NCBI GenBank assembly: GCA_963665325.3
Contig: CAXXWS020000003.1
Span: 736,001 to 800,000 of the forward strand
Direction: 5' to 3'
Source: Alphaproteobacteria bacterium
GTDB taxonomy: Bacteria; Pseudomonadota; Alphaproteobacteria; Bin95
Length of the DNA stretch: 64,000 nucleotides
Shown here: piece by piece, positions 1 through 64,000 of the stretch
Numbering within the stretch: position 1 is the first letter of the stretch
Layout: every line of letters starts with the position of its first letter
Translations under genes and position numbers: made by a program
The notes under the pieces: generated by a model
The model's database searches: none
Told to the model about the DNA's origin: nothing
Seen by the model: the letters and a program-made list of their open reading frames with translations, nothing else

Positions 1-1008
1 CCGGGCGATTTTCCCCGCCTGCATCGGATCGGCGACCGCCCAGGCGGCGGTATCGGCCCTGGCGCGGGCGATCCACTGCCGGAAGTCGCGCCAGGTTTCT
101 GCAGACGCCCGCTCCCGCGCGCAGACACGGGCGAGCGCCAGTTCGCGGCATTCGATCCAGCGGGCGAACAGGGCGGGATGGTTGACGATGAACGGGCCGA
201 GGCCGAGGCCGGTCGAATTGCCGATGCCGAGACGGCGGCGGAGCGCCCGGTCGAGCGGCACGGCGCCAGCTCCGCCCCTGGCCTGCGCCATGTAATCGAC
301 GAGATCGGCGACGAACTGCCGGATCATCCAGACCGTGAGCATCTCCATGCGGAACGGGCCGCCGAAACCGGCGCGGGCGGCATAGCGTTGGCGGTCCGCA
401 ATGCCGAACTTGCCGTTTCCGTAAACCGCGGTCGTTCGCATGACATAGCCGGTGTTGTCGATGCGCTCCGCGGCCGGCTGCCGCCCCGCCGCCAGGCAAT
501 CCACGACATGGTCGAACAGCCGGGCGCTCTTGTTGGTGCGGGAGAGGATCAGGTCGGTGTGGCGGTAGCGTCCGGCCTCCTGCTTTGGCACATTGGCGCG
601 CAAGCGGTCGATCTCGCTGTCGTCTGGAATGCCGTCATACAGGACGTAGGTCGTGTCCCAGGCCTCGGCGATCACCCGGTCGGTCCGCATTGCCGGGTCG
701 AGGTCGTGCGCGAAACAGACCAGCGAACAGGCCCGCTCCGGACCTCGCGCGGCATAGACTGCCGTGCCGGTGCCGTCGTCCCCGATCTCCCAGCGGTCGT
801 AGCCGAAGCGGTATCCGCCGGCCGCAACATGGCGCAGCGTTGCTCTGAGGAAACTCAGGCGGGTCTGGTGAAATGCGCCGAGGCGGGCGAGGCGCATGAC
901 CGTTTCCGGCGGCCGCAACCGGAGGTTGCGCTCCGCCTGGCCGTCTTCGACGGGACTGAGGTCTCCGGGGGCGTCCGGACCGGGCCGGCGTCTCGGGAAA
1001 TTGGACAT
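1..1008 (-). CDS. conserved hypothetical protein, runs off the left window edge
   Basis: Not in the ORF track because no stop lies inside the window. Read manually from ATG at 1008: MSNFPRR...LRPPETVMRLARLGAFHQTRLSFLR...RTDRVIAEAWD...GYVMRTTAVYGNGKFG...LGIGNSTGLGLGPFIVNHP. The frame is open to base 1 and has protein-like composition. Confidence 0.75.
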   Translation of the reverse strand, partial: MSNFPRRRPGPDAPGDLSPVEDGQAERNLRLRPPETVMRLARLGAFHQTRLSFLRATLRHVAAGGYRFGYDRWEIGDDGTGTAVYAARGPERACSLVCFAHDLDPAMRTDRVIAEAWDTTYVLYDGIPDDSEIDRLRANVPKQEAGRYRHTDLILSRTNKSARLFDHVVDCLAAGRQPAAERIDNTGYVMRTTAVYGNGKFGIADRQRYAARAGFGGPFRMEMLTVWMIRQFVADLVDYMAQARGGAGAVPLDRALRRRLGIGNSTGLGLGPFIVNHPALFARWIECRELALARVCARERASAETWRDFRQWIARARADTAAWAVADPMQAGKIAR

Positions 1009-1209
1009 GCTTTACACCCTCGGGCAGCCGCGCATTCCCGCCTTCCCACACGCCCGCTGCGCATCCGCCGGAAGGTCGAAACGGGCCGATCCTGACACAG
1101 GTCGGGGCCGATGCCGATACGGTCCGCGCCGGCCGGGCAGCCCACGCGGCCGGGCGTCGGGGGCCGGGTCGCTTCTGACGGGAACGAGGTCTCCGGGCCG
1201 AAGATTTTG

Positions 1210-1700
1210 GTTTGTTCAAGAAAATGGAAAAATTCCTGTAAGAGACTTAACCCCGGGAGGTTCCATACCAATATGAATCGGGCGGAAGGGACCGGCATTC
1301 GCGGGGCCGCATCGCCTTCCGTTTCGCGCCGGCGCGAAAAAACATCACGGGGAAACAGAGGGGAGACGTGCGCCCTGCGCCTGCCTCGTGCGCGCGCGCA
1401 ATCAGGCGCGCGAACCGCGCCGGCGCTAACGGGCGCCCGCGCCCGATACGCGCGGAAAAGGGTCCCGCCGGACCGGGAAACCGTGCGGCGGAGAGAATTG
1501 AGCGGAGACGGATCGAGAGGAGAGAGCGGTGCCGAACACGGGAAGCCGGGCAACCCGGACCATGACAAAACATGACATCTCATGATACCCGCGGCTCCCC
1601 CGGCGGCCGGAATGAAACGGAAGCGGCAGGGAGGATCGATGCAGGCAATACAAAACGGGGAAATTGACGGAACATGACAAAACATGACATTTCATGACAC
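1210..1700 (+). repeat. dispersed ~500-bp non-coding element, copy A
   Basis: Homologous to the reverse complement of about 10255-10832. Shared blocks: TGTTCA..AAAT..AA.ATT.CT, GGAGACGTGCGCCCTGCGC, GCGCAATCAGGCGCGCGAACCGCGCCGGCGCTAAC, GATACGCGCG..A.AGGGTCCC, and CATGAC triplets at 1561-1586 and 1673-1698. Confidence 0.85.
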
Positions 1701-1823
1701 GTCGCTGGAGTGGGCCCCTAAGGTCGGGCAAGGCTTCCGGCGCCCGTCCGTGCATTCCGTTGGCGGGGCCCCTGTGGCAGAGTGGGCGCCGCGCGAACGA
1801 CAGCGGCAGGGAGGGTCGGGACG

Positions 1824-2186
1824 ATGTTCAACAAGGGGCATCTGGAGTTCCACAGCGTCGATCTGGACTCTGGCTGGGAGGTCCCGGAGGGCTATCCGGC
1901 CGGCATCGAGCAGAAGATACTGGCCGGCGGGCTCGACGAGCCCGCCGGCCAGGGCAACCGCTCGCGCCTGCTGCGCTTCGCGCCGGGCGCCTTCACCACA
2001 GAGCCCTTCGTCCACGACTACTGGGAGGAGGTCTATCTGCTCTCGGGCGACCTTGCCGTCGGCGTCGGGAAGGATGCGGAGACATTCGCGCCCAACACCT
2101 ATGCCTGCCGACCGCCCGGCGCCTATCACGGCCCGTTCCGCTCCGATGGCGGGTGCATGCTGCTCGAAATCCACTATTACGCCTGA
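1824..2186 (+). CDS. cupin domain protein (ChrR-like)
   Basis: MFNKGHLEFH...HDYWEEVYLLSGDL...YACRPPGAYHGPF, which are cupin His/Glu motifs. ATG at 1824 is preceded by GGAGGG. Confidence 0.85.
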   Translation: MFNKGHLEFHSVDLDSGWEVPEGYPAGIEQKILAGGLDEPAGQGNRSRLLRFAPGAFTTEPFVHDYWEEVYLLSGDLAVGVGKDAETFAPNTYACRPPGAYHGPFRSDGGCMLLEIHYYA

Positions 2187-2415
2187 AGCCGGAACCGCAA
2201 ATTACCCGCATCCGCGCCCTATTTGCGCCCCAATTGGCAGCCATTGTCCCGGCCGGTGGCGGGGCTTCCCCGGTCCCGGCGCCGCATATGTCGCCATATT
2301 CTCCTCCCTGTGCCTTGCGGCCGGCATGGACCCTGTCCATGCCGGCCTTTTCCTTGCGCTGCGCGAGCGTACAGCCTTGCATCGGCGTGCGGGGACGGCG
2401 AGGCTTGGCAGGGAC

Positions 2416-3921
2416 ATGATTGCGCTTACCGGCTTCATCGACTTCCACGCCCGGCGGACGCCGGACCGAGAGGCGCTCGTATTCGAGGATCTGCGCCTCG
2501 GCTACGGCGCGCTCCGGGACAACATGACCGCGATGGCCGGCAGGCTGGCGGCCTTCGGCCTGGGCCCCGGCGATGTCGTTGCCGCCTGCCTCAGGAACAG
2601 CCCCGCCTTCTACGACCTCGCCTTCGCGGCGAGCCATATCGGCGCAATCTTCCTGCCGCTCAACTACCGCCTCGCGGCCGACGAAATCGCCTGGATACTC
2701 GACCATGCGCGCGCGCGGCACCTGTTCGCCGACGCCGATCTGGACGCCGCCACCGTCGCGGCGGAGGCGGCGGGCGCCCCCTTCACCGCGCTCGACGCGG
2801 AGACCGCGCGCGACAGCCGGCGGTTGAGCGCCGGGGCGGAGGCGGCGCCCATGGCCGAAGCCACGCCGGACGATGTTTTCCGCCTCATGTACACCTCCGG
2901 CACCACCGACCGGCCGAAGGGCGTACAGCACAGCTACGCGAACTTCTACTGGAAATGCATGGACCAGACGGCGGCGCTCGGCGGCATGCCCGACGACCGG
3001 TTGCTGGTGGTCGGGCCGCTCTACCATGTCGGCGGCTTCGACCTGCCGGGCGTGGATGTCTGGCGCAGGGGCGGCTGCATCGTGCTGCACCGCGAGGCCC
3101 GGCCGCGCGCCATTCTGGAGGCGATTGAGGCCGAGCGCGTCACCGGCGCCTGGCTCGCCCCCACGGTCTCCAATGGCGTGCTGGCCGAGCCGGACCTCGG
3201 GCGTTTCGACACCAGCGCGTTGCAATGGATCATCGGCGGCGGCGAGCGCACGCCGGAGACGCGCATCCGTGAGTTTGCCGCCGCCTTTCCGGGCGCCCGC
3301 TATATCGATGCCTACGGACTGACGGAGAGCGTTGGCGGCGACACGCTGATGGAGGCGGGGCGGGAGCTGGAGAAGATCGGCTCAGTCGGTCGCGCCATTG
3401 CCCATGTCGAAGTCACGGTGCGCGACGGGGTCGGACGCGCGCTCGCGCCGGGCGACGAGGGCGAAATCTGCCTGAGAGGTCCGAAGATCACGCACGGCTA
3501 CTGGCGCGACCCGGAGCGCACGGCCGAGGCCTTTTTCGGCGACCGGCTCAGAACCGGCGATGTCGGCTATCTGGACGAGGAGGGCTTTCTCTACCTGACC
3601 GACCGGCGCAAGGACATGATCCTTTCCGGCGGCGAGAACATCGCCTCATCGGAGATCGAGCGGGTGCTCTATGAGCACGATGCCGTGCATGAGGCTGCGG
3701 CCATCGGCCTGCCGGACGCGCGCTGGGGCGAGCGCCCGGTCGCGGTCGTCGCGCTCCGGCCCGGCGCCGGGCTGACGCTGGAAGAGTTGCAGCACCATTG
3801 CCGCGAGAGCCTCGCCGGCTTCAAGGTGCCCAAGGAACTCCACCTCCGGCCCGCGCTTCCCCGCAACCCCTCCGGCAAGGTCCTGAAACGCCTCTTGCGC
3901 GAGGAGCTGGGGCGCGGTTAG
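2416..3921 (+). CDS. AMP-binding acyl-CoA synthetase
   Basis: YTSGTTDRPKG, AYGLTE, LRTGDVG, SGGENI and PRNPSGKV adenylate-forming motifs. Start taken as MIALTGF (ATG 2416) rather than the 1684 ORF start. Confidence 0.93.
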   Translation: MIALTGFIDFHARRTPDREALVFEDLRLGYGALRDNMTAMAGRLAAFGLGPGDVVAACLRNSPAFYDLAFAASHIGAIFLPLNYRLAADEIAWILDHARARHLFADADLDAATVAAEAAGAPFTALDAETARDSRRLSAGAEAAPMAEATPDDVFRLMYTSGTTDRPKGVQHSYANFYWKCMDQTAALGGMPDDRLLVVGPLYHVGGFDLPGVDVWRRGGCIVLHREARPRAILEAIEAERVTGAWLAPTVSNGVLAEPDLGRFDTSALQWIIGGGERTPETRIREFAAAFPGARYIDAYGLTESVGGDTLMEAGRELEKIGSVGRAIAHVEVTVRDGVGRALAPGDEGEICLRGPKITHGYWRDPERTAEAFFGDRLRTGDVGYLDEEGFLYLTDRRKDMILSGGENIASSEIERVLYEHDAVHEAAAIGLPDARWGERPVAVVALRPGAGLTLEELQHHCRESLAGFKVPKELHLRPALPRNPSGKVLKRLLREELGRG

Positions 3922-3950
3922 GGTAGAACACAGATGTAGCTTTCTACCCT
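3920..3950. promoter_or_regulatory. inverted repeat, likely vapBC autoregulatory operator
   Basis: AGGGTAGAA-N13-TTCTACCCT is a perfect 9-bp inverted repeat ending 11 nt before the antitoxin ATG. Confidence 0.55.
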
Positions 3951-3961
3951 GGGCAATTGCG

Positions 3962-4219
3962 ATGAGCCTGAATATCAAGAACGAGGAAACCTGCCGGCTC
4001 GCCGCCGAGCTGGCCGGCCTCACCGGCGAGACCAAGACCGGCGCGATAACCGCAGCGCTGCGGGAGCGGCTGGAGCGGGAAAGGCGCCGCCTCGATGCAA
4101 AGGCCCGGGCTGACAAGATGGTTGCCATCGGTCGGCGCTTTGCGGCGCGGATGGGTCCGGGCCCGTCTGCCGTGGAACATGGGGACTTCCTTTACGACGA
4201 GCACGGACTGCCGCGGTGA
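3962..4219 (+). CDS. vapB: VapB antitoxin (Rv0623-like)
   Basis: MSLNIKNEETCRLAAELAGLTGETKTGAI...LYDEHGLPR signature; overlaps the PIN toxin start (GTGA). Confidence 0.9.
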   Translation: MSLNIKNEETCRLAAELAGLTGETKTGAITAALRERLERERRRLDAKARADKMVAIGRRFAARMGPGPSAVEHGDFLYDEHGLPR

Positions 4220-4602
4220 TCGTCGACAGCTCCGCCATTCTGGCCATTCTTTTCCACGAGGCGGACGCTCGACACTATGCGGATGCGATAGCGGCAGCGA
4301 GTCCGTGCCGCATGTCGGTCGCTACTATCCTGGAGACCTGCATGGTTGCGGAAAGCCGCGGCGGGGCAGTCGCGGCCGACAATCTCGACGCCCTTCTGGA
4401 AAGCGCCGGAATCGAGCCCGTGCCGGTGACGGTGGAGCAGATGAAGGCCGCCCGGCAGGCCTGGCAGCGCTTCGGCAGGGGCAACCATCGGGCCGCGCTG
4501 AATTTCGGCGATTGCTTCGCCTATGCGCTTGCCAGCGTCACGGGCGAGCCATTGCTGTTCAAGGGTGAGGACTTCCCGCAGACCGACATAGCGGCCGCGT
4601 AG
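4216..4602 (+). CDS. vapC: VapC PIN-domain toxin
   Basis: IVDSSAILAI...E...LNFGDCFAYALA...LLFKGEDF PIN motifs. Confidence 0.93.
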   Translation: MIVDSSAILAILFHEADARHYADAIAAASPCRMSVATILETCMVAESRGGAVAADNLDALLESAGIEPVPVTVEQMKAARQAWQRFGRGNHRAALNFGDCFAYALASVTGEPLLFKGEDFPQTDIAAA

Positions 4603-4604
4603 GC

Positions 4605-5315
4605 TTACCAGGTTTCGCCGAAGGGGCGGAGCTCGACGGTGAAGGACCATGCGGAGCGGTCCTGGTGGGCGACGCGGAACATCTCTTCGGCTATCGCCAC
4701 CGGCTTGGCGAAATACTCGTCGGGCGCGTCGGGCGCGATGAAGGGGCGGGTGCGCGGCGTGTCGATGGCGGCATCGACGATGAAATAGGCAACATGGATG
4801 CCCTGCGGCCCGAACTCGCGCGCAATGGACTCCGCGAGGATGCGCTGCGCCGCCTTGGTCGAGGCGAAGAAGCCCCAATGCGCCTTGCCGCGCGTGGCCG
4901 AGGTGTTGCCCGTGATCAGCAATGCGCCGCCGCCTGCCTCCAGCATGCCCGGAAGCGTCTCGCGGGCGAGGTGCAGGAGCGCCGTCGCGTTCACGCGGAA
5001 ATTGCGTTCGAGGTCCTCCGGATCCTGCTCCAGGAAGGGCCCCCGCGTGCTCCTGAGCGCGTTGTGCACGACGACCGTCGGCGGGCCGAGCCGCTCGCGC
5101 ACGGCCGCCACGGTCGCGTTGAGCGCATCGAGGTCGCCCACATCGCAGGGGAAAGCGGTGGCGTTCTCGATATCGGCCTCCAGCGCGGCCAGCCGCTCCG
5201 CGTCGCGTGCGAGCATGGCGGTCAGGTAGCCGCCCTCGGCGAAGCGCCGGGCGATTTCGGCGCCCGTGCCCCCGTCTGGGCCGACGCCGGTGACGAGCGC
5301 GACCAGCTGGCTCAT
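4605..5315 (-). CDS. short-chain dehydrogenase/reductase
   Basis: MSQLVALVTGVGPDGGTGAEIARRF, VVVHNA, FASTKAAQRILAESIARE, IHVAYFIVDAAID. Confidence 0.88.
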   Translation of the reverse strand: MSQLVALVTGVGPDGGTGAEIARRFAEGGYLTAMLARDAERLAALEADIENATAFPCDVGDLDALNATVAAVRERLGPPTVVVHNALRSTRGPFLEQDPEDLERNFRVNATALLHLARETLPGMLEAGGGALLITGNTSATRGKAHWGFFASTKAAQRILAESIAREFGPQGIHVAYFIVDAAIDTPRTRPFIAPDAPDEYFAKPVAIAEEMFRVAHQDRSAWSFTVELRPFGETW

Positions 5316-6151
5316 GCGCGTTTCCTCTCGGGGGTTTCGGTTTCGAGCACATAGCCGTCGAGGTCGGCGGCGAAGGCGGGCAGGCGGCGCAGGCGGTCGA
5401 AATGGGCGTGCGCGTGGGGGTGGTCGCCGGGCCGGTAAATGGGCTCGAGGCCGCAGTCCGCCAGCCGGTCGGCCATGCGCTCCTCGCGGCGGAATTGCGC
5501 GAAGTCGCAGACGAAGGCGATATCGGCGATGGAGAACGGGCCCGCCAGCCCCTCGCCGCCGAGCCTCGCGGCATTGTCGATGCCGTCCATGTAGAAGGCG
5601 TAGGCCTCGCGCATCCGGTCCGACAGTTCCCGCGAAGCCTTGCGGGGCACGAGCGCCAACAGATAGGCCTGCGCCTCGCGCGCGAAGATGAGCCCCGCAT
5701 CCAGGAAGCTGTCGATCCGCGCGGCCTCGTAAGGCCCGTCGCCGTAAAGCCCGCCGGCCGCCGCGCCCAACGCGGCAAGTTCTTCCGTCTGGCGGCGTTC
5801 GAGCGCCGCCGCGCGGGCGACCGCGCGCAGGATGCTGTTCGATTCGAACACGCCCGTCGCGCCCGCCGGGTCGAACGCCGCCGGCACGGTGCCGAACGGA
5901 TGGGCGGCGAGGAAGGCGTCCGTCTTGTAGAGCATGGCGTCGAAGCCGCGCTTGCTCGCCCGCGCATGGGGGTTGTTCGGTGTCTTCTCGGCCTCTTCGA
6001 GCGGACGCGCATCGAAGTCCCAGAGCCAGCCCGGCAGCGCCTTCGGCCGGTCGCCCACGACCTCGACCTCGACGCCGAGCAGCCTTGCGGCGATCGTCGC
6101 CTTCCAGACGCGCGGATTGGGCAGGTACGAGAAAATCCTGAGCACCGCCAT
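5312..6151 (-). CDS. glutathione S-transferase family protein
   Basis: MAVLRIFSYLPNPRVWKATIAA, HPFGTVPA, VFESNSILRAVA, SIADIAF. Overlaps the SDR start. Confidence 0.85.
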   Translation of the reverse strand: MAVLRIFSYLPNPRVWKATIAARLLGVEVEVVGDRPKALPGWLWDFDARPLEEAEKTPNNPHARASKRGFDAMLYKTDAFLAAHPFGTVPAAFDPAGATGVFESNSILRAVARAAALERRQTEELAALGAAAGGLYGDGPYEAARIDSFLDAGLIFAREAQAYLLALVPRKASRELSDRMREAYAFYMDGIDNAARLGGEGLAGPFSIADIAFVCDFAQFRREERMADRLADCGLEPIYRPGDHPHAHAHFDRLRRLPAFAADLDGYVLETETPERKRA

Positions 6152-6286
6152 GGCAGACGTCCCTTCTCGCCTCGGTTTTCGGAGCCGCCCGCACTCTGCC
6201 ATGAAAGCCGCCGGCCCTGCCAGCCGCTTGGCCGGTCCCGGCCTCAGCGCTACTCTCGCGGCAGGCAGGAAGGGGAGGCTTCTTCC

Positions 6287-7192
6287 ATGCGCACGACCCG
6301 GCGGGCGGTTCTGGCCGGCGCTGGCGCGGCGCTTGCGGCGCCTGCGTTTGGCGCCGTGGCTGGCGAAGTGGTCGTCAAGCGGATTCCGGCGACCGGGGAG
6401 CAGGTGTCGGCGGTCGGGCTCGGAAGCTGGATCACCTTCAATGTCGGCACCGACCCGGTGCTGCGCGCCGAATGCCGCGCCGTGATGGCGGCGTTCTTCG
6501 AGGCGGGCGGGGGCATGATCGATTCCTCGCCCATGTACGGCTCCTCGCAAGAGGTGATCGGCGACGCGCTCGCCAAACTCGGCCGCCCGGCGGGCCTCTT
6601 TTCCGCCGACAAGGTCTGGACCCGCGCCACCGACGGTCCGGCGCAGATTGCGGAAACGGCGCGGCGCTGGAACGTCGAGCGCTTCGACCTGTTCCAGGTC
6701 CACAACCTGATCGACTGGGAGCGGAACCTCGACACGCTCGCCGCGATGAAGGAAGCCGGCGCGCTGCGCTATACCGGCGTCACCACATCGCACGGCCGCC
6801 GGCATGCCGAGCTGGAAGAGGTCATGCGGCGCCGTCCGCCCGATTTCGTCCAGCTCACCTACAACATCGTGGACCGCGAGGCGGAACGCCGCCTGCTGCC
6901 GCTCGCGCTGGAGCGCGGCATCGCGGTCATATGCAACCGGCCGTTCCAGCGCGGGCGGCTGCCGAACCGGCTCGCAGGCCGCCCGCTGCCCGGCTGGGCC
7001 AGGGAGATCGGCGTCTCCACCTGGCCGCAATTCCTGCTGAAATTCATCGTCTCCCATCCGGCGGTCACCGCCGCGATTCCCGCCACCCGGCAGGTGGACC
7101 ATCTGCGCGAGAACAAGTCCGCGGCCTTCGGCCCCATGCCGGATGCGGCCATGCGCCGGCGTATGGCAGAGCATGTGCTTGAGGCCGGATAG
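6287..7192 (+). CDS. aldo/keto reductase with twin-arginine leader
   Basis: MRTTRRAVLAG leader; VGLGSW, IDSSPMYG, DLFQVHNL, DFVQLTYN, AAIPAT. Confidence 0.9.
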   Translation: MRTTRRAVLAGAGAALAAPAFGAVAGEVVVKRIPATGEQVSAVGLGSWITFNVGTDPVLRAECRAVMAAFFEAGGGMIDSSPMYGSSQEVIGDALAKLGRPAGLFSADKVWTRATDGPAQIAETARRWNVERFDLFQVHNLIDWERNLDTLAAMKEAGALRYTGVTTSHGRRHAELEEVMRRRPPDFVQLTYNIVDREAERRLLPLALERGIAVICNRPFQRGRLPNRLAGRPLPGWAREIGVSTWPQFLLKFIVSHPAVTAAIPATRQVDHLRENKSAAFGPMPDAAMRRRMAEHVLEAG

Positions 7193-7201
7193 CGGCCTGC
7201 G

Positions 7202-7852
7202 ATGGACGGGCTCCGATCGCTCGAAGACCTGCTGTTGTTCGAGCCGCGCGTCTATTGGCGGCTCTTCGCGCTGGAGAACGAGGCACTCTGGCCCGCCCAG
7301 CCGGTGCTGCTCGCGGCGGGCGGGCTGCTCGTCCTCTGCCTTCTCTCGGGGCGGCGACCATCCGGTCGTTGGCTCGGCCCGGCGCTCGGCGCAGCCTGGC
7401 TCTGGACCGGCTGGCAGTTCGTGGCGCTACGCTACGGCGCGGTCAACTGGGCCGCGCCGGCGTTCGCCTGGGGCTTCTACGCCGAAGCCATGCTTGTCGC
7501 CGCACTCGGCCTCTCGGGCCGACTCGTCCCGGATCGGCGGCGGCGCACCTGGCCCGGTATCGGCCTGCTGGCTGCGGCGCTGTTCGCCTGGCCGTTTCTG
7601 GCGCCGCTCGACGGACGGCCCTGGGGCCAGGCGGAGGTCTTTGCGATTGCGCCCGACCCGACCGCCATCGCCACGCTCGGCCTGCTGGCGCTTGCCGTTC
7701 GCAGCCGGTGGACGGCGCTGCTGTGTATCGCGCCGGCGCTCTGGCTCGCGGCGTCGGCGCTGACGCTGTTCACCATGGGCGCCTGGCAGGGATGGGCAGT
7801 GCTCGCAGCGCTCATCGCCGGCCTCGCCGCGCGAATCCTCCCGTTGCGTTGA
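7202..7852 (+). CDS. integral membrane protein (DUF6064-like)
   Basis: LEDLLLFEPRVYWRLF start, multiple hydrophobic helices, AEVFAIAPDPTAIATLG motif. Confidence 0.7.
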   Translation: MDGLRSLEDLLLFEPRVYWRLFALENEALWPAQPVLLAAGGLLVLCLLSGRRPSGRWLGPALGAAWLWTGWQFVALRYGAVNWAAPAFAWGFYAEAMLVAALGLSGRLVPDRRRRTWPGIGLLAAALFAWPFLAPLDGRPWGQAEVFAIAPDPTAIATLGLLALAVRSRWTALLCIAPALWLAASALTLFTMGAWQGWAVLAALIAGLAARILPLR

Positions 7853-7869
7853 GACCCGCTGCAACCGCC

Positions 7870-8748
7870 TCAGGCGAGCGCGGTCTCGAACAGGGCCAGC
7901 ATCCGGCTCCAGGCCCGCTCCGCCTGCGCCTCGTTGTAAACGGCGGAATCCGGCGGGCACCAGCCATGCAGCGTGTCCGCATAGACCTCGATTTCCGCTG
8001 GCAGTTCGGCCGCGTCGAAGGCTTCCCGAAGCGCGGTCTTGGCCCCCGGGTCCTTCGCGTCGTCGTTCTCCGCGATTGCGAACAGGTAGTGTGCCCGCAG
8101 CTTCCCGACGAGAAGGTGCGGGCTGTCGGGCTTGTCCGTCACGAGCCTGCCGCCGTGGAATGAGGCGCCGGCGCCGATCCGGTCGGGGAAAGCCGCCGCG
8201 GTGCGCATGGTCATGGAGCCGCCCATGCAATAGCCCGTCGTTCCCATCTTGCGGCTGCTTGCCACCGCGTCCTGCCCGTCGAGGAAACCTACGAAGGCCG
8301 TCGCGTCCGTCACGGTCCTCTCGGGGGTCAGCGAGCGCATCAGGGGAAAGACCTTCTTGCGCGTCGCTTCGTCCCGGAACGAGGCGCCCTCCGGCAGCAC
8401 CGGCGCCTTCTCCGTGCGGTAGTAGGGATTGACGACCAGCACCGCATAGCCCGACTCGGCCAGCCGCCGCCCCATCTGCTCGAAGGCGGGCCTGAGGCCG
8501 AGCGCATCGGGCCAGATCAGGATGCCCGGATGAGCGCCGCCCGCAGGATGTGCGAAATAGCAGTCCGCCGTGCCGTCGGGCGTCGGCACCTCGACATTCG
8601 CGGCGGTCACGTCCAGCGCGTTTGCCGTCCGGGGCAACAGCATGGCCATCCCCGCCCCGACCGAAAGCGCCCCGAATTCGCGCCGGGTCAGCCTTCCCGA
8701 CCGGCTGAGATAGGCCTCCTCGTCACGCAATGTTTTCTCGTCGCACAT
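7870..8748 (-). CDS. dienelactone hydrolase family protein, Tat signal
   Basis: MCDEKT...LTRREFGAL, GYCMGG nucleophile elbow, ASFHGG, HGWCPPDS. Confidence 0.9.
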   Translation of the reverse strand: MCDEKTLRDEEAYLSRSGRLTRREFGALSVGAGMAMLLPRTANALDVTAANVEVPTPDGTADCYFAHPAGGAHPGILIWPDALGLRPAFEQMGRRLAESGYAVLVVNPYYRTEKAPVLPEGASFRDEATRKKVFPLMRSLTPERTVTDATAFVGFLDGQDAVASSRKMGTTGYCMGGSMTMRTAAAFPDRIGAGASFHGGRLVTDKPDSPHLLVGKLRAHYLFAIAENDDAKDPGAKTALREAFDAAELPAEIEVYADTLHGWCPPDSAVYNEAQAERAWSRMLALFETALA

Positions 8749-8765
8749 GGTTGCCTCCCGTCTGG

Positions 8766-9317
8766 CTATGGTTCCCCGTGCCGGGCGAGGTCCTCGACGC
8801 AGCGCTCCAGCGTAAACACATGCGCGTCGTCGATGCCGAGTCGGCGCAATTCGCCCGCAAGCTTCCTCAGATAGTCGATATTGGTGCCGCTCGGACCCGC
8901 CGAGCCGGCGATATGCGCGGCCATCTCCGGCAGGGGCGCCGGGCCCAGGTAAGCGCGGTTTCCGACCGGCGCGACATAGAGAACGCCCTCGGCCGCCGTG
9001 CCGTCGCGGAACTCCAGCCGCACGGCCTCGCGCCGGTAGCCGTTCTTCTCCCGGTGGTCCAGATCGGCCCAGGTTTTCTGCAACTGCACCCCGTCGACGA
9101 AATAGGCCACACCTTCGCAGCATGCGTCCGCATCGGGCACGAGCGTCGCCACCCGGCCGGGCGCATGCGGCACGCCGCGATGGTCGTGCGATCCCTGCCA
9201 GAACCGCCGTTTCCAGCCGCACACCCGCGCAACCCGGGATTCGAGGAACGGGATGTCCGGCCGCCAGATCAGCGAGCCGTAGCCGAACACCCAGGCGCCG
9301 TCCGCCGCCCCGTTCAT
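8766..9317 (-). CDS. chaC: gamma-glutamylcyclotransferase (ChaC family)
   Basis: WVFGYGSLIW, DHRGVPHAPGRVATL, LDHREKNGY, GPSGTNIDYL. Confidence 0.9.
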   Translation of the reverse strand: MNGAADGAWVFGYGSLIWRPDIPFLESRVARVCGWKRRFWQGSHDHRGVPHAPGRVATLVPDADACCEGVAYFVDGVQLQKTWADLDHREKNGYRREAVRLEFRDGTAAEGVLYVAPVGNRAYLGPAPLPEMAAHIAGSAGPSGTNIDYLRKLAGELRRLGIDDAHVFTLERCVEDLARHGEP

Positions 9318-10195
9318 CGGCAGCGCTCGACATGCTCGAGAATGGCGCGGGCGGTGAACTCCGGGTCCTCCTCCGGCACGAAATGGCCGCTGTCCTCCGC
9401 GATCAGCCCCCGGACGTCGGTCGCCACGCGGCGCATCGACGCCTCGACCTCGCCGGCCCGCCCGAAAGCGTCCGTCCGTCCGCCGCCGATGGCGAGCACC
9501 GGCATGGGCAGCCGGAAGCCGGTGGCCAGCAGCGCCTCATTGTCGGCGGCGTCCCGCGGCAGGTTGCGGTAGAAGGCGAAGCCCGCGCGAAGCGCCTCGG
9601 GGTCGGTGTAGGTGCGGAGATATTCTTCCACGGCCCCGGCGTCGATGGCCTCGGGGCGCGCGGAATAGGCCCGGTAGAACCAGCCGAGATAGGTGCGCTC
9701 GCGCCCGCCCACCAGCGCCTCCGGCAGCTCCGGCGTGCGGTGGAAGGCATGGTGCCAGCGCCGCCCGCCCTGCGAGAACTCCCCGCCGTCGCCGGGGATC
9801 ACCACGTCGATGACAGTGAGGCTCAGCACCGCTTCCGGATGCTGCGCGGCGAGCGCGAAGGCGGTCGGGCCGCCCCAGTCATGGCCGACGAGGTGCCAGC
9901 GGTCGAGGCCGAGATGCCCGGAGAGCAGCCGGAAGATGTCCTCCGAAACGGTCCGCTTGTCGTAGCCGTCCGCCGGCCGCGAGGAATCGCCGAGGCCGCG
10001 CAGGTCGGGCGCGATAACCGGATGGCGCTCCGCAATCGCCGGCATGACATGGCGCCACTCGTACCAGGTCTCCGGCCAGCCGTGCAGCAGCACGACCGGC
10101 GGCGAAGTGCGCGGGTCCGCGCCGGCCGCCGCGTAATGGATCCTCGCCTCGCCCAGGTCGGCGAAGGCGTGGGCGAATTCCGGGGACGGGCTCAT
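9314..10195 (-). CDS. alpha/beta hydrolase (epoxide hydrolase-like)
   Basis: LLHGWPETWYEW, PDLRGLGDS, VGHDWGG, SGHFVPEE. Confidence 0.92.
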   Translation of the reverse strand: MSPSPEFAHAFADLGEARIHYAAAGADPRTSPPVVLLHGWPETWYEWRHVMPAIAERHPVIAPDLRGLGDSSRPADGYDKRTVSEDIFRLLSGHLGLDRWHLVGHDWGGPTAFALAAQHPEAVLSLTVIDVVIPGDGGEFSQGGRRWHHAFHRTPELPEALVGGRERTYLGWFYRAYSARPEAIDAGAVEEYLRTYTDPEALRAGFAFYRNLPRDAADNEALLATGFRLPMPVLAIGGGRTDAFGRAGEVEASMRRVATDVRGLIAEDSGHFVPEEDPEFTARAILEHVERCR

Positions 10196-10254
10196 GCGCG
10201 CTCCTCCGCTCGACGCCAGCGGGCTCCTGCCGCCCGCAGGCGGAGAGACTGTCG

Positions 10255-10832
10255 AGAGTGTCATGATATGTCATGTTTCGTCATGCGGCCCGGCGGAAAT
10301 GTCATGTTTTGCCATGATCCGCCGCGCCTCCCATCCCGCTGCCGTCCGTCCGTTCCCGCATGCCGTTCCTCCATCCTGTTTTGTTCCACTACGTTCCCGC
10401 CGCCGCGCTGGGCGCGGCAAACGTTGCAGATGGCGGCGTTGACGCCGCCGCGCCGAACGCGGCGAACATTGCAGATGGCGGCGTTCCTGCCGCCGCCGCC
10501 GCGCCGAACGCGGCGAACATTGCCGATGGCGTTCCTGCCGCCGCCGCCGGCCAGCCCGGGCGGTGGGACCCTGTTTCGCGCGTATCGCGCCCCCGCGCCC
10601 GCCCGTCGGCGCGCGTTAGCGCCGGCGCGGTTCGCGCGCCTGATTGCGCATGTGCGCGCGAGCGCCCAAGCGCAGGGCGCACGTCTCCCCTTCGTTTCGA
10701 TGGGGTTTTTTCGCGCCGGCGCCGGCGCGAAGGGAAGCGGCCTCCGGATGCCGCGTCCTCCCGCCAATCTGGGCGCGGCTCGTTCGGATGTCAAGCTAAT
10801 TTAAGAAATATTTCCGATTTCCGTGAACATCA
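10255..10832 (-). repeat. dispersed ~500-bp non-coding element, copy B (contains a 45-bp tandem array)
   Basis: Reverse complement of the 1210-1700 element. GTCATG at 10260, 10270, 10280 and 10301. On the minus strand, TTGACA-N17-CAGATT follows an A/T-rich tract. Confidence 0.85.
10398..10550. repeat. ~45-bp tandem repeat array (3+ units)
   Basis: Unit GCCGCCGCGCCGAACGCGGCGAACATTGCAGATGGCGGCGTTGAC. AAC(G/A)TT recurs at 10420, 10465 and 10516. The same unit occurs at 14689-14830. Confidence 0.9.
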
Positions 10833-10854
10833 CGCATGTAATGCGGCAGAAAAG

Positions 10855-10886
10855 CCCTCTCGCTCAGGGAGAGGGTCGGGCGGGGG
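10855..10886. repeat. REP-like hairpin
   Basis: CCCTCTC-GCTCAGG-GAGAGGG followed by TCGGGCGGGGG; resembles the hairpins at 14620 and 14853. Confidence 0.5.
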
Positions 10887-10945
10887 TTGCACGAAGCGCG
10901 GAGCAGCCGGGCCGCGATTCGCCGCAACGCGCCCGTTCGCCGGGC

Positions 10946-11140
10946 TCATTCAAGCGAAACGGGCCGCCCCGGTGTCTTGTCCCGCGAAACGAAAACAGCC
11001 CATTCCTCATCCGTCAGCGCGGCCTGGCGGCCGATCTCCGCGAGAAGCGACCCCGGCCCGGCGCGGCCATCGGGCCTGGCGGCCTCGTCGAGACCCCGGC
11101 GGGTTTCGTCCGGCAGGTTTCGGATTGTCGGATCGGTCAT
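10946..11140 (-). pseudogene. internally deleted FitA/StbC-like ribbon-helix-helix antitoxin, no adjacent toxin
   Basis: TIRNLPDETRRGL...GSLLAEIGRQAALTDEEWAVF..RDKTPGRPVSLE matches both ends of this family, but the central RA..HGRS.EAE.R.IL block is missing. Confidence 0.6.
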
Positions 11141-11279
11141 GTCCAGCCTCCCTTAACGCCGCCATTCCGGCAAGAGATACGCGAATCGGCTTCCTAATAC
11201 AGCGCCTTTGCTCTGAACGGTTTAGCGAGAGGCGCGCTAAGGGGCTTTCGCGGGCGGCGGTCGCCGCTATGGTCTCGCC

Positions 11280-11900
11280 ATGAGCGAATCGGATGTGCAG
11301 ACCGAGCGGCAGGAGGACGGCATTGACGTCGCCGAAGTCGGTGCCTTCATCGACTGCTGGGAGAGGTCCGGCGGCCCGGAATCGGCGAATTTCCAGATGT
11401 TTGCGGGCAAACTCTGCGACCTACTCGGCCTGCCCAAGCCCGACCCCTCGGAGGAGCGGAACGAATACAACGACTACACTCTCGAGCGGCGCGTCGACTT
11501 CAAGCATGACGACGGCAGCAACAGCCAAAATGGATAGGCCTTTACGGGCGCGGCTGCTTCGTCAAGGAGGCGAAGCAGTCCGCCAAACGGGCCTGCCGGA
11601 AGGCCAGGCGCCACGACGCCTTCGTCGCATAAGAGGCCCGAACAGGAGGAGGCCGCCGTCGGCAAGCCGACATGCCCGAGGGACCAGTTGGACCGCATCC
11701 GCGCGCTCGGCGACATGCTGGGCCAGGTCGCCGCCCCGGCAAACGCGGAAATGCTGAGCGAAGCCTTCAAGGGCAAAAATTCGCCCCGCCCGCGGAAAGC
11801 GGTGGAAAAGACCCTCGAAACCCCCGCCGCCGCCGACGCAGCGTAAAAGGCGAGCGACGAGCAATACGGCGAGAGCTGCTATTTCATTCCCCAATAGAGT
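11280..11900 (+). pseudogene. MmeI-like/type IIL restriction-methyltransferase remnant (N- and C-termini only)
   Basis: AFIDCWERSGGPESANFQMF..LCDLLGLPKPDP...ERRV, then a frameshift to IGLYGRGCFVKEAKQ, then directly a C-terminal-type segment DQLDRIRALGDML...AFKGKNSPRPRKAVEKTLET. No methyltransferase motifs remain. Confidence 0.7.
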
Positions 11901-12101
11901 CACCACCGCCGCCATGCACTTAATCGCTCTTGGGCCTATTTCCGGTTCTCACCGCGGGTTCCCGACAGCGGTGACTGGGGGATGATCAGGTTAGCATAGA
12001 AGCTGGTCATCTGGTGCATATCAGACTACGATGCCCCGAACGCGGGCCGACCCTCAGGAATCGGCCCCATTCTTGTGAATGACGGTTATCGGAACAGCAA
12101 A

Positions 12102-13400
12102 ATGCACGAAGCACTATCGAATATTCAAGACGAACTAAAGACGTTAATTGACATGTTGCAAGCGCAGATACCGAATGATGAACCATTTGGCAATGCACAT
12201 GGAAATTGGTCCTTTCCTGGACTTTCCAAGAGTGAATTGATAGAAGAAATTCAATCCACCATTGAATTTATTGAGGATCATGAAACAGAACAGTTGGGTG
12301 AATTTGAGCAGAGAATTTACGACTATGAACGTAGATTAAGTCATCTGCACAATCAAACCATTCCAAACATGTGGGGTAATGCAGGATAGGCTGTTCCTGC
12401 ATTTATGCTTACTATTCAGGGCTTGCGCAAAGTTCTTGCATCAGCAATAGCAACAGATGATCGTGCAGAGACAATGCGGAGATTGCGCAGTTTGAAAGCT
12501 CAAGTAGCCCGTATGGAAGCGCAATTCAATGATCTAGAGCCGACCGCTTCTTCTATCAATGAAATGGCCGGACGCATTGTTGATGCACATGATACAGCGG
12601 AGCAATTGCCAGAAAGTCTGGAATCTCTCAGGGAAGCTCGAGAGACAATTTCAAGAATTTCCGATGAAGTCAAAGCAAACAGAGATAAGATAGGCAACGC
12701 GAAAAAGCTATCTGATGAAATTGTTGGAGAATTGGAACGAATCGAAGGTGCCGCGGAAGGCGTGTTGAAACGATGCGAAACTGTATATGCGGCGGCTACC
12801 AGTGTTGGGTTGGCTGCATCATTCGATGAACGGTCCAAATCTTTGTCTTAGTCTATGTGGTTTTGGGTTGCAGGTCTTGCGGGTGCTCTCCTTGTTGGTG
12901 GCTTCTTGGGCACTATGCAAATTCGTGATCTGTTGAATATTCTAGATGCTAATAATACATCGGGATCTGTAGTAGTGATGAATGCAGTTTTATCCCTATT
13001 CTCTGTTGGTGTTCCGATCTGGTTTGCCTGGCTTGCAACGAAACAAATTGGCCAGAGATTTAGACTGTCTGAAGATTACGGATACATAGCTTCTATCGCT
13101 CGAGCATATGAAGGATTTCGGCGTGAAGCTGCAAGAATCGATAAAGATATGGAAGCACAATTGCTTGCCTCGGCATTGAACCACCTCGATGAGTTACCTC
13201 TCCGTCTGGTAGAACACGATAGCCATGGCAGCCCGTGGCATGAACTCGCGTCATCGGAAGTCGTGAAGGGAGCAATGAGAAATGTTCCGGGATTTCCTAG
13301 ACAGGTGAAGGAACTCGCAAGCAAAGCTGTTGGAACGATTACGCGTTCCAAGGCGGATTCGAAGGTGGCACCGCAGCAAAGAATTGAGCCCGACGAGTAG
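12102..13400 (+). pseudogene. AT-rich coiled-coil/membrane protein gene interrupted by two in-frame TAG codons
   Basis: ORFs 12075-12389, 12405-12851 and 12855-13400 are all in one frame, separated only by TAG at 12387 and 12849. Coiled coil, then two TM helices, then the RLSEDYGY.AS.A.AYEGFR motif. Confidence 0.75.
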
Positions 13401-13442
13401 GGGGAGGCTTGGCCGCGGCGGAAGGGCCTTTCGCAGTACCCC

Positions 13443-14597
13443 TCACCCCAGCCGCCGGTCAAGCTCCGCGAGGCACGCAGCGCGGTCCGGCTGGAAGGCG
13501 TGGGCGATCCACCAGTCTTCCAGGTCTCGGAGCAGGCGGCCTAGCGCCGGGCCGGGGGGGAGGTCTCGCGCGCGCAGGTCCCGGCCCGCGAGCGGGAAGG
13601 GTGGGGGCGGCGGCTCCGCCAGCAGCGCCTCGCCGGTTTCGTCGCCGCCGGCCAGGAGCAGGCGGTCGGTGAAGCGCGCCCGGCCCTCGCGGTAGAGCGT
13701 GGTGCGGTCCAGCGGCTTCGGCCCGGCCAGGGCTTGCAGGCGTTCGGCCTCGGCCGTGCTGAGGCGGAGGCGGCCGGGGTCCGGGCGGTCCAGCAGGGCG
13801 GCGAGGCGGCGGACGGGATCGGGGCGTTCGTTGAGCCGGGCTTCCGCCTCCACGGTCCGCGCAAGGCGGTCGGTCCTCTCCGCCGCCGGCAATATCGGGC
13901 GGAACACGCCGCGCGCCGCCATCAGGGCAGCGGCCGGCGCGGGGTCAGGCGCGGCCAGCAGGCCCAGCGTCTCCGCCTTGAGCCGCTCGCCGGAGAGGGT
14001 CTCCATGAGGGGTGCGAGCCGCACCGCGGCTTCCAGGCTGGCGGGGTCGCCGGGAAGGCTGCCGAAGACCGCCGTGAAGCGGAAGAAGCGCAGCACCCGC
14101 AGCACATCCTCCCTGATGCGCCGTTCCGGGTCGCCGACGAAGCGCACGATGCCCGCGGCGAGGTCCTCCCGGCCGCCGAAATAGTCGAACAGCCGGCCCT
14201 CCGGACTTGCGGACATGGCGTTCACGGTAAAGTCGCGCCGGGCGGCGTCCTCGCGCCAGTCCCGCGTCCAGGCCACGACGGCCCGCCGCCCGTCGGTGAC
14301 GACATCGCGGCGCAGCGAGGCCACCTCGCAATGGCGCCTCCCGCCGATAGCCAGCACGACGCCGTGGTCGATACCGTAGGTGCGGACCTTGAGGCCCGCC
14401 GCCTCCAGCCGCCGCACGGTCTCGGGCGGCTCCTCGGGCGTGGCGATGTCGATATCGCCGACCGGCCGCCCGGCAAGCGCATCGCGCACCGCGCCGCCGA
14501 CGAAGCGGCACTCGCCGAGAGCCTCCACGATGCGCGCGATGTCGGGATCGCGCATCCATTCCGCCGCAGGGGCGAATCCGCTCAATGCAGGACTCAT
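13443..14597 (-). CDS. cca: CCA tRNA nucleotidyltransferase
   Basis: FVGGAVRDAL, DIDIAT, DAARRDFTVNAM, RIREDVLRVLRFFRF, LSGER. Confidence 0.92.
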   Translation of the reverse strand: MSPALSGFAPAAEWMRDPDIARIVEALGECRFVGGAVRDALAGRPVGDIDIATPEEPPETVRRLEAAGLKVRTYGIDHGVVLAIGGRRHCEVASLRRDVVTDGRRAVVAWTRDWREDAARRDFTVNAMSASPEGRLFDYFGGREDLAAGIVRFVGDPERRIREDVLRVLRFFRFTAVFGSLPGDPASLEAAVRLAPLMETLSGERLKAETLGLLAAPDPAPAAALMAARGVFRPILPAAERTDRLARTVEAEARLNERPDPVRRLAALLDRPDPGRLRLSTAEAERLQALAGPKPLDRTTLYREGRARFTDRLLLAGGDETGEALLAEPPPPPFPLAGRDLRARDLPPGPALGRLLRDLEDWWIAHAFQPDRAACLAELDRRLG

Positions 14598-14619
14598 GCC
14601 CGGGGGCGCCGTGTTGCCT

Positions 14620-14890
14620 CCCCTCCCGCCCGGCGGGAGGGGGCGGGGGAGGGCCTCTCGGCGTGACGGGCGTTCGCCGGGCTTCGCCCGCCGCCGCGCC
14701 GAGCGCGGCGAACATTATCAATGGCGGCGTTGACGCCGCCGCGCCGAACGCGGCGAACATTACGAATGGGGGCGTTGACGCCGCCGCGCCGAACGCGCCG
14801 AACATTACGAATGGGGGCGCCAGCGCCGCCGCTTCCGCTGGCGCGGAAGCGGGCCCCCACCCGGCCTCCCCCACAAGCGGGGGAGGAGAG
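14620..14890. repeat. composite intergenic repeat: inverted REP-like hairpins flanking a 45-bp x3 tandem array
   Basis: CCCCTCCCGCC-C-GGCGGGAGGGG (14620-14642) and CCTCCCCC-ACAAGC-GGGGGAGG (about 14865-14886) flank a 45-bp period array with AACATT at 14711, 14756 and 14801. Confidence 0.8.
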
Positions 14891-14934
14891 TGCCGGCTGC
14901 AGTCGACATCGGTTCCGGTCGAAAACCGCCGGTA

Positions 14935-15198
14935 TCAATCCGCCACCTTGCCGGGCACCAGCTCGCCGTCCACCACCCTGGGCGGGCTGTAGGTTCCCTC
15001 CGGATCGGAGGTGCCGGTCAGCGCCCAGTAGCCGAGCAGCAGCGCGACGAGGCCGAAGCCCGAGACCAGGATTGCGTTCCAGGGCGCGTCGCGGAACCAG
15101 CCGGGTGCGGGCCGCCCGTCGCGGATGACGATCCACGCCATGTAGAGCAGCAGCGGGATCGACGCTGCGAGCAGGAGCTGGACGATGACCTTCAGCAT
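14935..15198 (-). CDS. small membrane protein (DUF6111-like)
   Basis: Two TM helices and the C-terminal GTYSPPRVVDGELVPG motif; conserved position between NUDIX and cca. Confidence 0.75.
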   Translation of the reverse strand: MLKVIVQLLLAASIPLLLYMAWIVIRDGRPAPGWFRDAPWNAILVSGFGLVALLLGYWALTGTSDPEGTYSPPRVVDGELVPGKVAD

Positions 15199-15827
15199 GG
15201 TTTTCCCGTCAGCGTGTCGTGGAGGTTCACCAGCATGCCGGCGGTCGCTCCCCAGATGCGGTAGCCCCGGTAAGGCAGCACATAGTAATGCCGTTGGAGC
15301 CCGTCGCGGAACATGGTCTCGCGCTTGTGGTTCGCCGGGTCCAGCACGAAGGCGAGCGGCACCTCGAAGGCCTCCTCCACCTCGAAGGGATCGACGGTGA
15401 GCTCGAAGGGCGGCTCGACCCAGCCGATCACCGGCGTCACCGCATAGGCGCTGGTCGTCTCGTACACCTCCAGCTGGCCCAGTATCTCGACAAGGCGGCG
15501 GTCGAGACCGACCTCCTCCTCCGTCTCGCGGAGCGCCGTTTCCAGTATGTCGGTGTCGTCCGGCTCGCGCCCCCCGCCGGGGAAGGCGATCTGGCCGGCA
15601 TGCTGCTTGAGGTGGTGCGTGCGCTGGGTGAGCAGGACCGTCGGGCCCCCGGGCCGGGCCACAAGCGCCACCAGCACGCCGGCCGGCTTCAGCGCGCGGC
15701 CGTTGGCGAAGGCGGGCCGGCCGTCGGGCAGCAGGTCAAAGTCGCTGCGCTTCGGCGGCGTCAGCCCGTCCGCCCCGGCGGCGAGCCCCGCCGCGTCGAG
15801 GCACGCAACCACCTCCTCACGCGTCAT
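15192..15827 (-). CDS. CoA pyrophosphatase (NUDIX, NudL-like)
   Basis: VLLTQR...HAGQIAFPGG..E..D.....TALRETEEEVG, IWGATAGML. Confidence 0.92.
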   Translation of the reverse strand: MTREEVVACLDAAGLAAGADGLTPPKRSDFDLLPDGRPAFANGRALKPAGVLVALVARPGGPTVLLTQRTHHLKQHAGQIAFPGGGREPDDTDILETALRETEEEVGLDRRLVEILGQLEVYETTSAYAVTPVIGWVEPPFELTVDPFEVEEAFEVPLAFVLDPANHKRETMFRDGLQRHYYVLPYRGYRIWGATAGMLVNLHDTLTGKPC

Positions 15828-16389
15828 CGTCGAGCGCTCCCAGATCGAACATTTCCCCCCCGCTCCATACGACGTATCCGGTGTCCATCTCTTCCGCCAG
15901 TTCCGCAAGCTCGTACCACGGCGCGCGCAGCACCGCCGCCTCTATGCCCGGCCGCACGAGCAGGTAGGGCCGTTCGGCGAGTCGGAGCGGATGGCCGGAG
16001 CCGAGCGGCACCCATTCGTCGATATTGGTGCGGAAGCGGATCCGCTGCTGCCGGCCCTCCCCTTCCGCCTGCATTTCGACCGCGACGAACGGGGCGTCCT
16101 CCACTTCGATTTCGACCCGCTCCACCGGGGTTTCCAGCAGGTAGCCGCCATCGGGTCCGCGCTTGAGCACCGTGCTGAACAGCCTGACCAGCGCCGGGCG
16201 GCGAAACGGCAGGCCGTTATGGAACCAGACGCCGTTGCGGTCTATGCGCAGGCCGCCATATGTTGACGCGCGCCGACGCGCATCCTGTGTTGACGCGCCT
16301 CCACGCGCATCGTGCGTTGACGCGCGTCCACGCGCATCGTGCGGCGGCGGGTCCATCGAATATTTGCCGATCTCTACTTGCCGGGTCAT
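15817..16389 (-). CDS. DUF1285 domain protein
   Basis: LRIDRNGVWFHNG.P..R..LVRLFSTVL..., LETPVERVEIEVEDAPFVAV. The N-terminus has three 9-aa repeats. Confidence 0.88.
   Translation of the reverse strand: MTRQVEIGKYSMDPPPHDARGRASTHDARGGASTQDARRRASTYGGLRIDRNGVWFHNGLPFRRPALVRLFSTVLKRGPDGGYLLETPVERVEIEVEDAPFVAVEMQAEGEGRQQRIRFRTNIDEWVPLGSGHPLRLAERPYLLVRPGIEAAVLRAPWYELAELAEEMDTGYVVWSGGEMFDLGALDDDA
16262..16342. repeat. 27-bp tandem repeat x3 inside the DUF1285 N-terminus
   Basis: GTTGACGCG at 16262, 16289 and 16316; encodes HDARGRAST/HDARGGAST/QDARRRAST. Confidence 0.9.
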
Positions 16390-16478
16390 GGCGGTGCCAT
16401 AATAGGGCAGTATGTCCGCGCCGGAAGGCCCGCGCCTTTCCCTCTACGGGCGCGGCGGCGTCAAGGAGGCCCCGTTCC

Positions 16479-17489
16479 ATGCAGCCACTCCGAACCGGCC
16501 CGGAAGACGCCTCCGGGGACGTCGTCGCCGGGCGCATCGACGCCGCGGCAGCGCGGCTCGACGAAGCCTCGGCCGCGATAGCGGAGGTGATTTTCGGCCA
16601 GGGTCCTGTGGTCGAACAGGCGATCGTCACCCTGGTCGCCGACGGCCACGGGCTGCTGGTCGGCGTGCCGGGCCTCGGCAAGACGCTGCTCGTCGAGACC
16701 CTGTCGCGGGTGTTCGGCCTGGACCGCCGGCGGGTGCAGTTCACTCCAGACCTTATGCCGACCGACATCCTTGGCTCCGAGATACTGGAGGACAACGGGG
16801 ACGGCAGGCGTTTCCGCTATCTCGAGGGGCCGGTATTCACCCAACTGCTGATGGCGGACGAGATCAACCGCGCCAGCCCGCGCACGCAGTCGGCGCTGCT
16901 CCAGGCCATGCAGGAGCGCCAGGTCTCGGTCGCCGGGCACCCGCGGCCCCTGCCGCGGCCCTTCCATGTGCTCGCGACCCAGAACCCGATCGAGCAGGAA
17001 GGCACTTATCCGCTTCCCGAGGCGCAGCTCGACCGCTTCCTGCTCCAGATCGACGTGGCCTATCCCGATGTCGAGACCGAGAAGACGATCCTGCTGAAGA
17101 CCACCGGCGGCGAGTCGCAGGAGGCGCGCCCTACCGTGGCGGCCGAGGAATTGCTGGAGCTGCAGGAGCTGGCGCGGCTCATGCCGATTGGCGAGAAGGT
17201 GCTGGCGGCAATTCTCGACCTGGTCCGGCGCGGCAGGCCGGAAAGCGCGGAGGACAGGCGCATTGCCGAATGGATCTCCTGGGGACCCGGCCCGAGGGCC
17301 GGGCAGGCGCTGATGCGCTGTGCGCGGGCGCGGGCCCTGCTGCAGGGCCGGCTGTCGCCCTCGGTCGAGGATGTGAGGGCGTTGGCCGGCCCGGTGCTGC
17401 GCCACAGGCTGGTGCTTTCCTATGCCGCGAGGGCGGAGGGGATAGACGTTGACCATGTCATCGCCTGTCTGACCGCCTCGCTGGACTGA
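16479..17489 (+). CDS. moxR: MoxR family AAA ATPase
   Basis: GVPGLGKT, QFTPDLMPTDI, MADEINRASPRTQSALL, TQNPIEQEGTYPLPEAQLDRF. Confidence 0.95.
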   Translation: MQPLRTGPEDASGDVVAGRIDAAAARLDEASAAIAEVIFGQGPVVEQAIVTLVADGHGLLVGVPGLGKTLLVETLSRVFGLDRRRVQFTPDLMPTDILGSEILEDNGDGRRFRYLEGPVFTQLLMADEINRASPRTQSALLQAMQERQVSVAGHPRPLPRPFHVLATQNPIEQEGTYPLPEAQLDRFLLQIDVAYPDVETEKTILLKTTGGESQEARPTVAAEELLELQELARLMPIGEKVLAAILDLVRRGRPESAEDRRIAEWISWGPGPRAGQALMRCARARALLQGRLSPSVEDVRALAGPVLRHRLVLSYAARAEGIDVDHVIACLTASLD

Positions 17490-17502
17490 GCGAGCGGCTG
17501 CC

Positions 17503-18369
17503 GTGCCCGTGGCCGCCGCCGAACGGCTCTCCGCCGGCCTGCCGGCGCCCACGATCGCCGCGCTCCGGGTGGCGGAAACGGTCAGCGCCGGCTCCCACGG
17601 TCTCCGGCGGCCGGGGCCGGGCTACGATTTCTGGCAATTCCGCCTCTACCGCCCGGGAGACCCCGTGCGCGCCGTCGACTGGCGGCGCTCGGCACGGGAC
17701 GGCCGGGTGCTGATCAGCGAGCGCGAGCGCGATGCCGCGCAGACCTTCTGGCTCTGGGAAGACCGTTCGGCCTCCATGGACTGGCGCGGGGCGCGGACGC
17801 GGGAAACGAAGGCCGACCGCGCCCGCCTGCTCATCCTCGCCGCGGCCACGCTGTTGATGCGCGCCGGCCACCAGGTGGCGCCCATCGGCCCTGCGCCCGG
17901 CCGCTACCGCCACGAACGGCGCCTGGCCGAGCTTTCGCTGGCGCTCGACCGCGCGCCTCCCATCGCCGGCCTGCCCCGCAATCTCGGCTTCGGGAAATAC
18001 GCCCAGGCGCTGCTTGTGGGCGATTTCCTCGATTCGGCCGGCACGATCGAACCCCTGTTCCGCCGGCTGGCGGACGCCGGCGTGCGCGGCCACATCGTCC
18101 AGGTGCTCGACCCGGCGGAGACCGGGCTGCCGATGCGGGGCAGGCGGCGGTTCGTCGGCCTGGAGGGCGAGGGTGAACTCCTCGTGCGCCGCGTGGGAGG
18201 CCTTCGCGCCGCCTATCGCGAGCGCCTCGATGCGCATAACGAGGCCCTGAGGGGCCGCGCCGCGCAACTCGGCTGGACCGTGCTCCGGCACGTGACCGAC
18301 GCACCGCCGGTCTCGGCTCTGCTGGCGCTTGTCGGCCAGCTCTCCGAGCGGCCCGACCGGCTGTGCTGA
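17503..18369 (+). CDS. DUF58 domain protein
   Basis: G.HG.RR.G.G.DFWQFR.Y.PGD....VDWRRSAR, WEDRSASM, VGDFL. Confidence 0.9.
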   Translation: MPVAAAERLSAGLPAPTIAALRVAETVSAGSHGLRRPGPGYDFWQFRLYRPGDPVRAVDWRRSARDGRVLISERERDAAQTFWLWEDRSASMDWRGARTRETKADRARLLILAAATLLMRAGHQVAPIGPAPGRYRHERRLAELSLALDRAPPIAGLPRNLGFGKYAQALLVGDFLDSAGTIEPLFRRLADAGVRGHIVQVLDPAETGLPMRGRRRFVGLEGEGELLVRRVGGLRAAYRERLDAHNEALRGRAAQLGWTVLRHVTDAPPVSALLALVGQLSERPDRLC

Positions 18370-33496: not shown

Positions 33497-33676
33497 TTGC
33501 TGGTCAATCCCGCCCGTTTTTTCAGGTACCGTATCGGTACCTTTTTGTTTCCAAGCGGTGCGCACCCACGCGCACGGACCGCCGGGGCCAGTTGCAGCCC
33601 CCCTGTGCCCGGTTGAAGGCCCGGGCTTCAAATGTCGCGCCAGCATCGAAGTGGGCCAACCAGGTATTCATGGGGT

Positions 33677-34663
33677 TCAGGCTGCTTTGCGGAGTTGATC
33701 GCGGCACACGGTCAGCGCCCTGATCTTCAGATCGTGACCGCTGCCGAACCAGACGCGTTCGAGACGCGCCTCGGCTGATGCCGAGCGCGACGATCGATAG
33801 TCCTCATCCCGCGTGATGGCATTGTACAAAGCCCACAAGGTATTCCTTGTCCTGGAGGGCGTGACGGTGTCGTCATCGAGGATGTGTTTGATCCGACCCC
33901 ATCGCTCCGGCCTCAGTCCGTGCTTTTTCTGGTGCTCGGTGCGGGGAAACAGGATTTCGAGAATTGTATCTGTATGTTCGGCAGTAAGGGTCTTCAGCGC
34001 CATCTTGCCGAACACCGTCCCAGCTTCCTTGAATGCTTTCTCGATCACGCGCTTGAGTTCCGTTGTCTGAGCGGCGGCAAGATGCTGGGCGACATTTCGT
34101 GTGTGGCGCACCGAGATTGCGCCGACGCCGCGCTGCATCGCGAAGTTGAGCGTATTCTGGCAGACCACGCGGATGGGTGTGAAGCGGATGGAGACCGCGC
34201 CGCTCCCGTCATGGCTGTTGGACAAGAGAAGGAAGCGATCGACGATGTCATCGCCTTCGATCACGATCTGATCGTTCAGCTTGGCAAGCACCCAGACCCG
34301 TTCGCCGTTGCCAAGCGCGCCGGCGGTGTGGAACTTGGCGTACTTGCCCTTGACGAACGGCTCGAAGAACTTGAAGGCCTCGGTGTTTTGAAGCGGTTCG
34401 TATCCCGAACCGACCATGCCGAGCGCCACCGCATCCGTTTCTTCACCGACCGGATCTCGCATGATCAGATAGCGGTCATGGAGTCCGCGCTGCTCGTTGA
34501 CGATCCGTGCCCCCGGAGCGGGCTCTTTCGCAACCTCCCAATCGAGCCCGGCAGCCTGGCACATCTCTCTTGCCGTGACGGTCGAGGCAACGGCTTCGCC
34601 GAGCCTATGCCAGGGAACATGGCCGACGAATGCCATTCGGCCGCGGAACAGGTTATGTGCCAC
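33677..34663 (-). CDS. DUF932/DUF945 phage/plasmid-like protein
   Basis: PWHRLG, AGLDWEV, YEPLQN.EAF.FF, TAGALGNGERVW, NSHDGS, TPIRVVCQNTL, TLWALYNAIT. Confidence 0.9.
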   Translation of the reverse strand: MAHNLFRGRMAFVGHVPWHRLGEAVASTVTAREMCQAAGLDWEVAKEPAPGARIVNEQRGLHDRYLIMRDPVGEETDAVALGMVGSGYEPLQNTEAFKFFEPFVKGKYAKFHTAGALGNGERVWVLAKLNDQIVIEGDDIVDRFLLLSNSHDGSGAVSIRFTPIRVVCQNTLNFAMQRGVGAISVRHTRNVAQHLAAAQTTELKRVIEKAFKEAGTVFGKMALKTLTAEHTDTILEILFPRTEHQKKHGLRPERWGRIKHILDDDTVTPSRTRNTLWALYNAITRDEDYRSSRSASAEARLERVWFGSGHDLKIRALTVCRDQLRKAA

Positions 34664-34694
34664 GCCCAGTTCCTCCTACTCTGTCGGCGAGCAT

Positions 34695-34740
34695 GGTGTC
34701 CCAATCTTCTCCGATTTCTCACCAGGATCGTAGTCTATGC
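34695..34740. repeat. 46-bp upstream motif, copy 1 (copy 2 at 37191-37236)
   Basis: GGTGTCCCAATCTTCTCCGATTTCTCACCAGGATCGTAGTCTATGC versus GGTGCCCCAGTCTTCTCCGAATTATCAACAGGGTCGTAGTCTACGC: 39/46 identical. Confidence 0.85.
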
Positions 34741-34889
34741 CAGGTGCCACTGTGCGGCCACCCTTGGGCCAGCCTGCCGGCCGCGAGTCGGGTCTGACAG
34801 CGTCCGGTCCGACCGCCAGGCCGAGTTGTCAGGATGCAGAGCGACTGAAGGAGATCGAACGGCCTACCCCGGTCGCGCTCGGCACCCGG

Positions 34890-35060
34890 GTACTGGCCGG
34901 CGACCATATAGCGGCAGCCGACCTTGGTCGTCCAGCGGACGCACGCCAGGAGACTGTCGACAGCCTTGTGGGCGCACTCCGGCTCATTGGCGGGTTCGAT
35001 GCCGAGAATGAGCCGGGCCATCTCGTCCTTGCTGACACCTTCCCAGCCGGTGGGCATGGC
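34890..35060 (-). pseudogene. DUF2285-like fragment
   Basis: EGVSKDEMARLILGIEPANEPECAHKAVDSLLACVRWTTKVGCRYM resembles the C-terminal half of DUF2285 proteins. Confidence 0.5.
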
Positions 35061-35142
35061 GCTGGCGCTGGAAGATATCGGCTGGGGCACCGCCGATCAC
35101 TGGATGCGGATGCAGTCAAGCTACGTACTTGCGCAGGTGTGA
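35045..35142 (+). pseudogene. HigA antitoxin C-terminal fragment
   Basis: MALALEDIGWGTADHWMRMQSSYVLAQV resembles the HigA C-terminus (MALRL...GTA..W.RMQ..YDLAQ). Confidence 0.6.
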
Positions 35143-35312
35143 CCCGACTGGGCTACTGCCGAACGGCGCGCGCTGCACGCATGATCCAGCCTCGCGCTGT
35201 CTGTCGCGCTCCGCGAAAACGCACGACTCCATCAAACAGGGGCGCTTTCTGACCGTCACCTACAGTGTCCGCTTCCGGCCAACGACAGGCTGTATAACGC
35301 GCGTCGCGGCTG

Positions 35313-35445
35313 ATGCGCCTGTCGTGGATGGAGGTTCGCCCCCGCTGACGCCTTCGCCGAAGACTGGAAGGCCGCGGCTTACGAGAAGGGCGAAACGCAG
35401 AGCTTCAACTACGCCTTCTTCGACGTGTGTGGGGTGATCGGCATC
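35313..35445 (+). pseudogene. MmeI-like N-terminal fragment
   Basis: ATG 35313 gives MRLSWMEVR, then a frameshift in a C-run, then ADAFAEDWKAAAYEKGETQSFNYAFFDVCGV. This is a typical MmeI-family N-terminus. Confidence 0.7.
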
Positions 35446-35563
35446 CAAAGTTGACTCCACGGCATCAGTGACCATTGAACCATGGGCCGACTGGTAGGGG
35501 ACTTTGCCGAGGCCGGACCGCATGGCGATCCAGTTCCCCGGTCCAAGCCTTCCCGGGGCCCCG

Positions 35564-37009
35564 TCATCCCGGGCCGCCCTCCGCGGCGGCTTCGAGTGCC
35601 ATATCCGCAATGTCGACCAGCGCGTCGGCGCGCTCCGGGCTCTCCGCGACCGCGGCGGCGGCTTCCAGGGCGAAGAGGATCGCCTCCCCCGCGCCGTCCC
35701 GATCGCCTTCCCGAGCCTGGTACCTCGCGATATTGACGAACGTTCGGGCGCGGGCCCGGGCGCACACAATCTCGCGGGCTGTCTCAACCGCGTCGCTGAC
35801 AGCGTTACCCCAGCACAGGCCGTCGCAGATGTCGGCGAGCAGGCCATCGTTTCCGCCATCGCGCGACAACCGCCGCGCCGTCGCACGGGCCGCCCCGGCC
35901 TCGCCCGCGATCGCCTGCGCCACGGCGATATCGCTGACAACATCCCCATGCCATCGGCCGTCGACCGCTTCCCGCTTCGTCGCCTCCCTCGCCGCGGAGA
36001 TCGAACGCAGCGCCCCGACCCTGTCACCGGTCCGCGCCTTCGCTTCCGCAAGCTCGCACAGCGGGCCCACGCGGCAGCGCTCGCCGACGATCCGGCAGAT
36101 GGCGCGATACGCCTCGGCCAGCAACGTTGCCGGCTCCACGAGATTGCCCAACGCGGGTTGATTGCGCGCGATATGGCACAGCGCGTGCGCGCGATCACTC
36201 TTGTCTTCGGCTAGCCTCGCGACCGAGACCGCCTCGGCAATCGAGCGTGCGGCGCCTGGGAGGTCTCCGATCGCCACCTGGGCGCGACAGATTTCGACCA
36301 TCCACAGGGTTCGATCGAACTCGTCCGCGACCTGCCGCGCCGCCTCCACGGCCTCGACAACCAAGCCGGCGGCACCGGAGCTGTCGCCCGTCTTGCCCTG
36401 CGTCCGGGCGATCTCGGCCAGCCGGAGGGCGCGCTCGTCGCTCCCCGCGATAGCCCGCGCAGCGACCAGGGCTTGCGATACCTCGCCCGCCGCCGATGCA
36501 AGCCGAGCGATCCCATCAAGTACCCGGTCCCGAGCCCGACCCTGGGGACACCGTTCGGCGAGCGCGACGGCAGCGGCGACATCGCCCGCTGCCGCCTCCG
36601 CCATAGCGAGCTCTGTCAGCGCGCAGACTCGGGCTTCCTCCACCGGCCCGGGCGCGATCGACGTGAGCGCCTTGGCGGCCGTCTCCCGCCACGCCTGCCA
36701 GTCCCCGGTCTTCGCCCAGGCACGGGCAATTCTGGCAAGCGCGAGCGCGTGTGCGTCGTCGTCGTCGATGTCCCGGGCCGCGACAAGCGCCATCGACAGG
36801 GCACCCGCGCTGCCCGGCGCGTCGCCCGTCCGCTGCCGGAGCACCGCGATTCGCACCAGAACGGCAACTCGCCTGGCGCGTTCTTCGATGTCCCCCGCCG
36901 TGCGGAAGGCTTCCTCCACGGTCGAACGGACCGCCTGCCGCGAGACGGCCTTCGGCATCGCGTCGCCCGCCGAAACGGACTGTAGATCCTCGTCGGAGCG
37001 CTTCGTCAT
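35564..37009 (-). CDS. alpha-solenoid (TPR-like) repeat protein
   Basis: About 12 repeats of 33-40 aa with consensus R..AL..IA.AQA..GD...A....A..AAR. Confidence 0.8.
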   Translation of the reverse strand: MTKRSDEDLQSVSAGDAMPKAVSRQAVRSTVEEAFRTAGDIEERARRVAVLVRIAVLRQRTGDAPGSAGALSMALVAARDIDDDDAHALALARIARAWAKTGDWQAWRETAAKALTSIAPGPVEEARVCALTELAMAEAAAGDVAAAVALAERCPQGRARDRVLDGIARLASAAGEVSQALVAARAIAGSDERALRLAEIARTQGKTGDSSGAAGLVVEAVEAARQVADEFDRTLWMVEICRAQVAIGDLPGAARSIAEAVSVARLAEDKSDRAHALCHIARNQPALGNLVEPATLLAEAYRAICRIVGERCRVGPLCELAEAKARTGDRVGALRSISAAREATKREAVDGRWHGDVVSDIAVAQAIAGEAGAARATARRLSRDGGNDGLLADICDGLCWGNAVSDAVETAREIVCARARARTFVNIARYQAREGDRDGAGEAILFALEAAAAVAESPERADALVDIADMALEAAAEGGPG

Positions 37010-37190
37010 TGTTCAGCCCGGTGAACTTTGCACAGGGCGTCGGCAGCGGCGTATTGCAGGCAACGCGCACCCTCCCCGGTCTGTGTCGTGCGCCATAACT
37101 CCGGGCCGGGTGCGCTTCCCGATCCCGGCGTTCGGCGAGTGTCTTGCCGCGCTCACCGGCCGACTTCAGCAAATGAGTACGTCACCTACA

Positions 37191-37236
37191 GGTGCCCCAG
37201 TCTTCTCCGAATTATCAACAGGGTCGTAGTCTACGC
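37191..37236. repeat. 46-bp upstream motif, copy 2
   Basis: 39/46 identical to 34695-34740; same orientation relative to a minus-strand gene. Confidence 0.85.
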
Positions 37237-37304
37237 TCACTGCTCGGCAACATCGAAATCCTTCGATTCCCCAGGAATTCGGCCCGATGGCCCATCTTCT
37301 GCGG

Positions 37305-37886
37305 TCACAGGCTGGCAGACGGCCCCTCAAGGGTCGCCTTAAGATCCTCGGGTGCCGGACATGCGGCCTCGACCGCGCGCCCGAGTTCCGCAACGCCGCA
37401 GGAAGTGGCGATTTTCTCCAACTTGGACAGTCTGATGCTTTTCTGGCCGGCCGGTAGGGACCGTTCAGCCACGACAAAGAACCGCCACTGCCCAGGATCG
37501 CGGTGGTCGGCATGTTCGTCCCGCCGCCCGTGCCAGGCGAATACATACAGATCCGCCTGTCGACCCGGACGTTCAATCCACCGGAACCCCTCTTTCGGCC
37601 AGTACCCCCTGCGCAACGCAATGTCGAAATCAGGATTCCGGCGCGGCCTTTCGGATTCCCGGTCCCAGGATTGCCTCGCTGCCGCCTGTTTGATCTCAAG
37701 CCTGGCCCCGGAAGGAACATGCACGCAATCCCAAGCCGCCCAATCCCAACCGTCCTCCCAAGTCAGCCTCCAGGCCGCCCCGAGTGCGGACGCGATCATG
37801 CATTCGATGTAATCGCCACGATCCACGTTGTTCATGATGGGTCGGTCGTACCGGCGAATGAGCATATACAAAATGCGCTTGTGCAT
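37305..37886 (-). CDS. putative PD-(D/E)XK restriction-endonuclease-fold protein
   Basis: RGDYIECMIA.ALG...WD.....GARLEIKQAA..QSW...FDI...RQADLYVF gives an E...D...E-I-K pattern. Start taken at MHKRIL. Confidence 0.65.
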   Translation of the reverse strand: MHKRILYMLIRRYDRPIMNNVDRGDYIECMIASALGAAWRLTWEDGWDWAAWDCVHVPSGARLEIKQAAARQSWDRESERPRRNPDFDIALRRGYWPKEGFRWIERPGRQADLYVFAWHGRRDEHADHRDPGQWRFFVVAERSLPAGQKSIRLSKLEKIATSCGVAELGRAVEAACPAPEDLKATLEGPSASL

Positions 37887-37918
37887 CGCGCCTTTCCGGG
37901 CATATCGGCGCATTCGAA

Positions 37919-39577
37919 TCAACCCTTTTCCGATTTGCTCAATACCTCGTTGACCCGCTTCATGGAGTCGCAACAGCTGTCTACAAGTTGAGTGTAGTGC
38001 TGCCTGTAACCACCGTGACTCTCGAAGGCCTGTTCCTTCAAGCGCCGTGCCTCCTGCCCCGCCGCATGCGCGAACTTGCTTCTGTGATCCCGCAGCTCAC
38101 GAAATGGGCGAACAACGGCCGCTGCGCCGTCCTTTCCGACCCCATGTCCCATCAGGCACTTCTCGAGCAGGGTGATAGACCGGTCGTTGTCGTTCAGCGA
38201 CGCCCCAAGTTCCTTTGCGTGCCTGCGCAGCCACCGTTCCTCTAATCCCTCTACGATCAGCCGGTCCAGCCGCTGAATCTCGTTGCGCCATTCGTCGTTC
38301 GATCCGGTCACCGGGTAGTGGGCCCACTGTATCTCATTTTCCGTCCTCAGCTTCCACCAAGGCACTTGTAATCCACTGACCGCCTCCTTCAGGCTTGCCA
38401 GCGGGTTGTGTTCGAAAAATGAAAAATTGCCCTGAAAGTCGGTCTCAAAGGCCCTTTCCGAAATGGGCGCTCTCGGCCGTTCGTTGAACGCCTTCCAGTA
38501 CAGTTGCTCCTCGTGCGGAAGTTGTGCCAGGTAAACCAAGTATGTATGAACCTGATTTGCTTCATTGATATCGTAACTTTGTAAATGCCACGCTCCGCGA
38601 CAGTCGATTGAACGCGCGCTTAATTTATATTTTTCCGTGTCGGCCTTGAATCTCGATAAGACTTCCGACCGAAAGAAAACAGGACTCATCCCAAAAGGCA
38701 AATCGGATTCCGTAAAGTAGTTGGACAGTGCATTCGGAGAACAGGATATCTCTCGTATCTCGTCATTTTTCCAATTGAACGCCAGATAGGTTTCGTACTT
38801 CTTGTGCGTCTCTACGGATTCGCTATGACTGGCCGAGACAGGAGAGAGTTGAACTCCTCCAGCCCAAATCAAATTCCCGTTCTCTTCGCGACACCGGTAC
38901 AACATCCCGCCTTCCGCTTCCTGTATGGATAAATTGATTGGCGAATTGTCCGGATCGGCAAAGTCTATCAGCAGAGCTCTTGACGGTACAAAATCGAACA
39001 TGAACAATAATATGGAATCGGTCATTTCTGCATATTGCGCGAGGCAGTCGTGCTGTATGAGGACAGCCATTTCTCCCGAATCCGTATCCCTCTCAGGCCG
39101 TTCGATCACCTTTACAACTTCCTCTATATCGCCATGCCTATCCAGACGACACCAGGCATTGGGTTCCCGCATGTGGTGCAGATCCAAGACATGTATGAAC
39201 TTCTGCCAAATCTCAACGTAGGGTTTCTTTTCCGGTATTCCGGAAAAGGAACGGAGGAATACAATCTGTTCTCCTGAGGCGATACCGCGATTTCCGAACG
39301 TGGAAAGTGGCGGACCAATGCGGTTCTCGAAGCCAATACTCCAGGAATCAAAGGGGTTACCGTGCCAATTCAGCAAGTCATCGATATTGCGGGAAGTCGC
39401 TACCGCGCGGGGTACCAGCACCCCATGAAGGAACAAGTGTCGGACGCTTGCATAGAGGGCGATATGGTCGCTGCGGACGTTATCGTTCAGGAACTGAATG
39501 AAGTCGGCTTTGGTACAGGGGGAGTTGCCGACTGAGGGATCGGCAAGAGTTCGCAGCCTGTTCAGTATTTTGCTCAT
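37919..39577 (-). CDS. AT-richer hypothetical protein with C-terminal HEPN-like Rx4H motif
   Basis: 552-aa ORF; SPVFFRSEVL..., LP.EEQLYW..FN, and helical C-terminus with ELRDHRSKFAH. Confidence 0.7.
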   Translation of the reverse strand: MSKILNRLRTLADPSVGNSPCTKADFIQFLNDNVRSDHIALYASVRHLFLHGVLVPRAVATSRNIDDLLNWHGNPFDSWSIGFENRIGPPLSTFGNRGIASGEQIVFLRSFSGIPEKKPYVEIWQKFIHVLDLHHMREPNAWCRLDRHGDIEEVVKVIERPERDTDSGEMAVLIQHDCLAQYAEMTDSILLFMFDFVPSRALLIDFADPDNSPINLSIQEAEGGMLYRCREENGNLIWAGGVQLSPVSASHSESVETHKKYETYLAFNWKNDEIREISCSPNALSNYFTESDLPFGMSPVFFRSEVLSRFKADTEKYKLSARSIDCRGAWHLQSYDINEANQVHTYLVYLAQLPHEEQLYWKAFNERPRAPISERAFETDFQGNFSFFEHNPLASLKEAVSGLQVPWWKLRTENEIQWAHYPVTGSNDEWRNEIQRLDRLIVEGLEERWLRRHAKELGASLNDNDRSITLLEKCLMGHGVGKDGAAAVVRPFRELRDHRSKFAHAAGQEARRLKEQAFESHGGYRQHYTQLVDSCCDSMKRVNEVLSKSEKG

Positions 39578-40285
39578 CGATCAAGGATCCCATCCTGTCT
39601 TCGTTTCCACTCCCGGCGAGGGGCCGGTCATGGTTCATAGGATCCGCGACGTTGTCCGGATGCCTGACCGCGAGCCGCGGCGACAGCACGGCTTTCTCGG
39701 GGCCGCCCATAGCGGAGTCGCGGTCTGCCCGCCAGCCGTCGCGGCATTCGCCTCCAATGCGGCAGAGACCGTAATTGGCCTGAGTATACCGGCGCGGGAT
39801 GCAGAATCTCGGTCAAGTAGAGCGAACCGTTCCCCATGGCCGGGCACACACAGCCGACCTCGATGACGGCCACGAGGGAATGGACGCGCGTCAACTCATC
39901 GGCCGTCCGGGTAGTCATCATTGGCCGGGACTGAATTCTGAGTACCCTGACCACCGTATGACGAGGATAGGTTCATCATTGTCCTGCTAGTCAGCCGGGA
40001 AATATTTGCGTCTAGCCTCATGCCTTCTGCTGTTGCCCTGGCTGGTGCAGCGATCCAAAACACCGTTCTGATGGTAAGCTACGATGTACACTGTTTACCA
40101 GACCGTCGGCGGGTGAACCGGTTTCCAACTCGAAGCCAGCCCGTCCGGTTCACCCCGCGCAAGAAAGACGCTGGAACGTCTGGACCTTGAAATATAAGCT
40201 CTCGTCGTCCATCAGGACACCATGAGTCCCTTCGCAATAGTCCCTGTTCCGACATCGTCACGCTACATCAGCGATCCCCCGCTTC

Positions 40286-43200
40286 ATGCATGAACTGCTT
40301 CGCACCGCAACTGCCGAGCTGGCCGCCTTTCTCGCAGCTAACCTACCCGGCCTCGGAGAAGGCTGGTGGGAAACGCATGTCGTCGACCGCCTGAGCTTCC
40401 AGCAGCAGCGCACCGTGGAGGAACGCGGGTTCACCAAGCTGGGACAACTGGATTTCGCCGCACTGCTGCGAATCCTCGACCAGAATTGGTACGAGCTCTC
40501 CCAGGCCCTCAATGTCCCGCGCGAGGGGCGCACCTGGGTCAGGGAACTGCAATCCGTGCGCAATCGATGGGCGCACCTGTCGGCGGCGCCGGTTCCTGCC
40601 GGGGATCTGTACCGCGATGCCGATACCCTAGCCCGCGTTCTGGGCATGCTTGGTGCCGCCCCGGCAGCAGTCGAGGCGGCAGAATCGGCGAAACGACATG
40701 CCCTTTCTGACTTGGCGGCGCCATCCGACGCGCCCCCGAATTCCAAGCCCGATACCGCGAACAACGTCCCGCCAGGCGGCCCGGCAATCCCCGCCGTCGC
40801 TTCACACACCACGACGACGATGTTCAGGGTCGGCGATCTCGTGGCTTTGCGCTCCGACCCGGACACTGTAGTGCCGATCATCGGTGTCACGGCCGGCACC
40901 GCCGAGACCCGCTACCAGGTGTTCCAGGACAGCCGTCAGGCCGCCTACTACGAGAGCCAGCTCCTGCCCCTTGAGCCCGCCGACGAACCTTCCCTACTCA
41001 GCGCCCGCGACCTGCGCGCCCATCTGACCAGCCTGCATCTGCTATCGCTATCCACCGCCAACCTGTATTCGCTGCGATCCGGACGCGTTCACTTCGTGCC
41101 TTATCAGTATCGCCCCGTTGTGAGATTGATCCGGGCCGACCGGCCGCGCCTGCTGATCGCCGACGAGGTGGGCGTGGGCAAGACGATCGAGGCCGGACTG
41201 ATCATCAAGGAGTTGCGGGCCCGGACGGACATCTCTTCGGTTCTGGTCATCTGTCCAAAGGCACTTGTGACCGAACGCAAATGGTTCGTGGAGATGAAGC
41301 GTTTCGACGAGCACTTCGAGGCGCTCGACGGCCGGACGCTCCGTCACTGTCTGCGGGAAACGGACCTGGAAGGCGAATGGCCCGACCGCTATGCCAGGGC
41401 CATCATCCCGTTTTCCCTGTTCGATTCGGACCTGCTATTCGGCAAGGAGGGAAGAGGATCGCGGGCCAACGAAGGGCTGCTCGGCCTCGATCCGCCGCCC
41501 AGGTTCGATCTCGTGATAGTCGACGAGGCGCACCACATCCGCAACGCGGACACCTATCTCCATCAGGCGGTGCGCTATTTCTGCGACCACGCTCAGGCCG
41601 CCGTCTTTCTCACCGCCACTCCGGTGCAGCTCGGCAGCCGGGACCTCTTCACCTTGCTGAACGTTCTGCGACCGGATCTCGTTATCGACCGTCCGAGCTT
41701 CGAGCAGATGGCTGCGCCCAACGGGTTCATCAATGCAGCCGTGGGCCATTGCCGCGCCGGAGTGGATCGCTGGCAGGTCGAGGCCCGCACATGCCTGGGC
41801 CACGCCGCCCAGACCGAGTGGGGCCGGCTGTTCCTGCGAGAATCGCCGGCATTCCAGGACATCTACGATCGCCTGGCGGAGGAACAGATCGACGATGCCA
41901 GCCGCATCCGCATCATCCGGTCGCTGGAGGAGCTCTATACCTTCAGCCCGATGATCAACCGGACCCGCCGCCGGGATATCGGGGAATTCACAACCCGCCG
42001 GCCGGAAACGCTGACGGTCGAGTTCACGCCCGACCAGCGCCGTTTGCATGACGACCTGCTTGACGTCGTGAGCCGCATCCTGGCGCGGGCCCACGGCGAG
42101 CAGAACGTCAAGTTCATGATGACCACGATCCGTCGGCAGGCGGCGAGCTGCCTCTACGGCCTCGCCCCCCTGTTGCGCGAAATGCTCGCCGGAAAACTGG
42201 ACAGCCTCGAAACGATGGACGAAACCGACACCGAGGCCCCTGTCGATGCAGTCTTCCTTGCCGAGATCCGGGCCGATATTGAAGCGCTCCTGAAGCACGC
42301 CGATGATCTCGATCCCCTCGACCCCAAGGTGCAGGCCTTCGTCAGCGTCCTGCGAGACAAGGACCGGATGGCCAACAACAAGGCGCTGGTCTTCAGCACC
42401 TTCCGGCACACGCTCGCTTATATTGAAAAGCACGTCGCGGATGCGGGGCTGCGCTACGGCCTCGTACACGGGGCCGTTCACGACGACCAGCGAGCCCACC
42501 TGCGTCGCCGATTCGCCTTGCCGAAGGACGATCCGGAGGCCCTGGACGTCCTGTTGTCCTCTGAGGTCGGTGGCGAAGGCCTCGACTTCCAGTTCTGCGA
42601 CCTGCTGGTCAACTACGATCTGCCGTGGAACCCCATGCGCATCGAACAGCGTATCGGGCGTATCGACCGCTACGGCCAGCAGAGCCAGAGTGTCGCCATT
42701 GTCAACCTGGTGACGCCCGGCACGGTTGACGCGGATATCTACGAACGCTGCCTCATGCGCATCGGCGTGTTCCATCACGCGGTCGGCGGCAGCGAGGAAA
42801 TTCTCGGCGAGATCACCCGGGAGATCCACAACATCGCCGACAGCTTCTCGCTGACGCCGGAACAGCGTGCCGAGCGCCTGCAGCAACTCGGCGACAACAA
42901 GATCCGCCAAGTGCAGGAAGAAACCGCGCTTGAGGAGAAACAGGCCGAGCTATTCGGCCTGACAGTCCCCAACCAGTCCTGGCGTGAGGAGATCGCGGAA
43001 GCCGAGAGCTTCTGGCTGTCTCCGGAAGCCCTGCAACGGTGCGTTACCGCCTACCTGGCAGGCGTCGCGGAGACCGATGGCGATTTTCTGCTTGGCGAAA
43101 AACCCCTCAAGACTCTGCGTCTCGGCCAGAAGATCCGGGCCAGGCTGCTCGGCGACCTCCGCAGCCAGCCCCGATCCACCGACCCTGTCGCCCGGCAATG

Positions 43201-43870
43201 GGAAAAGTGGCTCAGAGGCGCCGACCCGTTGTTGCCGGTCACCTTCGACCACGAAACTGCTGCCGCCGAGCCCAAGGCCGTCTATCTCAACGTCCTGCAT
43301 CCCCTGGTCAGGCAGGCGGCGCGGCACCTGCAACGTTCCCAAGCGGTGCAGGTGAGTCTGATCGCCTCAAGCGAAGCTGTCCCACCGGGCGAATATCCCT
43401 TCGCCCTTTACCAGTGGCGCAATGTCGGCATTCGCTCCAATGACACGCTGATGGCGGTCACCTCAGACCCCGAGCTCGACAGCGCAGTGATGTCCCTGTT
43501 GGAAGTCGCGGCCGACGCGCCCACCGGCACCCCACCCGACGCCGCTGCAATCGAACGGCTCGACAAGAGGCACCACGGTGAATGGCGCGCCGCGCGCGCA
43601 AACCATATGGCGGAGAACCGGGAACTCGTTCAACACCGACGGCAAAGCCTGAGCACCAGCCACGGGGCCCGATGCAAGCTGTTGGAGGACCAGATCGGAA
43701 CCGCGACGAATGACAAGATTCGCCGGATGAAGGAAGGTGAATTGGCGCGCGCCAACTATGACTATGAGCACCGGGTCGCCGAGTTGGAGAGGCTGGCGGA
43801 AAGCGCCGACATCCACGCCACCTTGATCGTCGAAGGCATGCTTCGAGTCACGCGGGACGACGTGGCGTGA
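40286..43870 (+). CDS. Swt1-like HEPN fused to SNF2/RapA-like helicase
   Basis: N-terminal LDFAALLRIL..NW...ELQSVRNRWAH (HEPN Rx4H). SF2 motifs LIADEVGVGKT, IVDEAHH, LTATP, LVFSTF, GGEGLDFQ, WNPMRIEQRIGRIDRYGQ. Confidence 0.9.
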   Translation: MHELLRTATAELAAFLAANLPGLGEGWWETHVVDRLSFQQQRTVEERGFTKLGQLDFAALLRILDQNWYELSQALNVPREGRTWVRELQSVRNRWAHLSAAPVPAGDLYRDADTLARVLGMLGAAPAAVEAAESAKRHALSDLAAPSDAPPNSKPDTANNVPPGGPAIPAVASHTTTTMFRVGDLVALRSDPDTVVPIIGVTAGTAETRYQVFQDSRQAAYYESQLLPLEPADEPSLLSARDLRAHLTSLHLLSLSTANLYSLRSGRVHFVPYQYRPVVRLIRADRPRLLIADEVGVGKTIEAGLIIKELRARTDISSVLVICPKALVTERKWFVEMKRFDEHFEALDGRTLRHCLRETDLEGEWPDRYARAIIPFSLFDSDLLFGKEGRGSRANEGLLGLDPPPRFDLVIVDEAHHIRNADTYLHQAVRYFCDHAQAAVFLTATPVQLGSRDLFTLLNVLRPDLVIDRPSFEQMAAPNGFINAAVGHCRAGVDRWQVEARTCLGHAAQTEWGRLFLRESPAFQDIYDRLAEEQIDDASRIRIIRSLEELYTFSPMINRTRRRDIGEFTTRRPETLTVEFTPDQRRLHDDLLDVVSRILARAHGEQNVKFMMTTIRRQAASCLYGLAPLLREMLAGKLDSLETMDETDTEAPVDAVFLAEIRADIEALLKHADDLDPLDPKVQAFVSVLRDKDRMANNKALVFSTFRHTLAYIEKHVADAGLRYGLVHGAVHDDQRAHLRRRFALPKDDPEALDVLLSSEVGGEGLDFQFCDLLVNYDLPWNPMRIEQRIGRIDRYGQQSQSVAIVNLVTPGTVDADIYERCLMRIGVFHHAVGGSEEILGEITREIHNIADSFSLTPEQRAERLQQLGDNKIRQVQEETALEEKQAELFGLTVPNQSWREEIAEAESFWLSPEALQRCVTAYLAGVAETDGDFLLGEKPLKTLRLGQKIRARLLGDLRSQPRSTDPVARQWEKWLRGADPLLPVTFDHETAAAEPKAVYLNVLHPLVRQAARHLQRSQAVQVSLIASSEAVPPGEYPFALYQWRNVGIRSNDTLMAVTSDPELDSAVMSLLEVAADAPTGTPPDAAAIERLDKRHHGEWRAARANHMAENRELVQHRRQSLSTSHGARCKLLEDQIGTATNDKIRRMKEGELARANYDYEHRVAELERLAESADIHATLIVEGMLRVTRDDVA

Positions 43871-46800
43871 GCGTCATTGAACGGGTTCGCCAGGACCGCG
43901 AGGATCTTGCCCGCGTCCTGAAGAAACATGCCGGTATCCGCAGGATCGTCGAAGACCTCTATCCGGATTCCGCGCATTTCATATACGAGTTGCTCCAGAA
44001 CGCCGAGGACACAGGGGCGACCGAGGCCGCATTCGTCCTTACCGCGGACAGACTCGTGTTCGAGCACAACGGCCGCACGTTCGACGAAGCCGACATCCGC
44101 GCCATCACCGATATCGGGGAGGGCACCAAGGCGGAGGACGACGAGCAGATCGGCCGCTTCGGCATCGGCTTCAAGGCTGTGTTCGCCTACACGGAGACGC
44201 CGCGCATCTGGTCGCCGAGCTATGCCTTCGAGATTTCCGAAATGGTGCTCCCGTCGGAGATTCCATCGGACCCGAGCCTGGGCGATCGCACGCGGTTCGA
44301 GTTCCCGTTCAACTCTGGAAAGAAGCCACAAGACCAAGCCTTCTCTGAGGTGCAGGACGGCCTGGAAGAGATTTCCGACAACACGTTGCTGTTCCTCTCC
44401 AACATCGAAGAGATCCAGTGGCGGATCGACCGCGGTCGGGAAGGCCGGCTGCTCCGAATACTGCACACGGATCATCACATCGAGATTCTTCGGGAGATCG
44501 ACGGCAGGCCGACCGAAAGTGCAAGTTTCCTCCGCTTCACTGAACCGGTCGACGGATTAGAGCGCCAACACGCTGCCGTCGCCTTCGAACTCGAGCCCGT
44601 GTCCAGGAACGACCCGTTAATCGGGCTCACCCCCTTCGCAAAGAAGTTTCGGATTGCTCCCTCGGAACGTGGATGCGTCGCGGTCTATTTCACGGCAGCG
44701 AAGGAAACTTCGAATCTGCGCTTCCATCTCCACGCGCCGTTCGTCCCGGAACTCAGCCGCTCCAGCATCAAGGAGACGCCGGCGAACGCCCCGCTCTTCG
44801 CACAACTCGCCGGGCTCGCGTCGGAATCGCTGTCGTCAATCCGCGATCTCGGCCTGCTCGACCGGGAGTTTCTCGCCGTCTTGCCGAACAGCCAGGATGA
44901 AATCCCCGGCCAGTACGCGCCCATCCGCGACGCCATCGTCGACGCGATGAACGAACGCACGCTTACTCCCAAGCACACCGGCGGCCATGCCCCGGCCGGC
45001 CGATTGCTGCAGGCGGAGGCCGGATTGAAGGATCTGCTGGATCGCGAGGACATCCACTTCCTGGTCGACACCGACGACGACCCGCGAGACTGGGCGATCG
45101 CCGCGACGCAAAGAAACAGCCGTGTCGACCGCTTCCTCCGCGGTCTCGATATCCAGCAATGGGGAGTGGAACAGTTCGTGGAGGTCCTGGACGAGCGTTT
45201 CTCCAACAAACGCCGACTCTGTTATTCGACCTACACCTGGAAGCAGGGGCCCGACGGTCCGTTTCTCGACTGGATGCGCCCGAAACCGGCAGAGTGGCAC
45301 CGCGCACTGTATGCCCTTTTTCATCGGGAACTGGAAGACGAGCTGAACCTCTTCGACCAAATCTGCATCGTCAGGCGCTCGGACGGCGAATATGGGACTG
45401 GCTGCGAATCCTACTTCCCGACCCCTGAGACTCGCGAAGACCCCATTCATCCCCGCGTCGCAGAAGACACATATGCAGGTGGAGGAACTAGAACCGAGCA
45501 GACGCGCGCCAGGGCATTCCTGGAAGGCGTCGGCGTCCGCGAGGTGGGAGAATTCCAGCAGATTGAGGCTATTCTCGAACGGCGATATGCGGACCCCGCC
45601 CGCGTCCCACCCTGGCAGACCCATCAATCCGACCTGAGGCGCTTCATAGCCCTCGTGGAAAAGGACCGGAGCGCGAGCACCCTCTTCAAGAACTATTTCA
45701 TCTTTCAGGGAGCCAACCGTCTCTGGTCCCGACCAAGCGATCTGTACCTCGATGCGCCTTATCTCGAAACCGGGCTGAAAGCCTACTACGGCCCCTTCGC
45801 GCCAGAGGCCAGCCGCGCGGAATTGTCGGACGGCTATCGCACCTTCGAGATGCTACCGCAGCTTATCAAGTTCGCGCAGATGTGTGGCGCCACCAACCGA
45901 TTACCAATTGCGACCGTCAGTTGCACCGACAACCCCGAAAAGGAACATCTACTCAGTGCTCCAGGGTCAGTTCTGACCCAAACCGGAATCGACACCGACT
46001 TTGCAATTCCCAAGCTCGACGTCATGTTCGAGACACCGAATCTGGCTCTTTCCTGTCTCGTCTGGAACGCCCTATGTGACCGTTCGCACGACAAGAGCAT
46101 CCTGAAGGCCACCTTTCGATACAACCAATCCAACTACCATCACTCGGCCGACTCGCAGCTCGTTCACCAGTTGCGTAACGCTGCCTGGGTTCCTCAGGGA
46201 GACGATGTATTCGTTCACCCCGCAGAGGCCCTGAGAGATTTGCTGCCTGACGGCTTCCCGTTCGATCCCGGTTGGGCCTGGCTGACTGCCATCCGCTTCG
46301 GCGAAGAGACCGAAAAGCGGGCCGCGTACCTTCGCAGGACCCAGGAAATCGCTGTCGAACTCGGCTTTCGAGACGAGGCCGCGCTCGCAGACGGCATGCG
46401 ATTTGCGGATCTGGCGCCAGATACTCGGCAGAGAATCCTTGCAGAGTACGAGAGTCAGGTCGACTTGCCCGTCCACGAACCCGGAAATCCCGACCGAAGG
46501 GCCGAATCAGTTCGGGAAAATGCTCGCCAAGCGCCTGAGCGTAGAACCGAGAGGCGTGAGCGAGCCGTTTCCGTCAACCGCGATCCGACCAAGAGAGAAG
46601 AAACTGCTCCCTATCTGCGGGAACTCTATACCAACGCCGACGGCGTTACCATCTGCCAAGCGTGCAAAGATCGCCTCCCCTTCAGGCTTGCCGATGGAAC
46701 CTACTTCTTCGAGGCGGTGGAGTTTCTCCCGGACCTGGAGCGGCACCACTATCAGAACTACCTCGCCCTATGCCCGAATCATGCGGCTATGTTCATGCAC

Positions 46801-46956
46801 GCCAACGCCTCGAAGGACGAGATGACGGCCGGGTTTCTCGCCCTGGATGGCAACGAACTGACGTTGACGCTCGCCGACAAACCGGTGACCGTCTATTTCA
46901 CCGACACGCATATCGCTGATCTCGCCGTCGTCATCGACGTCGACGACCAAGACTAA
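43867..46956 (+). CDS. sacsin-like GHKL ATPase with C-terminal HNH-like domain
   Basis: HFIYELLQNAED, FEHNG..F, IGRFGIGFKAVF, FHLHAPF. C-terminal CQAC...FFEAVEF...NYLALCPNH. GTGA overlap with the helicase stop. Confidence 0.85.
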   Translation: MSVIERVRQDREDLARVLKKHAGIRRIVEDLYPDSAHFIYELLQNAEDTGATEAAFVLTADRLVFEHNGRTFDEADIRAITDIGEGTKAEDDEQIGRFGIGFKAVFAYTETPRIWSPSYAFEISEMVLPSEIPSDPSLGDRTRFEFPFNSGKKPQDQAFSEVQDGLEEISDNTLLFLSNIEEIQWRIDRGREGRLLRILHTDHHIEILREIDGRPTESASFLRFTEPVDGLERQHAAVAFELEPVSRNDPLIGLTPFAKKFRIAPSERGCVAVYFTAAKETSNLRFHLHAPFVPELSRSSIKETPANAPLFAQLAGLASESLSSIRDLGLLDREFLAVLPNSQDEIPGQYAPIRDAIVDAMNERTLTPKHTGGHAPAGRLLQAEAGLKDLLDREDIHFLVDTDDDPRDWAIAATQRNSRVDRFLRGLDIQQWGVEQFVEVLDERFSNKRRLCYSTYTWKQGPDGPFLDWMRPKPAEWHRALYALFHRELEDELNLFDQICIVRRSDGEYGTGCESYFPTPETREDPIHPRVAEDTYAGGGTRTEQTRARAFLEGVGVREVGEFQQIEAILERRYADPARVPPWQTHQSDLRRFIALVEKDRSASTLFKNYFIFQGANRLWSRPSDLYLDAPYLETGLKAYYGPFAPEASRAELSDGYRTFEMLPQLIKFAQMCGATNRLPIATVSCTDNPEKEHLLSAPGSVLTQTGIDTDFAIPKLDVMFETPNLALSCLVWNALCDRSHDKSILKATFRYNQSNYHHSADSQLVHQLRNAAWVPQGDDVFVHPAEALRDLLPDGFPFDPGWAWLTAIRFGEETEKRAAYLRRTQEIAVELGFRDEAALADGMRFADLAPDTRQRILAEYESQVDLPVHEPGNPDRRAESVRENARQAPERRTERRERAVSVNRDPTKREETAPYLRELYTNADGVTICQACKDRLPFRLADGTYFFEAVEFLPDLERHHYQNYLALCPNHAAMFMHANASKDEMTAGFLALDGNELTLTLADKPVTVYFTDTHIADLAVVIDVDDQD

Positions 46957-47237
46957 CTCTATTTTCCTCCTGCTCCTGCCGGAGTGCGAAGGGCGCGCGA
47001 CTCCCTAACGACCAGCGCACCGACCCCACCCTCTCGGCGGCCGTCGTTCTCTTCCTGCCCCGACCGGCATCCCGGTTGCTCAGCCCACGTCTTCACTCGT
47101 CACTCCTCGGTCCGCCTGAGCCGCGCCTCGCAGCACCTCCACCGACTGCGACACCGGCCGCCTGCCCGGCATTCCATCTCGTTTCGCGACACGCGACCTG
47201 AATCGGGAACGGCGGTCGGACTCCGGGCGCGCCGGAT

Positions 47238-47526
47238 CTACGACGCGCTCCCCGCGTTCACGGCATCCCTCAACGGCTTGCCGGGCTTGAACGTCGGTGC
47301 CGGTCGAGGCGGCGATGTTCAGGCTCTCGCCGGTCCTTGGATTGCGCCCTGTGCGCGCGGTACGGCTTCTGGTGCCGAAGGTGCCGAAGCCGGCGATCCG
47401 CACATCCTCGCCACTGGCCAGCGAGTCGCCGATCGCCTCGAACACGGTGTCGACCGCCGCTTCGGCCTCGGCCTTGCGCAGCCCCAGCCTGGCCGCCACC
47501 AGGCCGCCGATGTCCGCCTTGTTCAT
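47238..47526 (-). pseudogene. hup: HU DNA-binding protein with a single 1-nt frameshift
   Basis: MNKADI...V.IAGFGTF....R.ARTGRNPRTGE.LNIAAST, one extra base near 47301, then APTFKPGKPLRDAVNAGSAS-TAG. Span is 289 nt (96x3+1). Confidence 0.8.
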
Positions 47527-47832
47527 CCCTCGCTCCCTGTAGCGCCGCCGGCGGGCGATGCGCACCAAATTCCCGACCGCGCGCCACCGACCTCGGACGC
47601 GACGCACTCCGGCAGGATCCACGCGAGACAAACACCTATCGTGTAACGCCCCCGATTCCCATCCCGCCGGCCCCTGCATCCCATTTTCACGCGACCGCCC
47701 ATTCGCTCCGTCCACGCACTACGGGCAGCGGCGGTGCATCCGCCCCGGAAGGAGGCCGTGGCCAGCCTCTGTCGGGGCGCATTCGGGGGCCGGAGAGCGG
47801 TTTCCGCACACCGCCAACCGGGAGACCCGTCC

Positions 47833-48690
47833 ATGGCCGCCGATCCCACCGACATTCGCGTTCCTTCCGAGTGCAGGGAAATGATCCGGGCCGGCGCTCT
47901 CGTGGCGGTCAATCACAGCGGTGGCAAGGACTCCCAGGCCATGACGATCCTGCTGTCCAGCATCGTTCCCCGCGATCGGCTCATTGTAGTTCACGCCCCT
48001 CTCGGCGAGGTCGAGTGGCCCGGCACGATCGAGCATATCGAGAACACGATTCCCCAGGGAGCTCCGCTCATCATGGCCCCCGTTGCCTCCGGAAAGACCC
48101 TGCTCGAACAGGTGGAGGCGAGGGGGATGTGGCCGTCGGGATCAGCCAGGTGGTGCACGTCGGGCACAAAACGCGGACCCATCGAGCGCGAACTGCGCCG
48201 CTATCTGAAAGCCCATCCGCGCTTCAAGGGACGGCTCGTCAACGCCCTCGGGCTTCGCCGCGACGAGAGCCACGACCGCGCGCGCCGCGTCCCCTGGCGG
48301 CGCAACGAGCGCATGAGCGTTGCCGGACGGGAGGTCTTCGACTGGCTGCCCGTTTTCGAACTCGCGACCGAGGACGTGTTCCGCATCATCGCCGAGGCCG
48401 GCCAGTCGCCGCACCCGGTCTACTCGTTCGGGCTGACGCGCTGCTCGTGCTCGTTCTGCATCTTCTCGTCGCGTTCCGACCTGCGCCGCGCGGCGGAGCT
48501 CCGTCCGGACCTCTACGCAAAATACGCGCAACTCGAACGGCGCATCGCCCACACGCTCTCGCCCACACGGAAGTATCTGCCGGAGCTGACCGGCATTCCG
48601 GTCGATAGCGCTGTCCGCACGCCGCTTCGGCCCCGAGGCCGCAAAGGGGATTGCCCGCGGCGACCCCGGGCCCGGTCAGTTTCGAGCTAG
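47833..48690 (+). CDS. phosphoadenosine-phosphosulfate reductase family protein (PP-loop)
   Basis: VNHSGGKDSQA, RWCTSGTK..PI, GLRRDES..RA, HPVY..G.TRCSCSFCIF. Confidence 0.85.
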   Translation: MAADPTDIRVPSECREMIRAGALVAVNHSGGKDSQAMTILLSSIVPRDRLIVVHAPLGEVEWPGTIEHIENTIPQGAPLIMAPVASGKTLLEQVEARGMWPSGSARWCTSGTKRGPIERELRRYLKAHPRFKGRLVNALGLRRDESHDRARRVPWRRNERMSVAGREVFDWLPVFELATEDVFRIIAEAGQSPHPVYSFGLTRCSCSFCIFSSRSDLRRAAELRPDLYAKYAQLERRIAHTLSPTRKYLPELTGIPVDSAVRTPLRPRGRKGDCPRRPRARSVSS

Positions 48691-48966
48691 CGGTGCCCCG
48701 TACCGGGCGGTCTCCCAGACCGCGCGGCTCTCCGGGTGGCGGCGCATCCAGTCGCGGTAGCCGTCCATCTTCCGCTTCCAGTCGATCTTGCCGCCCACAT
48801 ATTCGCCGGTTTCATCGATGACGCCGCACTCAAGCTCCGCCGCCGTCAGGTGCCACCACATGTCGACGTCGGCGGCGAGCTGCTCCTCGCTGATGCCATC
48901 ATGCGCCAGCATCTTCGCGCAGAGGGCGCGCGCGACGGCCTCGATGTTGTCGCTCCAGCTTGCCAT
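48676..48966 (-). CDS. hypothetical protein
   Basis: MASWSDNIEAVARALCAK...WETARYGAPLARN; globular composition, 96 aa. Confidence 0.55.
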   Translation of the reverse strand: MASWSDNIEAVARALCAKMLAHDGISEEQLAADVDMWWHLTAAELECGVIDETGEYVGGKIDWKRKMDGYRDWMRRHPESRAVWETARYGAPLARN

Positions 48967-49220
48967 GCCGCAAGTTAACGCCGTCTCGCCGAGCGCTGCA
49001 AGGCGCCCGTCAACCTCACGCAGCAGCCGCGCCGGGGCCACTTGCGCCGTTGTGCGCGGACGCCGCCGAGCGTCACGCTCCAGCGTCACCCCCAAACCGT
49101 CATCCGGCCAGCCCGATGCCGTCCATCCACCCGGAGTGGAGGCCGGCTCCGGCGGGGGCGAAGGCCGGGCGCCCGGAGGAGGCGGCCCGCGCCGCTTTCC
49201 CGCCATTCCGGAGCATGCCC

Positions 49221-50246
49221 ATGACCTTGCCTGAGACCATCTCCGCCGACTACACGCTGCGCCCGAGCGAGCTCGCCGAGGTGCTCGCCCTGCTGGTCGA
49301 GGCCCGACAGCCCACGATGGTGTGGGGACCGCCAGGGGCGGCCAAGTCGATGATCGCCCGGCAGGTCGCCACGACCGCCAACCGCCAATATGTCGACGTC
49401 CGGGCGCTTCTCCTCGACCCCGTGGACCTGCGCGGCATCCCGTGGCGCGACAGCGCCGACCGCACGCGCTGGGCGCCGCCGGTGTTTCTGCCGCCATCGG
49501 ACGATCCCGGTCTCTGGCTCATCAACCTTGAAGAGCTACCGTCGGCGGTGCCGATGGTGCAGGCCGCCCTCTACCAGCTCTTCCTGGAGCGCAAATGCGG
49601 CGAGTACGCGCTGCCCGAGGGCGCATCGTTGATCGCCTGCGGCAACCGGGATGCCGACCGCGCCGTCGTCCACCGCATGCCGACGCCGCTCAGCAACCGC
49701 CTGGTCCATCTGGAGATCCGCGTCGACGCGAAAGACTGGTGCGCCTGGGGCGCGGCGAACGGGATCGCCCCGGAAGTGCTGTTCTTCATCGAGCTCGAAC
49801 CCGACCTGCTTCACGCCTTCGAGCCCCAGTCGAAGGAGCACGCCTTCCCGAGCCCCCGCAGCTGGGAGTTCGCCAGCAACATCGTCAAGTACCGCAACGG
49901 CCTCGATCCGGAGGTCGAGCGGGCACTGTTCCGGGGCACGGTCGGCGAGGCCGCGGCGGTGCAGTTCACCGCGTTCCTGAAGGTCTGGCGCGAGCTGCCC
50001 CATCCGAGGGCCGTCATCAACGACCCGACGAACGCCGACATCCCGGAGAACGCCAGCACGCTGATGGCGCTCTGCGGCTCGCTCTACCGCATGGCCTCCG
50101 ACGTCACGCTCGATGCGATCGTCACCTACGCCACCCGGCTCCGCCGCGAGGTCGGAGAATCGCTGGTCGGCGCCTGCGTGCGCCGCGAGCCGGCGCTCCA
50201 GCGCTCACCCGCCTTCATCCGCTGGGCGGCGGCTAGGACCCAGTGA
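49221..50246 (+). CDS. MoxR/CbbQ-like AAA ATPase (mobile-element type)
   Basis: WGPPGAAKS, DPVDLRGIP, LEEL..A.P.VQAALYQL, GNRD.DRA....MP.PL.NR, FPSPRSWE. Confidence 0.88.
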   Translation: MTLPETISADYTLRPSELAEVLALLVEARQPTMVWGPPGAAKSMIARQVATTANRQYVDVRALLLDPVDLRGIPWRDSADRTRWAPPVFLPPSDDPGLWLINLEELPSAVPMVQAALYQLFLERKCGEYALPEGASLIACGNRDADRAVVHRMPTPLSNRLVHLEIRVDAKDWCAWGAANGIAPEVLFFIELEPDLLHAFEPQSKEHAFPSPRSWEFASNIVKYRNGLDPEVERALFRGTVGEAAAVQFTAFLKVWRELPHPRAVINDPTNADIPENASTLMALCGSLYRMASDVTLDAIVTYATRLRREVGESLVGACVRREPALQRSPAFIRWAAARTQ

Positions 50247-50409
50247 AGGAGGACGCCATGTACTGATGGATCACACACCGCCCGGCGGGGGATGTCCCGT
50301 CGCGCAGGTACGCCGTGCGGGCCCCGAGCCTCGACGCGGCCAGGCGGAAGCTTGCCGCCTTTCTCGACGTCCCCGTGTGGACGCTCCGCTAACCCGAGAG
50401 GAGGATTTC

Positions 50410-51324
50410 ATGGACCTCAACCGCGACGCCATGCTGGTCGGCCTGCACATCGCCGCCTGGTCCGGCCGGCTCTACGACCGCCAGGCGAGCGACCACGTCG
50501 CCGTCGCCCACGAAGCCTCGACCGGCGCCGGGCGCTACAACAAGCGCCTGCTGCCCAAGGCCGCCTTCGCCGCCCTCACCGCCACCATGAGCGAAGCGAG
50601 AACCAGGCACTATGCCAACTCGCTGCCCTGGGACGACAAGGGCGCGCGGCTGCTGACGGTCGCCAACTACGAGCACTACACCGAGCTGATGGACGGGCTG
50701 CGCGAGCGCGTGGTGCGCCAGCGCGCCCGCTTCATCGAGGACTACGACGACTATGTCGACCAGTCCCGGCTCGACCTCGGCAAGCTGTTCCGCATCGAGG
50801 ACTATCCGTCCAAGGAAGACCTCCAGGGCAAGTTCGCCATCCGCTACCGCATCACGCCGGTGCCGGATGCGGACCACTTCATCGCGCAACTCGCCTCCGA
50901 CGACACCGAGCGGGTGAAGCGCGACATCGAGCGCCATGTCGAGGAACAGCTCCATGGTGCGGTGGGCGACCTCTACCGCCGCATGGCCGAGGCGGTCGAA
51001 CGGGTCTCCGAACGGCTTCAGGAGGACGGCGACGGCAAGCCGCTGGTGTTCCGGGATTCGATGATCGGCAACATTCGCGACCTGGTCGACGTGGTTCCGC
51101 GTCTCAACATCTTCGGCGACGACGAGCTCGCCAGTCTCTGCGAGCAGGTGAAGGAGAAGATCGCCATGGTCGAGCCGGACGCGCTGCGGCCGTCGAAGAC
51201 CTTCGACCCGGCGGCCCGGGCCCAGGTCAAGCGCGACGCCGACGCGCTCGCGGAGAAGTTCGCGGGGTATTTCGGGGCGCGCGCCGAACAGCCTGCCGCC
51301 GAGCCCGTGCGGGAGGCCGCCTGA
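50410..51324 (+). CDS. DUF3150-like protein
   Basis: AMLVGLHIAAWSGR..D...,KRLL, LPW.D.G.RLL, F...DYPS...L..KF; GAGGA RBS; sits between the AAA and VWA genes. Confidence 0.65.
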   Translation: MDLNRDAMLVGLHIAAWSGRLYDRQASDHVAVAHEASTGAGRYNKRLLPKAAFAALTATMSEARTRHYANSLPWDDKGARLLTVANYEHYTELMDGLRERVVRQRARFIEDYDDYVDQSRLDLGKLFRIEDYPSKEDLQGKFAIRYRITPVPDADHFIAQLASDDTERVKRDIERHVEEQLHGAVGDLYRRMAEAVERVSERLQEDGDGKPLVFRDSMIGNIRDLVDVVPRLNIFGDDELASLCEQVKEKIAMVEPDALRPSKTFDPAARAQVKRDADALAEKFAGYFGARAEQPAAEPVREAA

Positions 51325-52733
51325 TGGCCGCCCGCGTGCATCGGGAATCGGCGCTCCGTGTCAGCGACTGCGTGACGGAGCTGCTGCGCAAGCAGCCCTT
51401 CTTCGGGAGCCTCGTACTACGGCTCCCGCTCCGGCCCGATCCCACCCGCGAGACGCTGGCGACGGACGGGCACGAGATCCGCTACTCGCCCCGCTGGATC
51501 GCGGAGACCGAGGCCCACCTGATCGAGACTGCCATGGCGCGGGTGGTGATGGCGTGCGCGCTCAAGCATCACACCCGCCGGGGCGAACGCGACCCGGAGC
51601 GGTGGCAGATGGCCTCGCAGCTCGTCACCCATGCGCTCATCCGCGACGCCGGGTTCACGCTGCCGCCCGACGCGGAGGCCTGGGACGACCTCAGCGTCGA
51701 GCAGGCCTACGACCGCCTGCCGACACCGGAGGACGGCGATCCCGGGGACGACGGCGACGCATCCTCCGGCGCTGCCGATCCCGGCGTGTCGTCCACCGGC
51801 CAATCCTCGCCGGACGGCGAGGACGATGACACGGGCCACCCGTCCGATTCCGCCGACGCCGCCAATTCCAACGATCGCGGCGAAGGTCAGGACCAGGACG
51901 GCGGCAGTGGCGACCCGGACGAAGGGGACGGCAACGGCCAGAGCCGGGACCGCAACGGCCAGAGCGAGGATGGCGCGTCGGATGCGCCGCCGAGCCACGA
52001 TCCCTCGGGCACCGGGGAAGTCATGGATGCGAGCGCGCGGGCCGGCGACGGCGATGATGAATCCGGCCAAACGCCGGTGGACGTCGCCGCCGAGGAACAG
52101 GCGTGGGACGAGGCGATGCACCAGGCGCTCAACATCGCGAGGGCCGAAGGCAAGGTGCCCGGCCAGGTCGAGGAGACGGTGAAGGGCGCCCATGCCAGCA
52201 TGCTGGACTGGCGCTCGCTGCTGCGGCGCTACATGACCGACGCGGCGAAGAGCGACTACAGCTGGAGCCTCCCCAACCGGCGCTTTATCGACTCCGGCCT
52301 CTACCTGCCCTCGATCCGTTCCGAGGGGATCGAGACGATCGCCGTCATCGTCGACACCTCGGGCTCGCTGCCGGCGGCGACGCTGGCGGCGTTCTGGGCC
52401 GAGCTGCGCGAGGTTGCCGCCGAGATCCGGCCCGGCCGCGTCGTCGTGCTCCAGGTCGACGCCGTGCTGCAGGACGCGGCGGAGTATGTGCCCGACGAGC
52501 TGCCCGAGGAAATCGCGCTGAAGGGGCGGGGCGGCACCGACTTCCGGCCGGGCTTCGAGTGGCTCGACGAGCAGGGAATCCAGCCGGCTGTCTGCCTCTA
52601 TTTCACCGACATGGAGTGCTCGGACTACCCCGAGGCCGAGCCCCCATTCGATGTCGTTTGGGTCAACTGGAGCCACCCGCCGGAGGACTGGAACCGCGAG
52701 CCCTGGGGCGAGCGCATCGACATCGCCACATGA
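51324..52733 (+). CDS. DUF2201 (metallopeptidase-like + VWA) protein
   Basis: QPFFGSL, TLATDG, acidic linker, YSWSLPNRR, VDTSGS, GRGGTDFRP, YFTD. The HExxH position reads RVVMA. Confidence 0.88.
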   Translation: MAARVHRESALRVSDCVTELLRKQPFFGSLVLRLPLRPDPTRETLATDGHEIRYSPRWIAETEAHLIETAMARVVMACALKHHTRRGERDPERWQMASQLVTHALIRDAGFTLPPDAEAWDDLSVEQAYDRLPTPEDGDPGDDGDASSGAADPGVSSTGQSSPDGEDDDTGHPSDSADAANSNDRGEGQDQDGGSGDPDEGDGNGQSRDRNGQSEDGASDAPPSHDPSGTGEVMDASARAGDGDDESGQTPVDVAAEEQAWDEAMHQALNIARAEGKVPGQVEETVKGAHASMLDWRSLLRRYMTDAAKSDYSWSLPNRRFIDSGLYLPSIRSEGIETIAVIVDTSGSLPAATLAAFWAELREVAAEIRPGRVVVLQVDAVLQDAAEYVPDELPEEIALKGRGGTDFRPGFEWLDEQGIQPAVCLYFTDMECSDYPEAEPPFDVVWVNWSHPPEDWNREPWGERIDIAT

Positions 52734-52908
52734 CGTCGCCCCGACACCGCCGCGCCGTTGGAGGAGTGCTGCCGCCGCTCCTCGCCCCTGCCCGCAACAC
52801 CGCCAGGAGAGGAGCCGGGCGGGGGTCCGGGCGACGCGGGCGGGCCGGCGGGGAGCGTTCCCCGACGCCGCCTCAGTTCATTTCCACACACCATCGAGGG
52901 AGGTTCGC

Positions 52909-55338
52909 ATGAACTTCATCGCCCCCAGGGCCGAGCCGCTCATCAGGGAGATTCCGCTCTCCCGGCTCGCGCTCGCCCCCGAGAACGTCCGCAAGACCCC
53001 GCCCGATCCCCGGGCCGACGCCGAGCTCAAGGCCTCGATCGCCGCGCTCGGACTGCTGGAGAACCTGGTCGTCCGCGCCGACCAGCCGGGAGAGGACGGA
53101 ACGGACCGCTACGCCGTGGTCGCCGGCGGCCGCCGCCTCAAGGCCATGCAGGCGCTCGTTGAGGACGAGGCGTTCGACGCCGACCGTCCGGTGCCCTGCC
53201 AGGTCAGGTCCGGCGATGCCGAGCCCGGCGAGATCTCGCTCGCCGAGAACGTCATCCGCGTGCCGATGCACCCGGCGGACCAGGTGGTCGCGTTCACGAA
53301 GCTGGCCGACGCCGGCCAGTCGGTTTCCGCCATTGCGGCGCGCTTCGGCGCGTCCGAGCGCATCGTCGAACAGCGCCTGCGCCTCGGCAACGCCGCGCCC
53401 GAGCTGCTCGACGCCTACCGTGCCGACGAGATCGACCTCGAAGTGCTGAAGGCCTTCGCCGTCACCACAGACCGCGAGCGCCAGATGGCGGTCTGGGAAC
53501 AGGTCGCGGCCCAGGGCTACCGTCCGTCAGCCTGGCAGGTGAAGCGCCTGCTGACCGAGGAGCGGGTGCCGGGCGCCACGGCGGTCGCCCGCTTCGTCGG
53601 GGTCGAGGCCTATGAGGCCGCCGGCGGCGCCGTGCTGCGCGACCTGTTCGCCCGGGACGACGAGAGCGGCGTCTGGTTCGAGGACCCGGTGCTGCTGGCG
53701 AAGCTGGCGACCGGGAAGCTCCAGGCGGCCGCCGACGAACTCGCGACCCGCTGGAAGTGGGCCGTGGCGATGATCGAGGTCGAGTGGAGCGACACCGCGC
53801 GCTACGGCCGCATCGAGCCGCAGTCCGGCGCGCCGACCGACGAGGAGCAGGCCGAGATCGCGAAGCTGGAAGCCCGCCAGGCGGAGCTCGCCGAGCTCGA
53901 CGACGACGAGTGGACCGAGGAGACCGTCGCGGAAGCCGAGGCCATCGAGACCCGCCTCGAAGAGATCGAGGGCGCCGTCGAGGCCCGCGCGGTGTTCCGC
54001 CGCGAGGATTTCGCGATGGCGGGCTGCATCGTCACCGTCGGCCACGACGGCTCGCTCCAGGTCATCCAAGGTCTGGTGAAGCCCGAGGATATGCCGAAGG
54101 CGGCGGAGTCCGGCGAGGCCGGCACCCGGGCCGCGAACGGTCACGACGCGCATACCACCACCCATGGCGTCCGCACCGCCGGTCCCGACGATCGCACCGC
54201 CGGCCCGTCGGTCTCCCGGCCCATGGCGCCGCCGCCGGACCGCGAGGCCGAGGCGCGCAAGGAGGCCGGGGTCGGTATCGGGCTTGCCGACGACCTGCGC
54301 TCGATCCGCACCGCGCTGGTCAAGGCGAAGCTCGCCGGCGACTTCGAGGCCGCCTTCGACCTCGCGCTGTTCCAGATGGGCCGCGCCGTGTTCGCGCCGG
54401 GCTACCACGACCACGCCCTCGACATCGCGGTCAAGGAGACCCCGGACCGGCCCAACACCCGCATGAACGACGCCGACTTCGCCGACTGCTCGCCGGGCGA
54501 GGCGATGCTGGAGGACCGCTCGCACCTGTCGATGGACTGGCTGACGATCGAGGACGACGGCGAATCCTTCGCGGCACTCAGGGCCTTGTCCCGGGCCGAG
54601 AAGGAGGCGCTGTTCGCGGCCTGTGTCGCGCGCACGGTGAAGGGCCAGCTCGCCTTCGAGCCCCAGGCGCGGCCCGAGCTCGAAGCCACGGTGGCCCGGC
54701 TCGACATCGACTTCGCCAGGCATGTCCGCCCGACCGCCGGCATGCTGTGGTCGCGGATCGCCAAGGCGCGCGTCCTCGACATCGCCCGCACGGTGTTCGG
54801 CCTGAACTGGGCGTCGGCGCGGTCGAAGTACAAGAAGCCCGCGCTCGCCGAGGCGATGGAAGCCGCCTTCGCCGCCGGAGATCCGCAGGTCGGGGTGAGC
54901 GCCGCGATGCACGCGGCCGCGCTCGCCTGGGTCCCGCCGGGGTTCGCGGCGTTCGACACCGAACGGTCGGTCGGAGACGCCGGGGAGGCGGCGACGGACG
55001 CCGCCGGGACCGCGCCGGCCGGCGAGCCGGAGTCCGCGGAACCCGCTGCCGACGCCGGGACCGAATCGGCGGAGGCGGCGCCGGTCGGCAACCGCCATGC
55101 GACGGAAGCCGCTCCGGAACCGGAACCGTCGGACGCCGCGACGGCGAATGCCGGCAACGGCGCCGCCGAAACGGTCGATCCCGGTCCGAACGCCGATCGC
55201 GGCGATACCGGGGAGGCCGATCACGACACGGCCATCGCGGGCGGCCCGGACGGCATCTCCGGGACCGGTCCGGTCAACGGCCACGACGTGCACCGGGACC
55301 CGATGGAGATCCCGGAATTCCTCCGCCGCGTCCAGTAG
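52909..55338 (+). CDS. long ParB/RepB/Spo0J family protein (ICE type)
   Basis: IPLSRL...ENVRK, SIAALGLLENL, VVAGGRRL, EISLAEN, IAARFG, DLF, C-terminal IPEFLRR. Confidence 0.9.
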   Translation: MNFIAPRAEPLIREIPLSRLALAPENVRKTPPDPRADAELKASIAALGLLENLVVRADQPGEDGTDRYAVVAGGRRLKAMQALVEDEAFDADRPVPCQVRSGDAEPGEISLAENVIRVPMHPADQVVAFTKLADAGQSVSAIAARFGASERIVEQRLRLGNAAPELLDAYRADEIDLEVLKAFAVTTDRERQMAVWEQVAAQGYRPSAWQVKRLLTEERVPGATAVARFVGVEAYEAAGGAVLRDLFARDDESGVWFEDPVLLAKLATGKLQAAADELATRWKWAVAMIEVEWSDTARYGRIEPQSGAPTDEEQAEIAKLEARQAELAELDDDEWTEETVAEAEAIETRLEEIEGAVEARAVFRREDFAMAGCIVTVGHDGSLQVIQGLVKPEDMPKAAESGEAGTRAANGHDAHTTTHGVRTAGPDDRTAGPSVSRPMAPPPDREAEARKEAGVGIGLADDLRSIRTALVKAKLAGDFEAAFDLALFQMGRAVFAPGYHDHALDIAVKETPDRPNTRMNDADFADCSPGEAMLEDRSHLSMDWLTIEDDGESFAALRALSRAEKEALFAACVARTVKGQLAFEPQARPELEATVARLDIDFARHVRPTAGMLWSRIAKARVLDIARTVFGLNWASARSKYKKPALAEAMEAAFAAGDPQVGVSAAMHAAALAWVPPGFAAFDTERSVGDAGEAATDAAGTAPAGEPESAEPAADAGTESAEAAPVGNRHATEAAPEPEPSDAATANAGNGAAETVDPGPNADRGDTGEADHDTAIAGGPDGISGTGPVNGHDVHRDPMEIPEFLRRVQ

Positions 55339-55352
55339 CCGTCCTCGCCCGA

Positions 55353-55394
55353 GGAAACGCCCCGCCGGCGTCAACATGCCGGCGGGGCGTTTCC
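55353..55394. terminator. perfect 17-bp inverted repeat after parB
   Basis: GGAAACGCCCCGCCGGC-GTCAACAT-GCCGGCGGGGCGTTTCC. Confidence 0.65.
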
Positions 55395-55423
55395 GTTTCC
55401 GCATCCGTCATGGAGGTCCGCCC

Positions 55424-56018
55424 ATGAACCGCACGATCCGCGCCCGCATTCACGAGAGCGCCGTGAAGCGGGTAACCAGAATCTACGCCGCCACCGCGTC
55501 GGAGATTCTCGCAGAAATTCTGCAAAACTCACGCCGCGCCGGCGCCACCCGCGTCCGCATTGCCGTTGCCGCCCCCGCCGGCCGGACGAAATCGCCCCTG
55601 CGACGGGCGATACGCCGCTCACCGTCACCATTACCGACGATGGCATGGGCATCGCCGATCCTGCCGTCCTGCTGAGCTTCGGCGAGAACGGCTGGGACGA
55701 CGCCCTGGTCCGCCGCGAGGACGCCGCCGGCTTCGGCTTCGCCAGCCTGGCGCGCCGCAACTGCGCCGTCTCCTCGCGGTCCCGCTCGCCAAACGGGAAG
55801 GTGTTGCCCGGCTGGCAAGTCTCACTGTTGCCGGAGCACTTCCTCGGGGAGGCGGACGCCGAGGTCCGGGCCGACGAGGAAGCGCCGTTTCCGCATGGGA
55901 CGGCGATTTCGTTCCAGGCGACCGAGTCGGCCGCTGCGATCCGCGCTGCGGCGGAGAATGCGGCTCGCCACTACCCGCTGCCCGTGCTGTTCGAGGACCG
56001 CACTGAAGACGACACCGC
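55424..56018 (+). pseudogene. GHKL/HATPase protein, 5' part (frameshifted, transposon-interrupted)
   Basis: ILAEILQNSRRAGA, frameshift near 55580, VTITDDGMGI, DAAGFGFASL, HGTAISF. Continues at 60403. Confidence 0.8.
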
Positions 56019-56165
56019 TGAGCGGGCGCAGGCTTTCAGCGGCGATCAGGGGCTGATCGGCTCGGATTAATCGAGGTTTTGGATTGGGTGCCCCCCGGCG
56101 ATCTTGCAAGAAGGCCGCCGGAGGGCTTGTCTCGGTGACAGTGACATCAACCTGAGACGGCCCCA

Positions 56166-56780
56166 ATGTCGCACAAGCTGTTCCGGCACTCCAATCTCTC
56201 CAACGCCCGGGTTTGGGATTTTCTGAAGCAGGTCGACGCGGCCGAGGCGGAGGCGTGCCGGGCGGCGGGTTGCCCGCGCTGCGGCGGCGCGCTTCACAGC
56301 GCGAGCTACCCGCGCAAGCCGCACGGTCTGGCGGCGAATCTTCGGAACGACGTTCGGCGCTTCAGCCTGTGCTGTTCGGTGTGCCGACGCCGCGTGAAGC
56401 CGCCGTCGGTGCGTTTCTTCGGCAGGCGCTTTTACGTCGGGGCGCTGTTCCTTGTGGTGAGTGCGCTGGCTGTGGCCGGCGGCGCGCGGTTGCAGACGAT
56501 CGCGCGGCGGTGCGGGGTTCCGGCCTCGACGCTGAAGCGCTGGCGGCGCTGGTGGCTGGAAGCCTTCCCGCTGACCCGGGAGTGGCAGGCGAGACGGGGC
56601 GAGCTGGCGGCGCCGCCCGAAGAGGCGCCGCTGCGCCGGCTGCTGCGCATCATGCGGGGCCGTGGCTTCCGCTCGCGGCTGCTGCGGAGCCTGGTCTGGC
56701 TGATGCCGTGGACCGGCTTTTGCGCGCTCGGCGCAGGTCCGGCTTCGCCCGCAGAAAGCGTTTCTATGATGCACGGATAG
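56166..56780 (+). CDS. transposon accessory Zn-finger/HTH protein
   Basis: CPRCGG.LH...YPRKP, FSLCCSVCRRR..PPSVRF.GRR, HTH-like VPASTLKRWRRWW. Confidence 0.75.
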   Translation: MSHKLFRHSNLSNARVWDFLKQVDAAEAEACRAAGCPRCGGALHSASYPRKPHGLAANLRNDVRRFSLCCSVCRRRVKPPSVRFFGRRFYVGALFLVVSALAVAGGARLQTIARRCGVPASTLKRWRRWWLEAFPLTREWQARRGELAAPPEEAPLRRLLRIMRGRGFRSRLLRSLVWLMPWTGFCALGAGPASPAESVSMMHG

Positions 56781-56828
56781 GGCACCGCATCATCGGCACC
56801 TCCACGAAGCAGCGAGGGGGATGCCGGA

Positions 56829-58304
56829 ATGAACAGCAACGACGGGAGCGAGCGTCGCGACCGGTGGGCGCGGTTGCGCTTCGCGGTGGTCGGGCCGCTT
56901 CTGGCCTCGCCGCCGCCGGCGGGGCGGCTGCACGCCGAGCTTGAGCGGCTTGCCGAACGCGAGTGGGATCACCCGTCCGGCAAGGGCCGGGTGCGCTTCG
57001 CGGTGTCCACGATCGAGCGCTGGTACTACCAGGCGCGGGCGGCGGACAACGATCCGGTGGGGGCGCTCAAGCGGCGCCCGCGCGCCGATGCCGGGCGCCC
57101 GCGCGCGATGTCGCCGACGCTGATCGAGGCGCTGCACGAGCAGTACCGGGCGCATCCGTCGTGGTCGGCGCAGCTTCATCACGAGAATCTGGCCGCGCGG
57201 GTCGAGGCCGATCCCGAGCTCGGCCCGATACCGTCCTACGCGACGCTGACCCGGGCGATGCGGGCTCGCGGGCTGGTACGCAAGCGCCGGCGCAAGTGGC
57301 ATGAGAGCGAGGCCAGGCCGGCGGTCGAAGCCCGCGAGGTATTGAGCTACGAGGTCTCGCGCTCTCACGCCCTGTGGCACGCCGACATGCACAGCGCCAA
57401 GCGTCGCGTGCTGACCGCCTCGGGCGAGTGGAAGACGCCGATCCTGCTCGGCTTCCTCGACGACCACTCGCGCCTCGGCTGCCACCTTCAGTGGTACCTC
57501 GCCGAGACCGCCGAGGTGTTCGTCCACGGCCTTTGCCAGGCCTTCATGAAGCGCGGTCTGCCGAGGTCCCTGCTGACCGACAACGGCGCGGCGATGACCG
57601 CGGGCGAGGTCGAGGAGGGGTTGCACCGGCTCGGCATCGCGGGGGTCACGACGCTCGCTTACAGCCCCCATCAGAACGGCAAGATCGAGTCGTTCTGGGG
57701 CACGGTCGAATCGCGCCTGATGGCTCAGCTCGAAGGCGTCGACGCGCTTACCTTGAAGATGCTCAACGACGCCACCATCGCCTGGCTGGAGCAGGACTAT
57801 CACCGCCGCAAGCACCGCGAGCTCGGCATGACGCCGCATCAACGCCTGGCCGGGAGCGTCGACGCGTCGAGATCCTGCCCCGGCTCGGCCGAGCTCAAGG
57901 CGGCCTTCCGCATCACCAGGAAGCGCACGCTCAGGCGCTCGGACGGCACCGTCTCGGTCGAGGGCATCCGCTACCAGGTGCCACAGCCGTGGCGCCACCT
58001 GCGCGAGGCCTGGATCCGTTACGCGCGCTGGAACCTCGCCAGCGTCGATCTGATCGACGGTCGAGGCGGCGAGCGCCTGTGCACGCTGTACCCCCTCGAC
58101 AAGCGCGGCAACGCCGATGGCGTGCGCCGTCCCGCCGGCCCCGGCGGCAACGATGGCAATGGCGGCGCGGGGACGGGGGAACTTCCGCCGCTGCTCAAGG
58201 GCATGCTCGACGCCCAGGCCGCAACCGGCCTGCCGCCGGCCTGGCTGCCCCATGACAAGACGCCCGGTCCGGGCGAGGACGAAGATCGGGGAGATGCGCC
58301 ATGA
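56829..58304 (+). CDS. DDE (rve/Mu-like) transposase
   Basis: STIERWY HTH, LWHAD, FLDDHSR, LLTDNG, NGKIESF, and Mu-type C-terminal DGTVSVEGIRYQV. Confidence 0.93.
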   Translation: MNSNDGSERRDRWARLRFAVVGPLLASPPPAGRLHAELERLAEREWDHPSGKGRVRFAVSTIERWYYQARAADNDPVGALKRRPRADAGRPRAMSPTLIEALHEQYRAHPSWSAQLHHENLAARVEADPELGPIPSYATLTRAMRARGLVRKRRRKWHESEARPAVEAREVLSYEVSRSHALWHADMHSAKRRVLTASGEWKTPILLGFLDDHSRLGCHLQWYLAETAEVFVHGLCQAFMKRGLPRSLLTDNGAAMTAGEVEEGLHRLGIAGVTTLAYSPHQNGKIESFWGTVESRLMAQLEGVDALTLKMLNDATIAWLEQDYHRRKHRELGMTPHQRLAGSVDASRSCPGSAELKAAFRITRKRTLRRSDGTVSVEGIRYQVPQPWRHLREAWIRYARWNLASVDLIDGRGGERLCTLYPLDKRGNADGVRRPAGPGGNDGNGGAGTGELPPLLKGMLDAQAATGLPPAWLPHDKTPGPGEDEDRGDAP

Positions 58305-59134
58305 ACCGGGAACTGCTCACCTTCTACGGGCTCAAGTGGAACCCCTTCGCCACCGACCTGCCGGTCGACAGTCTCATGGCGACGCCTGCCGTCGACAGCT
58401 TCTGCCTCAGGATCGAGCGCCACCTGGTGCGCCAGGGCGGCTTCGCCTTGATCGCCGGCGAGCCCGGCGCCGGAAAGAGTGTGGCGTTGCGCCTGCTCGC
58501 CGACCGTCTCGGCCGCTGCGAGGGGCTCAGCATCGCCGCCATCACCCATCCCTCCTCCCGGCTGTCCGACTTCTACCGCGAGATCGGCGAGATGTTCGGC
58601 GTCGACCTGATGTACAACAACCGCTGGGCCAGCTTCAAAAGCCTGCGCGAGCGCTGGCTCGCCCATGTCGACGATACCCGCATGCGCCCCGTCGTGCTCG
58701 TCGACGAGGCCCAGGAGCTGCTGCCCTCGGTGTTCTCCGAGATCCGCCTGCTGGCTTCGACCGACTTCGACTCGCGCGCCATCCTCTCGGTCGTCCTCGC
58801 CGGCGACACGCGCCTGCTCGACAAGCTCCGCCAGCCCGATCTGCAGCCCATCGCCTCGCGCATCCGCCAGCGCCTGGTCATGACCAAGGCCGAGGCCGGC
58901 GACCTCGCGGCCCTGCTCGACCATCTGATCGAGCAGGCCGGCAATCCCGGCCTCATGACCGCGGGCCTCAAGGACACCCTGGTCGCCCATGCCGACGGCA
59001 ACCCGCGGGCGCTCACCGTCATGGCCGACGCCCTGCTCGCCGCCGCCGCCGAGAAGGAGCGCGAGGTCCTCGACGAGAAGCTCTTCATCGAGACCCTGGG
59101 CGAACCCGCCAAGCCGAGGAGGGCGCGGCGGTGA
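58301..59134 (+). CDS. ExeA/TniB-like AAA ATPase (transposition helper)
   Basis: FYGLKWNPF, GEPGAGKS, VLVDEAQEL, VVLAG, IASRI, GNPR. ATGA overlap with the transposase. Confidence 0.9.
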   Translation: MNRELLTFYGLKWNPFATDLPVDSLMATPAVDSFCLRIERHLVRQGGFALIAGEPGAGKSVALRLLADRLGRCEGLSIAAITHPSSRLSDFYREIGEMFGVDLMYNNRWASFKSLRERWLAHVDDTRMRPVVLVDEAQELLPSVFSEIRLLASTDFDSRAILSVVLAGDTRLLDKLRQPDLQPIASRIRQRLVMTKAEAGDLAALLDHLIEQAGNPGLMTAGLKDTLVAHADGNPRALTVMADALLAAAAEKEREVLDEKLFIETLGEPAKPRRARR

Positions 59135-60129
59135 AGGGCTTCCCGACACGGGCGCCGGCGGAGCTCGAAGAGCGCCCCCAGGCGCGCCGCTGGATGGTCG
59201 AGGCGTTGTGGTCCGAGCAGGGCGTCGGCATCGTCGGCGGCGAGCCCAAGTGCGGCAAATCCTTCCTCGCACTCGACATCGCCGTCGCGGTCGCCGCCGG
59301 CGTCCCCTGCCTGCGCCACTTCCGTCCCGCCGCAAGCGGCCCCGTGCTGCTGTTCGCCGCCGAGGACGCCGGCCATATCGTGCGCGCACGCCTCCAGGGC
59401 ATCGCAAAGGCGGCAGGCACCGCGTTCGAGACCCTCGACATCGCCGTCATCGACGTGCCCACGCTGCGTCTCGACCATCGCGCCGATCGCCAGCGCCTGG
59501 TCGAGACGGTGGAGCGCGTCTCACCCCGCCTCGTCGTCCTCGACCCCCTCGTGCGCCTGCACGGCGTCGACGAAAATACCGTCGCCGAGGTCGCCCCCAT
59601 GCTGGGCTTCCTGCGCGACATACAGCGCCGCTTCGAAACCGCCGTCCTCCTCGTCCATCACGCACGAAAGAGCGGCGGCTCCCGGCCCGGGCAGGCGCTG
59701 CGCGGCAGCAGCGAACTTCACGCCTGGGGCGATTCGAATCTGTACCTGCGCCGGCGAGACCGCCAGATCCTCATGACCGTCGAGCATCGCGACGCCCCTG
59801 GCCTCGAAGACCTCGAGATCGAACTCGCCGACGACGACGAGCGCCCCGCCCTGCGGTTGCGCGAGACGCCGGAAGACCAGGCGCCGGAGCCGGATACCCC
59901 CGAACGGCGCATCCTGCAGGCCCTCGCCGACGCCGACGCGCCGCTCTCCCAGCGCCGGATCCGCGAGCGCGCGGCAACCCGGCCCGCAACCGTCGCCGAG
60001 GCGCTGCACAGGCTCGTCCGCGAAGGACGCGTCGAGCGCGCATCCGAAGGCGGATACCGCCTCGCCGCCCTCAACGGCAACGACCGCAGGGACACGTTAC
60101 CGAAAACCGTTACCGCCTCGAACCCCTAG
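59131..60129 (+). CDS. RepA/AAA_25 RecA-family helicase-like ATPase with C-terminal winged helix
   Basis: GTG at 59131 overlaps the previous TGA. WMVEALW, GGEPKCGKSFLAL, FAAED, VVLDPL, LVHHARK, LRGSSEL, and wHTH-like ILQAL...LSQRRI...AL.RLVREGRV. Confidence 0.85.
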   Translation: MKGFPTRAPAELEERPQARRWMVEALWSEQGVGIVGGEPKCGKSFLALDIAVAVAAGVPCLRHFRPAASGPVLLFAAEDAGHIVRARLQGIAKAAGTAFETLDIAVIDVPTLRLDHRADRQRLVETVERVSPRLVVLDPLVRLHGVDENTVAEVAPMLGFLRDIQRRFETAVLLVHHARKSGGSRPGQALRGSSELHAWGDSNLYLRRRDRQILMTVEHRDAPGLEDLEIELADDDERPALRLRETPEDQAPEPDTPERRILQALADADAPLSQRRIRERAATRPATVAEALHRLVREGRVERASEGGYRLAALNGNDRRDTLPKTVTASNP

Positions 60130-60156
60130 GGAGAGAGGGTAACGGTAACGGGTAAC
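60096..60156. repeat. origin-like inverted iteron cluster
   Basis: GTTACC at 60096 and 60109, central CCCTAGGG at 60124-60131, GGTAAC at 60138, 60144 and 60151. Confidence 0.75.
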
Positions 60157-60402
60157 ACCGCTCCCATTGTCACACTGCGTAAAGCGGCCGGCCCGTGGCC
60201 GGAAGCTTGCTTACGGCCATGGATGCACTCCGTCGGAGGGACGGCGGCGGGTCACCCGAAGGGCCGGAGCGCAGCGCAGGAGCCGCGAAGCGGCTTGACG
60301 CGCCGACGGCCGTCCGACACCCCCGCCGTCACGCCCGGCCCGACGCCTGAAAACCATCGAACAACGTGACCATCCCGCCATCAGATACCGAGAGCACACT
60401 CA

Positions 60403-61568
60403 CCGCCATGCCCGAAGAGTTGCCGCGCCGCGCCTTCCTCGACGGCGCGGTCCATGCCGAGCCATGGCGGGGGCTCGTCTTCGGCGTCTTCCCCAATCGC
60501 CGCGCCGGCTACAGGGACCCCGACCTCAGCTTTTTCGGCCTGACCCTGACGGTCGGCCTGCCCACGGTCGAGACCGTACACGGCGCGACCTGGACCGTCC
60601 TGGCCGATGTATGCGACTGCCCGGACCTCGAACTGGTCCTGCCGGCCCGCAAGGAGGCGGTCGAGAACGCTTTCCTGAAGGAGATGCGCGAGGCCGCGCG
60701 TCTCGCGATCTACCGCGCCATGGCGGCCGATTCCTCTCCGCGTCCCGCTTTCGAGGACTGGACGCGGGCGCGCGAGGCCGGCATCGACATCGCGCCGCCG
60801 CCGGCCGTGCTGCGTCCCTGGCGGCCCTCCATCGCCAATGTCGACGACTGGCGCGACCCGCCGAAACTCGCCGCTGTGGCCCAGGACGCTCTGGTCATGG
60901 ACTGCGATCCCGAGCCGCCCGACGCCCAGGCGCTCTGGCGCGCCGCCGAGCGGGAGGGTGCCACACACCGCCTGTTCGAGGCCGACCGCCGGCTCGAAGG
61001 CTATGGCTGGTACGACGCGCTCGACCGGGCAACCCGCATCGCAATCGAGGTCACGCTGGACGGCAAGCGCCGTGCGCTCGGCGACGCCCCGCTGCCGGAG
61101 CGGACGGGGCCGACCGCGGCGGAGCTGCCGCCCAGGCCGCAAGCGCTCCGCATCGAACTCGCCGTCCGGGCGGCGGACGGAGCGGCGGACACCCTCAGTC
61201 TGCCGGCCGATCTCGCCTTCGCGGGCGAGGCCTGGTCCTGGCTCGACGACGCCGTGCCGCTGGTGACCGCGGACAGCGCGCTCCAGCCGCACGAGCTCGC
61301 CGCGCTGCTTCGAAACGGATTCTTCTCGCCGTCCGACGACGCCGGGGCGGACAGCTACGAGACCCAGCGCGACCGCTTCGACGAAGACGCACTGCACCTG
61401 GCGACGCGGTTGCTGCTCAGCGACGACGAGGCCTGCCGGACGTCGATCGCCGAGGCCGTCCGGCGCGATCTGATGTGGTTCTGTCCCCAGGGCCGCGCGG
61501 TCGAGATCAGCGTGTGCCGGCCCGACGTGACGGTTACGCTGGCCGCCCTTGGGGAGGCCGCGCCATGA
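60403..61568 (+). pseudogene. GHKL protein, 3' part
   Basis: In-frame continuation MPEELPRRAFLDGA...LELVLPARKEAVEN...FSPSDDAGADSYETQR. Confidence 0.8.
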
Positions 61569-62044
61569 GCCGGCCCTGGACCGTGCAGGTCGGCTACAAC
61601 GCACACCATTGCAACACCGTCACGGTCGAGGCCGATACGCTTGAGGAGGCGCTGGAGAAGGCCATCGAGGACGCCAACGAGGACGCCGCGGGTTGGCGTT
61701 CGAGCGATCATTGCTCGGAGTCGTTCGTCGATACTGTTTGCGAAGGCGCCGGCGTCGACCCGTGGGGCGAAGGCTCGCTGCCCGTGCCCGACCGCTTCTC
61801 CGAGCATGGCGAGCCGCCGGTCGTGACCCTGGCCGGTCCCGTCCCGCCGGGCGCCGTCCGGGTCTCCGGCGGCAGGGTGACGGTCCGTTTCGAGACGGAT
61901 GCCGGCACGATCGCGGCGGAAATGCGCGACCCGCCGCATCCGCCCGCAAACAAGCCCTTGGTGACGGTTTCCGTCGGACCCGACGGCAAGCCCCGTGTCG
62001 AGGTCACCGGCGGCAGCGCCCGCGTCCGCATCCTCGACGGCTGA
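61565..62044 (+). CDS. hypothetical protein
   Basis: MSRPWTVQVGY...VTVEADTLEEALEKAIE; ATGA-coupled to the upstream gene; GGAGG RBS. Confidence 0.75.
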   Translation: MSRPWTVQVGYNAHHCNTVTVEADTLEEALEKAIEDANEDAAGWRSSDHCSESFVDTVCEGAGVDPWGEGSLPVPDRFSEHGEPPVVTLAGPVPPGAVRVSGGRVTVRFETDAGTIAAEMRDPPHPPANKPLVTVSVGPDGKPRVEVTGGSARVRILDG

Positions 62045-62204
62045 TCCGGCCGCCGGCCGGTCGCCGCCGCCGATCCTTTCTCACAGATGGCGCCCTCCGC
62101 TCCGCCCGGAGCGGGGGCCGGCATGCGTCCGGGCGAGGCGGGGCAGGGGCGCGGGAGCGTCCCGGTTCCGCATGTCCGGCGTTCACCAACAGGAGGCCCA
62201 GCCC

Positions 62205-62426
62205 ATGCAGCATACCGCCGCCCATGTCCCCGATCGCGCCGCCAGTGTGCCCGCTCCGCAGGACCCCGGCGACGAGGCGCAGAAGCGCGCCATCGCCGAC
62301 GCAGTCTGGACCGACCTGCTCTGGCTGATGCCGACCGGCCGCACCGTCACGGTCACCGTCCGCGACGGCAGGGTCGCGGTCGAGCTCGGCCCGCCCGGCG
62401 CGGCGCCGGAGGTCCCGGCCCACTGA
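62205..62426 (+). CDS. small protein paralogous to the C-terminus of the upstream GHKL protein
   Basis: AGGAGG RBS. DEAQKRAIADAVWTDLLWLMPTGRTVTV versus DEACRTSIAEAVRRDLMWFCPQGRAVEI. Confidence 0.7.
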   Translation: MQHTAAHVPDRAASVPAPQDPGDEAQKRAIADAVWTDLLWLMPTGRTVTVTVRDGRVAVELGPPGAAPEVPAH

Positions 62427-62558
62427 CCCGGCCGGGTTCGGCGCCCGCCTATCCCGTGTCCGTATTGCCATCGCGCCCCGTCCCGCCCGCCGGGCCTGCC
62501 TCCCCGGATCGGCGTCCGGGGCGGGGCGTTTCCATTCCACCCCATTGAGGACGCCGCC

Positions 62559-63323
62559 ATGCCCGAATCCGCACCGGGTTTCGACGAGATGCCGCTCCAC
62601 AACATGCCCGCGGCGCCGGCCCCGGATCGTGGTCCGGGGCAGGTGTCGATCCGGCAGGCCGCGAGCCGCCGCCGTCTCCGGGCACGCTTCCTGCGCGCCG
62701 GGCGCGAGGCGGTCGACGACCGCGATCTGCTTGAGCTGCTGCTCTCCGGGCGCCCGTCGGTGGACGACGCCGGCGCACTTGCCGCAAGCCTGCTGGACCT
62801 GTTCGGCACGGCGCCGCGCGCGCTCGCCGCCCGACCGGACCGGCTGCGCAGCGTGCCCGGCCTGCCGGAAGACGCCATCGCCGTCCTCAAGGCGGCCGAG
62901 GCGCTCGGCATCCGCATGGCGCGGGCGGACGTGCCCGAGACCGTGCGCCCGTCCTTCGGCAGCTACGACAAGGTGATCGAGTATTGCCGCACGCTCGCCG
63001 GACACCGCGAGGTCGAGGAATTCCACGTTTTGTATCTCAACCGGAAGAATGTGCTCATCGCCGACGAGTGCCACCAGAAAGGCTCCGTCTGCCACAGGCC
63101 GGTCTATCCCCGGGAGATCTGCGTGCGCGCGCTGGAGCTTCAGGCCAGCGCGATCGTGGCGGTCCACGATCATCCGAGCGGTTCACCCGATCCGTCCCGC
63201 GCCGACATCGACATGACGAACCGCATCCGGGACGCGCTGAAGACCATCGAGGTCACGCTGCTCGACCATGTGATCGTAACCCCGAGCGGCTCGGTCAGCT
63301 TCCAGGCGCTTGGCCTGCTCTGA
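62559..63323 (+). CDS. radC: RadC family JAB-domain protein
   Basis: D.DLLELLL, EEFHVLYLN, VYPREI, VHDHPSG.P.PSRAD, LLDHVIV. Confidence 0.93.
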   Translation: MPESAPGFDEMPLHNMPAAPAPDRGPGQVSIRQAASRRRLRARFLRAGREAVDDRDLLELLLSGRPSVDDAGALAASLLDLFGTAPRALAARPDRLRSVPGLPEDAIAVLKAAEALGIRMARADVPETVRPSFGSYDKVIEYCRTLAGHREVEEFHVLYLNRKNVLIADECHQKGSVCHRPVYPREICVRALELQASAIVAVHDHPSGSPDPSRADIDMTNRIRDALKTIEVTLLDHVIVTPSGSVSFQALGLL

Positions 63324-63370
63324 CCCGCCAGAGCGACCGCCTCCCACTCTTTCCCGCAAGGAACCCGACC

Positions 63371-63787
63371 ATGCCCGAACCCGGCAACGCCGCCGCATTC
63401 GATCCCGTCATCTTCGCCTACACCCGCGCCCAGGCGATCGAGGACGGCATCCTCGTCGACGTCTCCGAAACCGCGCGCGAAGCCGGTTTCAACATCCCCG
63501 TCGCGGTCACTCGCACCGTCTGGGATCGCATTATCGCCCTTCCCGAGGGCTACCGCGGTTTCCAGGACGAGGCCGGCCGGCTCTGGGACGTGCTCTGGAT
63601 GGCGCGCCACTACGCGCTCCGCGCCTCCGACAGCGACCGCGTGAGAATGTCCGTGCTGGTGCGCGACGTCCGCAAGGACCTCCGCGACAGCCACCGGCCG
63701 CCCCGCAAGCACTTCCCCATCGTGGCGATCGGCGCCGGCGATTCCGGCGAGGCCGCAATCACCATCATGTTTCCCGAGGACGACTGA
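63371..63787 (+). CDS. DUF6573-like protein
   Basis: IFAYTRAQAIEDGILVDV...AGF..PVA.T..VW...QDE.GRLWDVLWM...ITIMFPED. Confidence 0.8.
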   Translation: MPEPGNAAAFDPVIFAYTRAQAIEDGILVDVSETAREAGFNIPVAVTRTVWDRIIALPEGYRGFQDEAGRLWDVLWMARHYALRASDSDRVRMSVLVRDVRKDLRDSHRPPRKHFPIVAIGAGDSGEAAITIMFPEDD

Positions 63788-63789
63788 GC

Positions 63790-64000
63790 ATGCGGATCCT
63801 CAGCCCCGAGCAGCAGCTCGAAATCGCCCGCCGCGTCCACGAGACCTTCGACCGCCCGAAGCGATGGCATCAGGGAGGGTGGGGCCGCGACGACGACGGC
63901 GACGTGATCGAGTTCGACGGCGGCTTCCACGTCGTCGACAACGACGAGGTCCGCCACCGTCCCGCCTTCCGCCTCGCCACGCCCGAGAGCCCCCGCTGCT
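63790..64000 (+). CDS. hypothetical protein, partial (runs off the right edge)
   Basis: ATG 3 nt after the previous stop; MRILSPEQQLEIARRVHETFDRPKRWHQGGW... open to the end. Confidence 0.55.
   Translation, partial: MRILSPEQQLEIARRVHETFDRPKRWHQGGWGRDDDGDVIEFDGGFHVVDNDEVRHRPAFRLATPESPRC

What the first reader, a model, noticed from the sequence alone, without database searches (positions are those of the whole stretch)
40286..46956. Candidate undescribed defence system: HEPN-SNF2 helicase coupled to a sacsin-like GHKL ATPase-HNH
Seen: two large genes overlapping by GTGA inside a tRNA-linked island. Gene 1 (1194 aa) fuses a Swt1-like HEPN with an intact Rx4H motif (RNRWAH) to a complete SNF2/RapA-type helicase. 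Gene 2 (1029 aa) has a sacsin/NOV-type GHKL ATPase (ELLQNAED, GRFGIGFK) and a C-terminal Zn-bound HNH-like domain (CQAC...LCPNH), whose usual E-x-H-H reads EAVE. Known: HEPN RNases, SNF2 helicases (DISARM DrmD, Zorya ZorD), GHKL ATPases and HNH nucleases are recurrent defence modules. No methyltransferase or ZorAB partner is adjacent, and I do not recognise this pair as a named system. Inference: a two-ATPase sensor/translocase with RNase and DNase effectors.
Basis: partly seen in the sequence, partly recalled or inferred. Interest (0 to 1): 0.82.

Follow-up and report, generated by a model that had tools for sequence, protein, structure and literature searches.

The report
HEPN-helicase plus Tiamat-like ATPase pair
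Two overlapping genes, a DNA-tracking motor with an RNA-cutting head and a large ATPase related to the anti-phage protein Tiamat, form a mobile two-gene cassette that is probably an untested bacterial immune system of a recently catalogued type.

Summary
Gene 1 (40286-43870, 1194 aa) is a Swt1-type HEPN domain with an intact R-x4-H motif, fused to a complete RapA/DrmD-like SNF2 helicase. Gene 2 (43867-46956, 1029 aa) is a sacsin-type GHKL ATPase ending in a zinc-knuckle HNH fold without the catalytic histidines. The genes overlap by GTGA.

The pairing is not chance. A DrmD-like SNF2 gene lies directly upstream, on the same strand, in 65 of 77 assessable related loci. Homology to the closest copies stops about 120 bp before gene 1 and 0-220 bp after gene 2, so a ~7-kb cassette moves alone. 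Here it sits in a ~114-kb integrative element at tRNA-Met.

It is not an undescribed kind. Gene 2 shares about 800 residues of ATPase and core with GHKL-DUF3883 (Tiamat-type) proteins and hits PADLOC TmtA models. A preprint of 1 October 2026 defines Tiamat-like "Type IV-A" (dead HNH-like fold) and "Type IV-B" (with a helicase-nuclease neighbour). This scan had also met the family before, on other DNA.

No member has been tested. The most likely function is an ATP-gated DNA sensor and translocase whose working nuclease is the HEPN RNase, not the HNH domain. The full-length fold did not finish and the complex prediction never ran.

The parts
40169..47179 (+). Whole mobile two-gene cassette: the extent of DNA homology to the closest copy in another genome.
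   Evidence: blastn of the window against L002 gives 40169-47179, 89.5% over 7023 columns. The left edge recurs at 40174 (L008) and 40168 (L004). No flanking homology was found.
40286..43870 (+). Gene 1: HEPN-SNF2 helicase, 1194 aa.
   Evidence: ORF, translation, Pfam. The best PADLOC model is DrmD at 372 bits. NCBIfam DrmD scores 323 bits, below its cut-off of 610.
40319..40645 (+). Swt1-type HEPN domain (residues 12-120). The R-x4-H motif RNRWAH is at 40559-40576.
   Evidence: Pfam PF18731, 55 bits against a cut-off of 27.5. R92, N93 and H97 are invariant in 34 homologues.
40793..41071 (+). Small beta-rich domain (residues ~170-262) present in every partner helicase, with or without HEPN.
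   Evidence: blastp among the N-terminal regions of helicases with different heads; conserved motifs. A Tudor/SH3-like fold is only my inference, by analogy with BrxHII-type helicases (PMC12839542, passages read).
41072..42835 (+). SNF2 motor (residues 263-850): Walker A GVGKT (K299), DEAH 413-416, motif VI QRIGRIDRYGQ.
   Evidence: Pfam; conservation; RapA is the closest solved relative.
42836..43867 (+). DrmD-like C-terminal region of the helicase (residues 851-1194); function unknown.
   Evidence: The PADLOC DrmD model covers residues 238-1078 and NCBIfam DrmD covers 669-1164. Median identity to the window is 42.5%, against 60.7% for the motor.
43867..46956 (+). Gene 2: Tiamat-like sacsin-type GHKL ATPase with a C-terminal degenerate HNH domain, 1029 aa.
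43936..44226 (+). GHKL (Bergerat) ATP-binding core, residues 24-120. E41 and N45 form motif I; D76 and G96/G99/G101 are also conserved.
   Evidence: Pfam SACS and NCBIfam; sacsin SRR structures 5v44-5v47, E 5e-18; invariant residues.
43885..46290 (+). ATPase plus middle core shared with GHKL-DUF3883 (Tiamat-type) proteins, residues ~7-808.
   Evidence: hhalign of profile A2 against the Sulfuricurvum pSULKU01 'DUF3883 domain-containing protein': probability 100, E 2.5e-62, columns 7-808 against 3-776 of 1006. BLASTP gives 25% identity over 824 columns.
46585..46953 (+). HNH-fold domain without catalytic histidines (residues ~907-1029). Putative Zn ligands are C930, C933, C969 and H972. E949 and H1015 are invariant; D1018 is kept in 43 of 47.
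   Evidence: McrA HNH profile match, E 2.3e-6; column counts. AF2 model: pLDDT 88.3, pTM 0.80. VIA-align: EcoKMcrA Z 6.8 and TagI Z 6.7, followed mostly by HNH nucleases. The best Foldseek E is only 9e-3.
33382..33458 (+). tRNA-Met(CAT): the left attachment site of the ~114-kb integrative element that carries the cassette.
   Evidence: ARAGORN. Its 3' ~45 nt recur with one mismatch at G000:C4:~883390-883434, where there is no tRNA gene. A tyrosine integrase lies at C4:882130-882621 on the minus strand.

Best explanation
A self-contained two-gene defence cassette against phages or other mobile elements, of the Tiamat-like kind. It most probably matches the 'Type IV-B' neighbourhood of the October 2026 preprint, and it is carried here as cargo of an integrative element.

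Shown:
- Gene 2 is a Tiamat-type GHKL ATPase with intact ATP-site residues. Its usual PD-(D/E)xK nuclease is replaced by an HNH fold that keeps its zinc knuckle but lacks the catalytic histidines.
- Gene 1 is a DrmD/RapA-like SNF2 motor with intact ATPase motifs and an N-terminal HEPN domain with an intact R-x4-H site.
- The two genes are co-inherited and move together.

Inferred mechanism:
- The two proteins work as one machine. The SNF2 motor translocates on double-stranded DNA.
- The GHKL protein is an ATP-gated dimerising clamp or sensor. It holds DNA or a phage-made ligand through its middle region and the dead HNH domain.
- On recognition of foreign DNA, ATP-driven closure brings two helicase subunits together. 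HEPN RNases need a dimer to form their active site, so this would switch the RNase on.
- The RNase then cuts RNA and stops the infected cell or the invader, an abortive-infection-like outcome.
- No methyltransferase is present, so self/non-self discrimination would not rest on methylation.
For: Pairing:
- An SNF2 gene lies directly upstream, on the same strand, in 65 of 77 assessable loci out of 87 fetched. This includes 6 of the 7 genome loci; L007 is too short to assess. Two IMG/VR contigs show the same pair.
- 21 loci show the same 4-nt stop/start overlap.
- No third gene is conserved across the set.
- Homology to the closest copies ends at the cassette edges.

Kinship to Tiamat:
- PADLOC TmtA models hit at up to 179 bits.
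- hhalign to a GHKL-DUF3883 protein gives E 2.5e-62 over about 800 residues.
- B. cereus Tiamat defends against T5 and T6, and E44A abolishes protection (preprint introduction citing Millman 2022; passage read). The equivalent E41 is invariant here.

Active sites:
- HEPN R92/N93/H97 and the SNF2 motifs are invariant.
- The HNH catalytic positions are lost across the family.

Context and evolution:
- Defence-type neighbours occur in 12 of 38 flanked loci and mobile-element hallmarks in 16 of 38 (no control). Examples are AbiE, type I R-M, GmrSD, BrxC/D, DUF499+DUF1156 and DndB.
- Lamassu-like genes lie beside the Rhizobium plasmid copy.
- Distribution is patchy: 6 of 400 other genomes of the phylum at E<=1e-50, and a full match in 1 of 16 other same-genus genomes, where the copy is decayed.
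- The helicase head is swappable: HEPN, an unknown ~170-aa domain, DUF2283 or nothing. This is typical of defence effector shuffling.
- Gene 2 and the helicase C-terminus evolve faster than the motor. The motor is the more conserved in 41 of 41 loci.
Against: - No member of this subfamily has been tested. I found no experiment in the two Tiamat/NOV preprints, the HEPN census, or the BREX/Hma paper (passages and sections read).
- Physical binding of the two proteins is not shown.
- At least 17 partner helicases have no HEPN by tblastn or Pfam: 14, plus L068, L083 and L086. In these the cassette has no recognisable intact nuclease, so HEPN cannot be the universal effector.
- One clade of gene-2 homologues (9 sequences in the tree, support 100) sits with a DNA methylase, and in 8 of the 9 also with a type III Res-like helicase-nuclease. 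That points to DNA restriction rather than RNA cleavage as the family's core business.
- The counts of defence neighbours have no control.
- The metagenome loci are the best 80 of 552 confirmed hits, so they are biased towards closer relatives.
Confidence: 0.6

Rival explanations
1. A DNA-restricting machine. A non-canonical DNase does the killing, and HEPN is only an optional back-up suicide module. The DNase could be the HNH-like domain using E949/E952/H1015/D1018, or a nuclease-like fold in the DrmD-type C-terminus of the helicase.
For: - E949 and H1015 are invariant, and D1018 is kept in 43 of 47 homologues.
- The preprint notes that PacI cuts DNA without the canonical HNH residues.
- Helicases without HEPN are common.
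- A sister clade sits in methylase + Res-type operons.
- B. cereus Tiamat is a DNase (abstract).
- HEPN is read as a back-up effector in Hma/BR systems (PMC12839542).
Against: - The general-base histidine position is V/T/I in 45 of 47 homologues, and the metal-binding histidine is A/S/G in 47 of 47.
- No nuclease family matches the helicase C-terminus in Pfam.
- There is no methylase to protect the host's own DNA.
Confidence: 0.22
2. Not phage defence. The pair serves the mobile element that carries it, for example by excluding competing plasmids or ICEs, or by processing or remodelling element DNA.
For: - Here it lies in a ~114-kb integrative element next to DUF932/TIGR03299, ParB-like and RadC genes.
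- 16 of 38 flanked loci carry relaxase, integrase, TraG, ArdC or transposase genes.
- Copies occur on rhizobial plasmids, one of them conjugative.
Against: - The cassette moves independently of any one element.
- It also lies beside classical anti-phage systems.
- Defence genes are usual cargo of such elements (general knowledge).
- Anti-plasmid activity would still count as defence.
Confidence: 0.1
3. A remnant or orphan of DISARM (DrmD) that happens to lie beside an unrelated ATPase.
For: The best PADLOC model for gene 1 is DrmD at 372 bits, and NCBIfam DrmD is its top hit.
Against: - NCBIfam DrmD scores 323 bits against a cut-off of 610.
- The whole, 100%-complete genome has no DUF1998/MZB domain, the DrmA/DrmB hallmark, while the control search found it in 8 of 14 reference genomes.
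- No methylase or PLD gene is adjacent.
- The pairing with gene 2 is conserved in 65 of 77 loci.
Confidence: 0.03
4. A housekeeping pair: a RapA-like transcription recycling factor with an Hsp90/sacsin-like chaperone.
For: RapA is the closest solved relative of gene 1, and sacsin/Hsp90 of gene 2's ATPase.
Against: - It is rare and patchy, sits on mobile DNA and is decayed in a congener.
- NCBIfam RapA scores 182 bits against a cut-off of 576.
- It carries HEPN and HNH modules.
Confidence: 0.02

Closest known systems
Tiamat-like 'Type IV-A' protein and 'Type IV-B' neighbourhood (Yuan et al., bioRxiv 10.64898/2026.09.30.754977, 1 Oct 2026; outline, sections 21 and 23 and passages read; figures and supplements not visible)
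   Same: [quoted passage not shown]
- A neighbouring helicase fused to a nuclease domain.
- Swi/Snf is named among the associated SF2 helicases.
   Different: - The text I could read does not say which helicase or nuclease makes up IV-B. HEPN is mentioned only for sacsin.
- Identity with IV-B is therefore probable but not verified.
- The preprint reports no experiment on this type.
Tiamat (TmtA), a single-gene anti-phage system (Millman et al. 2022, as cited in the preprint; PADLOC models PDLC03964-03972)
   Same: - Sacsin-type GHKL ATPase with the same motif I glutamate (E44 in B. cereus, E41 here).
- About 800 residues of shared ATPase and middle core.
   Different: - The C-terminal DUF3883 PD-(D/E)xK nuclease is absent and replaced by a degenerate HNH domain.
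- The protein is shorter (1029 aa, against PADLOC TmtA models of 1063-1782 positions).
- It is almost always partnered with an SNF2 helicase rather than standing alone.
DISARM DrmD (SNF2 helicase)
   Same: Gene 1 resembles DrmD from the small beta domain through the motor into the C-terminal region.
   Different: - It scores below the NCBIfam DrmD cut-off.
- It carries an N-terminal HEPN domain.
- No DrmA/B/C or methylase is present, and there is no DUF1998 anywhere in the genome.
Hma, or Type-1 DUF499-centred BREX-related system (PMC12839542; PMC3710099)
   Same: A Swt1/Abi2-type HEPN domain is attached to an NTPase in a cassette that also holds an SNF2 helicase. There, HEPN is read as a back-up suicide RNase.
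   Different: - There HEPN sits on a DUF499 STAND ATPase, the helicase carries DUF3883, and a methylase is obligatory.
- Here HEPN sits on the helicase, the second ATPase is GHKL, and there is no methylase.
Prokaryotic MORC/paraMORC GHKL ATPases in R-M-like operons (PMC2292703; search listing only)
   Same: A GHKL ATPase coupled to SF2 helicases in conflict systems.
   Different: They belong to a different GHKL clade. The preprint's tree places Tiamat and sacsin apart from the classical GHL families (figure legend read). MORC/paraMORC operons usually contain methylases.
EcoKMcrA and TagI HNH domains (PDB 6ghc, 6ghs)
   Same: They are the best sequence and fold matches of gene 2's last ~120 residues: E 2.3e-6, and Z 6.8 and 6.7.
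   Different: McrA's catalytic EVHH and CPNCH read EAVE and CPNHA here. McrA and TagI are active modification-dependent nucleases.
Eukaryotic sacsin
   Same: The same ATPase family (5v44-5v47, E ~1e-17). Sacsin also combines this ATPase with a HEPN domain.
   Different: Sacsin has three ATPase repeats, a J domain and a C-terminal HEPN of another HEPN family, all in one chain. Here HEPN is on the partner helicase.

Membership tests
Tiamat (TmtA) sensu stricto | N-terminal Hsp90/sacsin-type GHKL ATPase with the catalytic glutamate | tested here: met
   Pfam SACS 76 bits; NCBIfam 97 bits against a cut-off of 50. E41 and N45 are invariant in 47 of 47 homologues.
Tiamat (TmtA) sensu stricto | Middle core (DUF3684 region) | tested here: met
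   hhalign to a GHKL-DUF3883 protein over columns 7-808, E 2.5e-62. PADLOC TmtA PDLC03972 aligns residues 22-574. No hit of E <= 0.1 to any Pfam family other than SACS and HATPase_c_3.
Tiamat (TmtA) sensu stricto | C-terminal DUF3883 / PD-(D/E)xK nuclease | tested here: not met
   Homology to the DUF3883 protein ends at about residue 808. The C-terminus is an HNH fold instead.
Tiamat-like Type IV-A (preprint) | Tiamat ATPase and core, with an HNH-like fold lacking catalytic residues in place of the nuclease | tested here: met
   The definition was read.
Tiamat-like Type IV-B neighbourhood (preprint) | A Type IV protein with a conserved neighbouring helicase fused to a nuclease domain | tested here: inconclusive
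   An SNF2 gene is adjacent in 65 of 77 loci, 37 of them with HEPN by tblastn. The text does not name the IV-B helicase or nuclease, and Figure 6b and the supplements were not visible.
DISARM | DrmD at equivalog level | tested here: not met
   NF038317 scores 323 bits against a cut-off of 610.
DISARM | DrmA/DrmB (DUF1998), DrmC and a methyltransferase in the locus | tested here: not met
   No PF09369 match in the complete genome. No methylase or PLD appears among the neighbouring ORFs.
Zorya | ZorA/ZorB motor proteins with ZorD | tested here: not met
   ZorD models give only weak motor-level hits: 63 bits in PADLOC, and 26 bits in NCBIfam against a cut-off of 1500. No PADLOC hit to ZorA or ZorB among the neighbours.
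Hma / Type-1 BR system | DUF499 ATPase, DUF1156 methylase and SNF2-DUF3883 helicase | tested here: not met
   Neither is present among the window's neighbours. HmaA matches only through the motor, at 141 bits.
HEPN RNase (Swt1/Abi2 clade) | R-x4-6-H motif in an all-alpha domain | tested here: met
   PF18731, 55 bits; RNRWAH, with R92, N93 and H97 invariant. RNase activity itself cannot be tested with these tools.
HNH (beta-beta-alpha-Me) nuclease | The fold | tested here: met
   McrA profile match, E 2.3e-6. VIA Z 6.8 (rmsd 3.6, 85 aligned) and Z 6.7 (rmsd 3.3, 96 aligned), followed mostly by HNH nucleases. Foldseek is weak, with a best E of 9e-3.
HNH (beta-beta-alpha-Me) nuclease | Catalytic His on strand 1 and metal-binding His/Asn on the helix | tested here: not met
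   Position 951 reads V40/T3/I2/H1/K1 and position 973 reads A35/S9/G3, out of 47 homologues.

The most novel reading that the evidence does not exclude
A methylation-independent immune machine in which ATP-driven dimerisation of a Tiamat-type GHKL clamp is the switch. The clamp would read DNA through a nuclease-dead, McrA/TagI-like HNH domain. Its closure would bring together two HEPN heads riding on SNF2 translocases, turning DNA sensing into RNA destruction. This would give the first mechanism for helicase-partnered Tiamat-like systems. It would also give a functional reason why sacsin-type ATPases and HEPN domains recur together from bacteria to human sacsin.
Probability: 0.2. Interest if true: 0.7.

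Novelty: new member of a known kind. Interest (0 to 1): 0.45.

Why it matters
Tiamat is a validated anti-phage protein whose mechanism is still poorly understood. Its relatives include plant NO VEIN and human sacsin.

The helicase-partnered form with a dead HNH domain is widespread. 1516 cluster representatives match gene 2 at E<=1e-30. No member of this form has been tested.

This window offers a clean, intact, compact example of about 7 kb with every ATPase and HEPN catalytic residue in place. It suits tests of three questions:
- whether such pairs defend at all;
- which domain is the effector;
- how a system with no methylase and no evident DNase tells self from non-self.

The swappable helicase head (HEPN, an unknown domain, DUF2283 or none) and the sister clade embedded in methylase/Res operons show how the module is re-used. 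For annotation, both genes are currently labelled 'hypothetical protein' and 'helicase-related protein' in RefSeq plasmid records.

Tried and rejected
Searches and predictions that failed or did not finish:
- The search for homologous proteins on gene 2 timed out. I used the search of protein representatives instead.
- Structure prediction was not accepting jobs. The full-length gene 2 job had not finished after 12 collection attempts. No full-length model or fold search of the middle region is therefore reported.
- Complex prediction (helicase 640-1194 with gene 2 590-1029) was never queued, because the queue was full. There is no verdict on binding.

Analyses that gave nothing:
- No RNA holder was listed among the 22 sequencing runs, and read laying was not used.
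- The sigma-70 scan found no promoter-like site in 39400-47800. Terminator-like sites were at shuffle level, 7 against 5.9.
- Pfam finds no HNH family in gene 2 or in 47 homologues at E<=0.1. The HNH link needed a profile search against the PDB and a fold search.
- There is no repeat of the tRNA 3' end inside the window. It lies 114 kb away.
- A search for a region of gene 2 specific to SNF2-partnered rather than Res-partnered homologues gave no signal.
- The phage collection held only one partial hit. IMG/VR gave 19 loci, of which only two carry the pair.
- Atlas and cluster look-ups gave only 'hypothetical protein'.

Literature and readings considered and rejected:
- Searches for the pair used the terms HEPN+SNF2+sacsin; sacsin+GHKL+helicase+defense island; HmaA/HmaC/Snf2/antiphage; and MORC+restriction-modification+GHKL+superfamily II helicase+sacsin. 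They returned no description other than the October 2026 preprint.
- DISARM, Zorya, Hma and a housekeeping RapA were considered and rejected (see Membership tests).
- The 82-bp match between window 35056-35137 and L003 looks, by eye, like the 3' end of a HigA-like gene and not a cassette boundary.

One search was meant for PADLOC but was run with Pfam. The neighbour counts therefore rest on Pfam names as I read them.

Full report
**Observation**

The window has about 70% G+C, falling to 55-63% between roughly 37 and 47 kb. Two long ORFs lie on the + strand at 40286-43870 (1194 aa) and 43867-46956 (1029 aa). They share the four bases GTGA, and both show the codon-position G+C pattern of real genes.

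Gene 1 carries a Swt1-type HEPN domain at residues 12-120 (55 bits, cut-off 27.5). An SNF2 motor follows: SNF2-rel_dom at 288-476 and Helicase_C at 681-797. Its best PADLOC model is DrmD at 372 bits, but NCBIfam's DrmD equivalog scores 323 bits against a cut-off of 610. RapA is the closest solved relative.

Gene 2 has a sacsin-type GHKL ATP-binding domain (Pfam SACS 76 bits; NCBIfam 97 bits against 50; sacsin structures at E ~1e-17).

**The catalytic sites**

In 34 aligned HEPN-helicases, R92, N93 and H97 are invariant. So are the Walker A lysine, DEAH and motif VI. In 47 full-length homologues of gene 2, the GHKL residues E41, N45, G96, G99 and G101 are invariant.

The C-terminal domain is a true HNH relative. 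A family profile finds the HNH domain of E. coli McrA at E 2.3e-6. An AlphaFold2 model of residues 880-1029 (pLDDT 88.3, pTM 0.80) is closest to EcoKMcrA (Z 6.8, rmsd 3.6, 85 aligned) and TagI (Z 6.7, rmsd 3.3, 96 aligned). A list made up mostly of HNH nucleases follows. Foldseek ranks the same proteins first, but weakly (best E 9e-3).

The zinc knuckle is kept: C930, C933 and C969 are invariant, and position 972 is H in 26 and C in 20 of 47. The catalytic positions are not kept. McrA's EVHH aligns with EAVE: position 951 is V40/T3/I2/H1/K1 and position 952 is E37/Q8/S1/A1. The last histidine is A35/S9/G3. So the HEPN, SNF2 and GHKL sites look active, and the HNH site looks dead or non-canonical.

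**Is the pair real?**

Gene 2 belongs to a large family. 6978 cluster representatives match at E<=1e-3 and 1516 at E<=1e-30. Most of the top 150 are about 1030 aa and align end to end.

I fetched 7 genome loci and 80 metagenome loci (the best 80 of 552 confirmed hits, so biased towards closer relatives). Ten of the 87 have too little upstream DNA to assess. Of the remaining 77:
- 65 have a DrmD-like SNF2 gene directly upstream on the same strand.
- 37 of these have HEPN by tblastn, 14 do not, and 14 were scored by my coordinate rule as running off the contig at the helicase N-terminus. Three of those 14 are in fact complete ~970-1040-aa helicases without HEPN (L068, L083, L086).
- 21 loci repeat the 4-nt overlap.
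- No third gene is conserved across the set.

Two IMG/VR contigs also carry the HEPN-SNF2 + gene 2 pair. Three rhizobial plasmids carry more distant copies, and the two I inspected have them next to 'helicase-related protein' genes.

DNA and translated comparisons with the closest copies show homology only from about 40168-40174 up to 46947-47179, with none in the flanks. The closest copies are in Rhodobacteraceae/Paracoccaceae, Binatia and Planctomycetia MAGs. The unit of transfer is therefore a ~7-kb two-gene cassette.

**Variation**

The helicase head is modular:
- HEPN_Swt1 in most.
- An unrelated ~170-aa domain in L016, L019, L021 and L047. In L016, L021 and L047, an extra conserved ~255-265-aa ORF ends at the helicase start.
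- DUF2283 in L051.
- No head at all in helicases of about 965-1040 aa.

A small beta-rich domain (residues ~170-262) precedes the motor in all of them.

Twelve assessable loci lack the SNF2 neighbour:
- In nine, gene 2's homologue follows a 907-aa type III Res-like helicase (with a weak TnsA-like match in some).
- Eight of those nine, plus L033, also carry an N6_N4 DNA methylase. L033 has a different, divergently oriented SNF2-HTH gene.
- L056 and L085 have neither.

In a tree of 48 gene-2 proteins, the nine methylase-context sequences that were included (eight with the Res-like helicase, plus L033) form one clade. Its support is 100, and it nests among SNF2-partnered sequences under a midpoint root. 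Rows with ORFs under 950 aa, or outside my two context lists, were left out of this tree.

The motor is always more conserved than gene 2: median identity 60.7% against 40.1%, and higher in 41 of 41 loci. The helicase C-terminus, at 42.5%, tracks gene 2.

**Context**

tRNA-Ile and tRNA-Ala (29773-29993) and tRNA-Met (33382-33458) mark the end of what I take to be an rRNA operon (inference). The last ~45 nt of tRNA-Met recur with one mismatch 114 kb downstream, where there is no tRNA gene. A tyrosine integrase lies just inside that repeat. The cassette is therefore cargo of a ~114-kb integrative element. The visible part of that element holds DUF932/TIGR03299, a PAPS-reductase-like gene, an AAA + DUF2201 pair, a ParB-like protein, a transposase + ATPase pair and RadC.

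Around related copies I scanned 130 flanking ORFs from 38 loci. Four loci were dropped to fit the size limit. By my reading of the Pfam names, and with no control:
- Defence-type genes occur in 12 loci: AbiEi/Eii twice, type I R-M four times, GmrSD+HNH+WYL, DUF2357, BrxC/D, DUF499+DUF1156, DndB+GHKL, and an AAA_21/15 ATPase.
- Mobile-element hallmarks occur in 16 loci.

The Rhizobium plasmid copy abuts a Cap4-nuclease + SMC (Lamassu-like) set.

The family is rare and patchy. It matches at E<=1e-50 in 6 of 400 other genomes sampled from the phylum, and only one of those matches is full-length. Among 16 other genomes of the genus it appears once, as a decayed copy with a truncated helicase and a frameshifted gene 2.

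**What is known**

PADLOC's only hits for gene 2 at E below 0.01 are nine TmtA (Tiamat) models, at up to 179 bits. A profile of the family aligns with a GHKL-DUF3883 protein of a Sulfuricurvum plasmid over columns 7-808 against 3-776 of 1006, at E 2.5e-62. That protein lies next to a NERD gene and a Qat system. Only the last ~220 residues differ.

The preprint by Yuan et al. (10.64898/2026.09.30.754977; outline, sections 21 and 23 and passages read) makes these points:
- B. cereus Tiamat is an ATPase and an ssDNase.
- It gave modest defence against T5 and T6, and E44A abolishes that defence (citing Millman 2022).
- 'IV-B' is listed among the neighbourhoods with a helicase, and among those whose helicase is fused to a nuclease. 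Swi/Snf is among the SF2 partners.

The text does not say what the IV-B nuclease is. HEPN is mentioned only for sacsin. I could not see the figures or supplements.

Other papers do not describe this pair. These are the HEPN census (PMC3710099), the BREX/Hma paper (PMC12839542) and the NOV preprint. In Hma/BR systems the same HEPN clade sits on a DUF499 ATPase and is read as a back-up suicide RNase.

This scan had already noted the family on other DNA. Finding e1-2174888 describes a sacsin-type ATPase with a dead HNH domain next to an SNF2 gene, and e1-783463 is related. My counts agree with them independently.

**Mechanism**

Shown: three intact catalytic modules (HEPN, SNF2, GHKL), one degenerate module (HNH), strict co-inheritance, and mobility.

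Inferred: the two proteins act together. The SNF2 motor tracks dsDNA. The GHKL protein is an ATP-gated dimerising clamp that recognises DNA or a ligand through its middle region and the dead HNH domain. Closure pairs two HEPN heads, which need dimerisation to form an active site (general knowledge, also stated in the preprint). This would unleash RNA cleavage and an abortive-infection-like arrest.

Against this reading as a general rule, many partners lack HEPN, and a sister clade is wired into methylase/Res operons. The core activity of the family may therefore be on DNA, with HEPN as an add-on. I give 0.6 to the overall reading as a defence cassette of this kind. Within that, roughly one third goes to the specific HEPN-switch mechanism and 0.22 to the DNase rival.

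**Verdict**

The claim that the system is undescribed is not. This is an intact, well-placed member of a very recently catalogued, experimentally untouched Tiamat-like subtype. The HEPN head on the helicase is the feature least covered in print.

Noticed in passing
window 33459-64000 and beyond (G000:C4:769459-883434): A ~114-kb integrative element lies at tRNA-Met. The tRNA's 3' ~45 nt are repeated with one mismatch 114 kb downstream, with no tRNA gene there. A tyrosine integrase lies just inside the distal repeat. Visible cargo includes DUF932/TIGR03299, ParB-like and RadC genes. I did not look for conjugation genes.
   Followed up: partly
window 37919-39577 (-): A 552-aa ORF in the lowest-GC stretch of the island, divergent from gene 1. 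It has no Pfam, PADLOC or NCBIfam match, and the nearest Atlas clusters are 'hypothetical protein'. It is not conserved next to the cassette elsewhere.
   Followed up: partly
window ~11000-14000: A second low-GC stretch (0.54-0.56, against ~0.70 around it) far from the finding. Not examined.
   Followed up: no
window 47734-52733: Three genes lie just after the cassette: a PAPS-reductase-like gene with weak BrxP/SspD/DndC PADLOC hits (47734-48690), an AAA ATPase (48960-50246) and a DUF2201 metallopeptidase/VWA protein (50292-52733). They might be another conflict module.
   Followed up: no
window 56829-59134: An rve-type transposase (491 aa, best hit IS481 family, below cut-off) followed by an AAA ATPase. 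This looks like a Tn-type pair inside the element.
   Followed up: no
L008 9202-11388: In a Paracoccaceae MAG, gene 2 is interrupted near residue 937 by a ~2.2-kb insertion. The two blastn pieces overlap by 10 bp in the window's coordinates (46669-46678), which suggests a target-site duplication.
   Followed up: partly
L005 4963-10526: In a Binatia MAG, a deletion joins helicase residues 1-1013 to gene 2 from residue 190. It removes the helicase tail and the GHKL ATP site, so this is a broken copy.
   Followed up: partly
L114 (G012:C1:1188000-1203000): The only other copy found in 16 other genomes of the genus is decayed. The helicase matches only from the middle of the motor onwards, and gene 2 is split at residue 426. 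No tRNA is nearby.
   Followed up: yes
L016 2620-3417, L021 2644-3417, L047 2653-3420: In the subgroup whose helicase carries the unknown ~170-aa head instead of HEPN, an extra ~255-265-aa ORF with no Pfam family ends exactly at the helicase start. It may be a third component of that subtype.
   Followed up: no
L032, L034, L036, L038-L040, L042, L043, L046 (and L033): A clade of gene-2 homologues (~47% identical to the window's) follows a 907-aa type III Res-like helicase, and most of these loci also hold an N6_N4 methylase (L033 has the methylase but a different SNF2-HTH gene). In some loci there is also an Abi_C protein, an AAA_13 ATPase or a RecB-like nuclease-SF1 helicase.
   Followed up: partly
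L091 5173-5703, L092 3660-4214: The rhizobial plasmid copies have a ~180-aa ORF overlapping the helicase start. By eye it looks like a sigma-factor/HTH regulator, but it has no Pfam hit.
   Followed up: no
window 35056-35137: An 82-bp stretch is 87% identical to the DNA just upstream of the cassette in L003. By eye it reads as the 3' end of a HigA-like HTH antitoxin gene.
   Followed up: partly
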